Below, piece by piece: positions 1 through 64,000 of a stretch of DNA of 64,000 bases. A model generated the notes under the pieces. It had not been told where the DNA came from. It saw only the letters and a list, made by a program, of their open reading frames with translations, and searched no databases. The position numbers and the translations under genes were made by a program. The DNA comes from a virus (Duplodnaviria > Heunggongvirae > Uroviricota > Caudoviricetes), in IMG/VR virus record IMGVR_UViG_3300045988_145635. The stretch is one strand, 5' to 3'. How positions within the stretch are numbered: the first letter of the stretch is position 1; every line of letters begins with the position of its first letter.

Positions 1-486
1 GGGTGTGTTGAGATTAATGATGAATTAAAAGTTCAACAGTCAAATGATAGCAACACAAATAAAAAAGCGCGTACTGCAAGAGGTCCTCGTTTTGCTCTAA
101 GTGATAAAGATGATGCGTTTTTCAATAAAGCGGGTTTAGAGAAAGATATTTTTTTAGACGCTTACGATAACGCGCCTGTCAAAGCAAAGGATAAGATATT
201 AAACCTTCTTAATTGGTTTAGCGGAGGTCCAGATATTAGTGTTTACACGGTAATTTCCATGAGACACCTTCTCACAGAAAAGAAGGCTACAAGTAATAGT
301 ATTAAGATTGCTTTAATGAGCAATCCAGAAAAACCGTATCCGCTTAACACTGCGTCAACTCAGGCTGGGCAAATGATGGCTGTATTTCCAGCGACAGGAA
401 TTGCCGTTAGAGACGGTGGAAATCTAACATTGAACGAAGAATCACCGATCGTTAAGAAGTTTGTCGCGGAGTACACTATTGGATGA
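1..486 (+). CDS. Hypothetical protein, 3' portion (gene begins upstream of window)
   Basis: Frame 1 is open from nt 1 to the stop at 484-486; no recognisable motif. Confidence 0.35.
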   Translation, partial: GCVEINDELKVQQSNDSNTNKKARTARGPRFALSDKDDAFFNKAGLEKDIFLDAYDNAPVKAKDKILNLLNWFSGGPDISVYTVISMRHLLTEKKATSNSIKIALMSNPEKPYPLNTASTQAGQMMAVFPATGIAVRDGGNLTLNEESPIVKKFVAEYTIG

Positions 487-669
487 CGTTCCCCTACTGA
501 AAATAAAGCCCATAGAGAGCTTTATAGTGCTGGGTAAGCCAATCACATACCCAGCACCACAAAAACGCGCCAGAGAGCTTCTCGTTTGCATTTCTGGCGC
601 GTTTTATTTGATTGCCAGACATAAAATCAAATGCAAAAATAGGTATTTACTTACCTATCGAGAAAGAAG

Positions 670-1263
670 ATGATTGCAGCCGAAAAAATCAAACAGCGAA
701 AGCGCGACAACTCTCTTCGTGACCTCTGGAGAACACCTGACTGGCTGTTTTCTGCCATTCAACGTTATCTTGGAGTGACATTTGATGTTGACGTTGCCTG
801 CAACAAGGACAATGCAAAGCTGCCTAATTTCATAGGCGTTGAGCGTGATGCTTTGAAATCTGAATGGGGACAGCCAGGTACAATTGCCTTCCTCAATCCA
901 CCCTACTCCAAAATCTCCCCCTGGATTGATGCGGCTATACGTGAGCAGGCTCGCGGAGTTACAACAGTGATGCTAATTCCTCAATCCCTAGATACAAAGT
1001 GGTATGAGCGTGCAACAGAGTGTGCGAATGAGACGATTATTCTGTCTGGTGGCCGCGTAGCGTTTGTCGAGCCTGACGTCAATCTGGGTCAGGTAGAAGT
1101 AAACATCAACCCAGGTGGCAGTATGCTCGTTGTTTTTCGAGGATTCTGTCAGGACGCTGGGCACTCTATAAGCAAGATCCCTTTGGACGTCATGAAAAGT
1201 CTGGGAGGGTATGATCCTGCGAATGTGATCAGGAAAAAAAGACCATCAAAGAAGGCTGCTTAG
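670..1263 (+). CDS. Phage-type DNA N6-adenine methyltransferase (Dam-like)
   Basis: 197 aa; motif IV-like FLNPPYS; layout typical of small phage Dam-family methylases. Confidence 0.7.
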   Translation: MIAAEKIKQRKRDNSLRDLWRTPDWLFSAIQRYLGVTFDVDVACNKDNAKLPNFIGVERDALKSEWGQPGTIAFLNPPYSKISPWIDAAIREQARGVTTVMLIPQSLDTKWYERATECANETIILSGGRVAFVEPDVNLGQVEVNINPGGSMLVVFRGFCQDAGHSISKIPLDVMKSLGGYDPANVIRKKRPSKKAA

Positions 1264-1285
1264 TTTGTTCTGGCGTCTGTAATTA

Positions 1286-1342
1286 GCCTGCTTCTGTATA
1301 TATAAATAACTACATATTAATTATTAATATACGGAAGCAGGC
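1286..1342. repeat. Long palindrome, copy A (17-bp arms GCCTGCTTCTGTATATA with AT-rich centre); likely factor-independent terminator
   Basis: Near-perfect inverted repeat gcctgcttctgtatata / tatatacggaagcaggc followed by TGTTTTGT; related copies at 32642-32696 and 63945-64000. Confidence 0.6.
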
Positions 1343-1448
1343 TGTTTTGTATCAGAGACTCCAGACCTGAACATCACTACAGAATCCACTAGAACCCCTT
1401 CCCAGACGCTTTAAAATCGATTTTATGAACCACTTTAAGGAAACCAAC

Positions 1449-1676
1449 ATGTCATACCCGACTAATGTCGTTGCGCTCGTAGAGAGCGATTTTCTGGCCC
1501 AGGCTCGTGAAATGATGAAAGATCGTGAGCAGGCTTTCAACTTGTACGAATGGGCAATTAAGTGCTTGCATCTTGGCGAGCATCGCGAACTTGTTGAACA
1601 GCTTTTAGGTGAGTTGATCAATGAGGTGTTTGCCTTGAATGTTCAACTACATGGTAGAGAAAATAATCAATCATAA
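1449..1676 (+). CDS. Hypothetical small protein
   Basis: ORF with AAGGAAACC spacer before ATG at 1449; no motif recognised. Confidence 0.4.
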   Translation: MSYPTNVVALVESDFLAQAREMMKDREQAFNLYEWAIKCLHLGEHRELVEQLLGELINEVFALNVQLHGRENNQS

Positions 1677-2264
1677 TGATAGATAAGTACAAACTATTCA
1701 TAAAGTGAATTGTAAGTGCTAAGATCTGATAGTTTCCAGTCGTAGACTGGAGACTCGACCTGATGGGTGGGGGTAAGCGTCACTGGCGTCAGGTTTAAAA
1801 AAAGCTCACTACCAGCGTAGAACTGGTGCCGTTTAGGTGTCGGGGAAGGGGGAACCAAAGTGAGCGGAGACAAGGGTCACTTTATGATTGTCGAGTCTGG
1901 GGTGTTTCGAGAGGTTGAATCCAGTACTCCCCTTCATAAAGTGTGGGAAGATCTCGGTTCTGGGGTGCTGTCATCCATAACTTCCCAAGTCTAAGCTGGC
2001 AGTAGACTTAGACCATAACTTTTCAGGTTATGAAACGACCAGGTTGGTGAGGGATTTTTATACTCACCTCCCTGGGAGAGTATTACCTGAAAAGACAACC
2101 TCTCACTTCGTTCGAGGTGAACTTCACTCACTTCGTTCGTTCAGTTCAGGTTTATAAAAACCTGTTCTGGGAAGTAATTTGTTTATTTTAATAATTATTA
2201 ACACGCACGCGTGTGCGCACGCGCGAGGAAAAAAATCGGCGCGGCGCTTGATTCAGGAGTTTAT

Positions 2265-2858
2265 ATGACGACGAAGACACCAGCCCGATCGCAAGAAAAA
2301 ACTCGCAAAAAAGCCAAAAACAAAAATTCTCCCCGCACCAATTCCACAACGCCTGTCGTAGAGTTCAATCCCCAGCTTAAAACCGTGAAAATCTTCAGTG
2401 ATGGCTCTTGCCTTAAAAATCCGGGTGGCCCGGGCGGTTACGGTATAGTTCTCCAGTATCGTGGTGAGGAACGCGAGTTCTCAGATGGTTTTCATAGCAC
2501 CACCAATAACCGCATGGAGATGATGGGGGCACTTATCGGGCTGGAGCGTTTGAAATATCCATGCAACGTTATTTTGCACTCTGATAGCCAGTATCTGAAA
2601 AACGGCATGACACAGTGGATGAAATGGTGGAAACGCAATGGATGGATGACTTCTGACAAAAAACCGGTAAAGAATGTTGATCTGTGGAAGCGTCTGGATG
2701 AGGCCGCAAGTCGACATAATGTTCGCTGGAAGTGGGTTAAAGGTCACGCCGGGCATCGTGAAAATGAAATATGTGATCGACTCGCGAAGATCGCAGCTTT
2801 TTCCGCAGCAGATATGCCTCACAAGAAAGATATTGGTTTTGTTTACAACAAGCAGTAA
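2265..2858 (+). CDS. rnhA: Ribonuclease HI homologue
   Basis: [59 protein letters not shown] match RNase HI active-site regions; AGGAG RBS before ATG 2265. Confidence 0.8.
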
Positions 2859-3003
2859 GTAAGTGTTTACCTATCATTTTAAATCATGTATCTTATCGGC
2901 GTCAGGATGACAATGTGTCGGTAAGACACAGTTCCAGGATGGAACGAGAAAGGCGGCTGGCAATCGCCAGCCGCAACTCTTTCTGACACTGGATGGAGTC
3001 CAC

Positions 3004-3498
3004 ATGGCACGTCAAACCTATTTCACTTCTGCAACTAAACGTCCTCGTTCACTACGTCAAATTTTGGCCGAATTATTTAGCGGTCGTGTTCTGTCACGTC
3101 TTGATGAACTAGAGACTGCCGTTCGGTTGCTGAATGAACGTTTAGATAAGCAAGCGTCAGTTGTTGCGAACGTGGGGGCGATTGTTACCTCTGGTTCTTC
3201 ACGCGAAGCGAAAAGTACACGGCCTTTAGTGAAGGAGAAAAACAACAAGGACAGTTCGAATGGAAAATTTTCAAAGAAAGAGGCTGAAACCAATGGCCTA
3301 CGTTCTCATTATAGTTTCACTGGCGACGGTAGCCGTTCCAGCCGGCCAGAGCCTTTTGATGCCGGGTTCATCCATCACCACACCTCCGTCGACGACAATT
3401 ACCACCACTCCAGTAGAGCGTCCTGTCACTCTGGATGGGATGACGGTGGATGCGATACCTCAAGTTCATCCAGTTACTCAGGATCATGCTGTGACTAA
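3004..3498 (+). CDS. Hypothetical protein (Ser-rich low-complexity C-terminus)
   Basis: ORF with GGATGGAG upstream; an overlapping alternative frame encodes a hydrophobic peptide so the true frame is uncertain. Confidence 0.3.
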   Translation: MARQTYFTSATKRPRSLRQILAELFSGRVLSRLDELETAVRLLNERLDKQASVVANVGAIVTSGSSREAKSTRPLVKEKNNKDSSNGKFSKKEAETNGLRSHYSFTGDGSRSSRPEPFDAGFIHHHTSVDDNYHHSSRASCHSGWDDGGCDTSSSSSYSGSCCD

Positions 3499-3507
3499 GG
3501 CGGTTGT

Positions 3508-3705
3508 ATGAACTGGTTTTCAAATCACTTTGGAAAAACTTGGCTGGCGATTCTGGCTTTCATAGCTCTCATGGCCGCCGGTTGGGTATCGAACATTGTA
3601 AAACTCGTTTGCTCTGGTGATCTCCAGTTTCAGGCTGGTATGACCTTGGCTCGTGTTGTTGGGATTTTTGTTTTTCCAGTCGGTTCGGTACTTGGTTATT
3701 TCTGA
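3508..3705 (+). CDS. Small membrane protein (2 predicted TM segments)
   Basis: 65 aa, hydrophobic stretches LAILAFIALMAAGWV and VVGIFVFPVGSVLGYF. Confidence 0.4.
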   Translation: MNWFSNHFGKTWLAILAFIALMAAGWVSNIVKLVCSGDLQFQAGMTLARVVGIFVFPVGSVLGYF

Positions 3706-3798
3706 CGGTTGTTAGTGCATATGCATTGACCGTCTTTTCGTAAGCAATTCATGTAACTAGAAAACAACTTGTTTTAACAAATAACAAAAGGAAAGCAC

Positions 3799-4224
3799 AT
3801 GTTAGGTTTATTCAAAAAGAAAACTCGTAAAGCTGTTATCGAGGTCAAAAAAATGGAGAACCGAGATGCGGTTGAAGCCACCGTGTGGGGCGCGTACATG
3901 ATCTCCTATGCCGATGGCACATGCGACGCAAAGGAAATTTCCATTCTTGAGAAAACAATTGCAGCTCTGCCTGCGTTTTCTCCGTTTGCTGGTGAGATTG
4001 CCCAAATGAGCGCCAATATCCGTGCTCAATACGAAGCCTCACCGCGCCGCGCTAATGCCCAGGCTTTACGTGAGCTGGCTGATGTGGCCGGGACTAATGA
4101 TGCAGTAGATGTACTGTGTCTGTGCCTTGATATTGCCGACCAAGACGGTATTGGCGAACAAGAAGAGCTGGCCCTGAAAAAGATCGCACAGGCGCTTCAG
4201 TTGTCACTGGATGCTTATCTCTAA
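3799..4224 (+). CDS. TerB-like domain protein
   Basis: Two DG-x-x-D/E-x-x-E-x-x-x-L segments (YADGTCDAKEISILEKTIAAL; DIADQDGIGEQEELALKKIAQAL) as in TerB-family proteins; operator motif A upstream. Confidence 0.55.
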   Translation: MLGLFKKKTRKAVIEVKKMENRDAVEATVWGAYMISYADGTCDAKEISILEKTIAALPAFSPFAGEIAQMSANIRAQYEASPRRANAQALRELADVAGTNDAVDVLCLCLDIADQDGIGEQEELALKKIAQALQLSLDAYL

Positions 4225-4382
4225 TGCTTGAGAGATTCCGGCTTGTGACCGTCATTGCTCTTCTGGTGATGGCGGTGTTGGTGGATTTTACGGGAAAGAT
4301 GATGTCTGTCATTTCTGATGGCGTCCTCATTGGTCTGGCGATCTACTTCGCTTATCCGCTAGTCCGTAAAGCAACGTGTTAA
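4224..4382 (+). CDS. Small hydrophobic protein (52 aa), translationally coupled to TerB-like gene
   Basis: ATG overlaps the TAA of the upstream gene (TAATG); MLERFRLVTVIALLVMAVLV... two hydrophobic segments; below the ORF-track length cutoff. Confidence 0.4.
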   Translation: MLERFRLVTVIALLVMAVLVDFTGKMMSVISDGVLIGLAIYFAYPLVRKATC

Positions 4383-4521
4383 TGACAAGGGCCAAATGGC
4401 CCTTGTGTTTCGTTGACCGAAATAGAGAGTTTGCACCTTTACGTTTAGCTTGCTCCCCTTTTATGCCACATCACAATAAAGCCAATAAGAAAACAACTTG
4501 TTTAAGCATTAGGAAAAACAC

Positions 4522-5091
4522 ATGTGCAAGAAATGCAAAGCGATAGCTGATGAACAAAACGCCTTATTCGAAGAAATGGATGCTAATGAACTGGTCAAAA
4601 TGTTAGCCATTCTTCGAGGAATAGAAGACGTTTCCATATTTGAGAGAGTGGTTACAGCACTTAATTTTGAGTCCACCTTTGAAGAGCCAACTCAGGTTGT
4701 AGCTTTAGCACATCATTTCGGTGTTCATTATCTTGCTGAAAAAGAGCGCGCTGATAAGTTGCAGGCGACTTTGGATATGGTGAGCGAGACTCAACGAACT
4801 GATGACACTAACAAGAGTGAGGCGATTATTGCCAGCAAAGATCGTGAAATTGCTGGGCTTAAATCCTCTCTAACGATGTTGATGTCTGCGTTCAATCTTA
4901 TGTCTTCTCAGGCGGGTTATAAAATGCCATCACTAAACAGCGATGATCCGATGGCCGTTCGTCAGCTTTTGGGAGCAATGGCCGACCAACTCGACGACAC
5001 AAAGAGTCGGCTTGAAGACATGATGCGTGAGTTAAGCCATCGACATAACCTCGCAACACAGCCACACAAAGCCTTTCAAAGCTCTAATTGA
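4522..5091 (+). CDS. Hypothetical protein
   Basis: 189-aa ORF preceded by operator motif A (4488-4504). Confidence 0.5.
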   Translation: MCKKCKAIADEQNALFEEMDANELVKMLAILRGIEDVSIFERVVTALNFESTFEEPTQVVALAHHFGVHYLAEKERADKLQATLDMVSETQRTDDTNKSEAIIASKDREIAGLKSSLTMLMSAFNLMSSQAGYKMPSLNSDDPMAVRQLLGAMADQLDDTKSRLEDMMRELSHRHNLATQPHKAFQSSN

Positions 5092-5146
5092 TCTGATATG
5101 GCCGCATGATCGGCCATATTGTGTTGATAAAAAACAAGGATGAAAA

Positions 5147-5428
5147 ATGGCATACGGTACAGGGATTTACAACAATAAAGGAATTAACGTTACTGGCTTC
5201 CTTACTCCTATTTTTTTTCTTGATCGATTTACTGCGTCATCAGGCTCTAAGACGTACTCCAATCCGCCACCGGGTAAATCGCTACATGCCGTGTGGTCAT
5301 TGATGCCTCTTAACAACGACAACTACATTAATTTACCTGTTCCAACAGTTACTATTAATGGAAATACGGTTAGTTGGTCAAATTTATATACGGGGCTTGG
5401 TTCTTACATATACACATACTGGGGATAA
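5147..5428 (+). CDS. Hypothetical protein (AT-rich gene)
   Basis: ORF with AAGGATG RBS; low GC relative to neighbours. Confidence 0.4.
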   Translation: MAYGTGIYNNKGINVTGFLTPIFFLDRFTASSGSKTYSNPPPGKSLHAVWSLMPLNNDNYINLPVPTVTINGNTVSWSNLYTGLGSYIYTYWG

Positions 5429-5430
5429 TT

Positions 5431-6045
5431 ATGTTCGGGATGTCAATTACTCAATCAGATGGAAGTTTGTGGATGAGTCCAGAATTTACTCCGCAAAATC
5501 TGATTAATAAAGGGACAATGTCTACATCTAAAGGTTCTGTTTTTCAAACATCAATCCCATCAAACAAATCATGCTTTTTCTTCATAAAAAGCAGTAATAA
5601 GGCGAACATGATGTTTATTCATGAGCATAGTAACGGATACAATGCTCTCAGATTGCATCAGGTAAATGGTAGCCCCGGAACAATAACAGTTTATGCTTTT
5701 TCTGATATGGTGTTACCACATTCTGGCTATGGCATTGCCATGTATAACAGCGCAGGCGCAATGGTGTATCACGGTGAGATGATGCCCCTTGATGCGAAAC
5801 TTATCACTATTTCGGACCCTCAATTTACCATAGATGTGGGGTATCCGTGTGCGGTAATGCCTGCTATGGTTGGGGTTTATAACTATAGACGAACCGATTA
5901 CGACAGACCTGTCTATGTAACTATGACCGGTGCAACTGGAAACCAAGTATATAACGGTCAATGGTATTCCGGTAATGTCACATGGGATATTAAGAAGATT
6001 TATACAAACAAAATCCTGGTTATAAATACCTCAAAGTATGATTAG
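5431..6045 (+). CDS. Hypothetical Tyr/Gly/Asn-rich protein
   Basis: ORF immediately after the previous gene; AT-rich; no motif recognised. Confidence 0.45.
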   Translation: MFGMSITQSDGSLWMSPEFTPQNLINKGTMSTSKGSVFQTSIPSNKSCFFFIKSSNKANMMFIHEHSNGYNALRLHQVNGSPGTITVYAFSDMVLPHSGYGIAMYNSAGAMVYHGEMMPLDAKLITISDPQFTIDVGYPCAVMPAMVGVYNYRRTDYDRPVYVTMTGATGNQVYNGQWYSGNVTWDIKKIYTNKILVINTSKYD

Positions 6046-6148
6046 CAAATACCTTTATTTAAAGGATTGCCTGTTAATTTCTATTTAGCACCTTTTCATT
6101 TTTGAAATAATTGCACCATTAAACAAATCTTTTCTTAATGGTGCAATT

Positions 6149-7834
6149 ATGAATACAGCTCTTTCCATCATCGACGATGCCAACTCAAACACTGCTATCG
6201 ATTATCGTCAGGAAATGAACGTCATCCACGAAATTGTGGCCGAGTGCGAGAAGGAGATCGCCTTCATGTATCAGGTTCACGACTTCGTTTATGGAGACGA
6301 ACGCCACAACATGATTAATCGCCTGCTGCAACTGAACCACCGACCAGATGAAGAACGCTCACGTTTGAATCGAGCTTGGCTGGATAAAGTCGATCTGGAA
6401 TGGGTGAAACAGAATATTTGGGCCGAGTACTGGAGGAAGGTCACGGATATGACTAACGTTCTGCTGATCATGCCAGCTTCCCGTCGCGACGAGTGGCGTG
6501 AGCAGTTTATCGAGGGTAAGCAGGAAGTCATCAAAACTGACAGAACCGGCTATCAGATGAAGGTAAAAGAGTTCGTTGGTGTACCGGAGTTCAAAGCAGA
6601 AACGGTCATACCCACGATGCTTAATTTGCTGAATGACAGGCACAAATATCTCTCTGAGCGCGTGTATGGCTTGTTTAAGGCGCTGAGTCCTGCGCACAAG
6701 ACAAATAAGACAAACGGTTTCAGCGAACGTCTGATAATCGCTGACTGCATTTCTGATTTCTGGCGGGACAGCGTTAGTGTGAACTATCGCAAAGAGGACT
6801 ATATCGACGATCTGCGTGTCTTGCTTCATTTCTTCGCGCACAAAGAATTTATTACCATCAACCGCACTGCTGAGGTGCTATCAGCTGCGTATCGGGCAAA
6901 CGACTGCCAGACCGGTGACTGGATGAACGTCGATGGAAATCTGATGCGCGTGAAGATGTTCAAGAACGGCAACGTTCACTTTGAAATACATCCTGACGTG
7001 GCCTGGAAGTTGAATGAGGTGCTGGCTTACAGTATGCCTGCTGCAATCCCCGCGCCATGTCGCACCGCGCCAAAAACACGGGCACCAAAGCAGTTCGGGT
7101 TAATCCAGAAGACGATCTCCGTGCCGGTTCGCACTGCGCTTCGTGACGGGCGATTGAGCAAAGACAAAGGCGTATGGTACTTCTCTGATTCAGCTCTCCA
7201 GAAGTCGCAGGTGGAAGAGCTTGAGCGCACACTGAGCTTCATTGGCGGCGTGCAGGAGAAAAAGCACTGGCAGTTCCCGTATGACATCGTCCATACGCTA
7301 AATACGATTGTGGCTACCGGTTTAATACCGGATACAAAATCACACCAGTTCTACCCTACCCCACGCTTGATTGCTGAGTACGTTGCCAGAGCCACTGAAT
7401 TGAAGCCTGGTGAGAAGCTGCTGGAGCCTCAAGCCGGACGTGGGGATCTTCTGGCCTATATTAACGCCGATCTGGAAGATGTTACCTGCATAGAAATCGC
7501 ACCTCTCTTCGCTGATATCCTGCGTGGAAAAGGGTATACGAACACGATTTGCTGCGACTTCATAAAGTGGTCTGAGGACAACGTAGGTTATCAGTTCGAC
7601 AAAATCGTTATGAACCCGCCGTATTCGCTTGGTCGTCATAGAGAGCACACGCTGGCTGCGCTGGGGCATCTGAAAGTCGGCGGGCGTCTTGTAGCAGTAT
7701 TGCCGGGCACTGCGCCAATACTGGACTGGATGACGATGGATAATTACGTTTATGCCAGAGGGAAGTCGTTTACCAACGAGTTTGAAGACACAGGGATCAC
7801 AGTCAGCGTATACGTTTTCAAACGCGTTAAATGA
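6149..7834 (+). CDS. DNA methyltransferase, gamma-class N6-adenine type, with ~340-aa N-terminal domain of unknown function
   Basis: C-terminal motifs in gamma order: FYPTP (motif X), LEPQAGRGDLL (motif I), IVMNPPYS (motif IV). Confidence 0.7.
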   Translation: MNTALSIIDDANSNTAIDYRQEMNVIHEIVAECEKEIAFMYQVHDFVYGDERHNMINRLLQLNHRPDEERSRLNRAWLDKVDLEWVKQNIWAEYWRKVTDMTNVLLIMPASRRDEWREQFIEGKQEVIKTDRTGYQMKVKEFVGVPEFKAETVIPTMLNLLNDRHKYLSERVYGLFKALSPAHKTNKTNGFSERLIIADCISDFWRDSVSVNYRKEDYIDDLRVLLHFFAHKEFITINRTAEVLSAAYRANDCQTGDWMNVDGNLMRVKMFKNGNVHFEIHPDVAWKLNEVLAYSMPAAIPAPCRTAPKTRAPKQFGLIQKTISVPVRTALRDGRLSKDKGVWYFSDSALQKSQVEELERTLSFIGGVQEKKHWQFPYDIVHTLNTIVATGLIPDTKSHQFYPTPRLIAEYVARATELKPGEKLLEPQAGRGDLLAYINADLEDVTCIEIAPLFADILRGKGYTNTICCDFIKWSEDNVGYQFDKIVMNPPYSLGRHREHTLAALGHLKVGGRLVAVLPGTAPILDWMTMDNYVYARGKSFTNEFEDTGITVSVYVFKRVK

Positions 7835-7895
7835 TAGGTAAATACTTACCTAATTTGTGTAAGAATGTAGTTACTAAACGATAAGAGAAAAACAC

Positions 7896-8600
7896 ATGAA
7901 CAACCTCCAGTTAGAGCATTTTAACGTCACAGGCCATTCTGATTTTCCTTTCAAGTTTACATTGAAAGGTTATGCAGAGGATGCGGTAGGCCAGATCATT
8001 ATTGATAAAGGCATCGTTAAGTTTGAGGGGGATTTTGATGAATCCGCGAAAACATTCATAGACTTCGTTGCCAAACGTTGGAGCGAGCAATGGAAAAACC
8101 TGGAAAAGCGCGCCAATGAGTTTGATCGGTTCATGGATGCAATGGATACAGCAAAAGAGGCTCTTGATGCCGGGACTCCGTTAGATCTGGAGTCACTTTT
8201 CAACGGCGAAGTGGCCTCTGCGATGTTTGCCACCATGTTCGCGGGTGAGTTCGTCCGCAGCGGTGCCAAAAACTACCTTGAGCTGGATTACAACGTCCCT
8301 GCAATTGGCGATTTCGTCGTTACCATCCAACGCAAAGAAGGTAAGACGCCAGGTGAACGCGTCGCAGAGCTTGAGGCCGTTGTGGATCAGCGTAACGGAG
8401 AGTGTGACCGTTTGATCAACGAGCTTCATGCACTTCGGGAAGAAAGAATATGCGCGGGTAGTAATACACGTAATGCAGCGGATATCTACTTCCAGTTAGT
8501 TGAGGAATGCCAGATTCCACCAGGTGGCTCTCTTGTCGATTACGTAAGACATTTAATGGCGGAAGTTAGCTCCAGCCATAAAGATGGTGAGGTGCGCTGA
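7896..8600 (+). CDS. Hypothetical protein
   Basis: 234-aa ORF; motif B site upstream (7833-7854). Confidence 0.5.
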   Translation: MNNLQLEHFNVTGHSDFPFKFTLKGYAEDAVGQIIIDKGIVKFEGDFDESAKTFIDFVAKRWSEQWKNLEKRANEFDRFMDAMDTAKEALDAGTPLDLESLFNGEVASAMFATMFAGEFVRSGAKNYLELDYNVPAIGDFVVTIQRKEGKTPGERVAELEAVVDQRNGECDRLINELHALREERICAGSNTRNAADIYFQLVEECQIPPGGSLVDYVRHLMAEVSSSHKDGEVR

Positions 8601-8980
8601 TGTTTGGCATTGACGCACAGCGTATAGCCGCTTTTGCAAAAAGCCCTCTTGATAATCCCTTGTCTCGTAGTGAGCAAATGGAGCTGGCAAGGCTTTTTCT
8701 TCACATTCAAAAACAGGCAGACATTTTCAATAACATGCCTAATCAACCTATTCTGGATGGTCACATCCAGATGGTCATTAACAGTCATGAGAAAGGCTGG
8801 GCTGCAATCGTCCCCAGCACAATTACATACAAGTTGGCGAAAGAGGTTCAAGAGTTTCGAAAAGCCAGTGTCGAATCTGAGTCTACCAAAGCCGCAATAA
8901 ACACTCTTATTCGCATGGGATTCACATGGAACGGTGGAGCCTACTGGCAAGCACCTCACCCCATTTTATCCGGCAATTAG
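8600..8980 (+). CDS. Hypothetical protein
   Basis: Start overlaps upstream stop (TGATG); 126 aa. Confidence 0.5.
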   Translation: MFGIDAQRIAAFAKSPLDNPLSRSEQMELARLFLHIQKQADIFNNMPNQPILDGHIQMVINSHEKGWAAIVPSTITYKLAKEVQEFRKASVESESTKAAINTLIRMGFTWNGGAYWQAPHPILSGN

Positions 8981-9035
8981 ACGCTACAAATCCTTCTGCG
9001 TGAATAAATAAAGGCCATAAGTTGTGGCCTTAAAT

Positions 9036-9091
9036 AAATTGTTTTCTGCCTTTTCTTATTTGTGAAAATAACCACAACTAGAAAACAACGG
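9036..9091 (+). promoter_or_regulatory. Conserved promoter/operator module (TTGTTTTCTGCC ... GAAAACAA half-sites)
   Basis: ~45-bp module shared with 17143-17210 and 21217-21262, lying directly upstream of a start codon. Confidence 0.5.
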
Positions 9092-9099
9092 AGTTAAGA

Positions 9100-9741
9100 A
9101 TGTCTAGTATTTCCGAAGCACATATGTTCGCCGCTGGCGCTCATGGTGGCGTTGGTCAGAAAAGAAAATATACCGGCGAAAACTACATCAACCACCCGGT
9201 TGCTGTCCGAGAGATTGTTGCATTGCATGACGGAACCGTGGAGATGCAAATCGCGGCGCTTCTGCATGATGTGGTCGAAGACACCCATGTAACCATAGAG
9301 ATGGTTCGTGATCACTTCGGTGAGCGCGTAGCTGAAATGGTTCAGGCTCTGACCAACATTGCAAGGCCAGAAGACGGCAATCGAATACAGCGTTTCATCA
9401 TCAATGTCCGGGAGCTGGAGCAAAATCTCGACATGCAGACGCGCATGATCAAGCTGGCTGACCTGCTCGACAATACCTCTTCTATCGTGAGTCGCGATCC
9501 TGAGTTTTCAGCTATCTACCTTGCAGAGAAAGAGCTGATGCTGGACGTACTTTTTAACGGGAAGGAGATTGGTGCCAACGCTGATGTTGTCGAGTACATG
9601 GAGAGGATAGGTATAGAACACCCGTTGTTATTAAGCGCAAAGGCGAAAGTCACTGAAGGTATTGCGCTTCTGAAACCGGTACACATCAAACGTTATGAAA
9701 AACACAAATCGCTGATCTGGAGCGCGTGGGAGGCTGCATGA
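9100..9741 (+). CDS. HD-domain small alarmone hydrolase-like protein (RelA/SpoT hydrolase fold)
   Basis: HPVAVREIV ... AALLHDVVEDT matches the (p)ppGpp-hydrolase HD signature; 213 aa single-domain size. Confidence 0.65.
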   Translation: MSSISEAHMFAAGAHGGVGQKRKYTGENYINHPVAVREIVALHDGTVEMQIAALLHDVVEDTHVTIEMVRDHFGERVAEMVQALTNIARPEDGNRIQRFIINVRELEQNLDMQTRMIKLADLLDNTSSIVSRDPEFSAIYLAEKELMLDVLFNGKEIGANADVVEYMERIGIEHPLLLSAKAKVTEGIALLKPVHIKRYEKHKSLIWSAWEAA

Positions 9742-10280
9742 AGGTCGAAAAAATAGATGTTCTTTCCTTTGTGCTGACGGATCTGGAACGCCTCGATCCG
9801 GTTCGAGTGATGATTGAAAACTACGAACCTGGTAAGGGAAGAATCACCATCACCTGCTACGGAAAAGCGTGGACTGCGGCTTGGTTTGCTATGGGCGGTG
9901 ATGATGTGCAGACGTTCATTAAGCGAGTTAGCAACGATTATCTAATCGACAATTTCGACCCTCAACTGCTAAGCACGGTCGACGATGACAACGATGCAAA
10001 TCTGCTTTTCGTAAAGTCAGAAATCATAAAGTTACGAAGAGAGAGAGAAATAGACGCCGTACTGGCTCGCGAAATGTGGGACGAGGCGGAAAACGCCGAT
10101 GACGTAAAAGAAAGCTGCTGTTGTTTCGGCGTCGGTAACAAACTGCTGAATCTCTTTGGTGATGATCCGTGGTATGCCGACTGGCCAACGGTACCAAACC
10201 CGAAATACCAGTATCTGGAACGCATTGTGAACGCGGTACGTGAAGGGCTGAAAGAGTTAGATAAGTTAGAGGCATCGTAA
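9738..10280 (+). CDS. Hypothetical protein
   Basis: ATGA overlap with upstream gene, GGAGG RBS. Confidence 0.5.
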   Translation: MKVEKIDVLSFVLTDLERLDPVRVMIENYEPGKGRITITCYGKAWTAAWFAMGGDDVQTFIKRVSNDYLIDNFDPQLLSTVDDDNDANLLFVKSEIIKLRREREIDAVLAREMWDEAENADDVKESCCCFGVGNKLLNLFGDDPWYADWPTVPNPKYQYLERIVNAVREGLKELDKLEAS

Positions 10281-10723
10281 TGAGAGAGAAAATCAAGAAC
10301 CCGGTCGTCGTATTGTATAAACGGGAAACCAGCGATTCTTATGCGGTATCCATCACTGATGGAAGCCAGAACATGCACGATGGTCTGCTAATGGCCTCCG
10401 TATCTCCTGATGATTCTGACTACCCTTTCGCCACTTTCGCTATGGTTGGTTACTACATGGCTGCCGAAATTGAGAAGTTGCGTGTTGAGCTGGAGACCGT
10501 TAAACAGCGGGAAAAGGATCTGTTTATGGAAAATGTTCGACTTAAGTCAGGTATAGCAGGTCTGATACACCTCGGTATTCGATATGCGGATGTCGAAGTC
10601 ATGAAAATAGCTGGAGATGCCCAGCTTTCTACTCCCTGTACTGACAGCATCATAAACAGTATTGCATCAGGCGTTTTCACCAAAGAGGGTCAGCATGATG
10701 AGAACAGTAGAAGTTCGCGCTGA
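10280..10723 (+). CDS. Hypothetical protein
   Basis: TAATG overlap with upstream gene. Confidence 0.5.
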   Translation: MREKIKNPVVVLYKRETSDSYAVSITDGSQNMHDGLLMASVSPDDSDYPFATFAMVGYYMAAEIEKLRVELETVKQREKDLFMENVRLKSGIAGLIHLGIRYADVEVMKIAGDAQLSTPCTDSIINSIASGVFTKEGQHDENSRSSR

Positions 10724-10883
10724 AGATGTAATCCCAGGTGATGTGGTCATAACATCTAAAGGCAAACGATGTGCGGTTAAATCTTTCTGGATGGAAGGTG
10801 ACAAAGTGACTCTGTTCGGTACAGATGGTTCCGAAACGGATTATGACTACGACGAATTGCTTGTTGTTGAGAGAGCTATCTAA
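10695..10883 (+). CDS. Hypothetical small protein
   Basis: AGAGGG RBS before ATGATG; overlaps the end of the upstream gene. Confidence 0.4.
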   Translation: MMRTVEVRAEDVIPGDVVITSKGKRCAVKSFWMEGDKVTLFGTDGSETDYDYDELLVVERAI

Positions 10884-11536
10884 TGACCACCGTTAACAAT
10901 AAGAAATGCTACCCAAGCGAGAAATATCTTAATGAGCTGATCACCAACATTGAGTTTGCTGCAAGGGCACCAGTTGAAGTCGTGAGAGCGATTGCAGCAG
11001 AGCTACAGAAGCACCGTAAGGCCTATGCCAATACAGCAGCAACTAAGGATGGTTGGATAAGCTGTAGTGAGCGAATGCCTGTAATTGGCGAGCTAAATTG
11101 GAGAACTAGTTTTCCTTTACTGGTTACGTGTGAGATCGGCGTTATACCTGCTTATTACGGCTTTGTGAGCGTTAATGGTGATAGGCATTATGGCTTTATG
11201 GAGAGTCTTAAATACGGAGACGATAACGGCAACCATCCTCAAACTAATGAATATGGTCTGATTAGCAATGTCACACACTGGATGCCACTACCAGAACGCC
11301 GCAGGAGTCGAACAGTGAATAAAGCAGAGTTATTTCAGAAAATATCGGCTCTCGCGACTGAATGCCACGCTATAGCATCTGAGCTTGATGTTGGCGATGA
11401 ACGAACCGAGATGTTCGAAATATACAGTGTGCTGCGCAATCTCTGTCGGCGTGGCTACGCCACTCAAGTAGGGCGAATGACTAACCCACTACTCTCATCC
11501 TGTGATGAGGATGACTCGGATGAGGATGACGAATGA
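10883..11536 (+). CDS. DUF551-like phage protein with acidic C-terminal tail
   Basis: WISCSERMP ... THWMPLPE resembles the DUF551 signature as I recall it; TAATG coupling. Confidence 0.45.
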   Translation: MTTVNNKKCYPSEKYLNELITNIEFAARAPVEVVRAIAAELQKHRKAYANTAATKDGWISCSERMPVIGELNWRTSFPLLVTCEIGVIPAYYGFVSVNGDRHYGFMESLKYGDDNGNHPQTNEYGLISNVTHWMPLPERRRSRTVNKAELFQKISALATECHAIASELDVGDERTEMFEIYSVLRNLCRRGYATQVGRMTNPLLSSCDEDDSDEDDE

Positions 11537-11916
11537 TGCATAAATCAGTAGCCGGTGAGTTTCAGAAGGAAGTCGATAATACCACTGATCTATTGGACGA
11601 TATTTTAAGCATTCTCGCGCTGCTTGAGGCTGGCGATTGGTCAGAACATTGCACTAAAACAGAGCTAGGCGGTCGGCTTGAAAGAGAGATTACACGACTG
11701 ATTAGCGATGCCCAAAATGATTTGTCACCTGAGCATCTCCCCTGCGATGTAGTTCTTGTGCCAGGGATGAGGATACACGAAGGCGTCAGAACGAAAACAT
11801 TATTAACCGCATTACAGAGAAGAGCCGAACTAAGCTCGCGGATAAAGTTGATGCCATCCAAAATATTTGATGTCGTCAAATTTATGCCATCGCAACATAC
11901 TGAGAGAGATAAATGA
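11533..11916 (+). CDS. Hypothetical protein
   Basis: ATGA overlap with upstream gene. Confidence 0.5.
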   Translation: MMHKSVAGEFQKEVDNTTDLLDDILSILALLEAGDWSEHCTKTELGGRLEREITRLISDAQNDLSPEHLPCDVVLVPGMRIHEGVRTKTLLTALQRRAELSSRIKLMPSKIFDVVKFMPSQHTERDK

Positions 11917-12539
11917 GCACGGTAGCGAAAGATCTCACAGAAGATATTCTCAATGAAATTATTGCTGGTGCAAATACCTCGCTTGAGCAACTTCTTGCGT
12001 TAGCACTGAGAGCCGAACGTCGAGACAGAAATCGTTTTTATGAGCGATTACCAGGGAAGCGACCAGATAGATCGGATGAAGAAGGTTGCGATATAGACTA
12101 CATGGAGCCTTCAGAGATTTATCAACTTGGTAAAGATGACGGCTGGAACGCTTATCACGATGCTGTGATGAAGTTGGATGAAAAAGTTAAACCTCTTTCT
12201 CGACCGGTAGATCACGGTTTCCGCGATAACTGCGAATGCTCTAGTTGCCAGACCACGGCCCGTATTTGTTCCGAATTGACAGATAAGTCCAGCCTAATCT
12301 ACGAAGTTAATGTAGGCGGTAATACATGGGTCGAATGCACAAGAGCTGCATACGTAAGAGCAAAAGACAAGGGTGAATTAACCAGAGTTGTTACCAATCA
12401 CCCAAATAATGAGCTTAAAGATCACCAGATTCGAGAACTGGTGAACGAGTTGAGAGATATTGCGGTTCAGTACCACGGAACGCAGCAATTGCGGGAGAAG
12501 ATTGCCAGAGCAGTGAACAACTCAGTCCGTAAAAAATAA
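11913..12539 (+). CDS. Hypothetical protein
   Basis: ATGA overlap with upstream gene; followed by a hairpin terminator. Confidence 0.5.
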   Translation: MSTVAKDLTEDILNEIIAGANTSLEQLLALALRAERRDRNRFYERLPGKRPDRSDEEGCDIDYMEPSEIYQLGKDDGWNAYHDAVMKLDEKVKPLSRPVDHGFRDNCECSSCQTTARICSELTDKSSLIYEVNVGGNTWVECTRAAYVRAKDKGELTRVVTNHPNNELKDHQIRELVNELRDIAVQYHGTQQLREKIARAVNNSVRKK

Positions 12540-12556
12540 GCAATAGTACGATAAAG

Positions 12557-12583
12557 AGGCCCCATGCTCTTGATGGGGCCTGT
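12557..12583 (+). terminator. Factor-independent terminator closing the left-arm operon
   Basis: AGGCCCCA-loop-TGGGGCCT stem followed by a T. Confidence 0.5.
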
Positions 12584-13304
12584 AGCAACTAGCGTTATGG
12601 ACGCTGGTTTACGTACTCAATGATCGCTTTGATAATCGCGAACATCGGCGGCACGATTTTGAACAGTAAGTTAACCATAACAGGCCTCACTTAGTTTTAT
12701 CGCGCCTAGCTGCAAATACCTTTGGGCTTGCCTTTGCAGTTGCAATATCTGTAGTCGCCAGATACTTACGGCACGATTTCGAGTTAAGGTAAGGTTTTAG
12801 AGTCACCAAAAACCTGGACTTAAATCTTCTTTGAGAACAACGATGTTTAGTAAATGGTCATTATTACCTGGTATGACCACTCAACGTTTCTTGATGAATC
12901 CAGTACATTCGGTTAATCTTAATTCAGTCGCCAGATACTTATGGCTCAGGAACAGAGCCGCAAACTCTGTTTCCTTTTAAAAAGCCCAGCCTAGTCAACT
13001 GGGCTTTTTAATGTCTATTTTTAACCCAATGAACCTTCAATACCGCAACATCAGTGTCTTGCGAATTAAGATAGTGTGTATAGGTTATGCATGCAAGTGC
13101 ATAACTCTGTGGATAACTCAGGAAGGAAAAAGTAGCTTCCGCGCAATTTAGGCCAGACAAGGCTTTCGCAAAAGTCAACAGAGAGAAAAAATTTGTTAAA
13201 AATAACGTTTGTTGGAATTGTATATATTTATGCCTTTCAATAGTTAGCATCTTATTAACATCTTTTTTAAGAGATAGAGTTCAAAAATATATAGCTTCAA
13301 CATA

Positions 13305-13324
13305 TACTGTATGTGTATACAGTA
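13305..13324 (+). promoter_or_regulatory. LexA (SOS) box
   Basis: TACTGTATGTGTATACAGTA fits CTGT-N8-ACAG; 17 nt upstream of the UmuD-prime-like start. Confidence 0.65.
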
Positions 13325-13340
13325 TTAAGAGGCGAGTATT

Positions 13341-13730
13341 ATGGGCTTCCCTTCTCCTGCGGCGGATTATGCTGAGAGCCGTATTTCTCTTGATCAGCAG
13401 ATAATTAGACATCCTTCAGCGACCTACTTCATGAGGGCAGCTGATAGTCATCATCGTGAGGGAATATTGCAGGGCGCATTGCTGGTGGTCGATTCCTCAC
13501 TTACCCCGGTTGATGGTTCTCTGCTTGTATGCGCTCTGGATGGGGAATATCGCGTAAAAAGATACCGGAAGTATCCACGTCAGCATCTGGAGGATTTAAG
13601 AACTGGTAAGAAGGAAGCATTGCCAAAGGATGACGATGGATGCACGGGCAGCAATGCCGTGTTTGGTGTGATCACTCACATTATCAACGACGCAAGAAGT
13701 GGCGAGTTTGATGATTGTCCTGTGATGTAG
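13341..13730 (+). CDS. UmuD-prime-like S24 peptidase-family protein (HumD-like, pre-truncated UmuD mimic)
   Basis: Begins MGFPSPAADY, i.e. at the position of the UmuD self-cleavage site; conserved Ser (ADS) and Lys (VKRYRK) positions; SOS box upstream. Confidence 0.7.
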   Translation: MGFPSPAADYAESRISLDQQIIRHPSATYFMRAADSHHREGILQGALLVVDSSLTPVDGSLLVCALDGEYRVKRYRKYPRQHLEDLRTGKKEALPKDDDGCTGSNAVFGVITHIINDARSGEFDDCPVM

Positions 13731-13767
13731 GAGAACTGTTTAGGTGGTGCAATGCACCACCTTTTTA

Positions 13768-14868
13768 TCACACTGCGCGGAATGCGATTTCGCCAGGTAT
13801 TACTTCACCTTGCCAATACATTTGGGCAGCAACGCGATCTGCGAGGTCACGATAAATAGCCGTAAATTCGCTATCTGGACGACTAATAACGGTTGGTGTT
13901 CCGTTATCCAGATCTTCACGAAGAGAGATATGAAGTGGCATTTGGCCTAACAACTGCGTGTTGTATTTCTCGGCCAGTTTCTGTGCGCCACCGGTGCCAA
14001 AAATTGGCTCGTGATGACCGCAGTTACTGCAAATATGCACACTCATGTTTTCGACGATACCCAGTACCGGCACTTCGACTTTTTCGAACATCACAATGCC
14101 TTTCTTCGCATCGATCAGCGCGATGTCTTGCGGCGTAGTTACCACAACCGCACCAGTTACAGGAATGTTCTGCGCCAGCGTCAACTGAATATCACCAGTG
14201 CCCGGCGGCATATCGAGAACGAGATAGTCCAGATCAGGCCATAGAGTTTCCTGCAACATCTGCATCAGCGCCTTGCTGGCCATCGGTCCACGCCACACCA
14301 TTGCATTGTCGTCGGTGACCAGATAACCAATAGAGTTGGTTGCCAGGCCATGAGACATGATAGGTGCCATGTGAGTACCGTCCGGTGAGGTTGGACGTTG
14401 GTTTTCCGCGCCCAGCATGGTTGGAATTGATGGACCATAGATATCGGCATCCAAAATACCAACTTTCGCACCTTCAGCAGCCAACGCCAGTGCCAGATTT
14501 ACCGCCGTGGAGGATTTACCTACGCCGCCCTTGCCTGAGCTGACGGCGATAATGTTCTTAACGCCATTAATGCCTGGTTGGTTTTTGACGCGCTTAAGCG
14601 TGGCAATGTTGTACGACAGCTTCCAGTCAATAGCCTTTGCGCCAGTGATACGGAGCAGATCACCACTACATTGCTCTTTCAGGTCTTCAAAAGGCTTATT
14701 CCACACGAAAGGCATGATTAGTTCGACATGCAGTGTGTCATCCATCAACGCAACATGGTGTAACGCTTTAAGCGTAGTCAGGTTGTGTTTCAGGGTTGGG
14801 TGCTGAAAATTAGCCAGCGTACCGGCTACCATTGCTCTCAGGGCATCCGGCGATTTGGACTCGCTCAT
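13768..14868 (-). CDS. apbC: Fe-S cluster carrier ATPase ApbC (Mrp)
   Basis: 366 aa; Walker A SSGKGGVGKSS, CxxC (CSNCGH); near-identical over its length to enterobacterial Mrp as I recall it. Confidence 0.93.
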   Translation of the reverse strand: MSESKSPDALRAMVAGTLANFQHPTLKHNLTTLKALHHVALMDDTLHVELIMPFVWNKPFEDLKEQCSGDLLRITGAKAIDWKLSYNIATLKRVKNQPGINGVKNIIAVSSGKGGVGKSSTAVNLALALAAEGAKVGILDADIYGPSIPTMLGAENQRPTSPDGTHMAPIMSHGLATNSIGYLVTDDNAMVWRGPMASKALMQMLQETLWPDLDYLVLDMPPGTGDIQLTLAQNIPVTGAVVVTTPQDIALIDAKKGIVMFEKVEVPVLGIVENMSVHICSNCGHHEPIFGTGGAQKLAEKYNTQLLGQMPLHISLREDLDNGTPTVISRPDSEFTAIYRDLADRVAAQMYWQGEVIPGEIAFRAV

Positions 14869-15025
14869 CCCGTCTCCTTTATTTTAATTTGCGCAATTGT
14901 CGCCTTGTAGTGTACTCCAGCTACGACATTTAATCATTTATGAGAAATGCTGTTATCACATGGCAGACATAAGGCCATTTTGTTACTATCAAGCCCCTTT
15001 TCACTACAAAGAAGTAATGCCTACT

Positions 15026-17059
15026 ATGACCCAAGTCGCGAAGAAAATTCTGGTGACGTGCGCGCTGCCGTACGCTAACGGCTCAATCCACCTCGGCCAT
15101 ATGCTGGAGCACATCCAGGCTGATGTCTGGGTTCGTTACCAGCGAATGCGCGGCCACGAGGTTAATTTCATCTGTGCCGACGATGCCCACGGTACGCCGA
15201 TCATGCTGAAAGCGCAGCAGCTTGGTATCACACCGGAGCAGATGATTGGCGAAATGAGTCAGGAACACCAGACTGATTTCGCAGGCTTTAACATCAGCTA
15301 TGACAACTATCACTCGACGCACAGCGAAGAGAACCGTCAGTTGTCTGAGCTTATCTATACTCGCCTGAAAGAGAACGGTTTTATTAAAAACCGCACTATC
15401 TCTCAGTTGTACGACCCGGAAAAAGGCATGTTCCTGCCGGATCGTTTTGTAAAAGGCACCTGCCCGAAATGTAAAGCGCCAGATCAATACGGCGATAACT
15501 GTGAAGTCTGCGGCGCAACATATAGCCCGACTGAATTGATCGAGCCGAAATCGGTGGTTTCTGGCGCTACCCCGGTAATGCGTGATTCCGAACACTTCTT
15601 CTTTGATCTGCCTTCTTTCAGCGAAATGTTGCAGGCATGGACCCGCAGCGGCGCGTTGCAGGAGCAGGTGGCGAACAAAATGCAGGAATGGTTTGAATCC
15701 GGCCTGCAACAGTGGGATATCTCCCGCGATGCGCCTTACTTCGGTTTTGAAATTCCGGACGCGCCGGGCAAATATTTCTACGTCTGGCTGGACGCGCCGA
15801 TTGGCTACATGGGTTCCTTCAAGAATCTGTGCGACAAGCGCGGCGATACCACCAGCTTCGATGAATACTGGAAGAAAGACTCCACCGCCGAGCTGTACCA
15901 CTTCATCGGTAAAGATATTGTTTACTTCCACAGCCTGTTCTGGCCTGCCATGCTGGAAGGCAGCAACTTCCGCAAGCCGACCAACCTGTTTGTTCACGGC
16001 TATGTGACAGTGAACGGCGCGAAGATGTCCAAGTCTCGCGGTACCTTTATTAAAGCCAGCACCTGGCTGAATCATTTTGACGCCGACAGCCTGCGTTACT
16101 ACTACACTGCGAAACTCTCTTCGCGCATTGATGATATCGATCTCAACCTGGAGGATTTCGTTCAGCGCGTGAATGCCGATATCGTGAACAAAGTGGTTAA
16201 CCTGGCCTCCCGTAATGCAGGCTTTATCAACAAGCGTTTTGACGGCGTGCTGGCAAGCGAACTGGCTGACCCGCAACTGTACAAAACCTTTACTGATGCC
16301 GCTGAAGTGATTGGCGAAGCATGGGAAAGCCGCGAATTTGGTAAAGCTATCCGTGAAATCATGGCATTGGCTGACCTGGCTAACCGCTATGTCGATGAAC
16401 AGGCTCCGTGGGTGGTGGCGAAGCAGGAAGGGCGCGATGCCGATCTGCAGGCGATTTGCTCTATGGGCATTAACCTGTTCCGCGTGCTGATGACGTACCT
16501 GAAACCGGTACTGCCGAAACTGACTGAACGTGCAGAAGCATTCCTGAATACAGAACTGACCTGGGATGGTATCCAGCAACCGCTGCTGGGCCATAAAGTG
16601 AATCCGTTCAAGGCACTGTATAACCGTATCGATATGAAACAGGTGGAAGCACTGGTGGAAGCATCCAAAGAAGAAGTGAAAGCCACAGCCGCACCGGTAA
16701 CTGGCCCACTGGCTGACGACCCGATTCAGGAAACCATCACCTTTGACGACTTCGCCAAAGTTGACCTGCGTGTGGCGCTGATTGAAAACGCGGAGTTTGT
16801 TGAAGGCTCTGACAAACTGCTGCGTCTGACACTGGATCTCGGTGGGGAAAAGCGTAATGTCTTCTCAGGCATCCGTTCTGCTTATCCCGACCCACAGGCA
16901 TTGATTGGTCGTCACACCATTATGGTGGCTAACCTGGCTCCGCGTAAAATGCGCTTCGGTATCTCCGAAGGCATGGTGATGGCTGCTGGCCCCGGCGGGA
17001 AAGATATCTTCCTGTTAAGCCCGGATGCTGGTGCTAAACCTGGCCACCAGGTTAAGTAA
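15026..17059 (+). CDS. metG: Methionine--tRNA ligase
   Basis: HIGH motif (ANGSIHLGH), KMSKS motif, zinc knuckles CPKC/CEVC, C-terminal tRNA-binding domain; start chosen at [11 protein letters not shown] (the ORF-track start at 14897 is an upstream extension). Confidence 0.96.
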
Positions 17060-17079
17060 TTAAACAACCTCTGTTCGCA

Positions 17080-17106
17080 ATGCCCGGCAACACGCTGGGC
17101 ATTTTC
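17080..17106 (+). terminator. metG terminator
   Basis: ATGCCC-loop-GGGCAT hairpin followed by TTTT. Confidence 0.5.
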
Positions 17107-17142
17107 ATATAGACACAATCCCTTCTGATTTACGCATACCCT

Positions 17143-17210
17143 AAAACAATTTGTTTTCTGCCTTTTGTTAATTGAGATAATAAGCCACATAAGAAAACAA
17201 ATTGTTTCGG
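17143..17210 (+). promoter_or_regulatory. Paired operator motif A sites (AAAACAATTTGTTTT and AAGAAAACAAATTGTTT) flanking a GATAAT -10-like hexamer
   Basis: Two palindromes 48 bp apart immediately upstream of the 17221 start. Confidence 0.55.
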
Positions 17211-17220
17211 AGTGGTTGAA

Positions 17221-17520
17221 ATGTTGAACATTACCCAAGCCTACCAGGTGGCATTGATCAGTTCATCTCATACATCAGAGGAAGATGCTCGTCGATTCAT
17301 GATCGCAAGCAATGAGCTGGATTGGGTTTCGCAAATTGACGGCGGTTGTATTGTCCACGCCGGGTTACAGGATGATGTCTGGAAAGACGACTTGCGTCGA
17401 TATGGTATATCCGAAGGCGCGATTGCTAACATTCAGAAAGTACTTGATGTAGGCTTTGACTCTGTACATTTTGATTGTGGTGCGCCGGTCGTTGAAGGGC
17501 TTGAGTGCTGGAACTGGTAA
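17221..17520 (+). CDS. Hypothetical protein
   Basis: ATG with GGAGTGG spacer; first cassette of right arm. Confidence 0.5.
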   Translation: MLNITQAYQVALISSSHTSEEDARRFMIASNELDWVSQIDGGCIVHAGLQDDVWKDDLRRYGISEGAIANIQKVLDVGFDSVHFDCGAPVVEGLECWNW

Positions 17521-17565
17521 CAGATATTAAAGCATTGGTAGTTTGTTTTTAGGATTATCAAAGAA

Positions 17566-18300
17566 ATGAAAAAGTTGAAAAGTTTAGAAATCCCTGGGAC
17601 TGGTTATAAATTCTTTATGGACAACGCGGAGTGTGCACCTAACGCGTTGGAAAAAATACAAAGTCTTATCAACAGCCTTACTGAAGAAGCGAAAGAACTG
17701 AAGAGCGAGGCGACAAAGGACAATACAGCTAAAATCCAATGCTTAAATCTCGTTTCTTATTGTTTATATCAAGTGTCCAAGACACTGATTAAAGGCAATA
17801 TCTATTACGACGATGAAGACACCTCGACACCTGAAGAAAAAGATAGCGATGAAGAACTCTATGAAGATATCTCTACTAGTGCGGGTCACGCTGCCTTCGA
17901 TGCTATGGGTAAATCGTCAGGCATCAGATCATTTGTTGAACAGAACAATTCGACAATAATGATTGAGTACTGTGAACAAACAAGCTCCAAGGCCATACAT
18001 GTTCTTCACGATGTTGCTGCAGGGGTTCGCTGTGAGGCTGAAGCGGTCAGAAAAGATGTATTTGGTGCAGACAGTAATACCGTGAAAGCGTTCATCAACA
18101 GTGCTCTGCTAAATTCTTACTCAAACCTTATCGTCAATGCGGCACTATGCGCAAATTCTGGTGAAGAACACATTGTCATAACCGAAACCAAATATGAGCA
18201 TCAACAGTCACCAACCATAGAAGAGGTAACTGCATTGGCTATCAAACAGGCGAGTGAAATTAGTGATGAAATTCTCTCTCTGCTAAACAAAACTAAGTAA
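17566..18300 (+). CDS. Hypothetical protein
   Basis: 244-aa ORF; no motif recognised. Confidence 0.5.
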   Translation: MKKLKSLEIPGTGYKFFMDNAECAPNALEKIQSLINSLTEEAKELKSEATKDNTAKIQCLNLVSYCLYQVSKTLIKGNIYYDDEDTSTPEEKDSDEELYEDISTSAGHAAFDAMGKSSGIRSFVEQNNSTIMIEYCEQTSSKAIHVLHDVAAGVRCEAEAVRKDVFGADSNTVKAFINSALLNSYSNLIVNAALCANSGEEHIVITETKYEHQQSPTIEEVTALAIKQASEISDEILSLLNKTK

Positions 18301-18379
18301 AACATTGATAATGGCGGTCACAATTTGATTCTTTTCTATAAGAATCCGTTGATCGCCACTACTCCCCTTCCATGCCTGG

Positions 18380-19200
18380 AATCACATCCTTAAATATCAA
18401 TAGGTTACAGTTGTTTATACCAATAAGAAAACAACTGAATAACAGATCAACGAAACATCAACGCTTTCACCCGATTTGGTCTAAAAAATTGACGTTTTCA
18501 CACATCACTGCTTATACCCGTAATTCTACGCAGCAGACAGCGCCACAGCGTCCAATTTTCACCACAGACGACCCAACACACTACCAACAAAAACACACGC
18601 TCAAAATCGTTCCCGTTGCGTTACATAACCATATAAACAACTTATTTTCAGGAATAACAAAACAACTAAATAACACATATGCCATTCCCAAAACAACCAA
18701 CCTCTTTATGGCAGGCTACCGAAAAGACCCACCTCTTCTTCCCAGGCTACCGGACAACCAACCTAACTTTCACAGGCAATCCGAAAACATTCATACGCGC
18801 GATACCCACGACACGCCATTACCCAAACAACGAAGAAACACCTGAACCACTGAAACCCCAACGAAGCCTGTTACCGCAAGGATTCTCTCAATCCCAAAAG
18901 ACACGAAACATAACAATCACGGGAAACGCCATTACCCAATACACGAATAACTACAAAAGCCCTTCACACACTCCAGACAAACAACTCAAACACAATAACG
19001 AAAGGAATCGCCCACCTGCCATTACTCCATACACGGAGAAGAACAATCACCAAAACGACGAGAACACCCCATAGAAGAACCACCGCAAAACGAACGAAAC
19101 CACATACACCGACAGAGAGAACAACACACCCAATTCACCAACAGAAATAGTCGCCGTATAGAACGTTCTGGAAGGAGTGAGCATTAACGCCTATAGAGAG
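18380..19200 (+). other. ORF-poor, strongly strand-asymmetric A+C-rich tract (G- and T-poor on the plus strand)
   Basis: ~0.8 kb dominated by A and C; contains short repeated CAGGCTACCG-like and CCACCTCTT motifs; six-frame ORFs here translate to low-complexity sequence. Confidence 0.55.
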
Positions 19201-19360
19201 GTTGAAACAGATAAAACACGAAGAAAACACAACATGTATAGCGAAGAAGCCAGGTATGTATAAGTGGGGAGGGAAGGAGGGGTGTCGCCTCCTTTTTCGT
19301 ATTTATTCAACTCCTGATTTTATCCCCCGTAACACCCCTACGGTCAGCCTTCGGTCCATA

Positions 19361-19497
19361 CAGGGAAAAGGTTGCATCCCGCTACAGAAACGGCTGGGTT
19401 GCCTTCGGGGAACGGCTGGGGATTTTCAGGGAAACGGTCGAGTTGCCTGTGTGGATTTCGGGAAAAGGCTCGATGCCGGTTCAGGAACGGTGGCGTA
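19361..19497 (+). repeat. Iteron-like array: six ~22-bp-spaced degenerate repeats (GGGAAA[A/C]GG core)
   Basis: Cores at about 19363, 19386, 19408, 19429, 19460, 19483. Confidence 0.6.
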
Positions 19498-19854
19498 CCG
19501 GTATAGCGTGAGGGAGAGTTGCGGCTGTCCACCTGTAATGTGCGGGAAGAAGAGAGGCGCTCACGTGCAGGCGAACTTACTTACCGTTGGACTCCCTCTG
19601 AATGCCCAGCTACAGCGTAATTGTGCCAGACAGTCAGCGGGTCACAATCGATTTCAGTAGGTTTTCGGGGAGAGGATTATTCTGCCCACCAGCCACCTTC
19701 GGCCACTAAATCAGAATAATGTAAAAAGTGTACTCGGTACTGAACCTGAAAACTCACTGCCAAAACCACATTCACCGGAATAAAATCCTTTTTCGCCTGT
19801 GCGTTATTGCGATAATAACACCAACAAGAAAACATGTTGTTTAAGGATTGCTTT

Positions 19855-20184
19855 ATGTTTGCAAATATCGACATCAACCAAATCAAGAAATTAACTCAAA
19901 AAGAGTTTGATCAGTTTTATGAGTTAGAAGGTTGGTCTTCCACTCTGATCAATTCGCGGTGGGTGCTTGAGCTGATGACTCGTGATGACGCACCTGCTTT
20001 GATGATTTGCGACATGGGTGAAGATGCTGACTTTATGGATATGAGCGAATTTTGTGTGGACACATACAACCGCAGCCAGAAGTACTACTTCACATGCGAT
20101 AGCGAAAATGACGTGATTTCTAAGGTCTATCTTCACCTCGTCCAGCATTGGGACGTTCAGGAGTTTCTTGAAGTATTCGAGTAA
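19855..20184 (+). CDS. Hypothetical protein
   Basis: AAGGA RBS; operator motif A at 19825-19846; own terminator at 20193-20213. Confidence 0.5.
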   Translation: MFANIDINQIKKLTQKEFDQFYELEGWSSTLINSRWVLELMTRDDAPALMICDMGEDADFMDMSEFCVDTYNRSQKYYFTCDSENDVISKVYLHLVQHWDVQEFLEVFE

Positions 20185-20338
20185 CCCCAACCAAAGCCAG
20201 CATTGCTGGCTTAACTTAATCTGTAGCCGCAGGGAAGAACCTGCATATCGCCCATGCACCTGATCAATATGCTTTGTAGCCGTTTTCTTACTGGTATTAT
20301 TTACGCCATTGAGAAAACAAGTTGTTTACGGAGTTGTG

Positions 20339-20650
20339 ATGAAAAAATCATTGGTTCTTGGTCTGGACAAAGACCAGAAGAGAAAAGAGAAGCCTGCGCT
20401 GGTTGCTCAATTAACTTTGCTGGACATCGTTGCCAATGGAACCTCTATTCGTCTGTTCCGTGAAACGGCGGTGTCTTTCGATAAAAACACCTTTACTCGT
20501 TATGTAATGAATGTTCGTCGCCAGCGTGGAAAAGGCTGGGTGGCATTTCAAAGAATGTGGCCGGAACATCAGCTCGAACTGGCTTTGATGGAAGTTAACC
20601 GCGTGGCCCAGCAAGAAATTCAGAGAGCATCAGTGATGGCAATAGCCTGA
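20339..20650 (+). CDS. Hypothetical protein
   Basis: ACGGAG RBS; operator motif A at 20307-20333. Confidence 0.5.
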   Translation: MKKSLVLGLDKDQKRKEKPALVAQLTLLDIVANGTSIRLFRETAVSFDKNTFTRYVMNVRRQRGKGWVAFQRMWPEHQLELALMEVNRVAQQEIQRASVMAIA

Positions 20651-20777
20651 TAATGTGCAAGTGGTAATTAGTCGACAGTACGACAGCCCCGCCATCCTTA
20701 CGGGGCTTTTTTTGTATTGTAAGTACATACTTACGATCATAGAATATAAAAATAACCAAAACACTACGGAGAGTGAA

Positions 20778-21173
20778 ATGACCGTTAAACGCGAAAAACT
20801 GACAGTTGATGTTTACTATGCCTCTGAAACCGCCGAAGGTAAGAATGTGGCAAAAATCACCGTTGTTACGTACAACACCGAAACTGGCGCCGAAGTCCAG
20901 GCCAGTACGATCGTGCGTAAAGGTGATGCCTCCGGCGGCGAGTACGAGACTCAATACCAGTCTATTTTCGATGCAACTGACCCGCTGCTGCTGAAAATCG
21001 AGAACTACTTCCGCCAGGTTGATGAAGAGGTGTTTGAAACCATGATGAATATGGTTAACACCGTATTCGCCTCCAGCCTGAATACCAGCACCACCTGGAT
21101 TGGCCAGTACGGTCTGCGCATTACCTCTGGCATTCCTGCCGACACCTTAATCCCTGAAAGCGTATTCGCTTAA
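20778..21173 (+). CDS. Hypothetical protein
   Basis: ACGGAGAGTG spacer before ATG; terminator hairpin upstream (20683-20712) and downstream. Confidence 0.5.
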   Translation: MTVKREKLTVDVYYASETAEGKNVAKITVVTYNTETGAEVQASTIVRKGDASGGEYETQYQSIFDATDPLLLKIENYFRQVDEEVFETMMNMVNTVFASSLNTSTTWIGQYGLRITSGIPADTLIPESVFA

Positions 21174-21290
21174 TCCTCTTTAAATGGCGCGTAAACCGCG
21201 CCATTTTCTTATACCCGATAACAATTTGTTTTCTGCCTTATCTGATTTGTGAAAATGATTTCACTGAAGCAACTTAATAAGGAAACCATC

Positions 21291-21665
21291 ATGGGACTTG
21301 ATATCTATATCGAGACACAGCCTAAAAACGATCTGAATAACGAGGCATCCAGAAAGCGGGTTGCTTACTTCTGTAAGTTCAATGCGCTCGTTGGGTGGAT
21401 GGAGCGCAACGTAGGTGAAGTCGAAAATTGTGAGCTTTTAGAATTAACGATGAATGACATTTGTCTTCTGAAAGCTCATTTGATGCACATAAACGAAAGT
21501 AATTGCGAAGAGTACTTGCCTACTCGGGAAGGTTTTTTCTTCGGCAGTCAGGAGTACGATGAAGGTTACTGGCATGATGTGGGGGAGTTGAAAGAGCTTG
21601 TGGAAGATCTGATTAAGAACCACGACTTTCACAATAACAGACTGACCTTCTGCGCCTGGTGGTAA
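21291..21665 (+). CDS. Hypothetical protein
   Basis: AAGGAAACC RBS; conserved promoter module upstream (21217-21262). Confidence 0.5.
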   Translation: MGLDIYIETQPKNDLNNEASRKRVAYFCKFNALVGWMERNVGEVENCELLELTMNDICLLKAHLMHINESNCEEYLPTREGFFFGSQEYDEGYWHDVGELKELVEDLIKNHDFHNNRLTFCAWW

Positions 21666-21666
21666 A

Positions 21667-21810
21667 TATGGGCGATTTCAAGAAACGCCTGAAGGAAAGA
21701 GCCGAGATGGTCAGAAAGCAAAACGCCTCTTCTGTCATCAGATACGCAAGGCAGTTTAGTCGCAACAACAAATCAGTTGAGGAAAAGATCCTTAGCGTAA
21801 TCGTGCGATA
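21667..21810 (+). CDS. Hypothetical small basic protein (47 aa)
   Basis: ATG 2 nt after the upstream stop; followed by AAGGCCACC-loop-GGTGGCCTT terminator. Confidence 0.3.
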
Positions 21811-22014
21811 ATTATTAAGGCCACCAGCATTGGTGGCCTTAAATGACCATCCTGTTTCCCGCAGGCTAAAACACCAACCTCTTACCTCCAGGCAACCGAC
21901 AAACCCACCTGTTCCCGTCCGGCTACCGCAACTTTCCACTTTGACGCCTTATTCGTACAACGATAATTAACACCAACAAGAAAACAATTTGTTATTTACG
22001 ATAAGGAATTAATC

Positions 22015-22497
22015 ATGAATTTTATCGCTACTGTAAACGCACCCGCACATGGCAATATCGCTGTAACGTTCTCTGACATTGAAAAACGAGTACTTGGTGC
22101 ATGGCGCGACAATGAGACGGTAGAACTGTCAGCACAAGAAAAATGCATTATTGCACGCGACATCATTGGCAATCGTCGTTACTCGCGGGTATTTGAGAAA
22201 GCGTATGTGGTAAATTCTGGATTCGGAACGTTCGTCTTTCCGGTGCGCTCCGGGCGATTCTGCCAGTCCAAGTTGATTGAGTTCGCTACGCAGATTTCTG
22301 TCTGGATTAAAACTCAATCGTCGTTCAAATTTTCCGACGATGAAGCAGTATCGCAGGGGATGCGGATCGCCAACAATGCAATTAAATGCAAAAACATTAC
22401 GTATACCGCTGGCGTTGATACATGGAAACTGTTTTGCGCTAACTTTATGCTGAATGTATACGCAAGCAACCGCATCCACATCCTTGATGGCGTGTAA
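22015..22497 (+). CDS. Hypothetical protein
   Basis: Operator motif A at 21977-21997; terminator hairpin at 22505-22528. Confidence 0.5.
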   Translation: MNFIATVNAPAHGNIAVTFSDIEKRVLGAWRDNETVELSAQEKCIIARDIIGNRRYSRVFEKAYVVNSGFGTFVFPVRSGRFCQSKLIEFATQISVWIKTQSSFKFSDDEAVSQGMRIANNAIKCKNITYTAGVDTWKLFCANFMLNVYASNRIHILDGV

Positions 22498-22546
22498 CTG
22501 AGAAGAGGGCCAGAAACGGCCCTTTCTCTATAGCCACCAGCTGCCG

Positions 22547-22626
22547 CAGGGAAATTTTCAGAAACGGCAAGGAACGCATTCATGAGCCGACGGGAAACGG
22601 CCAGGATTTTTTCGGGAAACGGCTGC
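22547..22626 (+). repeat. Second iteron-like cluster (GGGAAACGG / CAGAAACGG cores)
   Basis: Three to four repeats of the same core as 19361-19497; palindromes TAATCACATACGTGATTA and TGTGATTATGTGAAAAATCACG follow at 22760-22830. Confidence 0.5.
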
Positions 22627-23114
22627 ATTCGCCTTTGTGTAGAAAAAAACATCGGGAAGCTGGTGGAATCCAACCAGCGGTTGTCGGACAGGTGAGCGGG
22701 GAAAATTATGATGACTTTCGTCGCCTGAGACATCCAGATTTCTTTCGTAGCATAATCACATACGTGATTAAGTGGTGTGATTATGTGAAAAATCACGCGC
22801 ACATAATACGCGAGCGGATACGGAACAAAACAAAATGCCGATCCGCGCCGACAAATAAACGCGGATCATAAAGCAAGACTAAAAGCCAATGATTAACCAT
22901 ACACCATAACGCAATATAACGCGTTTTAAGCGCGTTAATGCGCTAAGTAATGGGTATATACTGGTAAGGATATAAAAGCTCGTCTGTGGCGTTATTTTGG
23001 CGCTTATTTTTATGTTGTTGGAGTGAGTCAAAGACAATAAAAAAAGCGCCATCATTGGCGCGTTATGGTGGAAGTATTGGAAACGAAAAAAGCGCCCATA
23101 GTGGGCGCTCGATT

Positions 23115-23351
23115 TTATTTATGTAAACTGATTTCAAATCCCATTTCTACAAACGCTTTTAACATTAAAAATATATCAGCGTCATTCACGTCTGCTTTTT
23201 TTCGCTCCTGGTCGCTCAATAAGTCAATTTTGCGCGTCGTTTCATCTATAAGCTCGACTGCGCGCCCAGCGTAACCAGCGATCCCAGCGATGCGATTAAC
23301 ATAATATTCGTTATGGACGTTAACGCCAGCGATAAGAACAAACATGATCAA
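23115..23351 (-). CDS. Hypothetical small protein
   Basis: ORF bracketed by GCGCCCATAGTGGGCGC hairpins. Confidence 0.4.
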   Translation of the reverse strand: MIMFVLIAGVNVHNEYYVNRIAGIAGYAGRAVELIDETTRKIDLLSDQERKKADVNDADIFLMLKAFVEMGFEISLHK

Positions 23352-23365
23352 GCTCCTTAAAAAAA

Positions 23366-23569
23366 TTAAATAGAATTTTGAAGTTTTCCGATTAATGCGC
23401 TTAAACGTAAGTATTCACGTTTGCGCTTGCAATCTCGCTTGCTGTTAAGCAAATCAGAAAACGTAAAATTTAATTGGTCGCGTTGCGCGATCAAATCATC
23501 GATTAATTCCAGTTTATAAGCGCGATACTTTGCGCGATATTCCGCGCGGATCTTGTCATAGCTGACCAT
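23366..23569 (-). CDS. Hypothetical small basic protein
   Basis: 67-aa ORF, AT-rich. Confidence 0.4.
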   Translation of the reverse strand: MVSYDKIRAEYRAKYRAYKLELIDDLIAQRDQLNFTFSDLLNSKRDCKRKREYLRLSALIGKLQNSI

Positions 23570-23616
23570 TTTAAAGCTCCTTTAAAGCGCCCATAGTGGG
23601 CGCTTGATTCCATTAA

Positions 23617-24267
23617 TTACGCTTTGAAAGCATCAGCTAGATAATTGTAGAAATCATTCTTGATAAAGCGATATTGCTGCGTACCAGCTTTCGCGCTCCC
23701 AGCTCCTTTGACTTTTTCAACAAGTCCAAGACGTTCGCAAAGATTGATCAACTGGTTGGCTTGAGTATAGCCAGCGTCCAATTTAATCTCGCACGCTTTT
23801 TTCGCTTCATTCATTAAATCGAAAACAGCGCCATTGGTGAACGTGTCGATCTCGTCGTTAATCATATCGATTAAAGCGAATACACGAGATCCTGACATAT
23901 CAGCGACGGAATAAACACATTTACCAGCTTTAATGGATTTAACCAGATAAACCAGTTTTTCCAGTGAATAACTATTAGTCATTGCATCACGGAAAAATAC
24001 TTCTGGCGCTTGTTTACTTGCTTTGATCGCATAGTAGAAAACAGAGCATAATTTTTCGTCTTCTACTGCGTTTACGACGTTGTTGATGAAGTAAGCAAGT
24101 TTAGTGGTAGCAGCTTGCATATTTGCTTTGTCTGCTTTGGTGTGCGTACCATTTTTATAATGTTCATTATATGTTTGAGTTGCCAGATCTGCTTTTTCGC
24201 GCAGCTCGTCGGATACAATGGATGCAGCTTCAATGATGGATTTTTTAGAAATGATAATGTTAGCCAT
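23617..24267 (-). CDS. Hypothetical protein
   Basis: 216-aa ORF with its own upstream AT-rich leader. Confidence 0.5.
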   Translation of the reverse strand: MANIIISKKSIIEAASIVSDELREKADLATQTYNEHYKNGTHTKADKANMQAATTKLAYFINNVVNAVEDEKLCSVFYYAIKASKQAPEVFFRDAMTNSYSLEKLVYLVKSIKAGKCVYSVADMSGSRVFALIDMINDEIDTFTNGAVFDLMNEAKKACEIKLDAGYTQANQLINLCERLGLVEKVKGAGSAKAGTQQYRFIKNDFYNYLADAFKA

Positions 24268-24548
24268 GATTTCAATCCTTAGTATAAAATTTAATTGTCG
24301 TTAGCGATTTCGCTTTCGATGAGTCCAATTATCGATATGAGAAAAAAGATTGCAAGCGTTTTTTAATTTTTTTTTGCAGGGCGAAAGTCCTAGAAATAAA
24401 TACGAGATCGTCGAAGGTGTTCCCTAAATAAATAATCGATTCCGGCTTTAGACCTTATATATTTATACGGGGTAGAATTGAAAGAGTATAAAATGAATGG
24501 CGTGTAAAATAATAACCGGACTTAGCCGGTTATTACCCTTATAGGAAT

Positions 24549-24848
24549 TTACATCTTTTTTGCATAGTTCCTGATTTCTTTTATTATATATTCCTGAAAA
24601 CGCTCCGAGTTTTCGCATTTGTCTTTTGAAGACTCATCAAGTCCCAACTTGCATCCCGCAACGATCAGTCCATCTTGATATGCAGCGCCTAAAGCCATGC
24701 TTAGGTCTAACATGCACAAATCGTAGTCTTCCGCCTTTGAACACAACTCTGTAGAGACACGTTGCACTCGTTCAATGCTATTTTCTTGAGAAAATGCGGA
24801 AGAGCTAAAAATGAAAGTTAAGAATGTGAATGCTGCTACAGTTTTCAT
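24549..24848 (-). CDS. Small secreted Cys-containing protein (signal peptide)
   Basis: MKTVAAFTFLTFIFSSSAFSQE signal-like N-terminus; 4 Cys; terminator hairpin downstream (24505-24528). Confidence 0.5.
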   Translation of the reverse strand: MKTVAAFTFLTFIFSSSAFSQENSIERVQRVSTELCSKAEDYDLCMLDLSMALGAAYQDGLIVAGCKLGLDESSKDKCENSERFQEYIIKEIRNYAKKM

Positions 24849-24864
24849 ATCAATATCCTAAAAC

Positions 24865-24916
24865 GGTAAAATTCGGTCAACCAAATCGAAGAAAACAAGA
24901 ATTTTTCTGCCGTCTT
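24865..24916 (-). repeat. Promoter/leader direct repeat, copy 1 (also carries a remnant 3' gene end)
   Basis: ~52 bp near-identical to 25231-25282. Confidence 0.6.
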
Positions 24917-24923
24917 CATACAT

Positions 24924-25220
24924 TTATCGGACTGACTCTACAGCCTTACGATTGGTGTCAAAAAGCGCATCAACGAACAGCAATGAAGAGTTGTTCAATT
25001 CACATGGTTCATAATTTTCCACCTGTTCACATAGTTGAGCGGTCTTACCTATGTTTATCCCTAGTTTTACTGCTGCTGAAAGTTGAAACATGCAAACTGG
25101 AATATTCTGAGACGTTGAGCATACGTCATGCATCAGCGACTTAATAATTGCAATATCATCCTTTGCATTGGCTGAAATTGAGTAAACTAAAAATAATGAT
25201 GTCAATAGTATCGATTTCAT
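24924..25220 (-). CDS. Small secreted Cys-containing protein (signal peptide), same architecture as 24549-24848
   Basis: MKSILLTSLFLVYSISANA signal-like N-terminus; 4-5 Cys. Confidence 0.5.
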   Translation of the reverse strand: MKSILLTSLFLVYSISANAKDDIAIIKSLMHDVCSTSQNIPVCMFQLSAAVKLGINIGKTAQLCEQVENYEPCELNNSSLLFVDALFDTNRKAVESVR

Positions 25221-25223
25221 AAC

Positions 25224-25748
25224 TCAAAAAGGTAAAATTCGTTCAACCCAATCGAAGAAAACAAGAATTTTTCTGCCGTCTTTCAACTTAAGTGTGACTA
25301 GGCAGGCATCAACGCCATCTGACGTTCCCTCAATTTCGCGGCCGTCTGCCATGTAGACCCTTATAGATTGGCCGTTTTGATAAGCCTTGCGACATATCTT
25401 AAAAAAATCACGACGTGATGGCTGGTTGTCTACATAGTCAGGGTGTATTGTTAGTCTCCCTTTGAAATCGTAATCAATGCCATCAATTACGCCTGATTCA
25501 ATTGTGCTAATGCGCTCAAGTGGGAGCCTTATACGATTTTCTTTGTCAAATGGAGTTGGACAAAGGTCAACTTTGTTACGAGATGACATGAGACCATAAA
25601 CGTACATGCAAAACACTTGGCCGTCTTCGAGAGTGACTCTTACAGGAAATTTAGCCCTCCGCCAGAAGAGCAAGGTGCGTTCAGCATGTTCGTAGTCTCG
25701 CGGCCATACTTCAGCCGGTATGCCGTAGGTGATATCTTTCGTCGTCAT
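25224..25748 (-). CDS. Hypothetical protein
   Basis: Start placed at the internal Met so the gene abuts the upstream lipoprotein gene. Confidence 0.5.
   Translation of the reverse strand: MTTKDITYGIPAEVWPRDYEHAERTLLFWRRAKFPVRVTLEDGQVFCMYVYGLMSSRNKVDLCPTPFDKENRIRLPLERISTIESGVIDGIDYDFKGRLTIHPDYVDNQPSRRDFFKICRKAYQNGQSIRVYMADGREIEGTSDGVDACLVTLKLKDGRKILVFFDWVERILPF
25231..25282 (-). repeat. Promoter/leader direct repeat, copy 2 (overlaps the 3' end of gene 25224-25748)
   Basis: ~52 bp near-identical to 24865-24916. Confidence 0.6.
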
Positions 25749-25752
25749 ATCA

Positions 25753-26172
25753 TTATAAAGTGGTTGGCAATATGTCCATTGTACCATCCCAGGTAGTGAA
25801 AACCCGATATGTTTTCGAATCGCCCTGCTTTAGCTTTATTTCTCGTTCCATCCTGGAGGGGTTAAATGCGCAAAGACCTGAACTTTCAATTGATGTCCCA
25901 ACGATCCACTCTCCTTCGTTAAGGTAGAAAGTTGCTTTTTCACCAGGTTCTAGCTTTGCAGCCGTTTCTCCATTGATGAAAATGGAAGCGTTACATGCAG
26001 AACCAACCAGCCCTTTGTCTCGAACTATTGTTAGACTAGACTCATGTGGTGTTTGATATTTAAATATTCTGCTTTGAGGTGCATCCTTTGCCTTTGAAAT
26101 AGATATAGACGAAGACGAACACCCAATTAGTGACGTGGTTAGCATTAGAATCATTAAGTTTTTTGCTTTCAT
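25753..26172 (-). CDS. Lipoprotein (candidate superinfection-exclusion type)
   Basis: Signal peptide with lipobox LIGC; function inferred only from being a prophage-encoded lipoprotein. Confidence 0.5.
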   Translation of the reverse strand: MKAKNLMILMLTTSLIGCSSSSISISKAKDAPQSRIFKYQTPHESSLTIVRDKGLVGSACNASIFINGETAAKLEPGEKATFYLNEGEWIVGTSIESSGLCAFNPSRMEREIKLKQGDSKTYRVFTTWDGTMDILPTTL

Positions 26173-26199
26173 ATTTGATTGACTATGATTAGTGAGTGG

Positions 26200-26748
26200 C
26201 TACATGCTATTCTGAGTTCTGTTGTAAATATCTTTTAAGAGGTCATCTCTTTTTATGTTTTTACAGACTTTGTCGAAACTTAATTCACCTGATGATATGC
26301 AGTTGTTGTATTTTTCGATAAAATTTTTTAATGCCAGATGATTTTTGAAAAGAAAAGAAAAACCATAGGGTGACGTGCTATCTCTTATCCATTTCCGAGC
26401 ACTGGGATAAGTGTATAAATTTGAATGCAACTCCAATTTTCCAGGGGCCACGCCATCACAGGAGTCCATAATAGCGAACATTTTTGATATATCAAAAGGA
26501 TAAAAGACTACTCCGCAATTTGTCCTGGTGCCTTCAATATCTTTCACGTATATATAGTGTTCATAACGATCTTTACGTGAAGTCTTTAACCTGTATTGTA
26601 TTAGTTTGTGCTCTTCTTTTTGAGAAGAAGTTAGGTGTCTAGGGTTTTCTAAGCAAGATTTCTGTTTATTTTTTTTATGATAAAAATCCACACAGTCCTT
26701 TATTTCCTTTGCACTTAAAAATCTCTTATCAAAAGGTAAGTGACCCAT
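26200..26748 (-). CDS. Hypothetical protein (AT-rich)
   Basis: 182-aa ORF; no motif recognised. Confidence 0.45.
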   Translation of the reverse strand: MGHLPFDKRFLSAKEIKDCVDFYHKKNKQKSCLENPRHLTSSQKEEHKLIQYRLKTSRKDRYEHYIYVKDIEGTRTNCGVVFYPFDISKMFAIMDSCDGVAPGKLELHSNLYTYPSARKWIRDSTSPYGFSFLFKNHLALKNFIEKYNNCISSGELSFDKVCKNIKRDDLLKDIYNRTQNSM

Positions 26749-26888
26749 TCATGCCTCCGGTTCTAAACATAGGTAAGCCTACAAATATCGTTCAGCCAAT
26801 CAAGATCTTTTTTCAGCCGGAGGTATATGTTTCAAAAAACGTGACGAATGTCACATGCAGGTGCTCTCATACACCTGCATGTAGACTA

Positions 26889-27455
26889 TTAATCATTCAA
26901 TAATCTATATTTTCTTTTGATTAAATCTTCACCTTTTTTGGTGAACACAAAACCAAATTGCGATTTTTTGTTCAGCCTAAGGACTCTGTTATCCAACGCA
27001 TCGGTTGATGGAATCAATGTTTGATCATCTATCCAATTTAGTAGCGTAAGAAAGTTCAGCAGCCTCAACGTTGTTGTGCGAAGCTCTTTCGATATATTTT
27101 CAATGCTGGCAATTCGTCTTTCTTTTTTCTCAGGTGGTACAGATAATTGTTCTTGAGGTTTCGTGGATAGATAATCAATTTCGTTTGCAGCATCGAATGA
27201 TATATGTGGCGTAATTTTGCTAAAAAAGCCTTTCGCTGACTCACTTGATAATAAACCAGACCTATTCATATCGTTTGTTATTCTGTACAGGAGTGGACTG
27301 TGTTTCATTTCAGGATAACGTTGATAAAAGTTAAGCAATTCAAAAGCAGCATTAGCGCCAACAAGAAAATCAGAAGGATCGCTGACTTTCCAGAAAGAAT
27401 GATTTTTCTTAGCGCCAGTGGTGTCAACAAATGATAATTCTTTTAACCAACTCAT
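26889..27455 (-). CDS. Hypothetical protein (AT-rich)
   Basis: Start at the Met with AAGGAG RBS. Confidence 0.45.
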   Translation of the reverse strand: MSWLKELSFVDTTGAKKNHSFWKVSDPSDFLVGANAAFELLNFYQRYPEMKHSPLLYRITNDMNRSGLLSSESAKGFFSKITPHISFDAANEIDYLSTKPQEQLSVPPEKKERRIASIENISKELRTTTLRLLNFLTLLNWIDDQTLIPSTDALDNRVLRLNKKSQFGFVFTKKGEDLIKRKYRLLND

Positions 27456-27520
27456 GATGTGCTCCTTTCTAACAAGTGAGCACATCATAGAATTAGTAGA
27501 TAGGGGGTAAATATGAAATG

Positions 27521-27799
27521 TTACGGCAACCTGCTCAGTATTTCCTCTAAATCTTTTTTTGTCATATTGGAGTTTTCATAGATGCGCATGATTTTCTCAC
27601 GCGTCTTAGCGGAAACCCCAACAGCAGATGTGACTTTGTCAAATTCAGCCATAGTCATCGTCTCCAGAATGGCATTGATAACTTCAGCCTTAGACATCTT
27701 AATTTTTTTCTCTTTGAGTTTTATTTGAAATTTTCCAAGTTTTTCATTGGCCTTATCAGACAATGCCACTTGGCAATAAGTTGTTTTTTTTTCGCTCAT
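27521..27799 (-). CDS. Small Lys-rich protein, translationally coupled to the helicase
   Basis: ATG 2 nt after the helicase stop. Confidence 0.45.
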   Translation of the reverse strand: MSEKKTTYCQVALSDKANEKLGKFQIKLKEKKIKMSKAEVINAILETMTMAEFDKVTSAVGVSAKTREKIMRIYENSNMTKKDLEEILSRLP

Positions 27800-27801
27800 A
27801 A

Positions 27802-29361
27802 CTAATCTCGTTTCAGAATTCCAAAATCGAATGCGCCATCAATAGGCAATACACCTTCCGCAAAGCCAGGTGTGGTGTCGATGATGTGTTTTCGCTCATA
27901 AGAGTGAGACAACAGGTATTTGTTGCTAGTGTCAATGAAATCAGTGATAAAACACACGTTTGCCTGATTCTTCTTGGCTCGTAAGCCACGACCGACACGC
28001 TGTCTCATTTCAACTTCTGCTTTCCCACCACCAGCAAGAATGACCGCACCAACGCTTGGCACATCAACACCAACATCCAGAATAGTCGAGCCTATTAAAA
28101 CATCTATTTCACCAGACGCTAAACTGTTCAGCTTTGCTTGCCTTGTCGACTGGTTCGATTCCCCATAAATGAAGTCAACTCTAAGGCCGGACTCTTTCAT
28201 CATTTCCATCAGGATTTGCCCGTGGCGTTTAAGACGAACCAGAGTCATACAATTGAGAGAATGTTGCTTATAGAGCAATGCTTCGCGAACAATGGCCTCA
28301 TTACGTCCCAAATTATACACGATCCCCAACTGATAAGCCTTTTGGTAGGCAGTGCTCATACCTACTCTAAAATTGAGGTGTTTGTTGGCAAGTTCTGCCT
28401 TGATTCTGGCCTCGTCCGGCTTGTAGGCAACTTTATGATAAAGGAAGTATGGTTTTGCCAGAATGCCTCGATCAATCAGGTACTTTTCTGTGACTTTAAT
28501 TTCAATTCGCCCGGCCACAGCCATCAGACGCATGTTGGCTTCTGTAGAATCCTTCATGAACGGCGTGGCCGTAAGCGCCAGACGATAGTCTGCGTTCACA
28601 CATAATCTGGCAATGTCATAGAAATTAGAGCCTGAAGACTCATGCGCTTCTTCCAGAATAAGCAGAGACACACTTGAAAGGAAGCGTTTCACTAGCTCCC
28701 GACGTTTGAGGTGGTAGCTCTTTTTATCTGGTGTTGCATCGCGTGGTGGTTCTTCAAGGAAACTTGCCAGAGTTTGAACTGTAGCGACGTTGATATGTCG
28801 TGATACCTGGAACTCACCCGAGCCAATGACTCCAACCTTTTGGCCCTTTAACCACGGTTCGCCATTTTCGGCGCGGTAGTCGATGGATCTCTGGAAGTTT
28901 TCGGCCATTTGAAACATCAGAACAGAGCGGGTTGTTAAAAATAATGTCATTCGACCGATACGTGCAGCTGCTTTGCAGGCAACATTAGATTTCCCGCCAC
29001 CAGTAGCGATCTGCGCAATCATCATTCCCTCTCGAACCAGTGTTTCCACAGTCTGATCCTGATACGCATAATCAGGATTGTATGGGAATGGGTTAACCGC
29101 CGGATTTGGTTTTCCAAGCGCCGGGGCTTTGTCTTTGCGGATATGAACACATTTGATGCCCGCCTTGTTCAAGTTCGCCGCTACAGGCTTGGCAAAGCCA
29201 GCAGGGAACGAGTTTTTACTCCAGTTGAACATCGTGCTTGTGCCCTTCCAGTCGCCAGTCTCGACTTCGTAGCTCAACATCTGTTGCACCAGTTGCTTTA
29301 CCTTGTCATCTGCGCCAGAAATAAGCGCATTAACTGCGTTAGATACAATCCGAACAGTCAT
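27802..29361 (-). CDS. Superfamily-2 helicase (DEAD/DEAH-box-like)
   Basis: Motif I ATGGGKS, motif II LILEEAH, motif III LTATP, arginine-finger-like QRVGRGLR. Confidence 0.7.
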   Translation of the reverse strand: MTVRIVSNAVNALISGADDKVKQLVQQMLSYEVETGDWKGTSTMFNWSKNSFPAGFAKPVAANLNKAGIKCVHIRKDKAPALGKPNPAVNPFPYNPDYAYQDQTVETLVREGMMIAQIATGGGKSNVACKAAARIGRMTLFLTTRSVLMFQMAENFQRSIDYRAENGEPWLKGQKVGVIGSGEFQVSRHINVATVQTLASFLEEPPRDATPDKKSYHLKRRELVKRFLSSVSLLILEEAHESSGSNFYDIARLCVNADYRLALTATPFMKDSTEANMRLMAVAGRIEIKVTEKYLIDRGILAKPYFLYHKVAYKPDEARIKAELANKHLNFRVGMSTAYQKAYQLGIVYNLGRNEAIVREALLYKQHSLNCMTLVRLKRHGQILMEMMKESGLRVDFIYGESNQSTRQAKLNSLASGEIDVLIGSTILDVGVDVPSVGAVILAGGGKAEVEMRQRVGRGLRAKKNQANVCFITDFIDTSNKYLLSHSYERKHIIDTTPGFAEGVLPIDGAFDFGILKRD

Positions 29362-29443
29362 AAACCTCTTTCCTTAGTGCCTTTTGTATGTTATTTGGCT
29401 ATTATAATAAGTAAGTGATTACTTAGTGGATTGTAGCAATAAA

Positions 29444-30124
29444 ATGGATGTAAAAATCACGATTTTGCAGGTTGATGTTGCCAACCTTCGCCCGAATACC
29501 TGGAACACCAATTCGGTTGGTGCGCAGAATTTTGAAAAACTGAAAGGTTCTATCGAAAAATTGGGCTTTTTTAAGCCAATTTTGGCTCGTGAACTTGAAG
29601 ATGGATTTTTTGAAATCCTCGGCGGCGAACATCGCTGGCGTGCCGCTATTGAGCAAGGAATTTCAACGGTTCCAGTGCTTTCTGTGGGCAAAATTAGCGA
29701 TGTCGTAGCTAAACAGATGTCACTGGTGGACAACGAGCGATACGGTGAAGACGACCAAATCGCATTGCAACGCTTCATTGAAGAAATTCAGTCAGAACTT
29801 GACTATCAACTGTCTGAAATCGCCCCGTATGACGACGAAATCTCGATGGTTTTAGCAAAAGAGGCGGCAATCGACCTTGAAGCACTGGAGGCGTTGTCTC
29901 GTGGTAGTGATGGGCCTGTCGATACCGACAAACGAGAGAAAACCGAACGTGTGGGGGCGGAACATCAGACCATGCGCTTCAAAGTAACTTTCGATGCGTC
30001 AGATCGTGTTGCAGAAACCATAAAAAACATCATCAAAGAGCAGGCTATTAACACCGGTAATGAAATGGAGAACGCTGGTGAGGCTCTGGTGTGGCTGGTC
30101 GACTACTACAAGGAGCGTATGTAA
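29444..30124 (+). CDS. ParB/Srx-fold (ParB-like nuclease domain) protein 1
   Basis: LRPNTWN and ILGGEHRWRAAIEQG match ParB N-domain boxes; motif B site upstream. Confidence 0.6.
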   Translation: MDVKITILQVDVANLRPNTWNTNSVGAQNFEKLKGSIEKLGFFKPILARELEDGFFEILGGEHRWRAAIEQGISTVPVLSVGKISDVVAKQMSLVDNERYGEDDQIALQRFIEEIQSELDYQLSEIAPYDDEISMVLAKEAAIDLEALEALSRGSDGPVDTDKREKTERVGAEHQTMRFKVTFDASDRVAETIKNIIKEQAINTGNEMENAGEALVWLVDYYKERM

Positions 30125-30792
30125 TGACCAAAAAGTTTGAAATCGTATATCGCGACCCGGCAGATCTTATTCCCTATGAGATGAATGCCAAAAAGCATGA
30201 TGAACAGCAGATCCGAGATCTGGCCGCAGCCATTAAAAAGCGCGGATTTGACCAGCCAATTACGGTCGATAAGAACGACGTAATTATTACTGGCCACGGC
30301 CGCCGTGAGGCTGCAATTTTTGCTGGACTTGAGCGCGTGCCGGTTATTGTTCGCGATGATCTGAGTGATGACGAGGTACGTGCAAAGCGCCTTGAAGATA
30401 ACCGACTTGCCAGCATTGATTACGATGCAATTAAGCTACAGAAAGAGCTTGAGTCGCTTGTTCTGGACGATATCGAGGTTTTCGGCTTCGAAGAGCGTGA
30501 GTTGAATGTTCTCGTTGGCAGTATGACAGAAGAAATGGACACCGACTCGCTAGTTATCGATCTTGGCGAAGAAACTAAACGACAGAAGGATGAACACACC
30601 GAGATCAGTCGTGAAGTTGCAGCGGAAGAAGTACGTGTTGTCGACGTATTGGGCTTTAAAACGCTCCCTGCTGGCTCTGCCATTGTTGTTGGTGATTTGC
30701 TTGCCCATATGGAAGAAATGACGGGAGAAAGCGGGGTAGACGCATTTGTGGCATATGCGGAGAAGATCTCTTCCGGGGAGATGGCTGCATGA
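30124..30792 (+). CDS. ParB/Srx-fold protein 2
   Basis: IITGHGRREAAIFAGLERVPVIV; TAATG coupling to the upstream gene. Confidence 0.6.
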   Translation: MTKKFEIVYRDPADLIPYEMNAKKHDEQQIRDLAAAIKKRGFDQPITVDKNDVIITGHGRREAAIFAGLERVPVIVRDDLSDDEVRAKRLEDNRLASIDYDAIKLQKELESLVLDDIEVFGFEERELNVLVGSMTEEMDTDSLVIDLGEETKRQKDEHTEISREVAAEEVRVVDVLGFKTLPAGSAIVVGDLLAHMEEMTGESGVDAFVAYAEKISSGEMAA

Positions 30793-31454
30793 GCAAATAC
30801 ATCATCAACGTATCGTTTCAGACACGCGTAAATAAAACCACGCGCACGTTGGAAATCGCTGAGTCGTTCGGGCTTGGCCTGGACGAAAAAGAGTGGACGC
30901 TTTACGACAATCTGGAGCTGGAAGTGAAGCAGGGCGATGTGGTGTACATCACCGGCCAATCCGGTTCCGGCAAATCCGTTGTGCTGCGCGAGTTGCAACG
31001 ACAGATGAAGGATGAAGGGCTGTCTGTAGCCTCCATCGATGATTTTACCTTCGATAATGAGGTTAACGTCATCGATCAGTTGGGCAAAACGACCAGCGAT
31101 GCGCTTGGGTTGTTATCTATGGCTGGTCTGAACGATGCATATCTGTTTGTTCGCAAGCCTTCTGAAATGTCAGACGGCCAGAAATATCGTCTCAAGATTG
31201 CCAAACTGATTGAGTCAGGCGCTAAAGTGTGGGCTGCTGACGAGTTCGGCGCTGTTCTCGACCGTGTAACCGCTCAGGTTGTGGCGTCTAACCTCCAGCG
31301 TGCCGCTCGAAAGGTTGGTGCGACGGTAATGGTGGCGACGACTCACGAAGACCTGAAGAACGCGCTGCGCCCGGATATGCAGATCACCAAGCACTACAAA
31401 GAACGCGTGAAGGTGGAATATCACAATGGTAGTCATGATGAGGTTCATTTATGA
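30789..31454 (+). CDS. Minimal ABC-type ATPase
   Basis: Walker A GQSGSGKS, signature-like MSDGQKYRLKIAKL, Walker B VWAADEFGAVLD, H-loop-like ATTHE; ATGA coupling. Confidence 0.6.
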   Translation: MSKYIINVSFQTRVNKTTRTLEIAESFGLGLDEKEWTLYDNLELEVKQGDVVYITGQSGSGKSVVLRELQRQMKDEGLSVASIDDFTFDNEVNVIDQLGKTTSDALGLLSMAGLNDAYLFVRKPSEMSDGQKYRLKIAKLIESGAKVWAADEFGAVLDRVTAQVVASNLQRAARKVGATVMVATTHEDLKNALRPDMQITKHYKERVKVEYHNGSHDEVHL

Positions 31455-32341
31455 CGGACATCATCATTAAACGCTACCGCCCTGAAGAGTTTCCGCGTCA
31501 TCTGGATTTTCTGGAGCGAATGACTGTCACAAAGGGAACTGTAGAGGACTGGCACGCTCTTAAGTCGCTTCACTACAAAACAGACGGCAAACCTTTCGCG
31601 CCAACTTACTATCGCTGCGAACTTGATGACCGTCTGGTGGGCGTCGTGGTTATGGCTTACCCGAAACTACTGTTGGCACCTCGCCACCGCATGTTTCCTA
31701 AGTTGAAACCAACCACTAATACCACCGTGGCTAACCAGTACTGGGGTCGGTACGTGAATAACAACTTTGCGGTGATCAGTCGCTCAGTTGTGGATACTCA
31801 GTATCGTGGCGTAGGCGTCTCTTATCGAATGATTAACCTGGTTAGCAGGATGCATGACCGGCCAATCATTGAGATCCAGTCCTCGATGAGCAAATACAAT
31901 CCCTTCGCCATGAAAGCAGGGTTTAAGTTCATCCGCCCTGAGCGACCGAAGAGCTATGAAAGTGCACTGCGTGTATTCCAGCGCCATTTCCGTTCCGACC
32001 CGGGTGATAACGAGGCGATCGTCAAAGAGTTGTTCGCAATGAGCGAGTCTCGTCGTCGCCGTGCACTGCGTGATCTGGTGGCGGACTACCACAAGAACAG
32101 TTCCCTGGCAAAAGCTGGGCGGAATCGTGGCACGACGATTCAGGACATTGCCGACAGTCTGGTGGACGAGGCCAGCATTGTGAAGCTGCTCAAGGACATT
32201 CACAACCTGAGCTTTACGTCTCCGTTGTATGGTGTGTACCGAAACCCTGACTTTGGTCGTCGACTGCCTGACACGCTGCCACTGCTGGCATTCGACAAAC
32301 AACCTTTGGATAAACCGTTAGAAATTGCTTTACCGGCATAA
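31451..32341 (+). CDS. GNAT-fold acetyltransferase-like protein with C-terminal extension
   Basis: VGVVVMAYP ... TQYRGVGVS ... NPFAMKAGFK resembles the GNAT acetyl-CoA-binding core; ATGA coupling. Confidence 0.45.
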   Translation: MTDIIIKRYRPEEFPRHLDFLERMTVTKGTVEDWHALKSLHYKTDGKPFAPTYYRCELDDRLVGVVVMAYPKLLLAPRHRMFPKLKPTTNTTVANQYWGRYVNNNFAVISRSVVDTQYRGVGVSYRMINLVSRMHDRPIIEIQSSMSKYNPFAMKAGFKFIRPERPKSYESALRVFQRHFRSDPGDNEAIVKELFAMSESRRRRALRDLVADYHKNSSLAKAGRNRGTTIQDIADSLVDEASIVKLLKDIHNLSFTSPLYGVYRNPDFGRRLPDTLPLLAFDKQPLDKPLEIALPA

Positions 32342-32350
32342 GGATTTGCC

Positions 32351-32617
32351 ATGACGTTAACCGATAAACAAAAGGACATCATCAAAACGCTCAATCTCGG
32401 TTATGAGCGAGGTCATTTACTTGATCTGGACGAATTGCTTGAAGTTTTGCCGTACAAGACAACCAAGCAAAGTATCCAGTTCTCAATTCGCGCTCTGATA
32501 AAAAAGGGGCTGGTGGAGAAAGGGCATACGCGCCAACGCAGTGACAATCGCTATCACCGCCGGACTCTTGGGTTAACCACTTTAGGTCGAGCCAAAGCGA
32601 AGTTACTGGTGATGTAA
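32351..32617 (+). CDS. Small winged-helix-like DNA-binding protein
   Basis: 88 aa, basic C-terminus; last gene before the large palindrome. Confidence 0.4.
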   Translation: MTLTDKQKDIIKTLNLGYERGHLLDLDELLEVLPYKTTKQSIQFSIRALIKKGLVEKGHTRQRSDNRYHRRTLGLTTLGRAKAKLLVM

Positions 32618-32621
32618 TCGG

Positions 32622-32719
32622 TCTGGGAGCTTATTTAAAGACCTGCTTCTGTATATATAAATAATAAGTAACTTATTAAATATATACGGAAGCAGGCTTA
32701 GTAAGACATGCCCAGACCT
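32622..32719. repeat. Long palindrome, copy B (core 32642-32696) with outer inverted repeat GGTCTGGG / CCCAGACC
   Basis: cctgcttctgtatatataaataataagtaacttattaaatatatacggaagcagg; lies just upstream of the terminase genes. Confidence 0.65.
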
Positions 32720-32813
32720 AATTAAACACCCCAGAAAACAAGTTGGTTAGCATATGCAGTAAACAAGTTGTTTTAGAGCGCATGGACGCGCTCTGTGTGT
32801 TTTAGAGGGATCT

Positions 32814-33446
32814 ATGACGGTCGAAAAAGACGAGGTAAAAACTCGCCTGACACCAGCGGAGTGGGCCGAAGCTGAAGCCAAATGGACGTCAGGCGAATAT
32901 ACACTCTCAAAGCTGGAGGAAGAGTACGGCATTCGTCGTGAAACACTCTCCAGACATTTCAAAAAGCGAGGATTAGAGAAAGGCGCGGACTCTGTTGGGA
33001 AGATGGTTCGTGAGTCTCTTAAATCTGACGCAGAGCTTCGCGCTAAAGCCCGTGCGGAAAAGATAGAAGAACGTCGTACACGTTATGACGGCTGGGCGTA
33101 TGCGTTGGGGCAGATGGTGATGGTCGAAGTCACTACGGCCAAACGTGAGGGTAAGCCTTTAGGGGCGATTGAGGATTCTCTCAAGAGCTTACAGAGAGCC
33201 AGTAATACCCTTGCAAAATGCTTTGAAGTTTCGTCCAAAGCATTGGGCATGGATCATGCGGAAAATGACGAGGAAGAAATTCCGAACCTGGTATTTGGTG
33301 AGCTTACGCCTTCCCAGGTGGCGAAATTACGTCAGGAAGACGACGAGCCTGAAATCATCGATGACGAATTGCTTGAGACGTTGGAAGAAGAAGCTCTAAG
33401 CGAATTTGATGCGACAGATGATGGAAGTGAAGGGGAGGACGAATAA
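32814..33446 (+). CDS. Terminase small subunit (putative)
   Basis: HTH-like N-terminus (LSKLEEEYGIRRETLSRHFKKRG), acidic tail, directly upstream of and TAATG-coupled to the large subunit. Confidence 0.6.
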   Translation: MTVEKDEVKTRLTPAEWAEAEAKWTSGEYTLSKLEEEYGIRRETLSRHFKKRGLEKGADSVGKMVRESLKSDAELRAKARAEKIEERRTRYDGWAYALGQMVMVEVTTAKREGKPLGAIEDSLKSLQRASNTLAKCFEVSSKALGMDHAENDEEEIPNLVFGELTPSQVAKLRQEDDEPEIIDDELLETLEEEALSEFDATDDGSEGEDE

Positions 33447-34702
33447 TGGCAATCCCGTCCTCGCTCAGTCTTGTGCAACTGCATTCTGGACAGATGAAAG
33501 TCTTCCAGTCTCCGCATCGATTTAAAGTTGTTTGTGCTGGTCGACGCTGGGGAAAATCCCGGTTGTCGATCTCCACTATTATTCGTGCGGCGGCAAAGGA
33601 AAAAAAGCAAAGGGTCTGGTATGTCGCTCCTACTTACCAGATGGCTCGTCAGATTTTGTGGGACGATCTACAGGAAGTTCTGCCCCGTAAGTGGGTTAGG
33701 AAAAAGAACGACACCACGATGACAATCGTGTTGAAGAACGGTTCGGAGATCGCCCTCAAAGGTGCTGATAAACCTGACACTCTGCGCGGCGTAGCGTTGC
33801 ATTTTGTAGTGCTTGATGAATTTCAGGATATGAAGGCTGACACCTGGTACAAGGTGTTACGACCTACTCTTTCATCGACACGCGGCGGTGCACTGATCAT
33901 TGGTACGCCAAAAGGCTTCTCGGAATTTCACAAACTGTGGACTATAGGCCAGAACGTAGAGCTGCAAAGAAAGGGACAGTGGAAGAGCTGGCAGTTTGTA
34001 ACTGCTGATTCGCCGTTTGTGCCTACGGCGGAAATTGAAGCTGCTAAGAACGATATGGACCCTAAATCGTTCGCTCAGGAGTACCTGGCCAGCTTTGAAA
34101 ATATGTCCGGGCGCGTTTACTACCCGTTCGATCGAAACGTGCATGTTAAACCGCTTCAGTTCAACCCTCGGTTGCCTATATGGGTAGGACAGGACTTCAA
34201 CATTGACCCGATGTCTTCCGTAATTTTGCAACCTCAGCCAAATGGTGAGCTATGGGCAATTGATGAATTGGTGCTCTTTTCCTCTAACACGGCAGAGGTT
34301 TGTGATGAGCTTGAGAGACGCTTCTGGCGCTGGAAATCACAGATAACGGTATTTCCAGATCCGGCAGGTGCTTATCGCCAACATGCTCGCGGGGAGTCTG
34401 ACGTCGACATATTCAAAGAGAAGGGATTCTTACGTGTCGATTATTCGAAAAAGCACCCGCCAATTGCGGATCGTGTTAATGCTGTTAACCGAATGCTGAT
34501 GACCGCATCTGGAGATATCCGGCTGTATATCGATCCGAAGTGCAAGCATTTGATTGATTCATTGGAAAAAGTCATCTACAAGCCTGGAACACGAGATATG
34601 GATAAGACAGGTGGCATTGAGCATAGTGCAGACGCATTGGGCTATCCAGTACATCGTAGGTATCCAGTCAAAAACCGTGTTATTCTTGGTGGCTCTCGAT
34701 AG
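33446..34702 (+). CDS. Terminase large subunit
   Basis: Walker A VVCAGRRWGKS, Walker B HFVVLDEF, C-terminal nuclease-like region; position before the portal. Confidence 0.75.
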   Translation: MAIPSSLSLVQLHSGQMKVFQSPHRFKVVCAGRRWGKSRLSISTIIRAAAKEKKQRVWYVAPTYQMARQILWDDLQEVLPRKWVRKKNDTTMTIVLKNGSEIALKGADKPDTLRGVALHFVVLDEFQDMKADTWYKVLRPTLSSTRGGALIIGTPKGFSEFHKLWTIGQNVELQRKGQWKSWQFVTADSPFVPTAEIEAAKNDMDPKSFAQEYLASFENMSGRVYYPFDRNVHVKPLQFNPRLPIWVGQDFNIDPMSSVILQPQPNGELWAIDELVLFSSNTAEVCDELERRFWRWKSQITVFPDPAGAYRQHARGESDVDIFKEKGFLRVDYSKKHPPIADRVNAVNRMLMTASGDIRLYIDPKCKHLIDSLEKVIYKPGTRDMDKTGGIEHSADALGYPVHRRYPVKNRVILGGSR

Positions 34703-34728
34703 GTAAGTAATTATCTAAGGTTATTCAA

Positions 34729-36303
34729 ATGGAATTGAACGACAAACAAATTAAGGATCTGGTGGTGCGACGCCACCCGGAATACGAAAAGAAAAAAGAA
34801 CATTGGGACTTCCTCGCCAGCACTTACGCTGGCGGGCGTGGTTGGTTTACAGACAATATCTTTCGTTACTTTAAAGAGGGAGATCAGGAGTTTAAGGAGC
34901 GAGTTGAGCGTGCTTATCGCTTCAACCACACTCGTGAGGTGGTAAACCTCATCAACAAATATCTCTTTAAAGAAGACATTCATAGAAATATCGAAGAGGC
35001 ACCAGAGCAGATCCGCAATTTCTGGAAACGTGCGACTCGCCAGAATGCCTCTATTGACTCATTTATGGCCGCTATTGATTTGCAGTCGTCTATTTACGGT
35101 CGCATATGGGTTGTTGTCGATAGCACGATGAGTGGTGATGTTGAGTCAGTAGCTGACGAGAAAAAGAAAGATGCTCGCGCCTACGCCTACTGGATTTCAC
35201 CTCAGCAAATGCTGGATGTGGCATGGGACGACGACGGGAATATGTTATGGGCGTTAATTGTGGAAGTCGCTCGCGATGACGCAGATCCTTTTACTTCTAC
35301 AGGTCAGGAATACCAACGTTATCGTCTGTGGACACAAAACGAGTGGTATCTGTTCCGTGAGGAAGTGAAGAAGGGGGCTGGTGGAGCAGGTCGTCGTCAG
35401 GCAAAAGTTATTTTAGAGGACAGCGGCGCGCATAATCTCGGCGTAGTTCCTGTGTTTCCTGTTGATTGTATTGGAGAAAGTGAATCACCGTATTTCAGCC
35501 CATCGTTGATCGATGATATCGCTTATCTTGATCGTGCGGTTGCAAACTATCTGTCAAACCTTGATGCCATTATTCAGGATCAGACATTTAGCCAGTTGGC
35601 TATACCGGTACAGTCGCTTTTACCTGGTGATGAAAACCACACTAAAGTGCTTGAAATGGGCACAAAGCGAGTCTTCACCTACGATTCTGAAGGTGGAAAC
35701 CAGCCGTTTTATCTGTCACCAGACCCGAAACAAGCTCAGATGATCATCACTACGATTAAGACGGTGATTAACGAAATCTACCATTCAGTTGGTGTAGCTG
35801 GTGAGCGAACGAAGCAGGACAACGCACAGGGAATCGATAATTCATCTGGTGCCGCAAAAATGTATGACTTCCAGCGTGTAAATAGCTTGCTTGTCACAAA
35901 AGCAGAGCGTCTGGAAAGGGCTGAACGCCAAATCATGCTACTGGTTGCGAAATGGATGGGGGTAGATCTGGACGAAGACCACTCTTTAATTGCGTATCCA
36001 GAAAGTTTCGATATTCGTGGCCTTACTGATGAATTTTCTGTTGCCGAGAAACTGTCATTACTTCAGGCACCGGACTCTGTACGTCGTCACCAGATGGAAA
36101 TGCTTATTGAGAAGATTTTCCCGAACATTACTGAGGCGATGAAAAAGGAATTTGATAAAGATCTCTTGAATTTTCCTCCAAAAAATGATCTAAATACCCT
36201 TGAAAATAAGTCAGTACTTACTTATGATCGTGGTGCAGCCCAAGAAAGCGGGCAAGATCAACCCCGAGGGAATGGGGACTCATCTACTCAAGAGAACGAG
36301 TGA
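34729..36303 (+). CDS. Portal protein
   Basis: 524 aa, position between terminase and scaffold; motif B site upstream. Confidence 0.7.
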   Translation: MELNDKQIKDLVVRRHPEYEKKKEHWDFLASTYAGGRGWFTDNIFRYFKEGDQEFKERVERAYRFNHTREVVNLINKYLFKEDIHRNIEEAPEQIRNFWKRATRQNASIDSFMAAIDLQSSIYGRIWVVVDSTMSGDVESVADEKKKDARAYAYWISPQQMLDVAWDDDGNMLWALIVEVARDDADPFTSTGQEYQRYRLWTQNEWYLFREEVKKGAGGAGRRQAKVILEDSGAHNLGVVPVFPVDCIGESESPYFSPSLIDDIAYLDRAVANYLSNLDAIIQDQTFSQLAIPVQSLLPGDENHTKVLEMGTKRVFTYDSEGGNQPFYLSPDPKQAQMIITTIKTVINEIYHSVGVAGERTKQDNAQGIDNSSGAAKMYDFQRVNSLLVTKAERLERAERQIMLLVAKWMGVDLDEDHSLIAYPESFDIRGLTDEFSVAEKLSLLQAPDSVRRHQMEMLIEKIFPNITEAMKKEFDKDLLNFPPKNDLNTLENKSVLTYDRGAAQESGQDQPRGNGDSSTQENE

Positions 36304-36324
36304 TAAGTAACAAAAGGAATTTTT

Positions 36325-37212
36325 ATGAATCTGTGGCAAATGCTTTTGGCCCGTCGTGGTCTGATGGATGTCGCTGAAGCGCATGAGCGTGGAGGCGCTG
36401 GCGGTGTAGCTGCTGATAATGAGCAGAGTACACAAGATCCTGACAAACAGGGTGAACAAAAAGAGCAGCCGAAGGGCGATGACGAATACGCTGGCATGAC
36501 TCAGGAAGAGTTACTGGCCGAGCTTCGTAAAACCAAGAAAGCTGGTGCTGAACTGCTGAAGGAGAACATGAAGCGCAAAGAGAAAGAGCGCACATTGGCC
36601 GATCAGCTTGCTCAGTACGGTGATATCGATCCGGCTCGTGCTCGCCAGCTTTTAGAAGCTGAACAGGCCGCAGAAAACGCACGTCGTGAGGCGGAGCAAG
36701 CTGAACTGGAGCGTCGTGGTGAGTTCGATGCTGTTAAAAAACAGATGATCGAAGCACACCAGGCAGAGCTAGCACAGCGTGACGAACGTTATGCAGCACT
36801 GGAAAGTGAAAACGCATCACTGAAATCTCAATTAGTCGAGATGACCGTGGGCGCTTCCTTCAGTAACTCTCTCTTCCTACGTGACAAAGTTCTGATGACC
36901 CCGGCAAAAGCCCGCGTGATCTACGGTTCTCATTTTGAAGTGGGTGAAGACGGTAGCGTAGTGGGTTATGACAAACCGGCAGGTCACAAAGAACGAGCTG
37001 TTCTGGTTGACGGTGAAGGTAAGCCGTTGCCGTTTGAATCCGCGATTGAACGCATTGTGCGGGCAGATCCGGAAGCTGACGCATTGATGCGTAGCGAAGC
37101 CAAGCAGGGTGTAGGCTCACATTCCAAATCGACCTACACAATATCCCAACCGAAGAACAAGTCGACTATGGATAAGTTGGCCTCCGGTCTGGGGAAAATT
37201 GGACTTAAGTAA
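36325..37212 (+). CDS. Scaffolding protein (coiled-coil)
   Basis: Ala/Glu/Arg-rich coiled-coil composition; between portal and capsid genes. Confidence 0.55.
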   Translation: MNLWQMLLARRGLMDVAEAHERGGAGGVAADNEQSTQDPDKQGEQKEQPKGDDEYAGMTQEELLAELRKTKKAGAELLKENMKRKEKERTLADQLAQYGDIDPARARQLLEAEQAAENARREAEQAELERRGEFDAVKKQMIEAHQAELAQRDERYAALESENASLKSQLVEMTVGASFSNSLFLRDKVLMTPAKARVIYGSHFEVGEDGSVVGYDKPAGHKERAVLVDGEGKPLPFESAIERIVRADPEADALMRSEAKQGVGSHSKSTYTISQPKNKSTMDKLASGLGKIGLK

Positions 37213-37237
37213 CATCTAAATCAAAGGGAATTGATAG

Positions 37238-38113
37238 ATGCCATTACTGCGTGAAGAAGCTGAAAAGCTGTCTAACAACGAACTTGAACAGGGTGTGATC
37301 GAAACTATCATCGATCGCGATGACCTGTTTGCCATCCTGCCTTTTATGAAAATTAATTCAAAGGCATATCTGTACAACCGTGAAAAAACGCTGAGTGAAG
37401 CTACCTTCATCGACGTTAACGACACCATCCCTGAAGGTGCAGCAACCTTCGAAGAATGCGTTGCGAAACTGCGTATTCTGGCTGGTGACGTAGACGTTGA
37501 TAAATTCCTGGCGACCACTATGGCCGACACCAACAACCAGTTGGCTATTCAGGTTCGTCAGAAAGTTAAAGGTCTGGCTCGTGCGTTCCGTCGCAACCTG
37601 ATTTTGGGTGACTCCAGCTCCAACAACAAGGCGTTTGACGGCATTCCACGCCTGATGCACGCAGATCAGAAGATCGATATCGCCGGTGCATCTATGACTT
37701 TCTCTATGTTCGACGAACTGGTCGATGCGGTGAAAGATCTTGGTGCTGACTGCATCATGATGCGTTCAGAGCACCTGCGTGCTTACCGTGCGCTGCTGCG
37801 TACAGTAAACGTAGGTCCGTCTGAAATCATGATGGAGAACTTCGGTCGTCCGATGCTGTGTCATAACGGCGTTCCGTTCATCATCAACGACTTCATCCCG
37901 ACCGATGCTGGCAAAGCAAGCATCTACTGCCTGCATCTGTCAGAAGAGAACGGCGTTACTGGTCTGTATGGCGGCGATAACGCAGGTATCGTTGTTGAAA
38001 ACATTGGTACTGTACAGAACAAAGACGCAGTACGTACCCGTGTGAAGTGGTACTGCTCTCTGGCGAATAAGCACGATAAGGCTATCGCTGCACTGACCAA
38101 TGTAAAAATTTAA
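37238..38113 (+). CDS. Major capsid protein
   Basis: Position and size (291 aa); followed by a strong terminator. Confidence 0.6.
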   Translation: MPLLREEAEKLSNNELEQGVIETIIDRDDLFAILPFMKINSKAYLYNREKTLSEATFIDVNDTIPEGAATFEECVAKLRILAGDVDVDKFLATTMADTNNQLAIQVRQKVKGLARAFRRNLILGDSSSNNKAFDGIPRLMHADQKIDIAGASMTFSMFDELVDAVKDLGADCIMMRSEHLRAYRALLRTVNVGPSEIMMENFGRPMLCHNGVPFIINDFIPTDAGKASIYCLHLSEENGVTGLYGGDNAGIVVENIGTVQNKDAVRTRVKWYCSLANKHDKAIAALTNVKI

Positions 38114-38147
38114 TCAGTGTGGTAGATAAGCAATTATCTATGTTTAA

Positions 38148-38173
38148 GGGTGGGCTATACGCCCACCCTTTTT
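38148..38173 (+). terminator. Terminator after the capsid gene
   Basis: GGGTGGGC-TATA-GCCCACCC followed by TTTTT. Confidence 0.6.
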
Positions 38174-38186
38174 GTAGGAGCGAGAA

Positions 38187-39107
38187 ATGCCAGAACAAAA
38201 GATGAAGATTACGGAAGAGGCATTTTCGGATTTTACGGGGCATATGTGCCGCGCCGGATTTACCAATTCTATCTCCGATGAACCTTTAACCGAGCGGCAA
38301 CAAAGTCAGCTATCTGCTTGTTTGCAGGCGGTTCCCCTCTCCCAATCCGTAAACATAACCCCGGCTTCACCGTCAGTTTTGGTTGGGAAAACTGTTCAAC
38401 TTAGTGCAGGTATTAGTATGGGTAAGAGTGCCAGTTCATTCACCTGGAAGTCAGCGAATGATCAAATTGCAACCGTTAACGGCACTGGATTAGTAACTGG
38501 TGTAGCACCAGGCAAAGTAAAAATTACTGCAACTGATCAGGAAACCCAGCTTTCCGCTTCAGTGGAAGTCACCGTAAATCCGGTAGCCGTTCAATCCGTA
38601 ACGGTAACGCCAGACTCAACCTCTGTTGAGAAAGGGAAATCAGTCAGTCTGAAAGCGAATGTTCAGCCGTCAAATGCGACGAATAAGGCTGTTACCTGGT
38701 CTTCCAAAAATGAAGATAAGGCAACGGTAGACCAGAGCGGGAACGTTACTGGTGTAGAAGTTGGCACTGCGACGATTGAGATCGTTTCCCAAGATGGCAG
38801 CAAAAAGGCAACTGCAACGGTGGAAGTAACTGCGCCTGTTGTAGCTGTTACCGGCGTCGAAATCGACCCAAATAGCACAACCGTTGAGGCAAACAAAACT
38901 GTTCAGCTGACCGCAAATGTCGAGCCGGCAGGAGCAACAAATAAAACCGTTACTTGGGAATCCAAAAATACCGAGTTTGCAACGGTGGATAGCGAAACCG
39001 GTGTTGTAACTGGCGTTGCGGCTGGTACTGCCACAATCGAGGTTACTACCCAAGATGGTAGCCACAAAGCGACAGCGACCGTAGAAGTCACTGCTGCACA
39101 GGAATAA
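38187..39107 (+). CDS. Ig-like (Big_2) repeat protein, probable capsid decoration protein
   Basis: Three tandem ~85-aa Ig-like repeats (VTVTP/VTGVE ... ATVD ... GTATIE). Confidence 0.6.
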   Translation: MPEQKMKITEEAFSDFTGHMCRAGFTNSISDEPLTERQQSQLSACLQAVPLSQSVNITPASPSVLVGKTVQLSAGISMGKSASSFTWKSANDQIATVNGTGLVTGVAPGKVKITATDQETQLSASVEVTVNPVAVQSVTVTPDSTSVEKGKSVSLKANVQPSNATNKAVTWSSKNEDKATVDQSGNVTGVEVGTATIEIVSQDGSKKATATVEVTAPVVAVTGVEIDPNSTTVEANKTVQLTANVEPAGATNKTVTWESKNTEFATVDSETGVVTGVAAGTATIEVTTQDGSHKATATVEVTAAQE

Positions 39108-39151
39108 TCAATATTGGGCGGCGAAAGCCGCCCAAGTGGAGAGAAAGCGTT

Positions 39152-39586
39152 ATGAAACCAGCAAAAATTGTTTTATTAGAACCGCAATTTTCCGGTTATT
39201 CGGGAATGCTGTGTGGCGTTCAGTTCGAGAACGGGGTGTCCGTAGCGGAGTTGCCTTTTATCGATCAGCAAAGGATTTGTGCCTCAATGCGAGCATCAAC
39301 AGTCGAGGGCAAAAATGTTTCTCCGTCTGCCGCATACAGTGATCGTGGCGAGTTGACCGCAGACCTGATTACCGAGCCAGCAGCACCTGACATTGTGCCA
39401 ATGAAACGTGGGACACCAGATGAACCGGCCAAACAGATCCAAACTTTCACACGAGAAGAGTTGGAGTCAATTGCAGACAATGAAGGCATTGCCGGTCTAC
39501 GTGTGATTGGTAATCAGGTTGGTGTCAAAGCGAAAGGAATTGTCGAGATGATTGAAGGCATCCTGAAAGCACAAGGCGGTGAGTAA
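39152..39586 (+). CDS. Virion morphogenesis protein, function unknown
   Basis: Position in the head-tail joining block. Confidence 0.45.
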   Translation: MKPAKIVLLEPQFSGYSGMLCGVQFENGVSVAELPFIDQQRICASMRASTVEGKNVSPSAAYSDRGELTADLITEPAAPDIVPMKRGTPDEPAKQIQTFTREELESIADNEGIAGLRVIGNQVGVKAKGIVEMIEGILKAQGGE

Positions 39587-40419
39587 TGGCGCAGATCGAC
39601 TCGTATCGTAGCGGTGAAGCTGTTTCCCTTTCATTTGCCTTCAACGTGCTGGATATCGAATCTGCTACCTACACAGTAAAGGACAGCACCGGGGCTATTC
39701 TCGTTGATGGCGAGCCGCTAGAAATTACCAGCGGTCAAATGTCGATTCCGGTTGTCGTGTCGGCTGAATATAACCAGCTCTCTGAGAAAGAACGCGATCT
39801 GCGGTACGTCATTGTGAAGGCTGTTGCATCGGGTCTGACGCATGAAGAGCGGCAAATGTATGTTCTGCTGAATAGTTTTGAACTGTCGATACCAGAACAG
39901 TCGTTTGCAACTGTCGCTGATGCTCAAATGCAGGCGATCGATATGCTGAATGGGGACACTTTGCTGTCGGATGGTGAAGGCTTAATGCGCAAGCGTCTCA
40001 TTGAGGCTACCAGACGAATTAAAACTTTACCGTTCTCAATCCGCAAAATTCTACGTATCGACTTTGACCGATACGATCGCCCTCAAAATATGCTGAATGT
40101 GTATGACATTCCGTGGGGAGCAGATGGAGCGTACCGGCATGATTTAGTCGATTGGGAAAAGATGACGCAGGAGAAGTTTGAAGAGTTCCCTGACTACTTC
40201 AAAGAAGCGTTGATGCTTGCCGTTGTCAACGAAGCGTGTGAGATCGCAAATGGCAATGATGTTGCCGCAGCACGAGAGGATGGCATTTTGTCAGAGTCCA
40301 TCGGTGAAACAACCAACATGTACCGTACCGGTAAAGCCGCAAGCGTGCATGTGGCTCGCAGTACCTGGCGCTTGCTGGTCAGTTACATCAACAACCGTAT
40401 GATTGTTCGCCGTGCGTAA
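39586..40419 (+). CDS. Virion morphogenesis protein (head-tail connector region)
   Basis: Position; start overlaps the upstream stop. Confidence 0.45.
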   Translation: MAQIDSYRSGEAVSLSFAFNVLDIESATYTVKDSTGAILVDGEPLEITSGQMSIPVVVSAEYNQLSEKERDLRYVIVKAVASGLTHEERQMYVLLNSFELSIPEQSFATVADAQMQAIDMLNGDTLLSDGEGLMRKRLIEATRRIKTLPFSIRKILRIDFDRYDRPQNMLNVYDIPWGADGAYRHDLVDWEKMTQEKFEEFPDYFKEALMLAVVNEACEIANGNDVAAAREDGILSESIGETTNMYRTGKAASVHVARSTWRLLVSYINNRMIVRRA

Positions 40420-40498
40420 CGCCAGTCGCATTATTTACTTTTGGTCTAAAGGGTTTTTGGCCAGTAATGAGAGCGACCGACAACAACAGGGAGAGAGC

Positions 40499-40843
40499 AT
40501 GAATATTTCATGGCAAACAGAAATTGCGATCTACCGCTTTGGCGCAAAGAACGTTTACGGTGAGGCGCAATTACAATTCGTCAGGAAGACGAATGTCGGC
40601 GTGGTTAAGTTCGAACAGAGTAATGAGAAATCGTCAGTTCGTGCTGATAGCTCTGGTAGTCGTGGTAAGGCGAGTCTGGAGCTGTTTGATGCTGTGTTAG
40701 TTGTCCCTTTAGAAGCGGCTGTACAACTTGATGATGTACTGATCCTTGAAGGTCAAAAATTAAAGGTGTCCAGTGTTCATCGCCGCTGGGGGCTACGAGG
40801 AAGACCTGGGCATCTTGAAGTAGGGGCGAATATATGGGTCTGA
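40499..40843 (+). CDS. Head-tail joining protein (putative)
   Basis: AGGGAGAGAG RBS; position. Confidence 0.4.
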   Translation: MNISWQTEIAIYRFGAKNVYGEAQLQFVRKTNVGVVKFEQSNEKSSVRADSSGSRGKASLELFDAVLVVPLEAAVQLDDVLILEGQKLKVSSVHRRWGLRGRPGHLEVGANIWV

Positions 40844-41307
40844 AATACGATGCGCATCAGTTCAAACGTGCGGGGAATCGACTCAACAACAGCCAGAAAG
40901 CATTTAAGCGATATCTTATTCGGGACATGGAAAAGCTGGCGCGTTTGGTTGAGCGTCTCAGCCGTGCAATGGCCCCGCTGGAAACCGGATCTCTGGAGAC
41001 AGCCATCTTTGCCAGGGTGATTAAAGAAGGTTATTCAGGGCTGCGTATTGAGCTTTCTGTGTCTGGAGCAAAACCACGTCAGGGGCATCCGGGCGTAGAA
41101 GTCGGTGACTATGCTAAGTACATGGAGCTGGGTAAATACCGACTCGGTTATCTTTCTCGAATGAAGAGCGTGACAAACCCACCAATTGCCGGTGTTAAAC
41201 CTCGTGTTGGGCCACACTTTCTGGAAAGAGCGGTGGAAATTAGCGAGAAGCAGTTCTCAGAAGCGATTCTTGAGGCTGCCAGAAAAGCCGGTTTTACGAG
41301 AGGTTAA
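40834..41307 (+). CDS. Tail completion / head-tail joining protein (putative)
   Basis: Position. Confidence 0.4.
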   Translation: MGLKYDAHQFKRAGNRLNNSQKAFKRYLIRDMEKLARLVERLSRAMAPLETGSLETAIFARVIKEGYSGLRIELSVSGAKPRQGHPGVEVGDYAKYMELGKYRLGYLSRMKSVTNPPIAGVKPRVGPHFLERAVEISEKQFSEAILEAARKAGFTRG

Positions 41308-41308
41308 T

Positions 41309-41692
41309 GTGTTTATTGAAGCGTTTGCAAGTTTGATGCAGAAGGCAAAGATTGGCACGGTCGGGACTGACATTTTCTGTCACTACTTGCCTGCCAATGT
41401 GAAATCTGGCGTCCTGCTTATTAACCCAAATACCGGTATCAGCATCGATCATGAGCTACAGGGCTTTTATCACGAATCATTCACAATCATTGTGCGTGGT
41501 TCGTCAATTACTACGACGGTTGAGAAAGCCAATAAAATCATTGAGATGTTTCCAGTAGAGGAAACGGAATCTGGTGGTGTTTATTTTCGACTGGTACGAC
41601 CGATGGCGATGCCAATCATTTATCCCAAAAATGATGGGGCATTAATAGAAGCAGGCATTCCTGTTGAATTTGCTGGCTATTTATTGAATTAA
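41309..41692 (+). CDS. Tail terminator-like protein (putative, GTG start)
   Basis: GAGAGG RBS then GTG; position immediately before the tube gene. Confidence 0.4.
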   Translation: MFIEAFASLMQKAKIGTVGTDIFCHYLPANVKSGVLLINPNTGISIDHELQGFYHESFTIIVRGSSITTTVEKANKIIEMFPVEETESGGVYFRLVRPMAMPIIYPKNDGALIEAGIPVEFAGYLLN

Positions 41693-41766
41693 GTTAATCG
41701 GTAAGTATATACTTACTATTAGCGCAATGAATGCGTAGAATTAACGGAAAAAGGAGTTTTCCATCA

Positions 41767-42513
41767 ATGTCTAATACCCATGTAAAAAACATCAAACTTG
41801 GTGCCTGTAAGGTGTCGTTTGGTGGTGTGGATTTGGGTTACACCAAAGGTGGTGTTCAGGTTGAAGTAGCCACTGAAACGCTGAAAGTCACCGTCGATCA
41901 GTTGGGGCAGACCGTAATTTCCGAATTAGTTCAGGGGCGCAACATTACCATCACCGCGCCTCTGGCTGAGTCTGTACTCCAAAACATGGTTGACCTGATG
42001 CCTGGTTCTACTCTGAGCGAAGATGACAACTCTGTCACGATCACATCTGCACAGGGCGTTAACCTGATTGATGTGGCGAAGGAGCTGGTTCTGACTCCGC
42101 AGGACACCACCGACTATGTGTTGACCATCCCGAAAGCGGCAACCGCGGGCAACTTCACTATGACCTACCAGTCTGATGATGTTCGTGTGTTCTCTGTTCA
42201 GTTCAGCGCATACCCGGATGATGAAGGCGTTCTGGGCAAAATGAGCGGCCCTAAACCGGTAAAAACTGTGTCGATCTCACCGGAATCTCCAACCGTAAAA
42301 GCTGGAGAAACTGTGCAACTGACAGCCGAAATCACTCCAGCTGATGCCGCAGACAAAACCGGTGTTTGGGAATCCGAAGACCAGGAAAAGGCCACGGTAG
42401 ATCAAACGGGTCTGGTACGTGGTGTGGCGCAGGGTTCTACAAATATTTCCTTCACCAGCAATAGCGGTGGTAAGAAGGCAACTAAGTCAGTAACGATTAA
42501 CCCCGCAGATTAA
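41767..42513 (+). CDS. Major tail tube protein with C-terminal Ig-like (Big_2) domain
   Basis: AAGGAG RBS; C-terminal VSISPESPTVKAGETVQLTAEI ... ATVDQTG Ig-like repeat (lambda gpV-like layout); terminator after. Confidence 0.65.
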   Translation: MSNTHVKNIKLGACKVSFGGVDLGYTKGGVQVEVATETLKVTVDQLGQTVISELVQGRNITITAPLAESVLQNMVDLMPGSTLSEDDNSVTITSAQGVNLIDVAKELVLTPQDTTDYVLTIPKAATAGNFTMTYQSDDVRVFSVQFSAYPDDEGVLGKMSGPKPVKTVSISPESPTVKAGETVQLTAEITPADAADKTGVWESEDQEKATVDQTGLVRGVAQGSTNISFTSNSGGKKATKSVTINPAD

Positions 42514-42568
42514 TCAGTAATTAAGCAGAGGCTCAGGATGGGCCTCTCTTTTAAAAGGATTTTAACCA

Positions 42569-42886
42569 ATGACCAAATTACTCGATCTCGATTCCATTCT
42601 GCCTCCGAAGAAAAGCATCAAATTTGGCGGTCAGGAATATCCCATCGTTGAAATGACGGTAGGTCTGTTCGTTTCCATCAAGCAGATGGAAGGCAAAGAT
42701 CTCATGAACATGTCTCCTGTTGAGCAAGTGACAGCTTATGCAGATCTGGTTCGTAAGGTTATCCCTTCAGTACCTGACGAAGTTCTTGAAAAACTGACTG
42801 TTCCGCAACTCCAGCAGATCTTCACCTTCGCTATGGAAGTGATTGATGAAGAAAACGAAAAAGCGGCTGGCGAAGGGGCAAAGTAA
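42569..42886 (+). CDS. Tail assembly chaperone (gpG-like)
   Basis: Position before the tape measure; a downstream -1 frame stays open to 43236. Confidence 0.6.
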   Translation: MTKLLDLDSILPPKKSIKFGGQEYPIVEMTVGLFVSIKQMEGKDLMNMSPVEQVTAYADLVRKVIPSVPDEVLEKLTVPQLQQIFTFAMEVIDEENEKAAGEGAK

Positions 42887-43236
42887 TTTCCCGCGATGAA
42901 TCCGGGACAAGGACCGTCTCAATAGATCTCGGATTCTATTTCAGTCGTGTAGTTGCTCACTACGCCGTGTCGCCATTAGAGCTACTGAACGTTCCTCTCA
43001 CGATGTTCTGGATGCTCAGTCGCAATATAGACCGTCTGCGTGCGGAAGAGGATGTCCGCAACTTACAAGTCGCTCGTGCGTCCCAGGCGGATGGCGAGGC
43101 TGTGAAGGCGTTCATGGAGGGTTTGCAACTCAGGATTGGAAGACCAGTCGTAACAGATAAAGTCTACGATCCAAGCCAGGATAAGGCAGACCCTGACGCC
43201 AAAGAGCAACTGATGCAAATATTTGGCAGAGGATGA
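42862..43236 (+). CDS. gpT-like extension (putative -1 frameshift product GT)
   Basis: Frame -1 relative to G is open from 42850; A-run GAAAAAG at 42857-42863 is a candidate slip site. Confidence 0.4.
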   Translation, partial: SGWRRGKVISRDESGTRTVSIDLGFYFSRVVAHYAVSPLELLNVPLTMFWMLSRNIDRLRAEEDVRNLQVARASQADGEAVKAFMEGLQLRIGRPVVTDKVYDPSQDKADPDAKEQLMQIFGRG

Positions 43237-43243
43237 CAAGGGA

Positions 43244-46200
43244 ATGTCACAAAACGTAGAGTTTATCCTGTCGCTGGAAGACAAACAGTTTACAGCGTCA
43301 ATCGATCGTGCGGGGAAACTGCTTACTCGATTTGGTGAGCAGGTAACAAAGCCTGCTCAAAAAATCCAAACCTTTGAACGCTCTTTGGGTTCGGTCGCCC
43401 GTATCATTGGCGTTCTGGAAAGCAAGCTCGATTCTACGGCAGATAAACTACAGGATGTAGCTGCCGGTTTTGAGCTTGCTTCAGATGCTACGCGTAAAAT
43501 GCGTGGCAACATCACCAGCCTCAATTCTGGTCTTAAAGCCCTGATTGAGCGCGTCGATACGACAACTTCTTCAGTAGATAAACTCACCGCGTCATTACGT
43601 AAAGTGCAATCAGAGCTAAATGATTTCTCTGATTGGGCGACCTATGCAAGCAAAAGCGCAAGCCGCTTTGGTACGGAGGTCAAAGAAGCCTCTGTGTCCG
43701 TGAGTGGCATGAATACGCGCCTTAATACCACGACGAAGCGACTCAGTAATTGGGGTGTCACAACGAGTCAGGCTGCCGAGGGACTGAAAAAGGTTCGTGA
43801 GCAGATGGACGAAGTTATCGGACGTCAGCAACTGATTAGCAAGCCGGTACGCGTTCGTACATCTGGAAGTGGCGATGGTGGTAGCGGGCGGCGTAGCGGC
43901 GCTTCTGGCCATAGCGGTAAAAGTAACGAAGGAGGTATGTTCTCTGGCCTTCGTGGCAACATTTTCCTGCTTGGCGAGATCGGAGATGCAGCCAGAACGG
44001 TTACTGACATCATGTTTGGGTGGCAGAAGCCTATTGTTGAAGCTGCGGCCGAAATGGAACGTATGCGGGTGATGCTTCGAGGGTTGAATAAGGAGAAGTC
44101 CAACCCGGGCCAGGCTGCCGCTGATGATATGAAGTACATCGTAGACATGGCTCAAAATGCGCCGTTCGCGATGCAGGCGTTAACAGACTCCTTCGTGAAG
44201 TTTCGTTCTGCTGGCTTAGATCCAACCGATGGTTCTCTGAAGGCGCTGGTGGACTCCGTTGCTCGTTTTGGTGGTGATAGTGAGCTGTTGAAACGTGCGG
44301 CTGTGGCCGTTCAGCAGATGTCCGGTAAGGGCGTTGTGTCAATGGAAGAGCTACGTCAGCAATTAGGTGAAGCCGTTCCTAACGCGATGCAGGCAATGGC
44401 AGACGCCGCAGGCATCACTATGGGGGAACTGACTAAAGCCGTTGCCAGCGGTACGGTTGAGGCAAAACAGGCGTTGTCTCTGATGTTTGTTGGTCTGCGT
44501 GCGGAGAATGAGAACGCAGCGAAAGACATGATGCAAACCTACACAGGTGCGCTGGCGCAACTTCAGACGTCATTCACGTTATTTGCTGATCGGGTTGGTC
44601 AGGCCGGATATCTGGATTCTCTATCGAAGGGGATGAAAGAACTGGCTTCAATCATGAATAGCGCCGAAGGGATTTCGTTTGCCAATTCTTTAGGTTCGGG
44701 GTTAACAACGGCAATCGATGGGTTGCGTCAGCTTGCTCAATGGTTAGCAAAGAACCAAGAGCTGGTAATTAATCTCGGTAAGGTCGTGGCCGCGATGGTT
44801 GCGTTCAAACTGATGCGAGCAGGGATCATGGGGGTAGTTGGCGCTGGGAGCCAGATGGTTAGCACCTTTGCCACTATGGCGACCGCCATACAGACTCCAT
44901 TTAACCTCGGCGCTACAGCAGTAACTCGATTCAATCGTGCGGCACGTATGGGGCTGGCTCCGATCCCCTCTCTTATTTTCGCCATCCGTGGGGCGATTAC
45001 GGGGCTTAAAGGCGCTTTTGCTGGCTTGACTGCGTTTATTGCGGCGAATCCGATAGGTTTTGTTTTCACTGCTGCAATGACCGCTGTTGCTGGCTTAATC
45101 ACGTATATGACCATGCTTCGTAGCGAAACTTCAAAGGTCGTTGACGAGATTAGGAAAATACCAGAAGCGATGACGGCGGCCAAACGTGCACAGATGGCGG
45201 AGTATAAAGCGCGTCTCGAGCAACAAATCACGCAAAAGGAACAACAGTTAAAATCTGGCGAAAAGGTGGTTTATGGGCCGGGTATGGCCGGAACCACAGT
45301 AAAGATTGATCAGGATGAACGGAAGCGAATAGAAACTGGGCTAAATGATCTTCGTAAGGAACTCGATAAAACTACTGGGGCTATTGAACGTGGAGACACA
45401 GCTGTTGCAAAACGTCTTGCAAAAGATGCGGCAGAATCACAGATAGAGAAAATACTCGAAGAGAATAAAGACTTTGCGGCAACATTCGTTAAATCTCGTC
45501 AGGAGGCTCTGGAGAAGATTCAGAAAATCAAGGATGACGGTTCACTTTCAGATGACGAAAAGAACAAGCTATTGGCACCGTTACGTGAAACGGTAAACAA
45601 AAGCTATCTGAAACCAGCGCAAGAATTGGTTGATTCACTTTCTTCTCGTAAGAATGCTGTCGAGGGGCAAATAGCCACTCTTAATGATCAGCTTGAAAAA
45701 GCGAAAAAGGAAGGAAACACCGAGCAGATCAAGAAACTGCAAGGCAGTATTCGTGGTTATCAGGAGAATTTGGAAGTCGTCGCTCAGGAACTGACTCAGG
45801 CAGAGTTTAAGAGGGATAACGCGGCCAAAAGTGGTAATGGCTTAATGTCAGTCAATGGAGATGTTCTTGGGTTAGGTACAACTGATAAAGCTGCTCAGAA
45901 GGCGCTGGCGCAATATATGCGAAACCAGATGGATTCTGCGACTTATCAACGTACTTTGCCTGACGGCACTCCGATGATGGACTTCGAAGGTAAGCCGATT
46001 ATTGGGCCTAAACAACTCAAGACGCAGCTTAATTTGCAGAAAGCATCCAGTGCCAGCTCTCTGGAGAAAATGAGCGATGAAGAGCGTGCCGCAGCCATTG
46101 CCGCACTGACTAAAGCTCGTGAACAGGATGCAGCAGCAGCCGAGAAAGCAGCCCAACGATCAGCTAACGCCTCGCAGCGTGCGGCCAAGAAGGAACAGGC

Positions 46201-47821
46201 AGCGCAACAGAAACTGGCAGCCGGATACCAGAAGGCTCTGGACAAAGCCGATCAGCTTATGGGGCAAATGGGTGAAAGCTCTAAGGCTACGGTATCGTTT
46301 GATCAGTCTCTTCGCGATACAACGAAATCGCTGACAGATTTGGCTAATGCGGTTCCTAACGAGTTCATCACTCAAGAGATGATCGACAAGGCGAAAAAAC
46401 GTCTTGAAGACCTCAAAAATGCGACACCTGAATATCGCGAGATGTTTAATCGCCGCAATGTTGAGCAGATGATCTCCACTTGGGCACCGGAGGCGGATTC
46501 CATTATTAGTGCTGGCTATACGCCGTCTCGCGAAGAGAAAGTTGCTGATTTCGAAGACACCTACAACCGCAATCTCAAAGCGTTGATAGAACTTCGTGAT
46601 AAGGCGTCTGATCCTAAAGTCGTGGCGCTTTATACAAAGAAAATCAATCAACTTATTGCTGCTGGCAATACCGCGCTCATTAAAGAGACAGGGACTGCGA
46701 CGCAGAAGTTGGCACTGGAATACGAAAACCTGGCAGAGCAGATCGAAAGCACCTGGACTGATTTGTTTAGTGGCTTAACGGATGTCCTGACTGATTTCGT
46801 TATTAACGGGAAGATGAGCTTCTCCAGCCTGTCTCAGTCCATTTTGAAAGATATCACCAATATGGTCGTGAAGTCGCAGATCACGCTGCCTCTAATGAAC
46901 ATGTTGGGGATGGGAACCACCGCAGCTGGTAGTTCACAGAGTGGTAATTTGCTCACCGGGGTTGCTTCCGCCGTTGCCAATCAAGGGGTACGAATGGGCA
47001 ACACTGTTAACGGCGACAAGTCGGTAGGAGAAGCCACGAAGGAGACGTCCAGTTCGGTAACTGGATTGGGGCAAACGACACAGCAGACCACCAGCGCAAT
47101 TGGCACAGCAACAAATGCGATTGGTAGCTGGGTATCAGGGCTATTTGATAGCACCGAAGCCAAAGATGCTGAGACAAAAGCAGTGAAGGATTCCATCTTC
47201 TCGATGCAGAACCTCAGCTCTGTTACCGGCGCTCTGTCTGCCGCGTTTGCAATGCTTGGAGCTAATGCTTCCGGCTCTGGTAATAAGTGGTTGAATTTCG
47301 GCGCGACAGTTGCATCTGGTTTGGTTTCAGTATGGGCTGGTGGTGGATTCGATGGATTGATGTCCGGTTCTTCTGGCTCAACTTCCGGGTTCAACAATCT
47401 GACCAGTTCTGCTGCCGATGGCACGAATGGTATTCCTGCAATTCCGAAGTTTGCAAATGGTGGCATATTCGGAAAAGACGGCGTGATCCCGCTCCGGGCA
47501 TACCAGAAAGGCGGTATCGCCAACTCACCTCAATTGGCGTTGTTTGGGGAAGGCGATATGAATGAGGCGTATGTTCCATTGCCTGATGGTCGAACAATCC
47601 CTGTAACGCTCAGTACCGATGGTATGAGTGGAGGAGGAAATGTTCTTTCTCCTGTATCAATTGAGATCAACGTCCATAGTGACGGTAGCACAACTGAATC
47701 CGGCGATACAGAAAGCATATGGAACAATGCCGCTCAACGGATGAAAGCAATCGCGCTTGAGACTATCGCTCAAGAGAAACGCCCTGGCGGATCACTCAAC
47801 CCAAACACTCAACGTAACTAA
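43244..47821 (+). CDS. Tail tape measure protein
   Basis: ~1525 aa, coiled-coil-rich, Gly-rich C-terminal region; terminator after. Confidence 0.8.
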   Translation: MSQNVEFILSLEDKQFTASIDRAGKLLTRFGEQVTKPAQKIQTFERSLGSVARIIGVLESKLDSTADKLQDVAAGFELASDATRKMRGNITSLNSGLKALIERVDTTTSSVDKLTASLRKVQSELNDFSDWATYASKSASRFGTEVKEASVSVSGMNTRLNTTTKRLSNWGVTTSQAAEGLKKVREQMDEVIGRQQLISKPVRVRTSGSGDGGSGRRSGASGHSGKSNEGGMFSGLRGNIFLLGEIGDAARTVTDIMFGWQKPIVEAAAEMERMRVMLRGLNKEKSNPGQAAADDMKYIVDMAQNAPFAMQALTDSFVKFRSAGLDPTDGSLKALVDSVARFGGDSELLKRAAVAVQQMSGKGVVSMEELRQQLGEAVPNAMQAMADAAGITMGELTKAVASGTVEAKQALSLMFVGLRAENENAAKDMMQTYTGALAQLQTSFTLFADRVGQAGYLDSLSKGMKELASIMNSAEGISFANSLGSGLTTAIDGLRQLAQWLAKNQELVINLGKVVAAMVAFKLMRAGIMGVVGAGSQMVSTFATMATAIQTPFNLGATAVTRFNRAARMGLAPIPSLIFAIRGAITGLKGAFAGLTAFIAANPIGFVFTAAMTAVAGLITYMTMLRSETSKVVDEIRKIPEAMTAAKRAQMAEYKARLEQQITQKEQQLKSGEKVVYGPGMAGTTVKIDQDERKRIETGLNDLRKELDKTTGAIERGDTAVAKRLAKDAAESQIEKILEENKDFAATFVKSRQEALEKIQKIKDDGSLSDDEKNKLLAPLRETVNKSYLKPAQELVDSLSSRKNAVEGQIATLNDQLEKAKKEGNTEQIKKLQGSIRGYQENLEVVAQELTQAEFKRDNAAKSGNGLMSVNGDVLGLGTTDKAAQKALAQYMRNQMDSATYQRTLPDGTPMMDFEGKPIIGPKQLKTQLNLQKASSASSLEKMSDEERAAAIAALTKAREQDAAAAEKAAQRSANASQRAAKKEQAAQQKLAAGYQKALDKADQLMGQMGESSKATVSFDQSLRDTTKSLTDLANAVPNEFITQEMIDKAKKRLEDLKNATPEYREMFNRRNVEQMISTWAPEADSIISAGYTPSREEKVADFEDTYNRNLKALIELRDKASDPKVVALYTKKINQLIAAGNTALIKETGTATQKLALEYENLAEQIESTWTDLFSGLTDVLTDFVINGKMSFSSLSQSILKDITNMVVKSQITLPLMNMLGMGTTAAGSSQSGNLLTGVASAVANQGVRMGNTVNGDKSVGEATKETSSSVTGLGQTTQQTTSAIGTATNAIGSWVSGLFDSTEAKDAETKAVKDSIFSMQNLSSVTGALSAAFAMLGANASGSGNKWLNFGATVASGLVSVWAGGGFDGLMSGSSGSTSGFNNLTSSAADGTNGIPAIPKFANGGIFGKDGVIPLRAYQKGGIANSPQLALFGEGDMNEAYVPLPDGRTIPVTLSTDGMSGGGNVLSPVSIEINVHSDGSTTESGDTESIWNNAAQRMKAIALETIAQEKRPGGSLNPNTQRN

Positions 47822-47863
47822 CTATCGACTGCCCCCGACGGGGCAGTCTTACAAGGATGTGAG

Positions 47864-48199
47864 ATGGAAAGACAGACGTTTAATTGGTATCCAGATTACG
47901 AATCTGAGAAAAGCGTAAAACCGAATGTAACGGTACTTAATTTTGGTGATGACTACGAGCAACGACAGGCTCAAGGTCTTAATCGTATTAAAGAAGAATG
48001 GTCGCTAACCTTTACCAGACCATACAACGAAATTAATGCAATCGATGACTTCCTGACTGAGCGAGCAGGCGTTGAGTCGTTCTATTGGGTTAATCCAAGA
48101 GGAAAACGGATTGTAGTTGTATGTGACAGTCATACGGTCAAGCGATATCAGGGGTACTGTGTCTTAACTGCTACATTCAGACAAGTATTTGAGGCTTAA
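47864..48199 (+). CDS. Minor tail protein, lambda gpM-like
   Basis: 111 aa; FGDDYEQR and WVNPRG motifs reminiscent of lambda M; position. Confidence 0.65.
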   Translation: MERQTFNWYPDYESEKSVKPNVTVLNFGDDYEQRQAQGLNRIKEEWSLTFTRPYNEINAIDDFLTERAGVESFYWVNPRGKRIVVVCDSHTVKRYQGYCVLTATFRQVFEA

Positions 48200-48281
48200 G
48201 TATCTGGATAAGTAAGTACTAATTTACTATCATTGTGGCGCTGACAGGATGTTAGCGCCTACTTATTTCAAGGATGAAACA

Positions 48282-48980
48282 ATGGGAATTAAAGCTGATA
48301 TTCAGAGCTTATCTCCCTCTGCACTCATTGAGTTGTTCGTACTGGATATGTCGAACACAACTTCAGGGGGGAAGCTATTCTTCCACGCCGGAACAAACGA
48401 ACTGATGCAACCGGTCGTCTGGCAAGGAGTGACATACGAGCCGTGGCCAATCAAAGCATCAGGCTTTGACAAAACTGGCCAGGGAACGTTGCCACGTCCA
48501 AAAATTCAGGTATCGAACTTTGCCGGAACTGTCTCTGCGGAAGTTCAGGCAAACGACGATCTTGTTGGCTGCCGCATTATTCGCAAGATGACACTGGCTC
48601 GCTTCCTCGATGCCGTTAATTTTAAAGACGGCAACCCAACAGCAGATCCAAACCAACATTTCCCGGATGAAATGTGGTTTATCGAACAGAAAACTCTCGA
48701 AACTCATCAGGTTGTCGAGTTTGAATTGTCCAGTGTGTTCGATTTGATGGGGGTGCAACTGCCGTATCGTCAGATCATTAAAAACACCTGCCCGTGGAAA
48801 TACCGAGGGCCAGAATGCGGCTATACCGGTCCATATATCGACAAAAATAACCAGCAGACGTCTATGTCTGGTGCGGATTACTGCACAAAACGTTATGACG
48901 CCTGTAATGCGCGTCGGAATTATTTTGTCGACGGTGTGATCCATTTTGGCGGATTTATTGGAGCTACGCGGTATGGGTAA
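48282..48980 (+). CDS. Minor tail protein, lambda gpL-like
   Basis: ARFLDAVNF and Cys cluster CPWKYRGPECGY ... C..C as in lambda L. Confidence 0.75.
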   Translation: MGIKADIQSLSPSALIELFVLDMSNTTSGGKLFFHAGTNELMQPVVWQGVTYEPWPIKASGFDKTGQGTLPRPKIQVSNFAGTVSAEVQANDDLVGCRIIRKMTLARFLDAVNFKDGNPTADPNQHFPDEMWFIEQKTLETHQVVEFELSSVFDLMGVQLPYRQIIKNTCPWKYRGPECGYTGPYIDKNNQQTSMSGADYCTKRYDACNARRNYFVDGVIHFGGFIGATRYG

Positions 48981-49770
48981 TAAAGCAATCCCTGAGCTTG
49001 GCTCTGACGTTATGCAGCAAATCTATCTCTGCGCCATAAATCGCTACCCTAATGAAGCGTGTGGCTTTCTGGTTAGAACTAATGGCGACAAATATCGCTT
49101 TATGGAAGCGCGGAATGTTTCAGAGAACCCGCAGAACACTTTTGTAATGCACGTTGACGACATTATGGCGGCAGAGGATGCAGGTGACGTAATCGCAATC
49201 TGGCATTCACATACTGATGAATCAGCAGAAGCATCTGATGCCGATCGTGCAGGCTGTGAAGCGACGGAAGTTCCGTGGATGATTCTGGCTATTCGCAAGA
49301 ATGTTGAGGGAGATGCCCCTTTCCATTTTAGCGAGATGAATGTGATCACACCTGATGGTTTCGAAATGCCATACCTGGGCAGACCGTATGTATTTGGCGT
49401 ATTCGATTGCTGGATGTTGTGTCGGGACTATTTGAAGCGTGAGTTTAACGTCGAACTAAACCCGAACGCACACCTGCATATTCCATCGTGGTACACCGGC
49501 GATAACGACATTCTCGACCAGAACTACCGAAACGAAGGATTGGTACGGCTTGCGCCCGGAACAGAACCTCAACGTGGGGACGTCTTCTTTATCCAATACG
49601 GAAAAATGCCTGACCACTGTGCGGTTTATATCGGCGATGGAATGATTCTTCATCACCAGATCGACCGTCTTAGTTGTCGTGCTTATTACGGCGGGATGTA
49701 TCAGAAACATACGACGCATCACTTGCGTCACAGAGACTTGCTCAAGGGAGATGAGACGTGTCTGAGTTAG
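48973..49770 (+). CDS. Tail assembly protein, lambda gpK-like (JAB/MPN + NlpC/P60)
   Basis: JAMM-like HSHTDESAEASDADR; second domain with conserved Cys/His (FDCWMLCRDY ... HCAVYIG). Confidence 0.7.
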   Translation: MGNKAIPELGSDVMQQIYLCAINRYPNEACGFLVRTNGDKYRFMEARNVSENPQNTFVMHVDDIMAAEDAGDVIAIWHSHTDESAEASDADRAGCEATEVPWMILAIRKNVEGDAPFHFSEMNVITPDGFEMPYLGRPYVFGVFDCWMLCRDYLKREFNVELNPNAHLHIPSWYTGDNDILDQNYRNEGLVRLAPGTEPQRGDVFFIQYGKMPDHCAVYIGDGMILHHQIDRLSCRAYYGGMYQKHTTHHLRHRDLLKGDETCLS

Positions 49771-50351
49771 TTCATGTGCAGCTTGGCGGCCCTATGGCCA
49801 AACATTTTGGCCGCCACTGGCATCTAAAGGTGCGCAATACAAAACAGGCTCTGGATTTAATTGAGGCCAACAAGCCTGGGTTTAAAGCATGGATGAAGCG
49901 CAATATCAAAACCTATGACCGTTACCACATCCAGATCACCAATAAACAGGGCCACAAGTGGTCTGTGGACGAGAGTGAATATCAGATGATGGGGCAGTCT
50001 GACAACATTGCAAAAATCCGCATTACCCCTGTTCCGCGAGGGAGCGGCGGATCTGCTTTTGGGTGGTTTCAGACGGTAGTAGGCGCCGCTTTGTTGGTTG
50101 TATCGGCGGTAATGATGCCTGCTTTAGCACCTCTCGGTTTGTCACTGATGATGGGTGGTATATCACAAATCATATCGCCGCAAGCCACTAACGAAAGTGT
50201 GAGGCAAGCGGATAATTCGAACTCATATTATTTCGACGGCCCTCAAAATACAGAAAACCAGGGAAACCCAGTACAACTTATCTACGGCGAGGAAATTCTG
50301 GTTGGCTCACAGGTTGTGAGTTCTTCAATCACGATTGACCAGCTAATGTAA
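49758..50351 (+). CDS. Tail assembly protein, lambda gpI-like
   Basis: Position; hydrophobic C-terminal segment; GTG start overlapping K. Confidence 0.6.
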   Translation: MSELVHVQLGGPMAKHFGRHWHLKVRNTKQALDLIEANKPGFKAWMKRNIKTYDRYHIQITNKQGHKWSVDESEYQMMGQSDNIAKIRITPVPRGSGGSAFGWFQTVVGAALLVVSAVMMPALAPLGLSLMMGGISQIISPQATNESVRQADNSNSYYFDGPQNTENQGNPVQLIYGEEILVGSQVVSSSITIDQLM

Positions 50352-50369
50352 ACAAGGATTTTTTTGAAC

Positions 50370-53300
50370 ATGGAACAGTTCAAGAAGAAAAAGTTACCGC
50401 TGTTTATTGCAGGTGCGGGTGGTAAAAAAAGCAGCAAAAGCTCCAGCCGTACACCGGTTGAAGCCGACGATACCGTAAATTCTCGTGCAATGGCCGCTAT
50501 CCTCGATCTTCTTGGGGAAGGGGTAATTGGCGGCTTAGTAAATGGCGCAAGATCTATTTTTATCGACGATCTGCCGATTGTAAATGAAGACGGTTCCTCC
50601 AACTTCAGCGGAATCACATGGGATTTTCGCGACGGTTCACAAGACCAGACTCCAATGTCTGGCTTTGATTTCGTTGAAACGCCTAAATCCGTCAATATCC
50701 AGTTAAAAAAAACACATTATGTAACGGTTTCAATCGATAACGATGAAGCTGATCGGGTTCGTGTCATCATGAAGTTTCCTTCTTTGCGAAGCATAGATAA
50801 AAAAACTGGTGACACGAACGGTACGACTGTTGAGTACAAGTTCCAGATAGCAAATGGCGACTCAACATTTGTAGATGTGGTCGCTGAAGGTGAAAAAAGC
50901 GTTGGCATTAAGCTAACAGCAAAGAAGACCGGCGTTTATTACCGTAGCTATGAGCTGAAGCTGCCTAAGCCTGGACGAGCATACAAGGTTCGTGTGGTCC
51001 GTATTACCGATGATAACAGTAGCCAGTATCTCTATAACGATACATGGGTGGATTCAATCGGGGAAATTGTCGATACACCGATGAACTATCCAAACTCTGT
51101 TTTGGTTGGATTGAAGGTAAACTCTGAGCAATTCGGCAGCACCATGCCATCTCGCTCTTATCTGGTGCGTGGCCTAAAAATTCGAGTACCTTCAAACTAT
51201 AACGAGTCCAGTAACACTTACGCTGGGGTATGGGATGGCACTTTTAAGCTGTTGTCTTCTTCGAACCCCGCGTGGATTCTCTTTGATTTGCTGACCAATG
51301 CTCGATATGGCCTTGGTCAGTATGTGTCGGAATCTATGATTGACCTTGGCCAGTTGTACCAGATTGGTCGATATTGTGACGAAGAGGTCGATGATGGCTT
51401 TGGTGGCAAAGAGAAACGCTTTGCAATCAATACGCAGATCACCAGTCGACAGGACGCATACCGGCTAATTCAGGATATTGCTGGAGCATTCCGCGGCATG
51501 GTGTTTTGGGCTGGTGGGATGGTTAACATCATGCAGGATAGCCCATCAGATCCGGTAATGATGTTTACCAACTCTAACGTCAAAGATGGATTGTTTACCT
51601 ATAAAGGTTCTGCGCGTAAAGATCGCCCATCCGTTGCGCTCGTAACCTACAACAACAAGGAGGACGGTTATAAGCAAAACATCGAGTACGTCGAAGATCA
51701 GGACGCAATGCGCCGTTATGGTGAGCGTAAAACAGAAGTCGTAGCATTTGGCTGTACAAGCCGAGGGCAGGCTCACCGAGTTGGTTTGTGGCTTTTATAT
51801 ACCGCCAGAATGGAGTCGGATGTAATTACATTTACTGCCGGCTTAGACGCGTCATTTCTGATGCCTGGTGAAACCGTTCTGATTCAGAACAAATATCGCG
51901 CAGGCAAACGTAACTCAGGTCGAATTGTGGCGTTTACCAAAAACAGCGTCACACTCGATGCGCCTGTGTCGTTAGCCAAAGGCGGCTGCTTTATTCGAAT
52001 ACTGAATCAGGAAGGCAAAATCGTTGAACGCGATGTTCTTGAAACTGGCGAAAATATAACAAAAGTTACGTTTTCAAAAGCCCTGTCTTCGGCTGAAACG
52101 CCTGTTTTGAACGGCGTCTGGACTATTACAGAACCAGACCTCGAACCTATGCGCGTTCGCATCGTTAACATCGCGCAGGGGGAAACGCCGGGTAGCTTTG
52201 ACATCACCGCTGTTGAGAACAATCCGTCTAAATATGAGGCAATCGACAATGGTGCAACGCTGATCCCGCAGAATACGACGGTATTGGACCCAACTTACTC
52301 CAAGCCATCTAATCTGCAAATCACTGAAGGGACTTATCTCTCAAGCCCGGGCAACCTGTCAGTAAAACTGACTGCAACATGGGAAGGGAAATCTCCAGAG
52401 TATTGGATCAGTTGGCGACGTTCTGATGAAAACAATGTATCGAACTGGCAATCGGCGCGTGTAACCGAAGAGCAATACGAAATCGTTAATGTCGCGGAGA
52501 ATGGACGCTACGACTTCCAGCTGTATGCGGTTTCATTCAACGGTAAAAAAACAGAGATTATCAGTGCCGTTTATCAGGTGTTGGGCACAATGACACCGCC
52601 GGATTCCCCAACGTCATTAACGGCCGTTGGAGACTATCGTAATGTGATACTGAATTGGGTTAATCCAGATTCGGTAGACCTTGATCACATTAATGTTTAC
52701 GCATCCCAGACCAACAATCTGGATACGGCGAAACTGATCGCAGAGTCTGCAAGCACCACCTTTACACATGCTGGTCTTGGGGATAGCGAAACGTGGTATT
52801 ACTGGGTTCGAGCATCGAACAAGCGAGGTATGTTAAGTCCTCCGAACTCAAACTTGGGTACAGAGGCGACAACTCGCGATGTACTGTCGTTCCTGACTGG
52901 CAAAATTACATCTTCCGAGCTTGGTCAGGCTCTGCTTGAGGACATCAACAGCAAAGCCTCTCAAGAAGCAGTTGACGAGTTAAATGAGCATATCAACCAG
53001 AGCGTCGAATCTTTGGAGGGGGCGGTAAACGACGTTAAGGAAGATATAGCTGAATTAGATAAGCAGTTCAGCGATAACCTCGCGGATTTTGAAATAAAAT
53101 TCAACGAGCGTAGCGATGCTTTGGAGAACGCACAAACCGAGCTTAAAGGTGAGGTTTCGGCAACGATCGACAAGGTCAATGAAGCGTTTGAAAAAATTGA
53201 TGCTACTGATGCTGCAATTGTTGAAATCGAAAACACCGTATCTGAACACGATAAAGCTCTCGCTAATACAGTCGAGGCAATAAAGGCTGCAAGAGATGAA

Positions 53301-55097
53301 GCGGCGGCTCTTATTGCTAAGGAAAGCGAGGCTCGTGTTGAAGGCGATGCTGCAAACGCTAAACAACTGGAAGTGTTGCAGTCAACGGTAGAGGAAAGCT
53401 CCGCTGCCGTTGAAGAAATGAAAAAGACGGTTGCAGAGGTCGATCGTGCCAGTGCAGAACTGACTACGAACATTGAGGCGTTAGCCAAAACAAATATTGA
53501 CCTGGCTCTTCGTCAAGATGAAGACCAGCACAAGCAGATGGTCAATAACGCGAAGATCGCAACAACACAGAAAACCTTTGCTGATGATATGTCTGCAATG
53601 GCCACGAAGGTTGAGGAAATTCGCGTAGAAATTGGCGAAGACATTAAGGCCAGTATTCTGGAAGAGTCCACCGCTCGTGCCGATGGCGATGAAGCGTTGG
53701 CAAAGCGTGTCACTCAGCTGCAATCTAAGTTTGAAGGAGATATCAGCGCGGCGATTAGTACAGAGCAGGAGGCTCGTACATCTGCCGATGAAGCTCTGAC
53801 GACACAGATCACTCAGCTTGAGTCGAAAGTAAGCAACGATATCGTCGCAGCTATTAAGGAAGAGCAAGAAGCCCGAGCAACGGAAGATTCGGCTCTGGCA
53901 AGCCAGATCACCCAACTTCAGGCAAAGGTTGATGATGATATTTCTGCTGCAATACGTAGTGAGCAGGAGGCCCGAGCAAGCGGGGACTCTGCGTTAGCCA
54001 AACAAATAAACCAGCTTCAGTCAAAGGTTGACGGTGATATATCCGCGGCCATCACTCAGGAGCAGGAGGCCAGAGCAAGTGCTGACCAGGCGCTCTCACG
54101 AGAAATTAACAGCCTGCGAGCACAAACCGGAACTGATATTGCCGCAGCGGTTGCTGTAGAGACAAAAGCAAGGACTGATGCCGATAGTGCATTGTCTACC
54201 CAGATTACGTCTCTTACAGCAAAAGCTAATGATCTCGAGGCGTCTCTTGCCAGAGAAACAACGGCTCGTGCAGATGGTGATACCGCTTTAACAAAAGAGG
54301 TTTCAAGTTTAAAAGCACAGACAGCGAAAGATATTAGTGCGGCCGTTGCAGTTGAAACGCAGGCTCGAACTGATGCTGACTCGGCGTTGTCGTCTCAGAT
54401 CACCAAGCTGACCTCTCAATACAAAGAGGATATTAAAGCGGCTGTAGCAACCGAAACGAAAACGCGTACAGAGCAAGATGCTGCATTGGCGACTCAAATC
54501 ACAAACTTAGAGTCTCAAACAGCAGCCAACATTTCTGCGGCGGTCACAACTGAAACGACAGCGAGAACGCAGGCAGATAATGCTCTGAGTGGGCGAATCG
54601 ATACTCTGAAAGCAGAGGTGGATGGAAATACCGCGACAATTCAACAGCAGGCAACAGCTATTGCTGATACCAACAAAAAAGTATCAACCGCGTGGACGTT
54701 GAAAATGGAGACTTCAACGAGCGGAGGGCAGAAGTATGTTGCCGGTATTGCGCTTGGTATTGACACCACTGGGCTATCTCAGTTTTTGGTTCAGGCGGAC
54801 AGGTTTGGTTTGGTCAACTCTGTTAACGGGAAGATCACAACGCCATTTGTTATCGAAAACAGTATCGCCTATATGAATGGAGCGTATATCAAGGATGGCA
54901 CAATCACCAATGCAAAAGTAGGCGATCTGCAATCTACCAATTTTGTTAGCGGTAGATCTGGATGGCGGTTCGGCAAAAATGGAACGCTTGAGATCAACGG
55001 TAATAGCGGCGGCAATGGGAGATTGGTTATAAATGGTCAGCGGATTGACGTTTATGACGATAACAACGTCCTACGAGTAAGAATTGGCCGTCTGTGA
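50370..55097 (+). CDS. Central tail fibre / host specificity protein (lambda gpJ-like) with internal tandem repeats
   Basis: ~1575 aa following M-L-K-I; fibronectin-like middle; ~11 tandem 28-aa repeats. Confidence 0.8.
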   Translation: MEQFKKKKLPLFIAGAGGKKSSKSSSRTPVEADDTVNSRAMAAILDLLGEGVIGGLVNGARSIFIDDLPIVNEDGSSNFSGITWDFRDGSQDQTPMSGFDFVETPKSVNIQLKKTHYVTVSIDNDEADRVRVIMKFPSLRSIDKKTGDTNGTTVEYKFQIANGDSTFVDVVAEGEKSVGIKLTAKKTGVYYRSYELKLPKPGRAYKVRVVRITDDNSSQYLYNDTWVDSIGEIVDTPMNYPNSVLVGLKVNSEQFGSTMPSRSYLVRGLKIRVPSNYNESSNTYAGVWDGTFKLLSSSNPAWILFDLLTNARYGLGQYVSESMIDLGQLYQIGRYCDEEVDDGFGGKEKRFAINTQITSRQDAYRLIQDIAGAFRGMVFWAGGMVNIMQDSPSDPVMMFTNSNVKDGLFTYKGSARKDRPSVALVTYNNKEDGYKQNIEYVEDQDAMRRYGERKTEVVAFGCTSRGQAHRVGLWLLYTARMESDVITFTAGLDASFLMPGETVLIQNKYRAGKRNSGRIVAFTKNSVTLDAPVSLAKGGCFIRILNQEGKIVERDVLETGENITKVTFSKALSSAETPVLNGVWTITEPDLEPMRVRIVNIAQGETPGSFDITAVENNPSKYEAIDNGATLIPQNTTVLDPTYSKPSNLQITEGTYLSSPGNLSVKLTATWEGKSPEYWISWRRSDENNVSNWQSARVTEEQYEIVNVAENGRYDFQLYAVSFNGKKTEIISAVYQVLGTMTPPDSPTSLTAVGDYRNVILNWVNPDSVDLDHINVYASQTNNLDTAKLIAESASTTFTHAGLGDSETWYYWVRASNKRGMLSPPNSNLGTEATTRDVLSFLTGKITSSELGQALLEDINSKASQEAVDELNEHINQSVESLEGAVNDVKEDIAELDKQFSDNLADFEIKFNERSDALENAQTELKGEVSATIDKVNEAFEKIDATDAAIVEIENTVSEHDKALANTVEAIKAARDEAAALIAKESEARVEGDAANAKQLEVLQSTVEESSAAVEEMKKTVAEVDRASAELTTNIEALAKTNIDLALRQDEDQHKQMVNNAKIATTQKTFADDMSAMATKVEEIRVEIGEDIKASILEESTARADGDEALAKRVTQLQSKFEGDISAAISTEQEARTSADEALTTQITQLESKVSNDIVAAIKEEQEARATEDSALASQITQLQAKVDDDISAAIRSEQEARASGDSALAKQINQLQSKVDGDISAAITQEQEARASADQALSREINSLRAQTGTDIAAAVAVETKARTDADSALSTQITSLTAKANDLEASLARETTARADGDTALTKEVSSLKAQTAKDISAAVAVETQARTDADSALSSQITKLTSQYKEDIKAAVATETKTRTEQDAALATQITNLESQTAANISAAVTTETTARTQADNALSGRIDTLKAEVDGNTATIQQQATAIADTNKKVSTAWTLKMETSTSGGQKYVAGIALGIDTTGLSQFLVQADRFGLVNSVNGKITTPFVIENSIAYMNGAYIKDGTITNAKVGDLQSTNFVSGRSGWRFGKNGTLEINGNSGGNGRLVINGQRIDVYDDNNVLRVRIGRL

Positions 55098-55190
55098 TGG
55101 TGGAAAAAAAATTTTATATCGGTAAAAATAGGTAAGTATTTACTTAATGGCGGGCAAGGATAACCCGCCAAATCAAGGAGCATATTCAAC

Positions 55191-58100
55191 ATGTGGTACA
55201 GGGAAGGTACTATCACATTTACACAGGGTAGCAATACTCTGGTTGGGGCAGGGACAGCCTGGAACGTAACAGCTAATGGTGTGTTGCCGGGGATGATCGT
55301 CATTGGCCCCGACAATAAGCTGTATGAGATCAAGCGCGTAATAAGCGATACGAATATTGTTCTCTCAGAACCTTATACCGGCGAAACTCAGTCTGAGGTT
55401 CCGTGCCGAATCATTACGACCTATGAAGGCGACTTAACACAGTTTAGCGCGCGCTTTACAGCACTAATGTCGCGTATGTCGGCTGATTCCAAGTCTATGC
55501 GCAGTTGGTTGACTGCTCTGGATGAGGTGACAATCGAGCGTGAAGACGGTACAGAAGTAACCGTTAAGCCGCTAATGCAGATCGTCAACGAGCACAACGA
55601 AAACGTTGAGTGGTATAAAAATAACACTGACGCGATTGATGCTGCTGGCGACAAAGCTCGTGAGGCAGCGGCCAGTGCTGCCGCAGCAGCAGAAAGCGCC
55701 AATACCGCTGGAGAAAAAGCCTCTCAAGCGTCTCAAAGTGCATCCGCTGCGGCATCCTCACAAAGTGCCGCAAGTGCGAGTGCAACTGCTGCGAAAAAAT
55801 CTGAAACGAATGCCGCAGCGTCACAACAATCAGCAGCCACTTCTGCATCCACCGCGACCACGAAAGCGTCAGAAGCTGCCACCTCAGCCCGGGATGCGGC
55901 GGCCTCAAAAGAGGCAGCGAAATCATCAGAAACGAGCGCAGCCTCGAGCGCCAGTAATGCCGCTTCCTCGGCAACGGCGGCAGGAAATTCCGCGAAGGCG
56001 GCAAAAACGTCCGAGACGAACGCCAGGTCTTCTGAAACGGCAGCGGGACAGAGCGCCTCGGCTGCGGCAGGCTCAAAAACAGCGGCTGCGTCGTCTGCCA
56101 GTGCCGCGTCAACAAGTGCCGGGCAGGCCTCAGCCAGTGCCACCGCCGCCGGAAAATCGGCAGAAAGTGCCGCATCGTCTGCTTCAACAGCCACAACGAA
56201 GGCTGGCGAAGCCACTGAACAGGCCAGCGCAGCAGCGAGGTCTGCTTCCGCAGCGAAGACATCCGAAACGAACGCGAAAGCGTCGGAAACCCGTGCAGAA
56301 TCCTCAAAAACGGCAGCCGCATCGTCCGCCAGTTCGGCAGCGTCATCGGCATCATCTGCGTCTGCTTCAAAAGATGAGGCGACCAGACAGGCGTCAGCAG
56401 CGAAGGGCAGCGCCACGACGGCATACACGAAAGCAACAGAGGCGGCAGGCAGTGCGACGGCAGCATCTCAGAGCAAAACTGCTGCTGAATCCGCTGCGAC
56501 CCGTGCGGAAGCTGCTGCTGATCGTGCTGAAGAGATTGCCGGTGCAGTTGCGATGGAAGACGCAAGCCTTACAACTAAAGGTGTTGTGAAACTTAGCAGT
56601 GCTGTCGACAGCACCAGTGAATCGCTGGCCGCAACGCCAAAAGCAGTTAAAGTAGTCAATGACAATGCGAACAGCAGGGTGCCATCTAACCGAAAAATTA
56701 ACGGGAAAGCACTGACTGCGGATATCACATTAACGCCGAAAGATATTGGTACTTTAAATTCAATAACGATGTCTTTCTCTGGCGGGGCCGGGTGGTTCAA
56801 ACTGGCTACTGTTACAATGCCACAAGCGAGTTCCATCGTTTACATCGCATTGATTGGTGGCGCTGGTTACAACGTCGGCTCCCCACATCAGGCAGGCATT
56901 TCAGAACTGGTTCTACGAGCAGGCAATGGAAACCCCAAAGGGATTACAGGTGCTTTGTGGAAGCGTACAGCTGTCGGATTAACGAATTTCGCCTGGATCA
57001 ACACATCCGGCGATACATATGATATTTACGTTGAGATTGGCAATTATGCGACTCGTGTAAATATCCATTGGGATTGTACTGCAAATGCGACAGTTTCTAT
57101 TTATACATCGCCAACATATTCAGCTAGTAAGCCTTCCAGCGTTACCGATGGTGTTGTTTATACGATGTATAGCACACATCAGAAACCGACGCCGTTAGAT
57201 ATTGGAGCACTGCCAACAACCGGAGGAACAGTTTCAGGTCCGTTGTCTGTTACTGGTGGGATCACCGGAACATTAAATGGTAATGCAAGTACAGCAACGA
57301 AATTGCAGACGGCAAGATCTATCGGTGGAGTTGGTTTCGACGGTTCTGCAAATATCAACCTTCCAGGTGTAAATACTACGGGTAATCAGAACACCACTGG
57401 TAATGCTGCAACTGCTACAAAACTTCAGACGGCAAGAACTATCGGCGGCGTGAGCTTTGATGGTACTGCGAATATTAATTTGCCAGGTGTTAATACGACT
57501 GGTAATCAGAATACAACGGGCAACGCGGCTACTGCTACGAAGTTGCAGACTGCGCGTACTATCAATGGGGTGTCGTTTGACGGCTCGGCAAATATTTCCT
57601 TGTCGCCAACAAATATAGGTTGCCCGGCATCTCCTACTGGTTGGTTAACTACAGGAAGTAATGGCGGAGCAATAACAACAGCACAGTTAGTGACGTTATT
57701 GCAAAATAATGGTGCTTTTAATGCAAAGGCATGGATAGCGCGTTGTGCTTGGGCGTATGCAAATAGTGCATCCATACCAGACAGCGAAACAGGATGCGGC
57801 ATTATTCCACTGGCTGGCGCAGTTATTGAGGTATTTAATAACGGTAGTAGCTCAAACAATTATACGATCCGCATAACAACGGCCACAACGACAAGTGTTT
57901 CCGGTGCTCTCACTAATGCGGAGTTTATCTATGTATTTAACGGGACGAGCTATTCACCAGGATGGCGCAGAGCGTATAACACTAAAAACAAGCCTACTGC
58001 GGCTGATGTCGGAGCTTTACCACTATCTGGAGGAGCGTTAACTGGCGGATTAACGTCTTCTGGTGAGATCGTTTCAAAATATGCAAATGGTTTCCGCATT

Positions 58101-59216
58101 GCTTACGGTAGCTTTGGGTTCTTTATCCGTAATGATGGATCGAACACATATTTCATGCTAACAGCATCAGGAAACACATTAGGTTCATGGAACGGTTTGC
58201 GACCTATTACAATTAATAATACCAGCGGTGCTGTGTCCATTGGTAATGGACTAAATGTTACTGGTGGCGTAAATGGTAGTTTGAACGGTAATGCTTCAAC
58301 AGCTACGAAGTTGCAAACTGCTAGAAAAATAAGCGGCGTGTCTTTTGATGGTTCTGCTGATATAACACTAACAGCTGCAAATGTATCTGCTTTTGCTCGA
58401 CGCGCTACTGGAACTTATGCCGATACTAGTGGTGCGGTCCCGTGGAATGCCGAATCAGGTGCGTATAATGTTACACGCTCCAGGGATTCTTATATCGTTG
58501 CAAATTTTTATATAGGCGTAGGTAGTTGTCGGACTCTCCAAATCCGAGCGCATTATAAAAATGGTGGATTGTATTACCGTTCATCACGTGATGGCTATGG
58601 GTTCGAAGAGGACTGGACTCAGATATATACTAAAAAAGACAGCATCCCAGGTGTGAATGCAGATGGGAACCAGAACACTACTGGTAATGCTGCCACCGCC
58701 ACAAAATTGCAGACAGCAAGGAAAATTGCTGGTGTGGCGTTTGATGGCTCTGCCGATATTACTTTGACTGCGGCTAACCTTAATGCTTATACGAAAACAG
58801 AGGTAACGAATCTTCTAAGTTCCTATGTGAAGAGCAGTGCTCTTCCAAGCATGACTGTGCGAACTTCCTCTATTTCAGGTGGGGATATGGGCATGAGTTT
58901 GTCCACATTCATTAGCCACCTTAAATCAAATGGGGCGTTTAGCAAAAGATATTGGATTGGCTTTGGCGATGCTATGGGATTCAATGCTGGCAGTATCAAC
59001 AATATAACGGGATTTGGTGCTGTAGAATTAGCAGAATCTATAATCGAAGTTTTTAATCTACCTAACGGTGATTATACAATTCGTTTAACAACGTCACATA
59101 AAGCTGATTACGGTGGAGTGACAAACGCAATCCTCGTTTATCACTACCGCAGTAATAGAAGTCCGTCAGGTCAATGGCTGAAATTTGCCGGTACTGTTGG
59201 GGCAACAAGTAACTGA
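55191..59216 (+). CDS. Side tail fibre protein
   Basis: Ala/Ser-rich low-complexity region followed by repeated GNASTATKLQTAR.IGGV.FDGSANI phage-fibre repeats. Confidence 0.75.
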   Translation: MWYREGTITFTQGSNTLVGAGTAWNVTANGVLPGMIVIGPDNKLYEIKRVISDTNIVLSEPYTGETQSEVPCRIITTYEGDLTQFSARFTALMSRMSADSKSMRSWLTALDEVTIEREDGTEVTVKPLMQIVNEHNENVEWYKNNTDAIDAAGDKAREAAASAAAAAESANTAGEKASQASQSASAAASSQSAASASATAAKKSETNAAASQQSAATSASTATTKASEAATSARDAAASKEAAKSSETSAASSASNAASSATAAGNSAKAAKTSETNARSSETAAGQSASAAAGSKTAAASSASAASTSAGQASASATAAGKSAESAASSASTATTKAGEATEQASAAARSASAAKTSETNAKASETRAESSKTAAASSASSAASSASSASASKDEATRQASAAKGSATTAYTKATEAAGSATAASQSKTAAESAATRAEAAADRAEEIAGAVAMEDASLTTKGVVKLSSAVDSTSESLAATPKAVKVVNDNANSRVPSNRKINGKALTADITLTPKDIGTLNSITMSFSGGAGWFKLATVTMPQASSIVYIALIGGAGYNVGSPHQAGISELVLRAGNGNPKGITGALWKRTAVGLTNFAWINTSGDTYDIYVEIGNYATRVNIHWDCTANATVSIYTSPTYSASKPSSVTDGVVYTMYSTHQKPTPLDIGALPTTGGTVSGPLSVTGGITGTLNGNASTATKLQTARSIGGVGFDGSANINLPGVNTTGNQNTTGNAATATKLQTARTIGGVSFDGTANINLPGVNTTGNQNTTGNAATATKLQTARTINGVSFDGSANISLSPTNIGCPASPTGWLTTGSNGGAITTAQLVTLLQNNGAFNAKAWIARCAWAYANSASIPDSETGCGIIPLAGAVIEVFNNGSSSNNYTIRITTATTTSVSGALTNAEFIYVFNGTSYSPGWRRAYNTKNKPTAADVGALPLSGGALTGGLTSSGEIVSKYANGFRIAYGSFGFFIRNDGSNTYFMLTASGNTLGSWNGLRPITINNTSGAVSIGNGLNVTGGVNGSLNGNASTATKLQTARKISGVSFDGSADITLTAANVSAFARRATGTYADTSGAVPWNAESGAYNVTRSRDSYIVANFYIGVGSCRTLQIRAHYKNGGLYYRSSRDGYGFEEDWTQIYTKKDSIPGVNADGNQNTTGNAATATKLQTARKIAGVAFDGSADITLTAANLNAYTKTEVTNLLSSYVKSSALPSMTVRTSSISGGDMGMSLSTFISHLKSNGAFSKRYWIGFGDAMGFNAGSINNITGFGAVELAESIIEVFNLPNGDYTIRLTTSHKADYGGVTNAILVYHYRSNRSPSGQWLKFAGTVGATSN

Positions 59217-59418
59217 TTTAGACATTATTTATATGGCTGTGAGGTTTAAAATGCGATCTCACAGCCGCAATCATAGGGATATATTAGTGAGTTACTAGAT
59301 ACGAATTTGAACAGCCGTTAAACGGTATATACATAGATAGGTAAGTACACACCTACAACAAAAGGGTGAAATGTGATATAAATCCGCCATCCCGATTTGA
59401 CTTTTCATGGAGGAAAAC

Positions 59419-59742
59419 ATGTCGAACGAGATGGCGGGCGTTACAACAGAGCAAGTTGAGCGTATTGCCGCGATCGTTGCTCGGGAGGTTGTTGGTAAAT
59501 TAGGTAAAGAGCTACGTGAAGAAATTGGCCAGGAGGTCAATGATCAGCTGAAAACCTACTTTGGTGATATGACCCCGGCGCAACATAGTATTCAACACTC
59601 CAATCTGGACAAACTCCTTAACCGGTTAGATTCCATCTCCAGTGGGTTCTTTGGCGGCATTGTTTCTAAAATAACGTCGTTCATTATTACTGCACTGCTT
59701 TTGGGGTTAGCCGCGTATGGCGTAAAAAATGGACTGCAATAA
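59419..59742 (+). CDS. Holin-like protein (single C-terminal TM segment)
   Basis: GGAGG RBS; C-terminal ITSFIITALLLGLAAYGV; first gene of the lysis block. Confidence 0.45.
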   Translation: MSNEMAGVTTEQVERIAAIVAREVVGKLGKELREEIGQEVNDQLKTYFGDMTPAQHSIQHSNLDKLLNRLDSISSGFFGGIVSKITSFIITALLLGLAAYGVKNGLQ

Positions 59743-59755
59743 CAGGAGATCAAGG

Positions 59756-60448
59756 ATGAAGACTCCGAGAGGCATTCGTAATAATAACCCCGGTAATCTT
59801 GATAAAGGATCACCGTGGCAAGGTCTGGTTGCGAATCCAGACGAACCGCGCTTTTGCACGTTTAAAGACCCTGTTTGGGGGATTCGTGCGCTGGCGGTGA
59901 CTCTAATTACCTACCACGACAAACGTCGCGCAAAAGACGGCTCAAGTATCGATACCATTCGTGAAGTTATTGAACGCTGGGCACCGCCGAATGAAAATAA
60001 TACTGACGCCTACATTAATGAGGTGTCTAAAGCCGTTGGTGTAACCGCAGACATGATCATCGATCTGCATGATTACGACATCCTTCGACCTTTGGTTGAG
60101 GCAATCATTCGCCACGAGAATGGCCGAGGCCCGCTAAAAACGCTGAACACCTGGTATGCGGCAGAAGTTATTGAGGAAGGTCTGCGTCGAGCTGGCGTTG
60201 TTAAGCCGGTGAAAACCGTGAAGGCTGTTCCTGTAACTAAAGAAACCGCAGGCGCAACTGTTACAGCAGGTATTGGTCTGGCGCAGCTGGCCGATGTTAT
60301 GCCGCAGGTTTCCGCTGCTATGGATAAAGCACAAGGTCATATCTCTAGCGGGGATACAGTACGCATCATCTTCGGCATTGCCACTATTTTTGTGGCCGGA
60401 TTCATTGCCTGGTCGCAGGTAAGAAGACACCAGAAAGGGATGGTCTAA
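59756..60448 (+). CDS. Putative endolysin / cell-wall hydrolase-like protein with C-terminal TM anchor
   Basis: Position between holin-like and spanin genes; AGGAG RBS; catalytic family not recognised (RNNNPGNL motif). Confidence 0.4.
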   Translation: MKTPRGIRNNNPGNLDKGSPWQGLVANPDEPRFCTFKDPVWGIRALAVTLITYHDKRRAKDGSSIDTIREVIERWAPPNENNTDAYINEVSKAVGVTADMIIDLHDYDILRPLVEAIIRHENGRGPLKTLNTWYAAEVIEEGLRRAGVVKPVKTVKAVPVTKETAGATVTAGIGLAQLADVMPQVSAAMDKAQGHISSGDTVRIIFGIATIFVAGFIAWSQVRRHQKGMV

Positions 60449-60449
60449 T

Positions 60450-60701
60450 ATGCTAGGCAGCCTGATGACAAAGCTAAAAGTTGCTTTGATTACGCTGGCT
60501 GCCGTTCTTTTCGTTCTGGTCGGCGCTTACACGATGGGCGGAAATGCGGCGCGACGAGCAATGGAAGAGAAGGCAAAACAGGAAGACAGAAAACGACTTC
60601 AAAACACAGTGAAAGTGGTGAATGAGACGAGCAGTAAAATACGTCAGAAAGATGCTTCTGCCGTTCATCGTGAGTTGTATGATAAGTGGGTGCGTCATTA
60701 A
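60450..60701 (+). CDS. i-spanin (Rz-like)
   Basis: N-terminal TM (VALITLAAVLFVLVGAY) plus charged periplasmic region; typical size. Confidence 0.65.
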   Translation: MLGSLMTKLKVALITLAAVLFVLVGAYTMGGNAARRAMEEKAKQEDRKRLQNTVKVVNETSSKIRQKDASAVHRELYDKWVRH

Positions 60702-60837
60702 ACCACAAACAGCCAGCGTGTTGTTCTGCGATGGGGCTGAGCCTATCTATATCAGCAATAATGATGTAATGACTGAAGAAACCGAACGCCAAATCCTTTT
60801 TCACAATACGATGGGAGAGAGGGTTTGTGGTTGGTGA
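60652..60837 (+). CDS. o-spanin (Rz1-like lipoprotein), overlapping the i-spanin gene in the +1 frame
   Basis: MLLPFIVSCMISGC lipobox; starts inside the Rz-like gene. Confidence 0.55.
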   Translation: MLLPFIVSCMISGCVIKPQTASVLFCDGAEPIYISNNDVMTEETERQILFHNTMGERVCGW

Positions 60838-60869
60838 TGTCGAAGTTCCCCTCAAATGAGGGGAACACA

Positions 60870-61391
60870 TTATTCTTCGAACAATTTTTCGATAGATTTT
60901 GTAGGATAGAACAAAGAACGCTCGTTGTTACCAACCAGCTGGATAAAGCCTAAACTTTTATAAAACGCCTTGGCTTTGTCATTTAACGCCTCAACGAAAA
61001 GTCCATGAATGCCTACAGCAAGAGATGCATTGTACACAACGCGCATTGCATGTGTTACAAGCATTGAGCCAAATCCTTGACCTTGAAGGGACTTGTCCAA
61101 AGCCAGCCTACCCAAAGTAACACTTGGAACATTCCGATAAGGAACCTTCTTTTGTTTGCTTCTTGAAGGTAAGGACTCCTTTTCAAAACAACTACCTGAC
61201 AAAGTGTAATATCCTAACACTTTTGGCCTTTCTTCTTGAGTGCAAAGCACATAAGCACGAAGAATTTTTCCCTCATGCTGCCTTTTTAAGTGGTTGGCTA
61301 AAAAGGCGTTTAGTGACTCTTCGCCGCAATCAAAACCGTTTAGATCATAATCTTTCTCTCCAGAGAAAATCTCTATCGTTGTATTGCTCAC
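60870..61391 (-). CDS. GNAT-family acetyltransferase toxin (TacT/AtaT/ItaT-like)
   Basis: 173 aa; GNAT core (QGQGFGSMLV); paired with an upstream DUF1778-type gene. Confidence 0.7.
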   Translation of the reverse strand: MSNTTIEIFSGEKDYDLNGFDCGEESLNAFLANHLKRQHEGKILRAYVLCTQEERPKVLGYYTLSGSCFEKESLPSRSKQKKVPYRNVPSVTLGRLALDKSLQGQGFGSMLVTHAMRVVYNASLAVGIHGLFVEALNDKAKAFYKSLGFIQLVGNNERSLFYPTKSIEKLFEE

Positions 61392-61398
61392 GAGTAAA

Positions 61399-61668
61399 CT
61401 ACTCCATGCTTTTCAGACGATCAGCAGCTCGTTTCAGCTTGTCGTTCGGTGCCGGAGGATTGCTTATAGCGTCCATAACCAGATTCCAGGACTCTTCACT
61501 CAGAACCAGTCTTCGATGTTGCTCTATAACTTTCACGGCACGTTCAGATGCACTGCTAACCATAAACTGAGTAATGCTCTGGTTAGACATTGCGGCAGCT
61601 TCCTCGATGATGCTTTTATCGTCATCGGTTAATCTCAAATCGATGCGCTGCTTTTTTAGTGCTGACAT
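61399..61668 (-). CDS. DUF1778-type RHH antitoxin (TacA-like)
   Basis: ~89 aa from the AGGAGG-preceded ATG; immediately upstream of the GNAT gene on the same strand. Confidence 0.65.
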   Translation of the reverse strand: MSALKKQRIDLRLTDDDKSIIEEAAAMSNQSITQFMVSSASERAVKVIEQHRRLVLSEESWNLVMDAISNPPAPNDKLKRAADRLKSME

Positions 61669-61934
61669 GTATTCCTCCTGATGGCCGTGATGTAGGAAGG
61701 CCATCAATCTCCTCTGTTCAAACTGAGTTTTCGACTCAAAAATTACTTTAAAAGGCTATAGCCCATTACGTGTGCATTATCAAATTGTGTACGGCATATC
61801 ACCGTACTTGTAATATAGAGGTCATTGTTACTTTTTTCAACAGACAAATACAAGCTATGATTGCCAATTGTTAATCACAACCTACCATTTAACCTTTACA
61901 CCGCAGCCGTAGGCATTTAGGCTATATCACATAT

Positions 61935-61954
61935 AAGAAAACAAGTTGTTTCAG
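61935..61954 (+). promoter_or_regulatory. Operator motif A site upstream of the ParA-like gene
   Basis: AAGAAAACAAGTTGTTTCAG palindrome 33 nt before the start. Confidence 0.5.
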
Positions 61955-61986
61955 ACGATAATTATATACGCAAAGGGAACTCTCCA

Positions 61987-62655
61987 ATGACCAAGATCTT
62001 TGTGGTTGGCGGCACAAAGGGCGGGCCTGGCAAATCCACCGTTGCCCAGCAAATTGCCGTTTGCCTTAAAGTCAAAAAGAAGAAGAAGGTTTATATCACT
62101 GATATAGATATTCAGCGCACGACAACAAGCTGGTGTGAAGACCGTCGACAGAACGAAGACCTTGAGCTGATTCCTTTTGCATACGTTCAGGATGACATCA
62201 TTAAGCACCTAAAATCGCTTCAGGGTAGAGCTGAGTATGTAGTGGTAGATGCTGGTGGCTTTGACTCCGAAATTCAGCGACAAGCGATGCTGATGGCCGA
62301 CGTTATCATTATCCCGCTTCGTCCTAAGCGTCGTGATTTGAAATCTCTGCGTGACATTGATCCTATTATCGACAATGTTCGTAATGTAAACGATAAAGTG
62401 AAGGTCCGCGCGGTCATGAACCAGTGCCCGGCTTTGCCATCACAAGTGTCTCGCATTCTGGCGGCTAAAGAGATTGTTGAGACGTTTGGCATCGAGTCTG
62501 CGCCAGTCAATCTATATAACCGCAACGTCTATGATGATGCGGAAGAGTCTGGTCGTTCTATCTTTGAAATGACCGGTAGCGAGCGCGACAAAAAGGCGGA
62601 AGCCGAGTTTGAAGAATTTGTAGATTATCTGTTGAGTCTGGAGGAAAAAGAATAA
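61987..62655 (+). CDS. ParA/ParF-type partition ATPase
   Basis: Deviant Walker A GGTKGGPGKST; 222 aa. Confidence 0.8.
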   Translation: MTKIFVVGGTKGGPGKSTVAQQIAVCLKVKKKKKVYITDIDIQRTTTSWCEDRRQNEDLELIPFAYVQDDIIKHLKSLQGRAEYVVVDAGGFDSEIQRQAMLMADVIIIPLRPKRRDLKSLRDIDPIIDNVRNVNDKVKVRAVMNQCPALPSQVSRILAAKEIVETFGIESAPVNLYNRNVYDDAEESGRSIFEMTGSERDKKAEAEFEEFVDYLLSLEEKE

Positions 62656-63014
62656 TGTCCATGAAAATGGGTGACCTAGCAAAGCGCAAAGAGCCTGATG
62701 CACCGGCTAAGAACACAACTCCTTTGCGCCAACCAGTCAGACCACAGGGACGCCCGACTCGTGGCAAAGAGAAAATTAAAAGCCGCACAATGTCACTGGA
62801 GGACGAATACTTCGAACTGCTGGAGATGATGAAGTTCATCCCTCGCTTCGAGAAGTTCACTCGTTCTGACGTGATTCGTGCTGCTATTTTCCATCTTGCG
62901 GAGAAGACACCGCAGGAAATCGAGGACATCGTGAAACTTAACGAGGCGATCACCGCTGCCGATGTCACGATGCGTACCGATGAAATCAAACGAGAGTTGA
63001 TGAAGAAAGGTTAA
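62655..63014 (+). CDS. Small RHH-type centromere-binding protein (ParG-like)
   Basis: TAATG-coupled to the ParA-like gene; basic N-terminal tail plus C-terminal beta-alpha-alpha pattern. Confidence 0.55.
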   Translation: MSMKMGDLAKRKEPDAPAKNTTPLRQPVRPQGRPTRGKEKIKSRTMSLEDEYFELLEMMKFIPRFEKFTRSDVIRAAIFHLAEKTPQEIEDIVKLNEAITAADVTMRTDEIKRELMKKG

Positions 63015-63018
63015 AAAT

Positions 63019-63051
63019 CATGCATTGGCGCGTACATTGCGCCAATGCATG
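63019..63051. terminator. Bidirectional hairpin terminator between convergent genes
   Basis: 13-bp perfect stem CATGCATTGGCGC / GCGCCAATGCATG. Confidence 0.55.
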
Positions 63052-63066
63052 AGTACAATGTCAGTT

Positions 63067-63834
63067 TTATGCCGCGCTAACACTATGTTCAGTCCTAACC
63101 ACCCCAACCTTCACAAAAGGGCTACCGTAGCTTGGTGGCTTCTTGATTAATTTGCCTACATACAGTTTTCTAATATGCTCATCGGCTATTCTGCCAACAA
63201 ATTCATAACGTTTTGTGTCGGGGCCAAGAGCTATATCCCTTGTAAAGTACTGCTGAGAACCGGCTTTGACCCAGCATTCAATCTGATAAACTTCCATTAT
63301 CAGCCCACCATATGTAGCGTAGGCATATTTGAGATTCTCGTCTCTTGGAACCTTTGCCCATACGCCACGCGTAGCTTCATATAATGCCAGAGCGGACATT
63401 CCTGACTTGTAGGTGCTGTTTAGCAGGAAGGCAAGACCGGCGTGCTCAGGAGCAATTTCAGTTTCCTCTTGCAGCACTAAGTGATGGTAGGCGTCCAGTG
63501 ATATTCTGCCCATCATGGAACCACTTCCTCGTACCTTATTCGTAAGCTCTCCGACCCCCATAAGGTCGATGCATGTCGCCTCAACAAGTTTGGCTGTGGT
63601 TTCATCCATACCATGACGAAGTATATCTATGCCTAATTTTTTATTAGCCAAAAGTTCTTTGATCCGCATGGATTTGGGAGAGTCATCGGGATACTTGATG
63701 TGATCGAGACAACGAGTCGATTTGCCTTTTCCTATGTAAAACGGTCTTTTCATCTTGTCTTCTGTATCATAGAGACAGTAAACATAGTATTTAGCCTTAT
63801 CCAATGATCTCGCGTATACCGATAAATCGTCCAT
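63067..63834 (-). CDS. GIY-YIG nuclease-domain protein with uncharacterised C-terminal domain
   Basis: N-terminal YYVYCLYD ... PFYIGKGKSTRCLDH fits the GIY / YIG / R / H pattern. Confidence 0.55.
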   Translation of the reverse strand: MDDLSVYARSLDKAKYYVYCLYDTEDKMKRPFYIGKGKSTRCLDHIKYPDDSPKSMRIKELLANKKLGIDILRHGMDETTAKLVEATCIDLMGVGELTNKVRGSGSMMGRISLDAYHHLVLQEETEIAPEHAGLAFLLNSTYKSGMSALALYEATRGVWAKVPRDENLKYAYATYGGLIMEVYQIECWVKAGSQQYFTRDIALGPDTKRYEFVGRIADEHIRKLYVGKLIKKPPSYGSPFVKVGVVRTEHSVSAA

Positions 63835-63944
63835 TATTGCATCTCTTTGCTACTGACTAATGCGTTCTATTTTACACATAAGTTTTTAATCAATTTAACA
63901 GGCTCAAAGTGTAGAGCTTCTGGGCGTCTAAGACGACAAGTTAT

Positions 63945-64000
63945 GCCTGCTTCTGTATATATAAATAATAAGTAACTTATTAAATATATACGGAAGCAGG
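63945..64000. repeat. Long palindrome, copy C (truncated by window end)
   Basis: Identical to copy B over the visible length; left flank TTCTGGGCGTCT resembles copy A flank TTCTGGCGTCT. Confidence 0.6.

Follow-up and report, generated by a model that had tools for sequence, protein, structure and literature searches.

A candidate structured RNA gene of SSU5-like phage-plasmids in Enterobacteriaceae

The window analyzed here, a 64,000-nt stretch of viral DNA, carries a highly conserved and structured element between a small ORF and an RNase HI gene (rnhA). With modest confidence, we favor the reading that positions 1731 to ~2175 of the plus strand constitute a gene of their own for a non-coding RNA of ~440 nt that is stable, highly structured and acts in trans via a conserved partner. 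The core of the element (1731–2175, plus strand) is supported by conservation, by covariation and by an RNA-seq signal over 1860–1994. The RNA matches no described RNA family and is unannotated, and it appears to be specific to the SSU5-like phage-plasmids of Enterobacteriaceae, as a narrow family within one phage-plasmid lineage.

A sequence-only reading had singled out positions 1677–2264 as an ORF-free structured region and a candidate non-coding RNA or control region. Nucleotide conservation, compensatory pair changes and the RNA-seq signal over the core bear this out; that reading had named the lack of both transcript and conservation as the refutation, and a transcript signal and conservation were both found. 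Four components are lumped together in the region as drawn, namely the promoter, the RNA itself, a conserved flank composed of an AT-rich spacer and a GC tract, and the leader of rnhA. What distinguishes it from chance is the comparison (core conservation, the fold z-score and covariation) and not the motifs themselves.

Distribution and conservation of the element

Positions 1300–2900 of the window are 98–99% identical to the Escherichia phages CMS-2020a, PhiR41_1 and Cyrano, ~81% identical to the Salmonella phage SSU5 and ~78% identical to Klebsiella phage-plasmids. By its identity to CMS-2020a, PhiR41_1, Cyrano and SSU5 the window can be assigned to the SSU5-like phage-plasmids. With the 588-nt region as the blastn query, 687 PLSDB plasmids had a match, among them pHCM2 of S. 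Typhi CT18, as did 12 phage records. Among complete E. coli genomes the region is present in 232 of 5,426 (~4%), nearly always on plasmids of ~110 kb. SSU5-like phage-plasmids are common in clinical Enterobacteriaceae, as illustrated by S. Typhi pHCM2 and hundreds of Klebsiella plasmids, and published work implicates these elements in spreading resistance genes. The non-coding element that they conserve best has no annotation anywhere, and at least one record mislabels it as a hypothetical-protein 'moron'. No RefSeq/PGAP features lie beneath the region in the 30 records listed of the 233 with a match; in annotated relatives the gap corresponding to 1677–2264 is left empty or filled with short hypothetical ORFs.

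In a multiple alignment with ten relatives scored in 50-nt windows, the core (~1776–2170) is 92–100% identical per window to the copies from Salmonella, Klebsiella, Enterobacter and Cronobacter sakazakii. The flanking small ORF and rnhA are 64–88% identical in the same alignment, below the core. Paired and unpaired positions alike are nearly invariant, including two loops with the same 13-nt sequence. A divergent clade of the RNA, typified by Cronobacter sp. JZ38, retains 55–68% identity, and further divergent members (L159, L161 and L163) were reached via the linked small protein, the most divergent of all being L161. The lowest protein identity in these small-protein searches for distant relatives is 57%, and all hits fall within the SSU5-like element family. 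When one genome per species was scanned with a 21-mer pattern, three genuine relatives emerged, two from Kluyvera and one truncated copy from Buttiauxella; the seven remaining matches are close to the chance expectation. Only the known clades and chance matches were returned from IMG/VR by a structure-block pattern built to exclude the main clade. No paralogue of the RNA was found by nhmmer in the rest of the window, the CA-rich tract at 18.4–19.2 kb included.

The segment 1200–3100 was compared by cmscan with 4,227 Rfam 15 families, including RNAI, C4, GOLLD, ROOL, OLE, HEARO, 6S, RNase P, group I and II introns and riboswitches. At E up to 10 it gave only chance matches far below threshold, such as a microRNA model at the terminator hairpin 1280–1348 and HCV_SL2531 at the GC tract (21 bits; gathering threshold 56). 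In this covariance-model scan, of the kind proposed at the outset, no known family matched. ARAGORN found no tRNA or tmRNA in the whole window, and no description of this RNA was found in the collection of papers searched. The features generic to structured non-coding RNA genes were found, namely a promoter, compensatory pairs and a transcript (at the gene level). The element is similar in kind to the large structured RNAs associated with phages or prophages (GOLLD and ROOL) and to OLE and raiA, being non-coding, several hundred nucleotides long, rich in covarying helices and highly conserved loops, and carried by mobile elements or phages. In contrast to these RNAs, whose Rfam models are unmatched here, it is found in Enterobacteriaceae in a single element lineage, with no tRNA arrays adjoining.

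Secondary structure and coding potential

The 445-nt plus strand folds at −166.9 kcal/mol (z = −4.5), which is 28 kcal/mol better than the minus strand. For 28 non-identical copies, RNAalifold predicted 100 pairs, 35 of them with changes on both sides, compared with 17.7 ± 2.8 in column shuffles and 2–5 when the partners were slid by 1–3 columns. Across these 100 pairs 99% of the cells are paired, and the covariation score reaches 0.247, whereas no control exceeds 0.063. A diverse set of 15 sequences, which takes in divergent members, has 52 pairs changed on both sides (24.7 ± 3.1 in shuffles, 10–18 when slid). Many of the compensatory changes go back to one deep split, which separates the Cronobacter JZ38-type clade from the main clade, and the number of independent events is therefore lower than the counts of cells would imply; confinement of the family to one lineage limits the power of covariation as well. 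The plus strand of the region 1677–2264, which had been described as G-rich, does have an excess of G over C, although a modest one (G 0.264, C 0.190, GC skew +0.16).

It is very improbable that the region acts as a site at the DNA level (for example in single-strand initiation, in recombination or resolution, or in packaging) and not as RNA. Such a site could be suggested by the downstream flank, with its 25-nt Z-DNA-prone tract and AT-rich segment, by a palindromic motif upstream that resembles a protein-binding site, and by recurrence of the 23-nt ACAACCTCTCACTNCGTTCGAGG in an unrelated phage contig, where it is located beside iteron-like repeats and inside a replication-organizer-like gene. 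However, ~15 helices covary over 440 nt, and these are accompanied by a promoter and an RNA-seq signal. Moreover, eleven pairs are mostly G-U on the plus strand and hence A-C on the opposite strand, which makes a symmetric duplex or cruciform unlikely and places the RNA on the plus strand. A fold of single-stranded DNA of the plus strand may still be considered.

The predicted fold starts with a 5'-terminal hairpin, described below with the promoter. It is followed by a G-rich helix at 1758–1794 formed by ACCUGAUGGGUGGGG and CGUCACUGGCGUCAGGU (13 pairs, four of them changed on both sides, 100% paired), in which GGGUGG.GG and CUGGC are invariant even in L161. The next domain, 1805–1864, is closed by CUCACU/AGUGAG, with both-side changes in three of six pairs, and holds GGGGAAGGGGGAACC; in L161 it contains large insertions. 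The central multi-helix domain (1873–2088), supported by per-helix covariation, comprises the plus-strand helices 1878–1886/1935–1943, 1944–1950/1981–1987, 1963–1976, 1989–2013, 2014–2032 and 2039–2075. In the helix 1989–2013, five of ten pairs are changed on both sides in the 28-copy set and eight of ten in the 15-sequence set.

A potential long-range helix joins GAGAGGUUG at 1909–1917 of the central domain to its 9-nt perfect complement CAACCUCUC at 2096–2104. It is paired in 91.8% of cases in the 15 diverse sequences, with both-side changes in three pairs, and it competes with a local hairpin, 2099–2102/2114–2117, which never varies. The 3' domain (2096–2148) includes this partner strand and then two adjacent hairpins, each of which presents CUCACUUCGUUCG (2102–2114 and 2127–2139); three of the six pairs of the helix 2118–2123/2143–2148 are changed on both sides. 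No block of the RNA family varies less than the above-mentioned ACAACCTCTCACTNCGTTCGAGG. The last element (2142–2174) consists of the hairpin 2142–2153/2158–2169 and the conserved UCUGGGAAG at 2166–2174, where high conservation stops.

The sequence motifs reported initially were all located: the hairpin TCCAGTC-GTA-GACTGGA, the duplicated TCTGGGGTG (1896 and 1959) and two direct repeats of CACTTCGTTCG (2104 and 2129), the latter being part of an exact 13-mer, CTCACTTCGTTCG, at 2102 and 2127. All repeats in the region are dispersed and in two copies only. An RNA of a type III toxin-antitoxin system was rejected, as there is no tandem array of the 34–45-nt repeats that precede the endoribonuclease toxin gene in such systems, and the downstream genes vary. 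A CsrA sponge was also rejected, with just one or two plausible GGA loop sites detected by eye.

The region 1677–2264 is indeed free of ORFs of at least 60 codons, the longest ones wholly inside it encoding 59 aa on the minus strand and 44 aa on the plus strand. The sole overlap, with its last 54 nt, is due to a longer version of the rnhA frame that would begin at a GTG farther 5' (2211–2858). We consider it scarcely credible that the core encodes small proteins. The main candidate is the 44-codon ORF at 1860–1994 on the plus strand, which is annotated in phage Cyrano (OV696614) as CYRAN_81 and listed as an expressed 'moron' (PMC9928086). It starts with GTG with no evident ribosome-binding site. 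Its frame is interrupted by stop codons in L003 and L163 and by frameshifts in L009 and L159, and the JZ38-type clade has no start codon for it. A 37-codon ORF (2044–2157) fails likewise, by stops, frameshifts or a missing start in several lineages. As the frames of all candidate ORFs are broken in several lineages, and substitutions in the core are governed by base-pairing and not by codon position, the coding reading was rejected.

Promoter and expression in lysogens

The predicted promoter at 1717–1725 on the plus strand is of the extended −10 type, with TG (1717–1718), one base, and TAAGAT (1720–1725). The hexamer TAnnnT occupies one alignment column in every clade, with the variants TAAAAT, TAGAAT, TAATAT, TAACAT, TAAACT and TATGAT, and is preceded by TG in most clades. 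A consensus promoter scan called it in SSU5 (TTTAAA-17-TAAAAT with TG) and in L161. From this extended −10, transcription would start at ~1731–1733. The TCCAGTC-GTA-GACTGGA motif, which begins at 1735, forms the center of a 25-nt stem-loop (1731–1755, plus strand; −14.8 kcal/mol, z = −5.7) that starts seven to nine bases 3' of the −10 element. The sequence of the stem-loop varies between lineages, and eleven of the twelve lineage variants folded give a clear hairpin, the Cronobacter JZ38-type one being weak (z = −1.3). This terminal stem would protect the 5' end of the RNA.

Upstream of the promoter, at 1682–1695, the window has GATAAGTACAAACT, a degenerate copy of the palindrome GGTAAGTACTTACC and a putative operator or promoter-associated site. 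At the corresponding position of SSU5 and other relatives the palindrome is perfect, and in L161 the site overlaps the −35 element. Sites of this motif family are overrepresented in the window, with 34 present where 11.8 would be expected. The palindrome is probably the site of a regulator.

Published RNA-seq data for Cyrano, a phage-plasmid of E. coli LF82 that is 97% identical over the region, provide the expression check that had been proposed from the sequence. They contain a discrete signal over the core, recorded at the gene level for CYRAN_81, which maps inside it. In Table 1 of the study CYRAN_81 is 12-fold above the local background, as a gene-level value (PMC9928086). Its log2 values are 6.8/6.9 in overnight LB (BLB), 9.3/9.0 (B1), 6.9/6.9 (B6), 9.0/8.2 (MB1) and 10.35/10.3 (MB6), the conditions of the table being LB, DMEM and macrophage; the neighbors have 3.1–5.8 (CYRAN_80, the small ORF) and 2.6–5.0 (CYRAN_82, RNase HI) (PMC9928086 S1 Table). 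The core is ~12–40 times above both neighbors in the LF82 lysogen, by gene-level counts for an ORF inside it, and close to the level of the putative repressor CYRAN_45 in the same table. Another gene, CYRAN_40, was flagged as 'moron' only through its overlap with tRNA genes (PMC9928086), which indicates that stable RNAs surface as 'hypothetical proteins' in that analysis.

Expression in the lysogenic or plasmid state at a repressor-like level is shared with the immunity RNAs of phage-plasmids and satellites, c4 of P1/P7, CI of P4 and CB of N15. Those RNAs are 70–80 nt long, arise by processing of a precursor and base-pair with sites that lie shortly after them in the operon, whereas the RNA described here is ~440 nt long, with no complementary target found in the window and no Rfam match. 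Its complementarity to the window amounts to 16 matches of at least 11 nt compared with 13.6 ± 5.7 for shuffled sequences, which is not above chance; an immunity RNA of the P1 c4 or P4 CI type was rejected on this ground together with the Rfam result.

Its near-invariance over 440 nt and across host genera, together with its expression in the carrier state, makes the RNA a strong candidate for a central role in maintenance or lifestyle. According to the reading that we favor, it would work as RNA in the plasmid or prophage state, most probably by binding a partner common to all host genera, either a machine of the host or a core protein of the phage-plasmids. The RNA would end, or be processed, between ~2175 and 2240, and a few percent of the transcripts would read through into the downstream cargo gene, which is RNase HI in this window.

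The small protein encoded upstream was considered as a partner. Its 75-aa ORF (1449–1676, plus strand) belongs to phrog_5343 (PHROG match E = 1.9e-52), a family seen only in SSU5-like elements of Enterobacteriaceae, and it lies before the RNA in 135 of the 136 loci that could be tested. The AlphaFold model has three helices (pLDDT 82.6); a Foldseek search against PDB gave no match with E below 5, and there is no Pfam match. The protein is acidic, as counted from its sequence, and its ORF has background-level expression in the LF82 lysogen. Being acidic and poorly expressed while the RNA is abundant, it is a poor candidate partner, and it was rejected in this role and, given the uninformative fold searches, as an analogue of Rop.

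The downstream flank and the cargo slot

The core is followed by an AT-rich spacer of variable sequence, identified by alignment (2176–2200), and by a GC tract with A-run (2201–2235). The GC tract is a run of alternating purines and pyrimidines (2201–2225) that ends in GCGCGAGG (2221–2228), after which come seven A residues (2229–2235). With 25 nt it is the longest alternating tract in the 64-kb window, the next longest being 15 nt. The GC-rich palindrome previously noticed before the rnhA-like start, ACGCACGCGTGTGCG at 2203, was confirmed as a part of this tract. The spacer, the GC tract and the A-run are kept in every clade, whatever gene comes next, and the tract and A-run lie ~500 nt from the inferred start site. 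No canonical intrinsic terminator was found on the plus strand after the core.

The rnhA gene (2265–2858, plus strand; PF00075, with a basic N-terminal extension of ~40 aa) starts with ATG at 2265. Its leader (2236–2264) consists of a GC hairpin partner, TCGGCGCGGCGC (2236–2247), and the ribosome-binding site AGGAG (2255–2259). In the loci aligned this leader accompanies rnhA and is missing where another gene follows. The link to RNase HI that the initial description implied proved incidental. In 126 loci with enough downstream sequence, the gene after the RNA is rnhA in 99, a Tad2-like (anti-Thoeris) gene in nine and other genes in 18, the RNA being intact in the 27 loci without rnhA. As the downstream gene varies while the RNA stays intact, rnhA can be regarded as cargo in a variable slot; on the evidence of these gene orders, it is not part of the RNA element, and the RNA is independent of it. 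No separate plus-strand promoter was detected between the core and rnhA, and the gene is probably expressed by weak read-through.

These observations bear on an alternative that we regard as unlikely, in which the RNA acts in cis, as a leader that makes up the 5' portion of the cargo-slot mRNA and sets transcription or translation into the slot. Most transcripts would then stop or be cut in the lysogen and read through after induction. The single promoter, the core level 12–40 times that of rnhA, as for attenuated leaders, and the lack of a canonical terminator after the core are all consistent with this possibility. So are the GC-rich hairpin region and A-run located between core and cargo in every clade, and the folding of 2120–2290 into hairpins just 5' of the rnhA ribosome-binding site. 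On the other hand, the downstream genes are mutually unrelated and offer no common product to sense or regulate. In L159, the sole rnhA-less locus that was read closely, a promoter region directly adjoins the 3' flank of the RNA and matches the one located after rnhA in the window (2857–2895), so that the next operon has its own promoter. Riboswitch and attenuator leaders resemble the element as structured 5' regions that are more abundant than the downstream gene and lie in cis with variable cargo. In contrast to them, the RNA is much larger, its ~440 nt with near-invariant loops far exceeding what known attenuators need; it has no known aptamer and no match to a riboswitch or leader family, and a terminator/antiterminator pair was not detected.

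The conserved flank, the frequent rnhA neighbor (79% of loci) and the surrounding genes of replication and nucleotide metabolism prompted a further idea, namely that the RNA is the primer of a second, RNA-primed (R-loop) origin, analogous to RNA II of ColE1. We consider this quite improbable. The ~500-nt transcript would fold and stay hybridized at the GC tract; after cleavage by RNase HI at the A-run (2229–2235), the resulting 3' end would prime the leading strand, as in ColE1. Like RNA II of ColE1/pMB1, the present RNA would in that case be a plasmid-borne structured transcript of ~500 nt with a constitutive-type promoter that runs into a GC-rich segment and then an A-run. Both have an adjacent gene for a small helical protein, and RNase H, which acts in ColE1, is encoded by the neighboring gene in this window. 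From the inferred start to GCGCGAGG and the A-run there are ~500 nt in every clade; ColE1 RNA II has 555 nt. The GC tract loosely resembles the ColE1 origin, ...GGAGCCTATGGAAAAACGCC..., by the motif GAGG-A(5-9)-CG..GCGGC; the RNA II strand of that origin reads ...CAGGGGGGCGGAGCCTATGGAAAAACGCC..., and the relative L164 shares with it the 11-mer GGAAAAACGCC. The location within a DNA-metabolism block, the clustering of G on the non-template strand and the copy number of Cyrano, ~5.5 per cell (PMC9928086), could also be explained in this way.

However, the resemblance to the origin is short, of low complexity and found post hoc, and there is no sequence homology to RNA II. The element already has a RepA-type replicon: the plasmids are typed as IncFIB, and in PhiR41_1 a gene annotated as 'DNA replication protein' lies ~16 kb away. 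Neither an antisense RNA I (RF00106) nor a minus-strand promoter was found within the RNA, including its 5' part, while the ColE1 RNA I control scored 73.8 bits. The small protein, modeled with three helices and lacking a PDB match, does not resemble Rop/Rom, a homodimer of ~63-aa helix-hairpins that forms a four-helix bundle. The G content, 0.28, is well under that of typical R-loop-prone tracts, and the GC skew of the whole genome is monotonic and gives no origin signal, with no turn at the RNA locus. Finally, high steady-state abundance in the lysogen, the carrier state, is unlike a tightly limited primer.

It is also doubtful, although worth stating, that a novel mechanism is at work, with a folded carrier-state RNA that steers the plasmid or phage lifestyle or with a second origin of the RNA II type. 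In the former case, a large folded RNA may bind or act on a core host machine, or it may be catalytic. In the latter, an RNA II-like pre-primer together with the RNase HI of the element may operate beside the RepA replicon, where it may set an unusually high copy number or start lytic replication. PhiR41_1 in E. coli K-12 makes this large structured RNA tractable for genetics, structure probing and cryo-EM.

The RNA marks a variable cargo slot, occupied by RNase HI, Tad2-like anti-Thoeris and other genes, which may merit mining for anti-defense genes. In SSU5, the rnhA leader in this slot is terminator-like on the minus strand, with a hairpin plus T7.

Slot and flank downstream of the RNA

The RNA is followed by an alternating purine-pyrimidine GC tract of 25 nt, the longest in the window and prone to form Z-DNA, and then by GCGCGAGG and A7 (window 2201-2235). 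This arrangement is kept downstream of the RNA in all clades. The occupant of the slot after the RNA is a Tad2-like gene (PF11195, Thoeris anti-defence) instead of rnhA in the divergent clades, as at 3529-3840 in sequence L004 and at 4098-4412 in L159, which carries a divergent member of the RNA family. The slot behaves like a hotspot for cargo or anti-defence genes. The RNase HI encoded there in the window has a lysine/arginine-rich N-terminal extension of ~40 aa (2265-2384) before the PF00075 domain, and the length of this extension differs among relatives.

A copy of the RNA and a short match elsewhere

A copy of the RNA was found in a Buttiauxella gaviniae contig (L092 4817-5312), where unrelated sequence replaces the first ~100 nt and the upstream small ORF is absent. 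This copy looks decayed or recombined. A 23-nt block of the RNA, ACAACCTCTCACTACGTTCGAGG, has an exact match in an unrelated IMG/VR phage (L029 6284-6340; also L020 and L056), with a chance expectation roughly estimated at ~0.01. The match lies within a 442-aa replication-organizer-like ORF and adjoins TCAGTGAG repeats and an AT-rich stretch, after which ACGTGCGCGCACGAAAGGAA comes.

Palindromes, hairpins and repeats in the window

A palindromic motif resembling GGTAAGTAnTTACC has 34 sites in the window at two or fewer mismatches, versus 11.8 expected. Copies include those at positions 642-655, 2859-2871, 7837-7850, 20718-20734, 34702-34715, 36209-36222, 41700-41716, 55131-55144 and 59340-59353; another lies just ahead of the promoter of the RNA. 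The motif looks like an operator for a phage-plasmid regulator.

The operon that comes next, with ORF 3004..3498 (phrog_10411), has in its 5' UTR (window 2900-2945) the hairpins GUCAGGAUGAC and GUUCCAGGAUGGAAC, each with an AGGAU loop. They resemble CsrA sites, and Rfam gives a weak match to CsrB (E = 0.05). At 1285-1349, behind the Dam methylase gene, a long hairpin with an AT-rich loop (GCCTGCTTC...GAAGCAGGC) runs into TGTTTT and is probably the terminator of that gene; its weak Rfam matches to microRNAs are spurious. The CA-rich tract at 18400-19200 (A 0.40, C 0.30, GC skew -0.38) carries repeated GCCATTACCCAA-like motifs and has no sequence relationship to the RNA.

A further transcribed region in Cyrano

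Beyond the window, CYRAN_43 of the phage-plasmid Cyrano, annotated as a 'hypothetical protein' (40268-40822, equivalent to 1769-2323 of sequence L167), adjoins the integrase and repressor. A comparison of its region with Rfam, with E allowed up to 0.01, finds no family. CYRAN_43 is expressed 723-fold over background in the LF82 lysogen (PMC9928086), and it is a candidate second abundant RNA worth checking.

Follow-up and report, generated by a model that had tools for sequence, protein, structure and literature searches.

What does a phage gain from a TerB-family gene that runs, across overlapping stop and start codons, into a gene for a 52-aa hydrophobic peptide? The question is raised by a 64,000-nucleotide stretch of viral DNA (Caudoviricetes; hereafter the window, meaning the whole stretch that was analysed), in which a preliminary description had seen a standalone TerB protein coupled to a small membrane peptide, plausibly a sensor and effector for abortive infection or exclusion. 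Both open reading frames are present on the plus strand, and the TAATG overlap reported for them is there as well: the TAA stop of the first gene and the ATG of the second share one base in the context ctcTAATGctt (Table 1).

The gene pair and its identity

The two genes almost certainly represent the tciA-tciB module, which was named first in phage P1; its carrier here is a Cyrano/SSU5-like E. coli phage-plasmid. The surrounding 2.2 kb are 95-96% identical to four E. coli phages of ~108 kb (Cyrano, PhiR41_1 and two CMS-2020a phages), and in Cyrano (96% identical) the products are annotated as 'P1 TciA-like protein' and 'P1 TciB-like protein'. The 584-bp segment comprising both genes is found with 100% identity on the E. 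coli plasmid NZ_CP020118.1 (111 kb), where RefSeq calls them 'tellurite resistance TerB family protein' and 'DUF3927 family protein'. Altogether, the segment is present in 215 of 5426 complete E. coli genomes (~4%), and 215 of its 219 places in E. coli are plasmid-borne, with plasmid sizes of ~110 kb among the matches listed. Furthermore, a TciA homologue is encoded on 789 plasmids in PLSDB, 771 of which are classified as non-mobilizable, as fits phage-plasmids. The pair is already known, being named in the P1 annotation and annotated in near-identical records, and as a discovery it is of little weight. What is new here is that the near-obligate pairing of TerB with DUF3927, the overlap and the selection acting on both genes are quantified, and that a testable hypothesis of a TerB protein with a micro membrane partner can be put forward for a two-gene module which is spread over P1-like, SSU5-like, lambdoid, N4-like and jumbo phages and has carried the label 'tellurite resistance' for two decades.

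The known counterparts, tciA-tciB(-tciC) of P1, terB-upf69.4 of P7 and orf8-orf7 of D6, consist of the same two families in the same order and with a start/stop overlap, as in the window. P1 TciA has 141 aa like its counterpart in the window and is 85% identical to it over residues 1-123; P1 tciB (54 aa) overlaps tciA, and the TciB of the window is 37% identical to TciB of both P1 and P7 (tblastn). In both P1 and the window, the carrier is an enterobacterial (Enterobacteriaceae) phage-plasmid. However, P1 additionally possesses tciC, encoding a 35-aa peptide with a single transmembrane segment, and flanking tRNA genes, whereas the window has neither. Indeed, no tciC-like hydrophobic ORF follows tciB in the window, where a hairpin begins 3 nt past the stop codon instead. 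As tciC is absent from D6 and other relatives as well, it is not universal in the module. Note that tciAB adjoins tRNA genes in many phages (the P1, P7, D6, JLK-2012, ChrisDB and phiK7B1 loci were compared); no tRNA genes were found in the window, so this association does not apply here. A place beside tRNA genes is typical of accessory 'moron' cargo genes.

Sequence signals around the pair

In P1 the pair is part of the ban operon, whereas in the window it is equipped with a promoter/operator-like motif and a hairpin of its own. Judged from these signals, tciAB looks like a small transcription unit of its own, in which an operator-like palindrome and a Shine-Dalgarno sequence precede the two genes and a hairpin follows them (Table 1). 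The predicted hairpin, with a stem of 9 bp that includes six G-C pairs, would close the two-gene unit.

Table 1. Positions of tciAB, its sequence signals and the copies of the palindrome in the window.
Feature	Position	Strand	Remarks
tciA	3799-4224	+	141-aa cytoplasmic TerB-family protein, homologue of P1 TciA
tciB	4224-4382	+	52-aa hydrophobic peptide MLERFRLVTVIALLVMAVLVDFTGKMMSVISDGVLIGLAIYFAYPLVRKATC, DUF3927 / PHROG 1470, homologue of P1 TciB
TAA stop of tciA	4222-4224	+	shares one base with the start of tciB
ATG start of tciB	4224-4226	+	
Shine-Dalgarno-like sequence	3788-3795	+	AAGGAAAG before the ATG of tciA, read from sequence
Palindrome at tciA	3762-3774	.	AAACAACTTGTTT, candidate operator/promoter-associated element, 25 nt 5' of the tciA start
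Terminator-like hairpin	4385-4414	+	ACAAGGGCC-AAAT-GGCCCTTGT followed by GTTTCGTT; consensus-pattern match only
All copies of the palindrome AAACAAnTTGTTT	3762-3774, 4491-4503, 9032, 17144, 17195, 18635, 19830, 20315, 21219, 21982, 32736, 32761, 61939		
Upstream ORF	3508-3705	+	65 aa, just 5' of tciA
Upstream hairpin	3711-3730		between the upstream ORF and tciA

The palindrome AAACAAnTTGTTT is over-represented in the window, with ~13 sites (27 strand matches compared to 3.1 expected, a count reached in none of 100 shuffles). Most copies are located ~5-10 nt 3' of an ATAAT-like -10 box and 15-40 nt 5' of a gene start. Furthermore, the palindrome is kept 5' of tciA in Klebsiella phage pJN2-26 despite diverged flanks. 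It looks like a phage repressor operator or an early-promoter element shared within the phage-plasmid lineage.

The ORF directly upstream of tciA encodes a peptide with two hydrophobic segments that belongs to PHROG 6006 (unknown function) and has a sub-threshold match to a Pfam holin family (E=0.036); another hairpin separates it from tciA.

TciA belongs to the TerB family

For comparison we used a set of 16 diverse TciA-bearing phages, among them P1, P7, D6, the SSU5-like pJN2-26, the lambdoid phages Fostie, Evi and JLK-2012, the N4-like phages UTK0002 and TR2, the jumbo Erwinia phage ChrisDB, the Pseudomonas phages phiK7B1, AF and PMBT3, Pantoea phage LIET2 and Vibrio phage BUCT194. TciA of the window matches the Pfam family TerB (PF05099) with residues 33-136 (E=1.2e-6; 29.3 bits, cut-off 24.4) and PHROG 632 'tellurite resistance' over its full length (E=2.8e-62), and the Pfam family is matched by all 16 homologues of the set. 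A profile of these 16 sequences found the structure of the Klebsiella pneumoniae ter-operon TerB (2JXU; E=4.6e-17), with profile positions 11-137 aligned to chain residues 17-145. The lone TciA sequence gave nothing meaningful against PDB sequences; the family profile is needed to reach 2JXU. The AlphaFold2 model of TciA consists of six helices (pLDDT 88.3, pTM 0.84), and its best Foldseek match is 2H5N (probability 1.0). Residues D23, D39, E46, D95, G117 and E122 are invariant in the 16 homologues, and two acidic ADG...E motifs can be aligned to their counterparts in 2JXU. TciA is homologous to TerB over its full length and has a six-helix TerB-like fold, and the assignment made in the preliminary description is correct in this respect. 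Note that tblastn of TciA on plasmids (E<=1e-3) does not reach terB of ter operons. TciA is therefore a diverged phage branch of the TerB family, and any analogy to the TerB-TerC couple holds at the level of profile homology only.

Three cysteines (C42, C107 and C109, in the sequences ADGTC and VLCLCLD) are invariant in the TciA clade of the window, not in the wider family, and may form a clade-specific thiol or metal site.

The database names would suggest a case of lysogenic conversion, in which the pair makes the lysogen truly resistant to tellurite or metals. The solid membership in the TerB family and the invariant cysteines of the clade are in line with this proposal. However, the other ter genes required for resistance are absent, an argument that was also made for phages PMBT3 and D6: the papers on PMBT3 and on D6-like phages note the genes and say that they should be tested or that they probably do not confer tellurite resistance. 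Indeed, no terC, terD/E, terZ or terA was found within ~6 kb of the pair in the Cyrano annotation, and the flanking ORFs in the window gave no Ter matches in Pfam and PHROG, so that the word 'standalone' was well chosen for this TerB gene. The terZABCDE(F) operon, which is associated with tellurite resistance, phage inhibition and colicin resistance, resembles tciAB in that a TerB protein is encoded beside a membrane protein (the TerC-TerB complex), but TerC, TerD, TerZ, TerA and TerE are all missing from the window, TciB is unrelated to TerC, and the operon resides on a conjugative plasmid or genomic island rather than on a phage. As the pair also occurs in virulent phages and in lytic operons, a resistance function is very improbable.

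TciB, a conserved hydrophobic peptide

TciB matches the Pfam family DUF3927 (PF13064; E=1.9e-12; 47.4 bits, cut-off 25), its residues 4-51 covering positions 3-50 of the 53 profile positions, as well as PHROG 1470 'TciB-like' (E=7.8e-21). The two-segment hydrophobic character attributed to it earlier is evident from a GRAVY value of 1.32 and from hydrophobic stretches at residues ~7-20 and 34-47, which flank the polar sequence DFTGKMMSVISDG; basic residues are present at both ends. The AlphaFold2 model is one continuous helix from residue 2 to 51 and not a hairpin (pLDDT 90.8). In an alignment of 13 phage peptides P45 is invariant, D21, S28, D32 and G33 are near-invariant, and the conserved motif VDFT..MS..SDG...P is present in the peptide of the window.

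In Pfam and PHROG, TciB matches no holin or toxin family; besides DUF3927, only a sub-threshold match to DUF2177 appeared. An exhaustive phmmer search with TciB found 16 representatives only, and since all of them are 25-87 aa long, there are no informative domain fusions; a word-indexed homologue search retrieved close relatives only. Nevertheless, tciB is not a chance ORF, because its homologues trail TerB genes in very different phages, because 12 of the 13 peptides aligned belong to DUF3927, and because its dN/dS is ~0.37.

One 196-aa 'fusion' of TciA and TciB (P0094; a single assembly, P1-type allele) was considered and dismissed, as its in-frame junction seems to go back to a one-base indel where the stop and start codons overlap. 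The ORF is probably an artefact of assembly or mutation and provides no evidence of an interaction between TciA and TciB.

Pairing, overlap and selection

A TciB-like hydrophobic ORF of 46-59 aa directly follows tciA in 13 of the 16 phages, and the peptides form one alignable family. For a broader view, TciB was used as a seed in IMG/VR and GTDB genomes, yielding 94 loci, 91 of them with sufficient upstream DNA. A TciA ORF ends at the TciB start in 89 of these 91; both exceptions are partial TciB matches, one of them (L028) a truncated half-tciB after a Q gene. Conversely, TciB is found downstream in 73 of 74 loci seeded from two other TciA clades, and in the only exception tciA is broken and tciB is still there. 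The pairing is essentially obligate in both directions.

The overlap itself is just as regular. Among 114 distinct tciA-tciB sequences, it amounts to 4 nt in 69 and to 1 nt in 42 (111 of 114 together), the other three having a 2-nt gap (two sequences) or an 8-nt overlap (one). Pairwise dN/dS is ~0.06 for tciA and ~0.37 for tciB. By these sequence measures, both are under purifying selection and are real genes, evidently coupled in translation. The constant adjacency, order and overlap of 1 or 4 nt imply co-translation and a matched dosage of the two proteins.

Three phages of the set differ. Pseudomonas phage AF has an unannotated ORF of 73 aa (L014, 1932-2153) that overlaps the terB stop and encodes one N-terminal transmembrane segment; it may be a non-homologous replacement of TciB. 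In Vibrio phage BUCT194 (virulent, N4-like; L010, 1-2177), terB, terC and a second, tciA-like terB follow each other consecutively. A DUF3927 peptide is lacking there, and the ORF after the second terB (83 aa) is not hydrophobic. In Pseudomonas phage PMBT3, no small membrane ORF was found beside the TerB gene.

The alleles of the two genes are not inherited strictly together. P1 (L002, 3001-3590) is a mosaic of a tciA of the window type and a tciB near-identical to that of P7 and D6, and tciA of P7 (L003, 1501-2099) and D6 is only ~35% identical to tciA of the window. Thus, recombination shuffles alleles between tciA and tciB, and any interface of the two proteins would have to be generic, or would be absent. 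A co-variation of the TciA C-terminus with the TciB type, which the stop of the tblastn alignment at residue 123 had seemed to indicate, was rejected, as the C-termini are similar and P1 mixes the types.

Some IMG/VR contigs (L064-L071, L070 and L083; ~2268-2641) carry an N-terminally truncated tciA (~39-74 aa, PHROG 9865) together with an intact tciB. The short tciA could be a product of decay or an alternative short form.

Genomic context and time of expression

In every context examined, tciAB belongs to a phage or a prophage; among the phages are strictly virulent ones of the N4-like and jumbo types. The five chromosomal loci that were checked all proved to be prophages, with a Q antiterminator, an endolysin, a CII-like regulator or Bet/RecT as hallmarks. 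Within these genomes, the pair occupies characteristic places. In lambdoid phages, it sits between the Q antiterminator and the lysis cassette; in P1, it belongs to the C1-controlled (C1-repressed) ban operon; and in N4-like phages (Schitoviridae), it is found among early or middle genes. The Q-to-lysis interval is the classic lambdoid site of accessory 'moron' cargo genes. The positions in the ban operon and downstream of Q imply expression in lytic growth and not in the lysogen, and the presence in virulent phages, together with the lytic-phase transcription units, argues that tciAB works during the phage's own infection. In line with this, the tci genes were detected in a transcriptome study of P1vir infection.

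The lambdoid location next to the holin and endolysin genes also invites the explanation that TciB is a holin- or antiholin-like protein that sets the time of lysis and is modulated by TciA; the size and the two-segment hydrophobic layout of TciB are indeed those of small holins. However, the pair lies away from lysis genes in P1, in N4-like and jumbo phages and in the window, the same interval serves as a cargo site, no holin family is matched by TciB, and a knock-down in P1 caused no plating defect (PMC10695390). A role in lysis timing is therefore improbable.

The expression context also bears on the sensor-effector pair proposed in the preliminary description. Its structural part, a TerB protein coupled to a hydrophobic peptide, stands; its functional part, abortive infection or exclusion, is without direct support. 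An abortive-infection or toxin pair would mean that TciB depolarizes the membrane and that TciA, as a TerB sensor, restrains or triggers it, thereby protecting lysogens from other phages. In favour of such a pair, the peptide combines a small size with strong hydrophobicity, the two genes map to a hypervariable region of P1-like phage-plasmids, phage inhibition is a phenotype of the ter operon, and TerB domains are part of validated defence systems, one of which, Dionysus, combines a TerB-like protein with a pore-former. Yet strictly virulent phages form no lysogens to be protected, and a C1-repressed operon (P1) or a location downstream of Q (lambdoid phages) should leave the genes silent in those that exist. 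Moreover, neither TciA nor TciB matched any defence model of PADLOC-DB v2 at E<=1, and TciB has no similarity to known Pfam toxin families. This explanation is not supported and appears quite unlikely, whereas superinfection exclusion during the phage's own infection is possible.

Possible function of TciAB

A survey of the literature turned up no experiment on the function of tciA or tciB. In a CRISPRi screen of P1, all three tci genes were non-essential (PMC10695390), and tciABC, one of eight hypervariable regions in phage-plasmids of the P1 type, is lacking in about half the members of one subgroup (PMC9603915). Because the genes are non-essential in this screen and lost in about half of this P1-like subgroup, tciAB would be an accessory 'moron' function that is dispensable for plaque formation.

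In the ter system, the TerC-TerB couple is reported to form the central complex (Turkovicova 2016, as cited in PMC11003894), and TerB has been described as amphitropic (bioRxiv 10.1101/2025.09.30.679545). By analogy, TciB is probably the membrane partner of the cytoplasmic TciA. The obligate pairing, the translational coupling, the hydrophobicity of TciB and the TerB-TerC precedent all argue for this partnership, and so do the outliers described above, as TciB is substituted by TerC in BUCT194 and by another small transmembrane ORF in AF. TciB would reside in the inner membrane, its two basic termini probably facing the cytoplasm, and would partner or anchor TciA, as the integral membrane protein TerC does for TerB. 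Translational coupling would ensure that the two are made in fixed proportion, and their complex would target the inner membrane of infected cells in the phage's own lytic development. Taken as a whole, this is the best explanation that we can offer, and we give it a probability of about one half. The allele mix of P1, the single-helix model of TciB, the TerB gene of PMBT3 with no small membrane ORF beside it, and the failure of tblastn to reach the TerB of ter operons were counted against it.

The consequence for the cell is a more tentative matter, since it is deduced from Ter phenotypes and the expression context only. Membrane protection or exclusion is conceivable: the membrane might be shielded from pore-forming insults or from superinfecting phage, possibly in combination with a block of cell division, and this outcome, which resembles the Ter phenotypes after which the genes are named, would be the most probable one of TciAB activity.

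A block of host cell division during lytic growth has also to be considered as a function of its own, as it is implied by the 'i' of tci and would parallel the filamentation associated with ter genes. In the P1 annotation the genes carry the entry 'inhibition of cell division (by homology)', and their operon also contains a dicF-like region. Furthermore, a study of the P1vir transcriptome grouped tciA/B/C with icd and kilA, and in Yersinia pestis a link between the ter operon and filamentous growth has been reported (PMC4633105). However, the annotation relies on analogy only, and the searches revealed no resemblance to known division inhibitors. Division inhibition as the principal task of the pair appears doubtful at best.

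That TerB domains recur in defence, as the preliminary description had remarked, is borne out by the systems Shango, Bunzi and Dionysus, for which an 'amphitropic' membrane surveillance has been proposed; in Dionysus, a TerB-like protein is paired with a pore-forming membrane protein (bioRxiv 10.1101/2025.09.30.679545). The corresponding proteins (SngA in Shango, BnzA in Bunzi, DinB with the pore-forming DinC in Dionysus) combine a TerB-like domain with membrane-associated components, as in tciAB. In contrast to tciAB, which is phage-encoded, these systems are host-encoded, consist of three genes, contain ATPase/helicase or MAEBL components and have larger membrane proteins.

A further candidate is a counter-defence decoy, in which the phage TerB protein would mimic or titrate TerB-based membrane surveillance of the host (Shango, Bunzi, Dionysus) or block pore-forming abortive-infection effectors. 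In several defence systems TerB is the putative sensor; moreover, virulent phages carry the pair, it is found in early or lytic operons, and it is hypervariable and often exchanged among phages. However, TciA is under strong purifying selection (dN/dS 0.06) and does not show the diversification of an arms race, and no supporting literature was found; a decoy is very unlikely.

A broader, though still unlikely, variant regards tciAB as a minimal phage-borne 'Ter' system that guards or re-sets the inner membrane of the host, or acts as a decoy for Shango, Bunzi and Dionysus. Here a TerB protein docked on a DUF3927 micro-membrane-protein would serve at least six lineages of phages, temperate as well as virulent ones, during infection, and might stop colicins, superinfecting phage or abortive-infection effectors that form pores. 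If so, a widespread counter-defence or exclusion module would be found under the label 'tellurite resistance'.

Returning to TciB as a membrane partner of TciA, the tciAB pair might shed light on the role of the TerB domain in defence systems. A combination of membrane attachment and TerB-like domain also occurs in the host. The chaperone cofactor DjlA unites a transmembrane helix, a TerB-like domain and a J domain in one polypeptide. No J domain was found in TciA or TciB (Pfam). DjlA thus holds its TerB-like domain at the inner membrane in cis, whereas tciAB would do so in trans.

Follow-up and report, generated by a model that had tools for sequence, protein, structure and literature searches.

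A predicted solitary N6-adenine methyltransferase with a DUF4942 module and a fold-back leader on an SSU5-like phage-plasmid

What does a methyltransferase gene do on a mobile element when it has a long N-terminal extension and a hairpin reaching into its start codon, and is the hairpin part of its control? The question was raised by a plus-strand gene in a 64,000-nucleotide stretch of viral DNA (hereafter the window). Start, stop and length of the open reading frame were confirmed as given by the first-pass annotation (Table 1). The window shares 97.5% nucleotide identity with Escherichia phage Cyrano, in which the counterpart gene is CYRAN_90, and 90% with SSU5; the gene order is the same in all three, and the window is an SSU5-like phage-plasmid. 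A 100% identical protein, encoded on plasmid CP057798.1, is publicly annotated as "DUF4942 domain-containing protein". The complete sequence (aa 1-561) matches positions 1-548 of the 548-position profile PHROG 6263 ('DNA methyltransferase') with E = 3.9e-299. The gene is a member of a large, already annotated family combining DUF4942 with a methyltransferase, and the methyltransferase finding is mostly ordinary and of modest interest. The explanation that we favour, and consider somewhat better than evenly supported, is that of a solitary N6-adenine DNA methyltransferase of the phage-plasmid, which carries a DUF4942 module and is expressed from a cassette promoter, with a fold-back formed in read-through transcripts.

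Table 1. Predicted features of the methyltransferase locus, with positions in the window.
Feature	Position	Strand	Details
Predicted sigma-70 promoter	6084-6111	+	-35 TTTAGC at 6084-6089, 16-nt spacer, extended -10
Extended -10	TG 6103-6104, AATAAT 6106-6111	+	predicted transcription start near 6118, in left arm of the repeat
Perfect 16-bp inverted repeat	6107-6150	+	arms 6107-6122 and 6135-6150; 12-nt loop
Degenerate operator copy AAACAAATCTTTT	6121-6133		2 mismatches; in hairpin loop
Shine-Dalgarno-like GGTG	6140-6143	+	5 nt upstream of ATG; in right arm
DUF4942-methyltransferase fusion CDS	6149-7834	+	561 aa plus stop (ORF list, translation); ATG at 6149, stop codon 7832-7834
Variable acidic helical N-terminal segment	6149-6394	+	aa 1-82; pI 4.9
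Conserved DUF4942 core	6395-7033	+	aa 83-295; Pfam match aa 140-295 (nt 6566-7033)
Basic proline-rich linker	7034-7129	+	aa 296-327; pI 11.1; conserved AIP..R..PK..K.F (alignment)
Small alpha/beta domain	7130-7330	+	aa 328-394; travels with the methyltransferase core
Rossmann-fold N6-adenine methyltransferase core	7331-7831	+	aa 395-561 (167 aa)
Motif X, FYPTP	7349-7363	+	aa 401-405
Motif I, LEPQAGRGDL	7421-7450	+	aa 425-434
Motif II	within 7484-7498	+	E449
Motif III	within 7550-7561	+	D470-F471
Motif IV, NPPY	7613-7624	+	aa 489-492

The motif order X-I-IV reported in the first-pass annotation was found again and could be completed with motifs II and III. The linear order is X, I, II, III, IV, with NPPY after the SAM-binding motifs as the gamma class requires, and the core aligns to M.TaqI across all five. 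Its fold is that of a class I Rossmann methyltransferase. All SAM-binding and catalytic motifs are conserved without change: across 29 homologues, with identities down to 33%, no variation was seen at E449, D470, F471 and N489-P490-P491. PADLOC Type II methyltransferase models and mad2 matched the protein at E = 4e-10 to 1e-15, while the Pfam N6_Mtase model remained below threshold (E = 0.049). When the sequence of the whole protein was compared with all PDB chains, TaqI alone was retrieved, for the core (E = 0.14). The label of gamma class given previously was retained for the motif order and the TaqI-like core. It applies to the order only, because the protein ends 69 residues past NPPY and its extra mass is N-terminal, so that the C-terminal target-recognition domain is absent. 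A TaqI-like N6-adenine methyltransferase core is predicted, presumably active and with DNA as its substrate.

The top structural neighbours of the core are the RNA m6A enzymes METTL5 and PH1948, and NCBIfam models of Erm/KsgA gave weak matches (E = 1e-3 or weaker, far below the cut-offs). Both observations would suit an N6-adenine methyltransferase of rRNA, tRNA or mRNA, altering the translation of the host or of the element itself. Such an enzyme is nevertheless very unlikely here, as the DNA models (Type II and mad2) reach E = 1e-10 to 1e-15 against 1e-3 or weaker for the RNA models, and the identity over the aligned core amounts to 27% with CamA and 25% with TaqI. Moreover, relatives cluster with DNA methyltransferases in the replication and early regions of prophages, and the core also lies within PHROG families with profiles of 1,259-3,925 positions, some of which are annotated as DNA methyltransferases. 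DNA was kept as the likely substrate.

The N-terminal two-thirds of the protein had been described as lacking any recognisable motif. This was contradicted by the full-length PHROG 6263 match and by Pfam DUF4942 (PF13708), which was detected with E = 1.2e-20 (74.5 bits versus a cut-off of 25) and equally in 13 out of 13 diverse relatives. Invariant polar residues of the DUF4942 core include T102, R164, S180, H183, T185, N186, D221, R223, D262, H277, H281 and N289. The segment preceding it is variable: no column is invariant, and it shares 11% identity with distant relatives. In the AlphaFold model it forms helices at residues 20-48 and 52-62 after a disordered stretch (1-18), and its first 53 residues match alone in other Klebsiella plasmids by tblastn. 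The linker that follows the module shows little regular structure in the same model, with one short helix (302-305). In the small alpha/beta domain, G366, F376 and Y378 are invariant, and the 1259-position profile PHROG 9133 matches aa 328-560 as a single unit (E = 4.5e-50). The protein is proposed to consist of a TaqI-like core permanently fused to the family-specific DUF4942 module via the linker and the alpha/beta domain.

The extra domain had been suggested to act in target recognition or as an effector. The behaviour of a variable target-recognition domain was not observed, as the N-terminal module is conserved like the catalytic core (14.6 versus 13.8 invariant columns per 100). Since conservation is equally strong in both parts, members of the family probably have a single conserved and possibly loose preference for their substrate, and not many different specificities. 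The N-terminus was matched by 627 clusters (50% identity); among the best 150 of these, nearly all proteins are 510-590 aa long, with the module in the same position and fused to the core. The module is neutral in net charge (pI 7.2). Fold comparison of the well-predicted model revealed no relative of it among solved structures, and a search of the N-terminal profile against all PDB chains gave nothing meaningful. Hits to ZorA, VAMP2 and UDP-glucose dehydrogenase, with E values of 0.1 or weaker, were rejected as coiled-coil noise. By elimination, the DNA binding missing from the core is most probably contributed by the DUF4942 module.

A second enzyme or an effector within the module, which would make the protein bifunctional, was considered in view of its many invariant polar residues (among them H183, H277, H281, D221 and D262). 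A level of conservation equal to that of the catalytic domain is atypical of target-recognition domains, the predicted fold is without a solved relative, and PHROG 38825 (299 positions), which matches aa 129-302 only, hints at stand-alone DUF4942 proteins. On the other side, no enzyme family was matched by the module either in sequence or in fold, and it is almost always found fused to a core that would otherwise be left without a substrate-binding domain. A bifunctional protein was judged quite improbable, and DNA binding by the module is preferred.

The absence of an adjacent endonuclease was confirmed with Pfam in 18 ORFs spanning 670-17059 and with PHROG in the five ORFs immediately flanking the gene, none of which showed a nuclease family. 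Homologues were detected by tblastn on 2548 plasmid records, which include IncHI2 resistance plasmids and SSU5-like phage-plasmids of E. coli, Klebsiella and Salmonella. On IncHI2 plasmids the relatives adjoin a Dam-family gene. Distant relatives are located in early operons of lambdoid prophages, where they adjoin N6_N4_Mtase and DNA_methylase genes as well as replication genes (lambda P, DnaT-like). Across these four different contexts no conserved partner gene was found, some of the neighbours being without assigned function. The gamma-order core, the lack of a detectable partner endonuclease and the mobile element make a self-protective 'orphan' role the most reasonable reading, in line with the anti-restriction self-methylase suggested by the first-pass annotation. 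Methylation of its own DNA would allow the element to survive restriction in the next host. The searchable literature contains no functional or methylation study of any DUF4942 family member, all mentions of DUF4942 being incidental, and no functional study turned up in the literature on SSU5, pHCM2, phage-plasmids and methyltransferases.

Dam in P1 and other phages is a precedent for a methyltransferase that serves epigenetic control. A corresponding function of the present enzyme in replication timing, packaging or the lysis-lysogeny decision, instead of protection from restriction, would be compatible with the highly conserved N-terminal module, which suggests one fixed target family-wide, with the replication genes next to the prophage relatives, and with the operator control under which the gene and other early genes are placed in relatives. 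The element also already carries a phage Dam-type methyltransferase (PF05869) at 670-1263. In relatives, on the other side, several solitary methyltransferases stand next to one another, which is the usual pattern of broad restriction evasion. The present results fit either role; epigenetic control is considered unlikely, and protection of the element's DNA is preferred.

The hairpin noticed in front of the gene is real, and its extent was corrected. The stem comprises 16 bp and not 11, with the arms ATAATTGCACCATTAA and TTAATGGTGCAATTAT; the two 11-mers described previously lie within them at 6110-6120 and 6137-6147, slightly off the coordinates originally given, and the repeat includes the A and T of the ATG. 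When the window was simulated 100 times with a first-order Markov model, the longest perfect inverted repeat with a loop of 3-40 nt had a mean length of 10.2 bp and a maximum of 13, and none reached 16. As RNA, the leader was predicted to fold with -20.6 kcal/mol (z = -6.2), and none of 200 shuffled sequences was as stable. Occlusion of the ribosome-binding region, as proposed earlier, is supported by this fold, in which the stem covers the Shine-Dalgarno sequence GGUG and A6149-U6150 of the AUG. The GGTG is identical in six relatives retrieved by BLAST; its invariance among 26 distinct leaders is not independent evidence, as ATGGTG was fixed in the retrieval pattern. No covariance model of Rfam matched in the region 5300-8700 at E values up to 1. 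An intrinsic terminator was rejected: 5 of the 16 pairs are G-C, the stem is followed by GAAUACAG and not by a U tract, and the terminator scan did not report it.

A predicted promoter overlapping the left arm was missed by a simple consensus scan because its -35 is weak, and it was recognised only from conservation. In the 26 leaders, the TG and the hexamer positions A2, A5 and T6 show either no variation or a conservation of at least 90%, and the arrangement of TGnAATAAT and -35 aligns with five other leaders in the window. A 13-bp palindromic motif, AAACAANTTGTTT, occurs in 13 copies in the window versus 0.54 expected, each just upstream of a plus-strand start codon. The promoter of the gene would sit in a promoter-operator cassette that appears to recur before at least ten genes of the element. 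At this leader site, SSU5 and pJN2-26-type Klebsiella relatives have an intact copy of the motif. In the E. coli lineage the operator copy has decayed, and the fold-back would pair the sequence around the -10 and the start site with that of the ribosome-binding site and initiation codon.

Only the E. coli (Cyrano-like) lineage carries the 16-bp hairpin, and one sister group has a weaker version of 12 bp. Leaders of SSU5 and Klebsiella fold no better than shuffled sequence, and the leader hairpin does not characterise the gene family. Within the lineage, each of the six arm differences from the SSU5/cassette state replaces a mismatch by a Watson-Crick pair. Two compensatory double changes were identified (T-A to A-T in leader L017 and G-C to A-T in the L019 group), and two independent C-to-T changes in the left arm keep G-U pairing. 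In the leader alignment, 80% of the cells are paired versus 27-49% in slid controls. The covariation score was reached by 92 of 500 column shuffles and is not significant, the number of independent events being small. The arms are also under other constraints, namely the -10 element, the ribosome-binding site with the ATG, and the CACCA of the generic cassette, which is present as well in the cassettes at 19821 and 21973.

Two readings without a functional RNA hairpin were weighed against this pattern. The repeat could be the DNA-level site of a lineage-specific repressor which replaced the decayed operator. It overlaps the -10, the predicted start and the initiation codon, where repressors classically bind. 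It is found precisely at the site of the decayed generic operator, and a dimeric protein would likewise be consistent with the symmetric arm changes in L017 and the L019 group. Perfect arms of 16 bp with a centre-to-centre distance of 28 bp are nevertheless unlike the short half-sites of dimeric repressors, and the arm sequence was found nowhere else in the 64 kb with up to 3 mismatches allowed. The two variants with a change in one arm are C-to-T in each case and retain G-U pairing on the sense strand, which matters for an RNA and not for a protein. A repressor site is for these reasons rather improbable. The hairpin could also be without function, as a chance by-product of the -10 facing the ATTATG start and of CACCA facing GGTG. 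Other constraints account for both complementarities, ATAAT/ATTAT and CACCA/TGGTG; CACCA persists in the cassettes 19821 and 21973 where the ribosome-binding sites differ, and neither the folding of the SSU5 and Klebsiella leaders nor the covariation score stands out from shuffles. A perfect stem of 16 bp absent from all simulated windows, the six out of six arm differences that create pairs and the survival of pairing through two double changes make chance highly improbable. An RNA fold-back is preferred.

The transcript in which this fold-back would form depends on the transcription start. Since the conserved promoter overlaps the left arm, the gene's own mRNA is probably without the hairpin. 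Transcripts from the predicted start would lack most of the left arm and should be translatable. The plus-strand interval separating the methyltransferase gene from its upstream neighbour showed no terminator-like site, and read-through transcripts arriving from upstream may fold and be translationally silent. We infer from the predicted start that the hairpin probably exists only in read-through transcripts, where it would insulate the gene. Should transcripts begin upstream of 6107 instead, translation as a whole would be throttled by the hairpin.

A more far-reaching interpretation, which we regard as doubtful, is that DUF4942 represents an undescribed fold giving a methyltransferase without target-recognition domain an unusual, conserved substrate selection or a second activity, combined with the exchange of the operator for the hairpin. 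If true, the selection could consist of sequence-independent methylation or of methylation of specific DNA structures (single-stranded or replication-fork DNA), or alternatively DUF4942 could perform a second catalysis on its invariant His and Asp residues. Broad protection against many restriction systems at once would in that case come from one enzyme family, carried by more than 2,500 plasmids, phage-plasmids and prophages, and in the E. coli lineage the repressor-operator control would have given way to an RNA fold-back silencing only read-through. On the conventional reading, the enzyme, if active, represents a family of solitary methyltransferases that is very widespread and wholly uncharacterised. 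Knowledge of its target would help to explain how such elements cross restriction barriers and to read m6A signals in clinical methylomes, and the enzyme is possibly a new m6A tool with loose specificity. A structure of the N-terminal module would be informative because its well-predicted fold has no solved relative. With the gene already in public annotation and a most likely role that is conventional, these results are useful rather than surprising.

The gamma-class N6-adenine DNA methyltransferases M.TaqI, M.BseCI and CamA, whose structures are solved, are among the nearest known counterparts of the enzyme. METTL5, PH1948 and KsgA/Erm differ in their weak sequence support and in context, which here is one of phage and plasmid genes for DNA modification. 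M.EcoGIX and M.BceJIII are plasmid-borne, single-strand-specific and promiscuous m6A enzymes that aid plasmids in escaping restriction on entry (PMC7736820). As solitary m6A methyltransferases on enterobacterial mobile elements they resemble the present enzyme and set a precedent for a loose protective methylase. Homology was rejected, as they are beta-class enzymes with a DPPY motif (PMC7736820) whereas the protein described here shows the gamma order with NPPY and carries DUF4942, and no homology was found beyond the common methyltransferase fold. The same full-length architecture is found in SSU5_095, CYRAN_90 and the IncHI2 protein WP_032084800 (PF13708/PHROG 6263) at 30-100% identity. Relatives of this family are, like the gene here, solitary on phage-plasmids, prophages and conjugative plasmids. 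Only the leader differs, with the 16-bp hairpin here and the intact operator in SSU5 and pJN2-26-type Klebsiella elements. For such a leader, the transposase mRNA of IS10/Tn10 is the known parallel: sequence upstream of its own start pairs with the ribosome-binding site, and only external transcripts are silenced. The geometry here matches that of the IS10/Tn10 fold-back if the predicted start near 6118 is correct. In contrast to IS10/Tn10, the 16 perfect pairs make a much longer stem here, whose left arm also serves as the -10 element.

The window is an SSU5-like phage-plasmid, and its methyltransferase gene belongs to an already annotated, very widespread family. Escherichia phage Cyrano shows 97.5% identity across 2.2 kb around the gene, with CYRAN_90 ('DUF4942 domain-containing protein') as counterpart. 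In Salmonella phage SSU5, the region is ~90% identical with the same gene order, and the counterpart SSU5_095 is annotated 'DNA methyltransferase'. A 100% identical protein is encoded by E. coli plasmid CP057798.1. The open reading frame proposed in the first-pass annotation was confirmed, as were the three motifs it had named, in the claimed order (FYPTP, aa 401-405; LEPQAGRGDL, aa 425-434; NPPY, aa 489-492).

Features of the methyltransferase region and of the repeated cassette
Feature	Coordinates	Strand	Details
Phage Dam adenine methyltransferase, other family	670-1263	+	PF05869, E = 2.5e-38
Predicted promoter of methyltransferase gene	TG 6103-6104; AATAAT 6106-6111		Conservation in aligned leaders
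Perfect 16-bp inverted repeat, methyltransferase leader	6107-6122 / 6135-6150		Loop 12 nt; repeat search
Degenerate palindrome copy	6121-6133		Two mismatches; within hairpin loop
Methyltransferase gene	ATG 6149, stop 7832-7834	+	561 codons; ORF call and translation
HD_4 / HD domain protein	9100-9741	+	E = 1e-18
Methionyl-tRNA synthetase gene, full-length	14897-17059	+	tRNA-synt_1g, E = 5e-166; anticodon-binding and tRNA_bind domains
Second perfect 16-bp inverted repeat	17144-17159 / 17192-17207		Spacer 32 nt
Palindrome AAACAANTTGTTT, 13 bp each	3762, 4491, 9032, 17144, 17195, 18635, 19830, 20315, 21219, 21982, 32736, 32761, 61939

A PDB-wide sequence comparison with all chains returned M.TaqI as sole match (E = 0.14), and the alignment passes cleanly through motifs X, I, II (acidic E449), III (D470-F471) and IV (NPPY). 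The aligned motif residues are invariant across 29 homologues, which reach down to 33% identity and take in chromosomal prophage copies from Variovorax. The same core residues are matched by the PADLOC Type II methyltransferase models and mad2 (E = 4e-10 to 1e-15). The core is also contained in several PHROG families whose profiles are very long (1,259-3,925 positions).

The N-terminal region had been described as lacking any recognisable motif. This did not hold, as Pfam DUF4942 matches aa 140-295 (E = 1.2e-20; 74.5 bits, cut-off 25), and PHROG 6263 covers the whole protein. A full scan with aa 1-330 as query, covering 1.84 billion representative proteins, matched 627 clusters. Setting fragments aside, nearly all of the best 150 are 510-590 aa long and carry the module in the same place at the N-terminus, so that it is, as a rule, fused to the methyltransferase core. 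Conservation of the DUF4942 core (aa 83-295) equals that of the catalytic domain, both in identity to the eight most distant relatives (38.6% versus 41.4%) and in invariant columns per 100 (14.6 versus 13.8). Its invariant polar residues in the 29-homologue alignment include H183, T185, N186, D221, R223, D262, H277 and H281. No relative of this module was found among solved structures. The first 53 residues alone match, at 70-80% identity, in Klebsiella plasmids NZ_CP024875.1, CP067551.1, NZ_CP107375.1 and MZ690480.1, in one case under a gene annotated 'restriction endonuclease subunit M', and PHROG 25525 spans aa 1-54 and no more. Different methyltransferase genes may share this variable N-terminal helix as a module, or the helix may mark a recombination junction between them.

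No nuclease was found near the gene, either by Pfam in 18 ORFs spanning 670-17059 or by PHROG in the five immediately flanking ORFs, and the solitary status claimed earlier stands. The neighbours encode membrane proteins, Ead/Ea22-like proteins, TerB, an HD domain, phage Dam and RNase H, among others. With the solitary phage Dam gene 5 kb upstream, the element has no fewer than two solitary adenine methyltransferases. SSU5 and pJN2-26 homologues of the HD protein are annotated as metal-dependent phosphohydrolase or (p)ppGpp hydrolase-like. A terminator-like hairpin follows the methionyl-tRNA synthetase gene at about 17081-17106.

Comparison of a Variovorax prophage, an Enterobacterales prophage and IncHI2 plasmids revealed no partner gene conserved across the contexts. 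In the Variovorax prophage (locus L006, 8001-10936) the homologue comes after a cI/cro-like switch and ahead of an N6_N4_Mtase gene; in the Enterobacterales prophage (locus L008, 4948-12320) replication genes surround it, and N6_N4_Mtase and DNA_methylase genes are close by. These distant homologues sit in early-right operons of lambdoid prophages, immediately beside or near other solitary methyltransferases, forming small 'methyltransferase islands' adjoining replication genes. On IncHI2 plasmids the homologue is near a Dam-family gene. A tblastn search detected homologues on 2,548 plasmid records. Of these, 1,360 are conjugative and 1,089 are non-mobilizable, a class that probably takes in the phage-plasmids. 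Solitary methyltransferases that protect their own mobile element usually show such a pattern. The best-supported reading is the conventional one, a predicted self-protective DNA adenine methyltransferase, and it is considered fairly probable.

The leader hairpin was first described with an 11-bp stem ending before the ATG. Its existence and the inclusion of the ribosome-binding site (GGUG) were verified, but the perfect repeat is 16 bp long and the A and U of the start codon are paired. The folding energy is -20.6 kcal/mol (z = -6.2), and the maximum across 100 simulated windows was 13 perfect pairs. The leaders of 69 related loci yielded 28 distinct sequences, 26 of which were aligned. The full stem is present in the E. 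coli (Cyrano-like) group. In one leader variant (L017), a T-A to A-T double change preserves the stem. The version in a sister group (L019) is 12 bp long and differs by a G-C to A-T double change. Two C-to-T changes, independent of each other, fall in the left arm and leave G-U pairs in place. All that SSU5 and Klebsiella leaders retain is ATAAT/ATTAT and CACCA/TGGTG, and shuffled sequence folds as well as they do. All six arm differences between SSU5-type leaders and the window turn a mismatch into a Watson-Crick pair; the covariation score was not significant (reached by 92 of 500 shuffles). The repeat could possibly act at the DNA level as an operator, which fits the data less well than the RNA reading because the arms are very long, their sequence occurs nowhere else in the window, and the single arm changes are G-U compatible.

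The second 16-bp repeat, just upstream of an ORF starting at about 17221, led to the 13-bp palindrome AAACAANTTGTTT, of which 13 copies with at most one mismatch occur in the window versus 0.54 expected. This repeat consists of two palindrome copies around an extended -10 promoter, TGAGATAAT (17173-17181), and their 51-bp spacing suggests cooperative binding or looping. Every copy is found 11-40 nt ahead of a start codon on the plus strand; where two copies flank a promoter, the distance is ~55-65 nt. Leader alignment defined a cassette of -35-like TTKACG, extended -10 TGnGATAAT, box AACACCAACAAGA, palindrome, ribosome-binding site and ATG, of which the SSU5 methyltransferase leader is a perfect instance. 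The palindrome, for which no description was found in the searchable literature, looks like a candidate operator of a phage-plasmid repressor with a regulon of at least 10 early or accessory genes. Upstream of the HD gene, operator-like sites lie at 9032 and about 9085. Further perfect inverted repeats of 13-14 bp were observed at 12977-13011, 63018-63052 and 562-605; the first (TTAAAAAGCCCAG...CTGGGCTTTTTAA), with A and T runs on both sides, resembles a bidirectional terminator.

In the leader hairpin, the -10 element and a modified form of the CACCA box together make up the left arm. The alignment of the cassette leaders shows CACCA to be generic to the cassette, as opposed to a sequence evolved against the ribosome-binding site. 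The hairpin represents a remodelling, specific to one lineage, of this generic promoter-operator cassette. The promoter TG and hexamer positions A2, A5 and T6 are invariant or nearly so in the 26 aligned leaders, which places the predicted start near 6118, within the left arm. Transcripts from the gene's own promoter would in that case be without the stem, and the hairpin would fold in, and silence, only read-through transcripts from upstream. The stretch from the upstream gene to the methyltransferase gene showed no terminator-like site on the plus strand.

The protein ends 69 residues past NPPY and therefore has the gamma motif order without a C-terminal target-recognition domain, in contrast to TaqI-like enzymes, which are defined by such a domain. 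The characterised plasmid enzyme M.EcoGIX was rejected as a relative (beta-class, DPPY), and serves as a functional precedent.

Follow-up and report, generated by a model that had tools for sequence, protein, structure and literature searches.

The open reading frame at positions 9100-9741 (+) of the 64,000-nt stretch of DNA analysed here (the window), 213 aa long with an ATG start and a TGA stop and delimited exactly as in the first-pass annotation, was confirmed by profile matches, catalytic residues and predicted fold to encode a single-domain RelA/SpoT-type small alarmone hydrolase (SAH). Its close orthologue by sequence, PaSpo of Salmonella phage SSU5, has been both classified and put to functional tests before, and in this respect the gene is already known. 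As the protein family, the subfamily and the neutralisation of all tested toxSAS by PaSpo have been published, this allele adds little to them. The interest now lies in its natural biology, that is, whether the enzyme defeats toxSAS, mutes the stringent response or does both, and at what time it is expressed.

The first-pass annotation had recognised a RelA/SpoT hydrolase signature in a single-domain protein, and the profile searches bear this out. The motif reads N31-H32-P33 followed by A52-A-L-L-H56-D57-V-V-E60-D61-T62, and the Pfam model for RelA/SpoT-type HD domains, HD_4, scored 67.8 bits (E = 1.2e-18) against a cut-off of 27.2 bits, so the signature is not a chance match. The general Pfam HD model was also passed, and PHROG 990 ('metal-dependent phosphohydrolase') matched with an E-value of 1.4e-54. 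TIGR00691 (spoT_relA) aligned over its model positions 1-123 only (E = 1.2e-24), and the long RSH models of NCBIfam likewise matched only with their N-terminal ~125-150 positions, the hydrolase part, with scores far below the full-length cut-offs. HD_4 and HD were the only domains that the profile searches found in the protein, with neither a synthetase domain nor TGS/ACT regulatory domains. Its best sequence matches in the PDB were the hydrolase domains of SpoT and Rel, human and fly MESH1, and bacterial SAHs.

The catalytic positions were mapped on MESH1 3NR1, with the residue numbering and roles that the literature gives for this structure. In the HMMER alignment, H32, H56-D57, E60-D61, D121 and N125 fall on H35, H61-D62, E65-D66, D122 and N126 of MESH1, and R22 falls on R24, so that the catalytic residues R22, H32, H56-D57, E60-D61, D121 and N125 are all in place. 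In the window the codons lie at 9193-9195 (H32), 9265-9270 (H56-D57), 9277-9282 (E60-D61), 9460-9462 (D121) and 9472-9474 (N125). A loss of the metal ligands, which had been put forward as the observation that would speak against an alarmone hydrolase, was not seen, with H32, H56-D57 and D121 all present. The metal-binding and catalytic residues are moreover invariant across 33 aligned homologues of 43-88% identity, a set that does not contain the SSU5 sequence and from which an AlphaFold2 model was built (mean pLDDT 96.1, pTM 0.92). The model has the all-helical RSH hydrolase fold; its best 50 Foldseek matches in the PDB were all RSH hydrolase domains, and its target-normalised TM-score to MESH1 3NR1 was 0.83. 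The protein also carries two extras of its clade that ordinary SAHs of ~175 aa do not have, a segment at residues ~153-172 and a basic C-terminal helix at 193-212. By homology, the product is very likely to be an active stand-alone Mn2+-dependent 3'-pyrophosphohydrolase of the RSH superfamily.

Aligned without gaps, the protein is identical to SSU5_099 (AFL47026.1) at 186 of 213 residues (87%). Of the 27 substitutions, 17 fall within the C-terminal 63 residues, and the catalytic positions are unaffected. A tblastn search found a single RSH hydrolase homologue in SSU5, namely SSU5_099, and on this ground we infer that SSU5_099 is the SAH called PaSpo in the literature and the protein encoded by the cloned construct. 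The gene order is also common to SSU5, with a DUF4942 methylase-like gene and a hypothetical gene followed by the hydrolase and then by an overlapping downstream gene. Together, the full-length identity, the conserved flanks and the presence of one homologue in SSU5 support orthology within the PaSpo subfamily. Between the window allele and that of SSU5, dN/dS was 0.18 overall, 0.12 for residues 1-150 (the catalytic core) and 0.24 for residues 151-213, and the overall value indicates purifying selection on the gene. In RefSeq, identical copies are named 'HD domain-containing protein'.

Within the RSH classification of Jimmy et al. 2020 (PMC7229694), PaSpo is the SAH through which the PaSpo subfamily was tested. 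When co-expressed in E. coli, it neutralised all five toxSAS that were assayed, i.e. CapRel, PhRel, PhRel2, FaRel2 and FaRel (PMC7229694), and it has since been used routinely to detoxify overproduced CapRel-SJ46, PhRel2 and FaRel2 and thereby keep the cells alive. The product of FaRel is (pp)pApp, while CapRel, PhRel, PhRel2 and FaRel2 pyrophosphorylate the CCA end of tRNA. Reversal of the tRNA modification by SAHs was measured in vitro with MESH1 and ATfaRel; the direct in vitro hydrolysis results that we found in the literature concern these two enzymes and none was found for PaSpo, for which reversal of the CCA modification would follow from the rescue phenotype. The proposal of the first-pass annotation that the protein could counter toxSAS has thus in effect been demonstrated with an orthologue of 87% identity, and the window SAH should, like that orthologue, be able to undo the products of toxSAS.

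The likely mechanism can be outlined by homology with MESH1 and Rel. Residues H32, H56, D57 and D121 would hold the metal ion, the E60-D61 pair would activate water, and R22, K23, Y24 and N125 would bind the substrate. The enzyme would then cleave the 3'-diphosphate off (p)ppGpp and (p)ppApp, with tRNA that has a pyrophosphorylated CCA end as a probable further substrate. Such a range of alarmone and tRNA substrates could account for the rescue from both kinds of toxSAS by the SSU5 enzyme. The physiological substrate might instead be NADPH or a 3'-phosphorylated nucleotide of the PAPS type, as has been described for human MESH1. MESH1 is the closest structural match, its NADPH and PAPS complexes (5VXA, 9CHY) included, and published work has MESH1 as an NADPH phosphatase. 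The phenotype demonstrated for the orthologue, however, is the neutralisation of pyrophosphokinase toxins (PMC7229694), and we regard a non-alarmone substrate as very unlikely.

The gene had been described as phage-borne; the element that carries it is an SSU5-like phage-plasmid and not a plain phage. The flanking DNA matches that of SSU5 and further phage-plasmids of the SSU5 type, and a segment made up of the gene and its upstream spacer recurs with 100% identity in ~109-kb E. coli plasmids. These plasmids encode a RepB replication initiator and ParB-domain partition-type proteins, along with a complete set of tail, capsid, portal and terminase proteins. The sequence matches identify the window as an SSU5-like phage-plasmid of E. 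coli. The composition profile showed no GC anomaly that would mark the SAH gene as a recent import.

Among 5426 complete E. coli genomes, the gene was present in 41, always on plasmids of ~104-156 kb and never on the chromosome. In PLSDB, 208 Escherichia records have an SSU5-type terminase and portal, and only 88 records match the SAH region at megablast level. The version found in Klebsiella elements is ~52% identical. In Escherichia phage Cyrano, where positions 3001-4100 were set against 8600-9741 of the window, the 126-aa upstream gene, the hairpin and the spacer with its promoter module are kept, while the hydrolase is missing and a different gene follows the module. The allele has decayed in several relatives: one (P0011), found on 139 contigs, is truncated at residue 139, and in another (P0009) the HD pair is changed to HG (LLHGVIED). 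Two fusions, with a foreign N-terminus in place of the catalytic half, have lost the metal ligands, one joining the N-terminus of an AAA-ATPase to the hydrolase from residue 60 on (P0010) and the other an N-terminus like that of the window protein encoded at 7896-8600 to the hydrolase from residue 77 on (P0012). In some E. coli plasmids, only the first 39-44 bases of the gene remain, and in two of these the match lies under an annotated transposase gene of the IS5/IS1182 family. The absence from Cyrano and the truncated, fused and HD-to-HG alleles of relatives indicate that the gene is dispensable and accessory. PHROG 3451 joins the N-terminus of the 7896-8600 protein to the protein encoded at 9738-10280, and this fusion and the gene swap in Cyrano make it evident that genes in this region are exchanged as cassettes. 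It is of interest in itself why the allele is matched by fewer than half of the related Escherichia plasmids, and why decayed alleles occur among its relatives.

In the window, the stop and start codons of consecutive genes overlap at 8598-8602 (TGATG), 9738-9741 (ATGA), 10278 and 10881 (both TAATG), and 11533 and 11913 (both ATGA). The overlaps from 9738 through 11913 confirm the chain of coupled genes in which the first-pass annotation had placed the hydrolase. The gene directly downstream (9738-10280 (+)) encodes a 180-aa protein of PHROG 3451, for which some RefSeq records use the name 'phiTE_072 family protein'. The ATGA at 9738-9741 contains both its start and the SAH stop, which suggests translational coupling, and the same overlap is found in SSU5 and in the Klebsiella phage pJN2-26. 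An antisense open reading frame of 109 aa at 9094-9423 was taken as a by-product of the SAH coding strand.

The SAH gene is located in a block of nucleotide- and replication-related genes, comprising nrdAB and the genes for thymidylate synthase, DHFR and RNase H. This setting would suit an enzyme that mainly degrades host (p)ppGpp and so blocks the stringent response, allowing replication or lytic development to proceed in starved cells. In line with such a role, the enzyme shares its catalytic centre with SpoT, Rel and MESH1, all of them (p)ppGpp hydrolases, and homologues occur in many large lytic phages that have no obvious link to toxSAS. On the other hand, E. coli already has SpoT, and the gene is absent or decayed in many close relatives that still persist. 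As the main function, degradation of host (p)ppGpp is therefore possible but doubtful in our view. Damping of the stringent response ranks after the pre-emption of toxSAS immunity, and the two are not exclusive, as both can hold together.

A type IV antitoxin would need a toxSAS toxin on the same element, as is the case for ATfaRel, an SAH of Cellulomonas marina. We found no RelA/SpoT synthetase domain in the nine proteins neighbouring the hydrolase, and no synthetase is annotated anywhere on the related 108.5-kb plasmid NZ_CP126951.1, which carries an identical SAH gene. PADLOC returned no matches for the hydrolase and four of its neighbours, so the locus is not a recognised defence system. 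With no synthetase partner in the neighbourhood, on the related plasmid or among PADLOC matches, membership of a toxSAS module was rejected; the antitoxin reading is effectively refuted and the SAH is regarded as an orphan.

Elsewhere in the window, a full-length methionyl-tRNA synthetase with a C-terminal tRNA-binding domain is encoded at 14897-17059 (+), beside genes for an ApbC/NUBPL-type P-loop ATPase and a stand-alone S24 (LexA/UmuD-like) peptidase domain protein (13768-14868 (-) and 13341-13730 (+)). A TacA-like antitoxin and a GNAT acetyltransferase, encoded at 60870-61391 (-) and 61399-61707 (-), form a TacAT-type pair, a second tRNA-related function on an element that bears both the hydrolase and a tRNA synthetase.

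The hydrolase gene is the first gene after a spacer of 119 nt, which is conserved in SSU5, pJN2-26 and phage Cyrano. The spacer contains a GC-rich, terminator-like hairpin of the form AAGGCCA-loop-TGGCCTT at 9011-9031, located between the upstream operon and the promoter module. In pJN2-26, the pairing of its stem is retained through compensatory changes (AAGGCTAT/ATAGCCTT), and it probably terminates or insulates transcription. It is followed by an operator-like site, AAATAAATTGTTTT / TTGTTTTCT, at 9032-9047, which lies over the -35 region and is a member of the palindrome family AAAACAAnTTGTTT, and by an extended -10-like element, TGTGAAAAT (TGnGAWAAT), at 9061-9069 (+). This element would imply a transcript start near 9076. 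Between it and the Shine-Dalgarno sequence there is an operator-like half-site, AGAAAACAA, at 9080-9088 (+). The Shine-Dalgarno sequence, read from the sequence as GGAG at 9090-9093 (+), 6 nt before the ATG, is kept in SSU5 and pJN2-26, and the -10-like element is identical in the spacers of SSU5, pJN2-26 and Cyrano.

The spacer shares its arrangement with other places in the window. A 61-nt module with TGnGAWAAT is common to four copies, at 9028, 17140, 19775 and 21215, with the -10-like element at the same place in the other three (17173, 19808 and 21248). The half-site AGAAAACAA recurs without mismatch 15 times in the window, where 1.4 would be expected, and most of its copies directly precede the starts of + strand ORFs; the palindrome AAAACAAnTTGTTT has 22 matches (0.4 expected). 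Copies of AAAACAAnTTGTTT(T), nearly always just upstream of + strand ORF starts, were located at 3759-3775, 4488-4504, 9032-9047, 9080-9088, 17143-17157, 17192-17208, 18426, 19827-19842, 20312-20328, 21218-21232, 21979-21995, 32733-32774 and 61936-61952. The element's helix-turn-helix and S24 proteins are candidates for binding the palindrome AAAACAAnTTGTTTT. The over-represented core, its recurrence at + strand genes and the conservation of the spacer show that the 'conserved promoter module' of the first-pass annotation is a real repeated element. As a strict sigma-70 consensus scan called no + strand promoter upstream of the SAH gene, its reading as a promoter is inferred from the repeated extended -10-like element. 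The module would be a repressor-controlled promoter, and the palindrome set looks like the regulon of one phage-plasmid DNA-binding regulator. Such an operator-flanked module offers a handle on the question of when the hydrolase is made.

Other repeats were also seen in the window. The ~1.5 kb at ~17520-19070 have no annotated CDS in a related RefSeq plasmid, for which the PLSDB table omits RNA genes and pseudogenes. Imperfect repeats spaced ~30 nt apart, AAACAACCAACCTCTT...CAGGCTACCG, are present at 18691-18786 and again at 21868-21932, and a second family is found at 18676-19040 (repeat families D3 and D4). TRF and a tRNA scan of the window, the ~17520-19070 region included, returned nothing. 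The repeats at 18676-19040 and 21868-21932 could be iterons or arrays of binding sites. In addition, a 34-nt element (family D10) is present in two copies, at 23089-23122 and 23584-23617, which are 88% identical and 495 nt apart. The element contains a perfect GC-rich hairpin, AAAGCGCCCATAGTGGGCGCT, and then a T-rich tail, and the two copies are probably paired terminators.

The hydrolase gene is the first behind a repeated, putative promoter/operator module, is probably coupled translationally to the genes downstream and is located in a variable accessory slot, and its product may act to pre-empt toxSAS abortive-infection immunity when the element infects a cell or is induced. We consider the pre-emption of toxSAS-type immunity such as CapRel, PhRel and FaRel2 its most likely natural role, with a confidence that falls a little short of an even chance. 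A more elaborate version of this role is speculative, and we put it forward only tentatively. The SAH may be a dedicated counter-defence gene under repressor control, switched on at infection or induction, that allows escape from the CapRel-type immunity of prophages and P1-like phage-plasmids; its basic C-terminal helices (~153-213) would be an adaptation to 3'-pyrophosphorylated tRNA, and its patchy distribution and decay would be traces of an arms race. If this is true, SSU5-like phage-plasmids escape the toxSAS of competitors in the same enterobacterial hosts.

The enzyme could also benefit the lysogen, by detoxifying the (p)ppApp that competitors inject by way of Tas1/Apk-type type VI or MuF-associated toxins, as chromosomal SAHs and Aph1 do. 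PaSpo did rescue cells from FaRel, a maker of (pp)pApp (PMC7229694), and the Pseudomonas SAH and the (p)ppApp hydrolase Aph1 are relatives in fold and sequence. The match to Aph1 (7SMG, E = 2e-6), however, is much weaker than those to SpoT, Rel and MESH1, and if the promoter is repressed in the plasmid state, as we suppose, the SAH would be off when it is needed. We therefore consider a benefit of this kind unlikely, and pre-emption of toxSAS immunity remains the role that we favour.

Compared with known hydrolases, the window SAH shares with Aph1 that both are HD-type alarmone hydrolases, Aph1 being often prophage-encoded. The query-normalised TM-score to 7SMG was 0.44-0.49. Aph1 is a shorter protein of 149 aa whose partner is a MuF-fused synthetase toxin, whereas no such toxin is found beside the window SAH. 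With 7SMG well below SpoT, Rel and MESH1 among the matches and no synthetase in the neighbourhood, membership of the Aph1 family was rejected.

The bacterial SAHs that were compared, i.e. those of P. aeruginosa (6YVC, 6Z3N/O) and Leptospira (7QOE) and RelH of C. glutamicum (7QOC/D), have the same fold and single-domain architecture, as do the PbcSpo-type ATfaRel and the SAH of PVP-SE1. In sequence the bacterial SAHs are more distant, with E-values of 1e-4 to 3e-9 compared with 1e-13 for SpoT/Rel. ATfaRel is part of a toxin-antitoxin operon, unlike the orphan described here. Neutralisation of toxSAS is common to PbcSpo members as well (PMC7229694). Human and Drosophila MESH1 (3NR1, 5VXA, 3NQW) share the single-domain RSH hydrolase fold and have identical metal-binding and catalytic residues, and MESH1 neutralises FaRel2 and restores the modified tRNA. 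It differs in its identity of only ~26%, and the segment ~153-172 and the helix 193-212 belong to the phage-plasmid protein. PaSpo/SSU5_099 differs in its host, Salmonella and not E. coli as here; it is like the window SAH in its length of 213 aa, in the upstream hairpin and promoter module, in the downstream ATGA overlap and in its location on an SSU5-like phage-plasmid.
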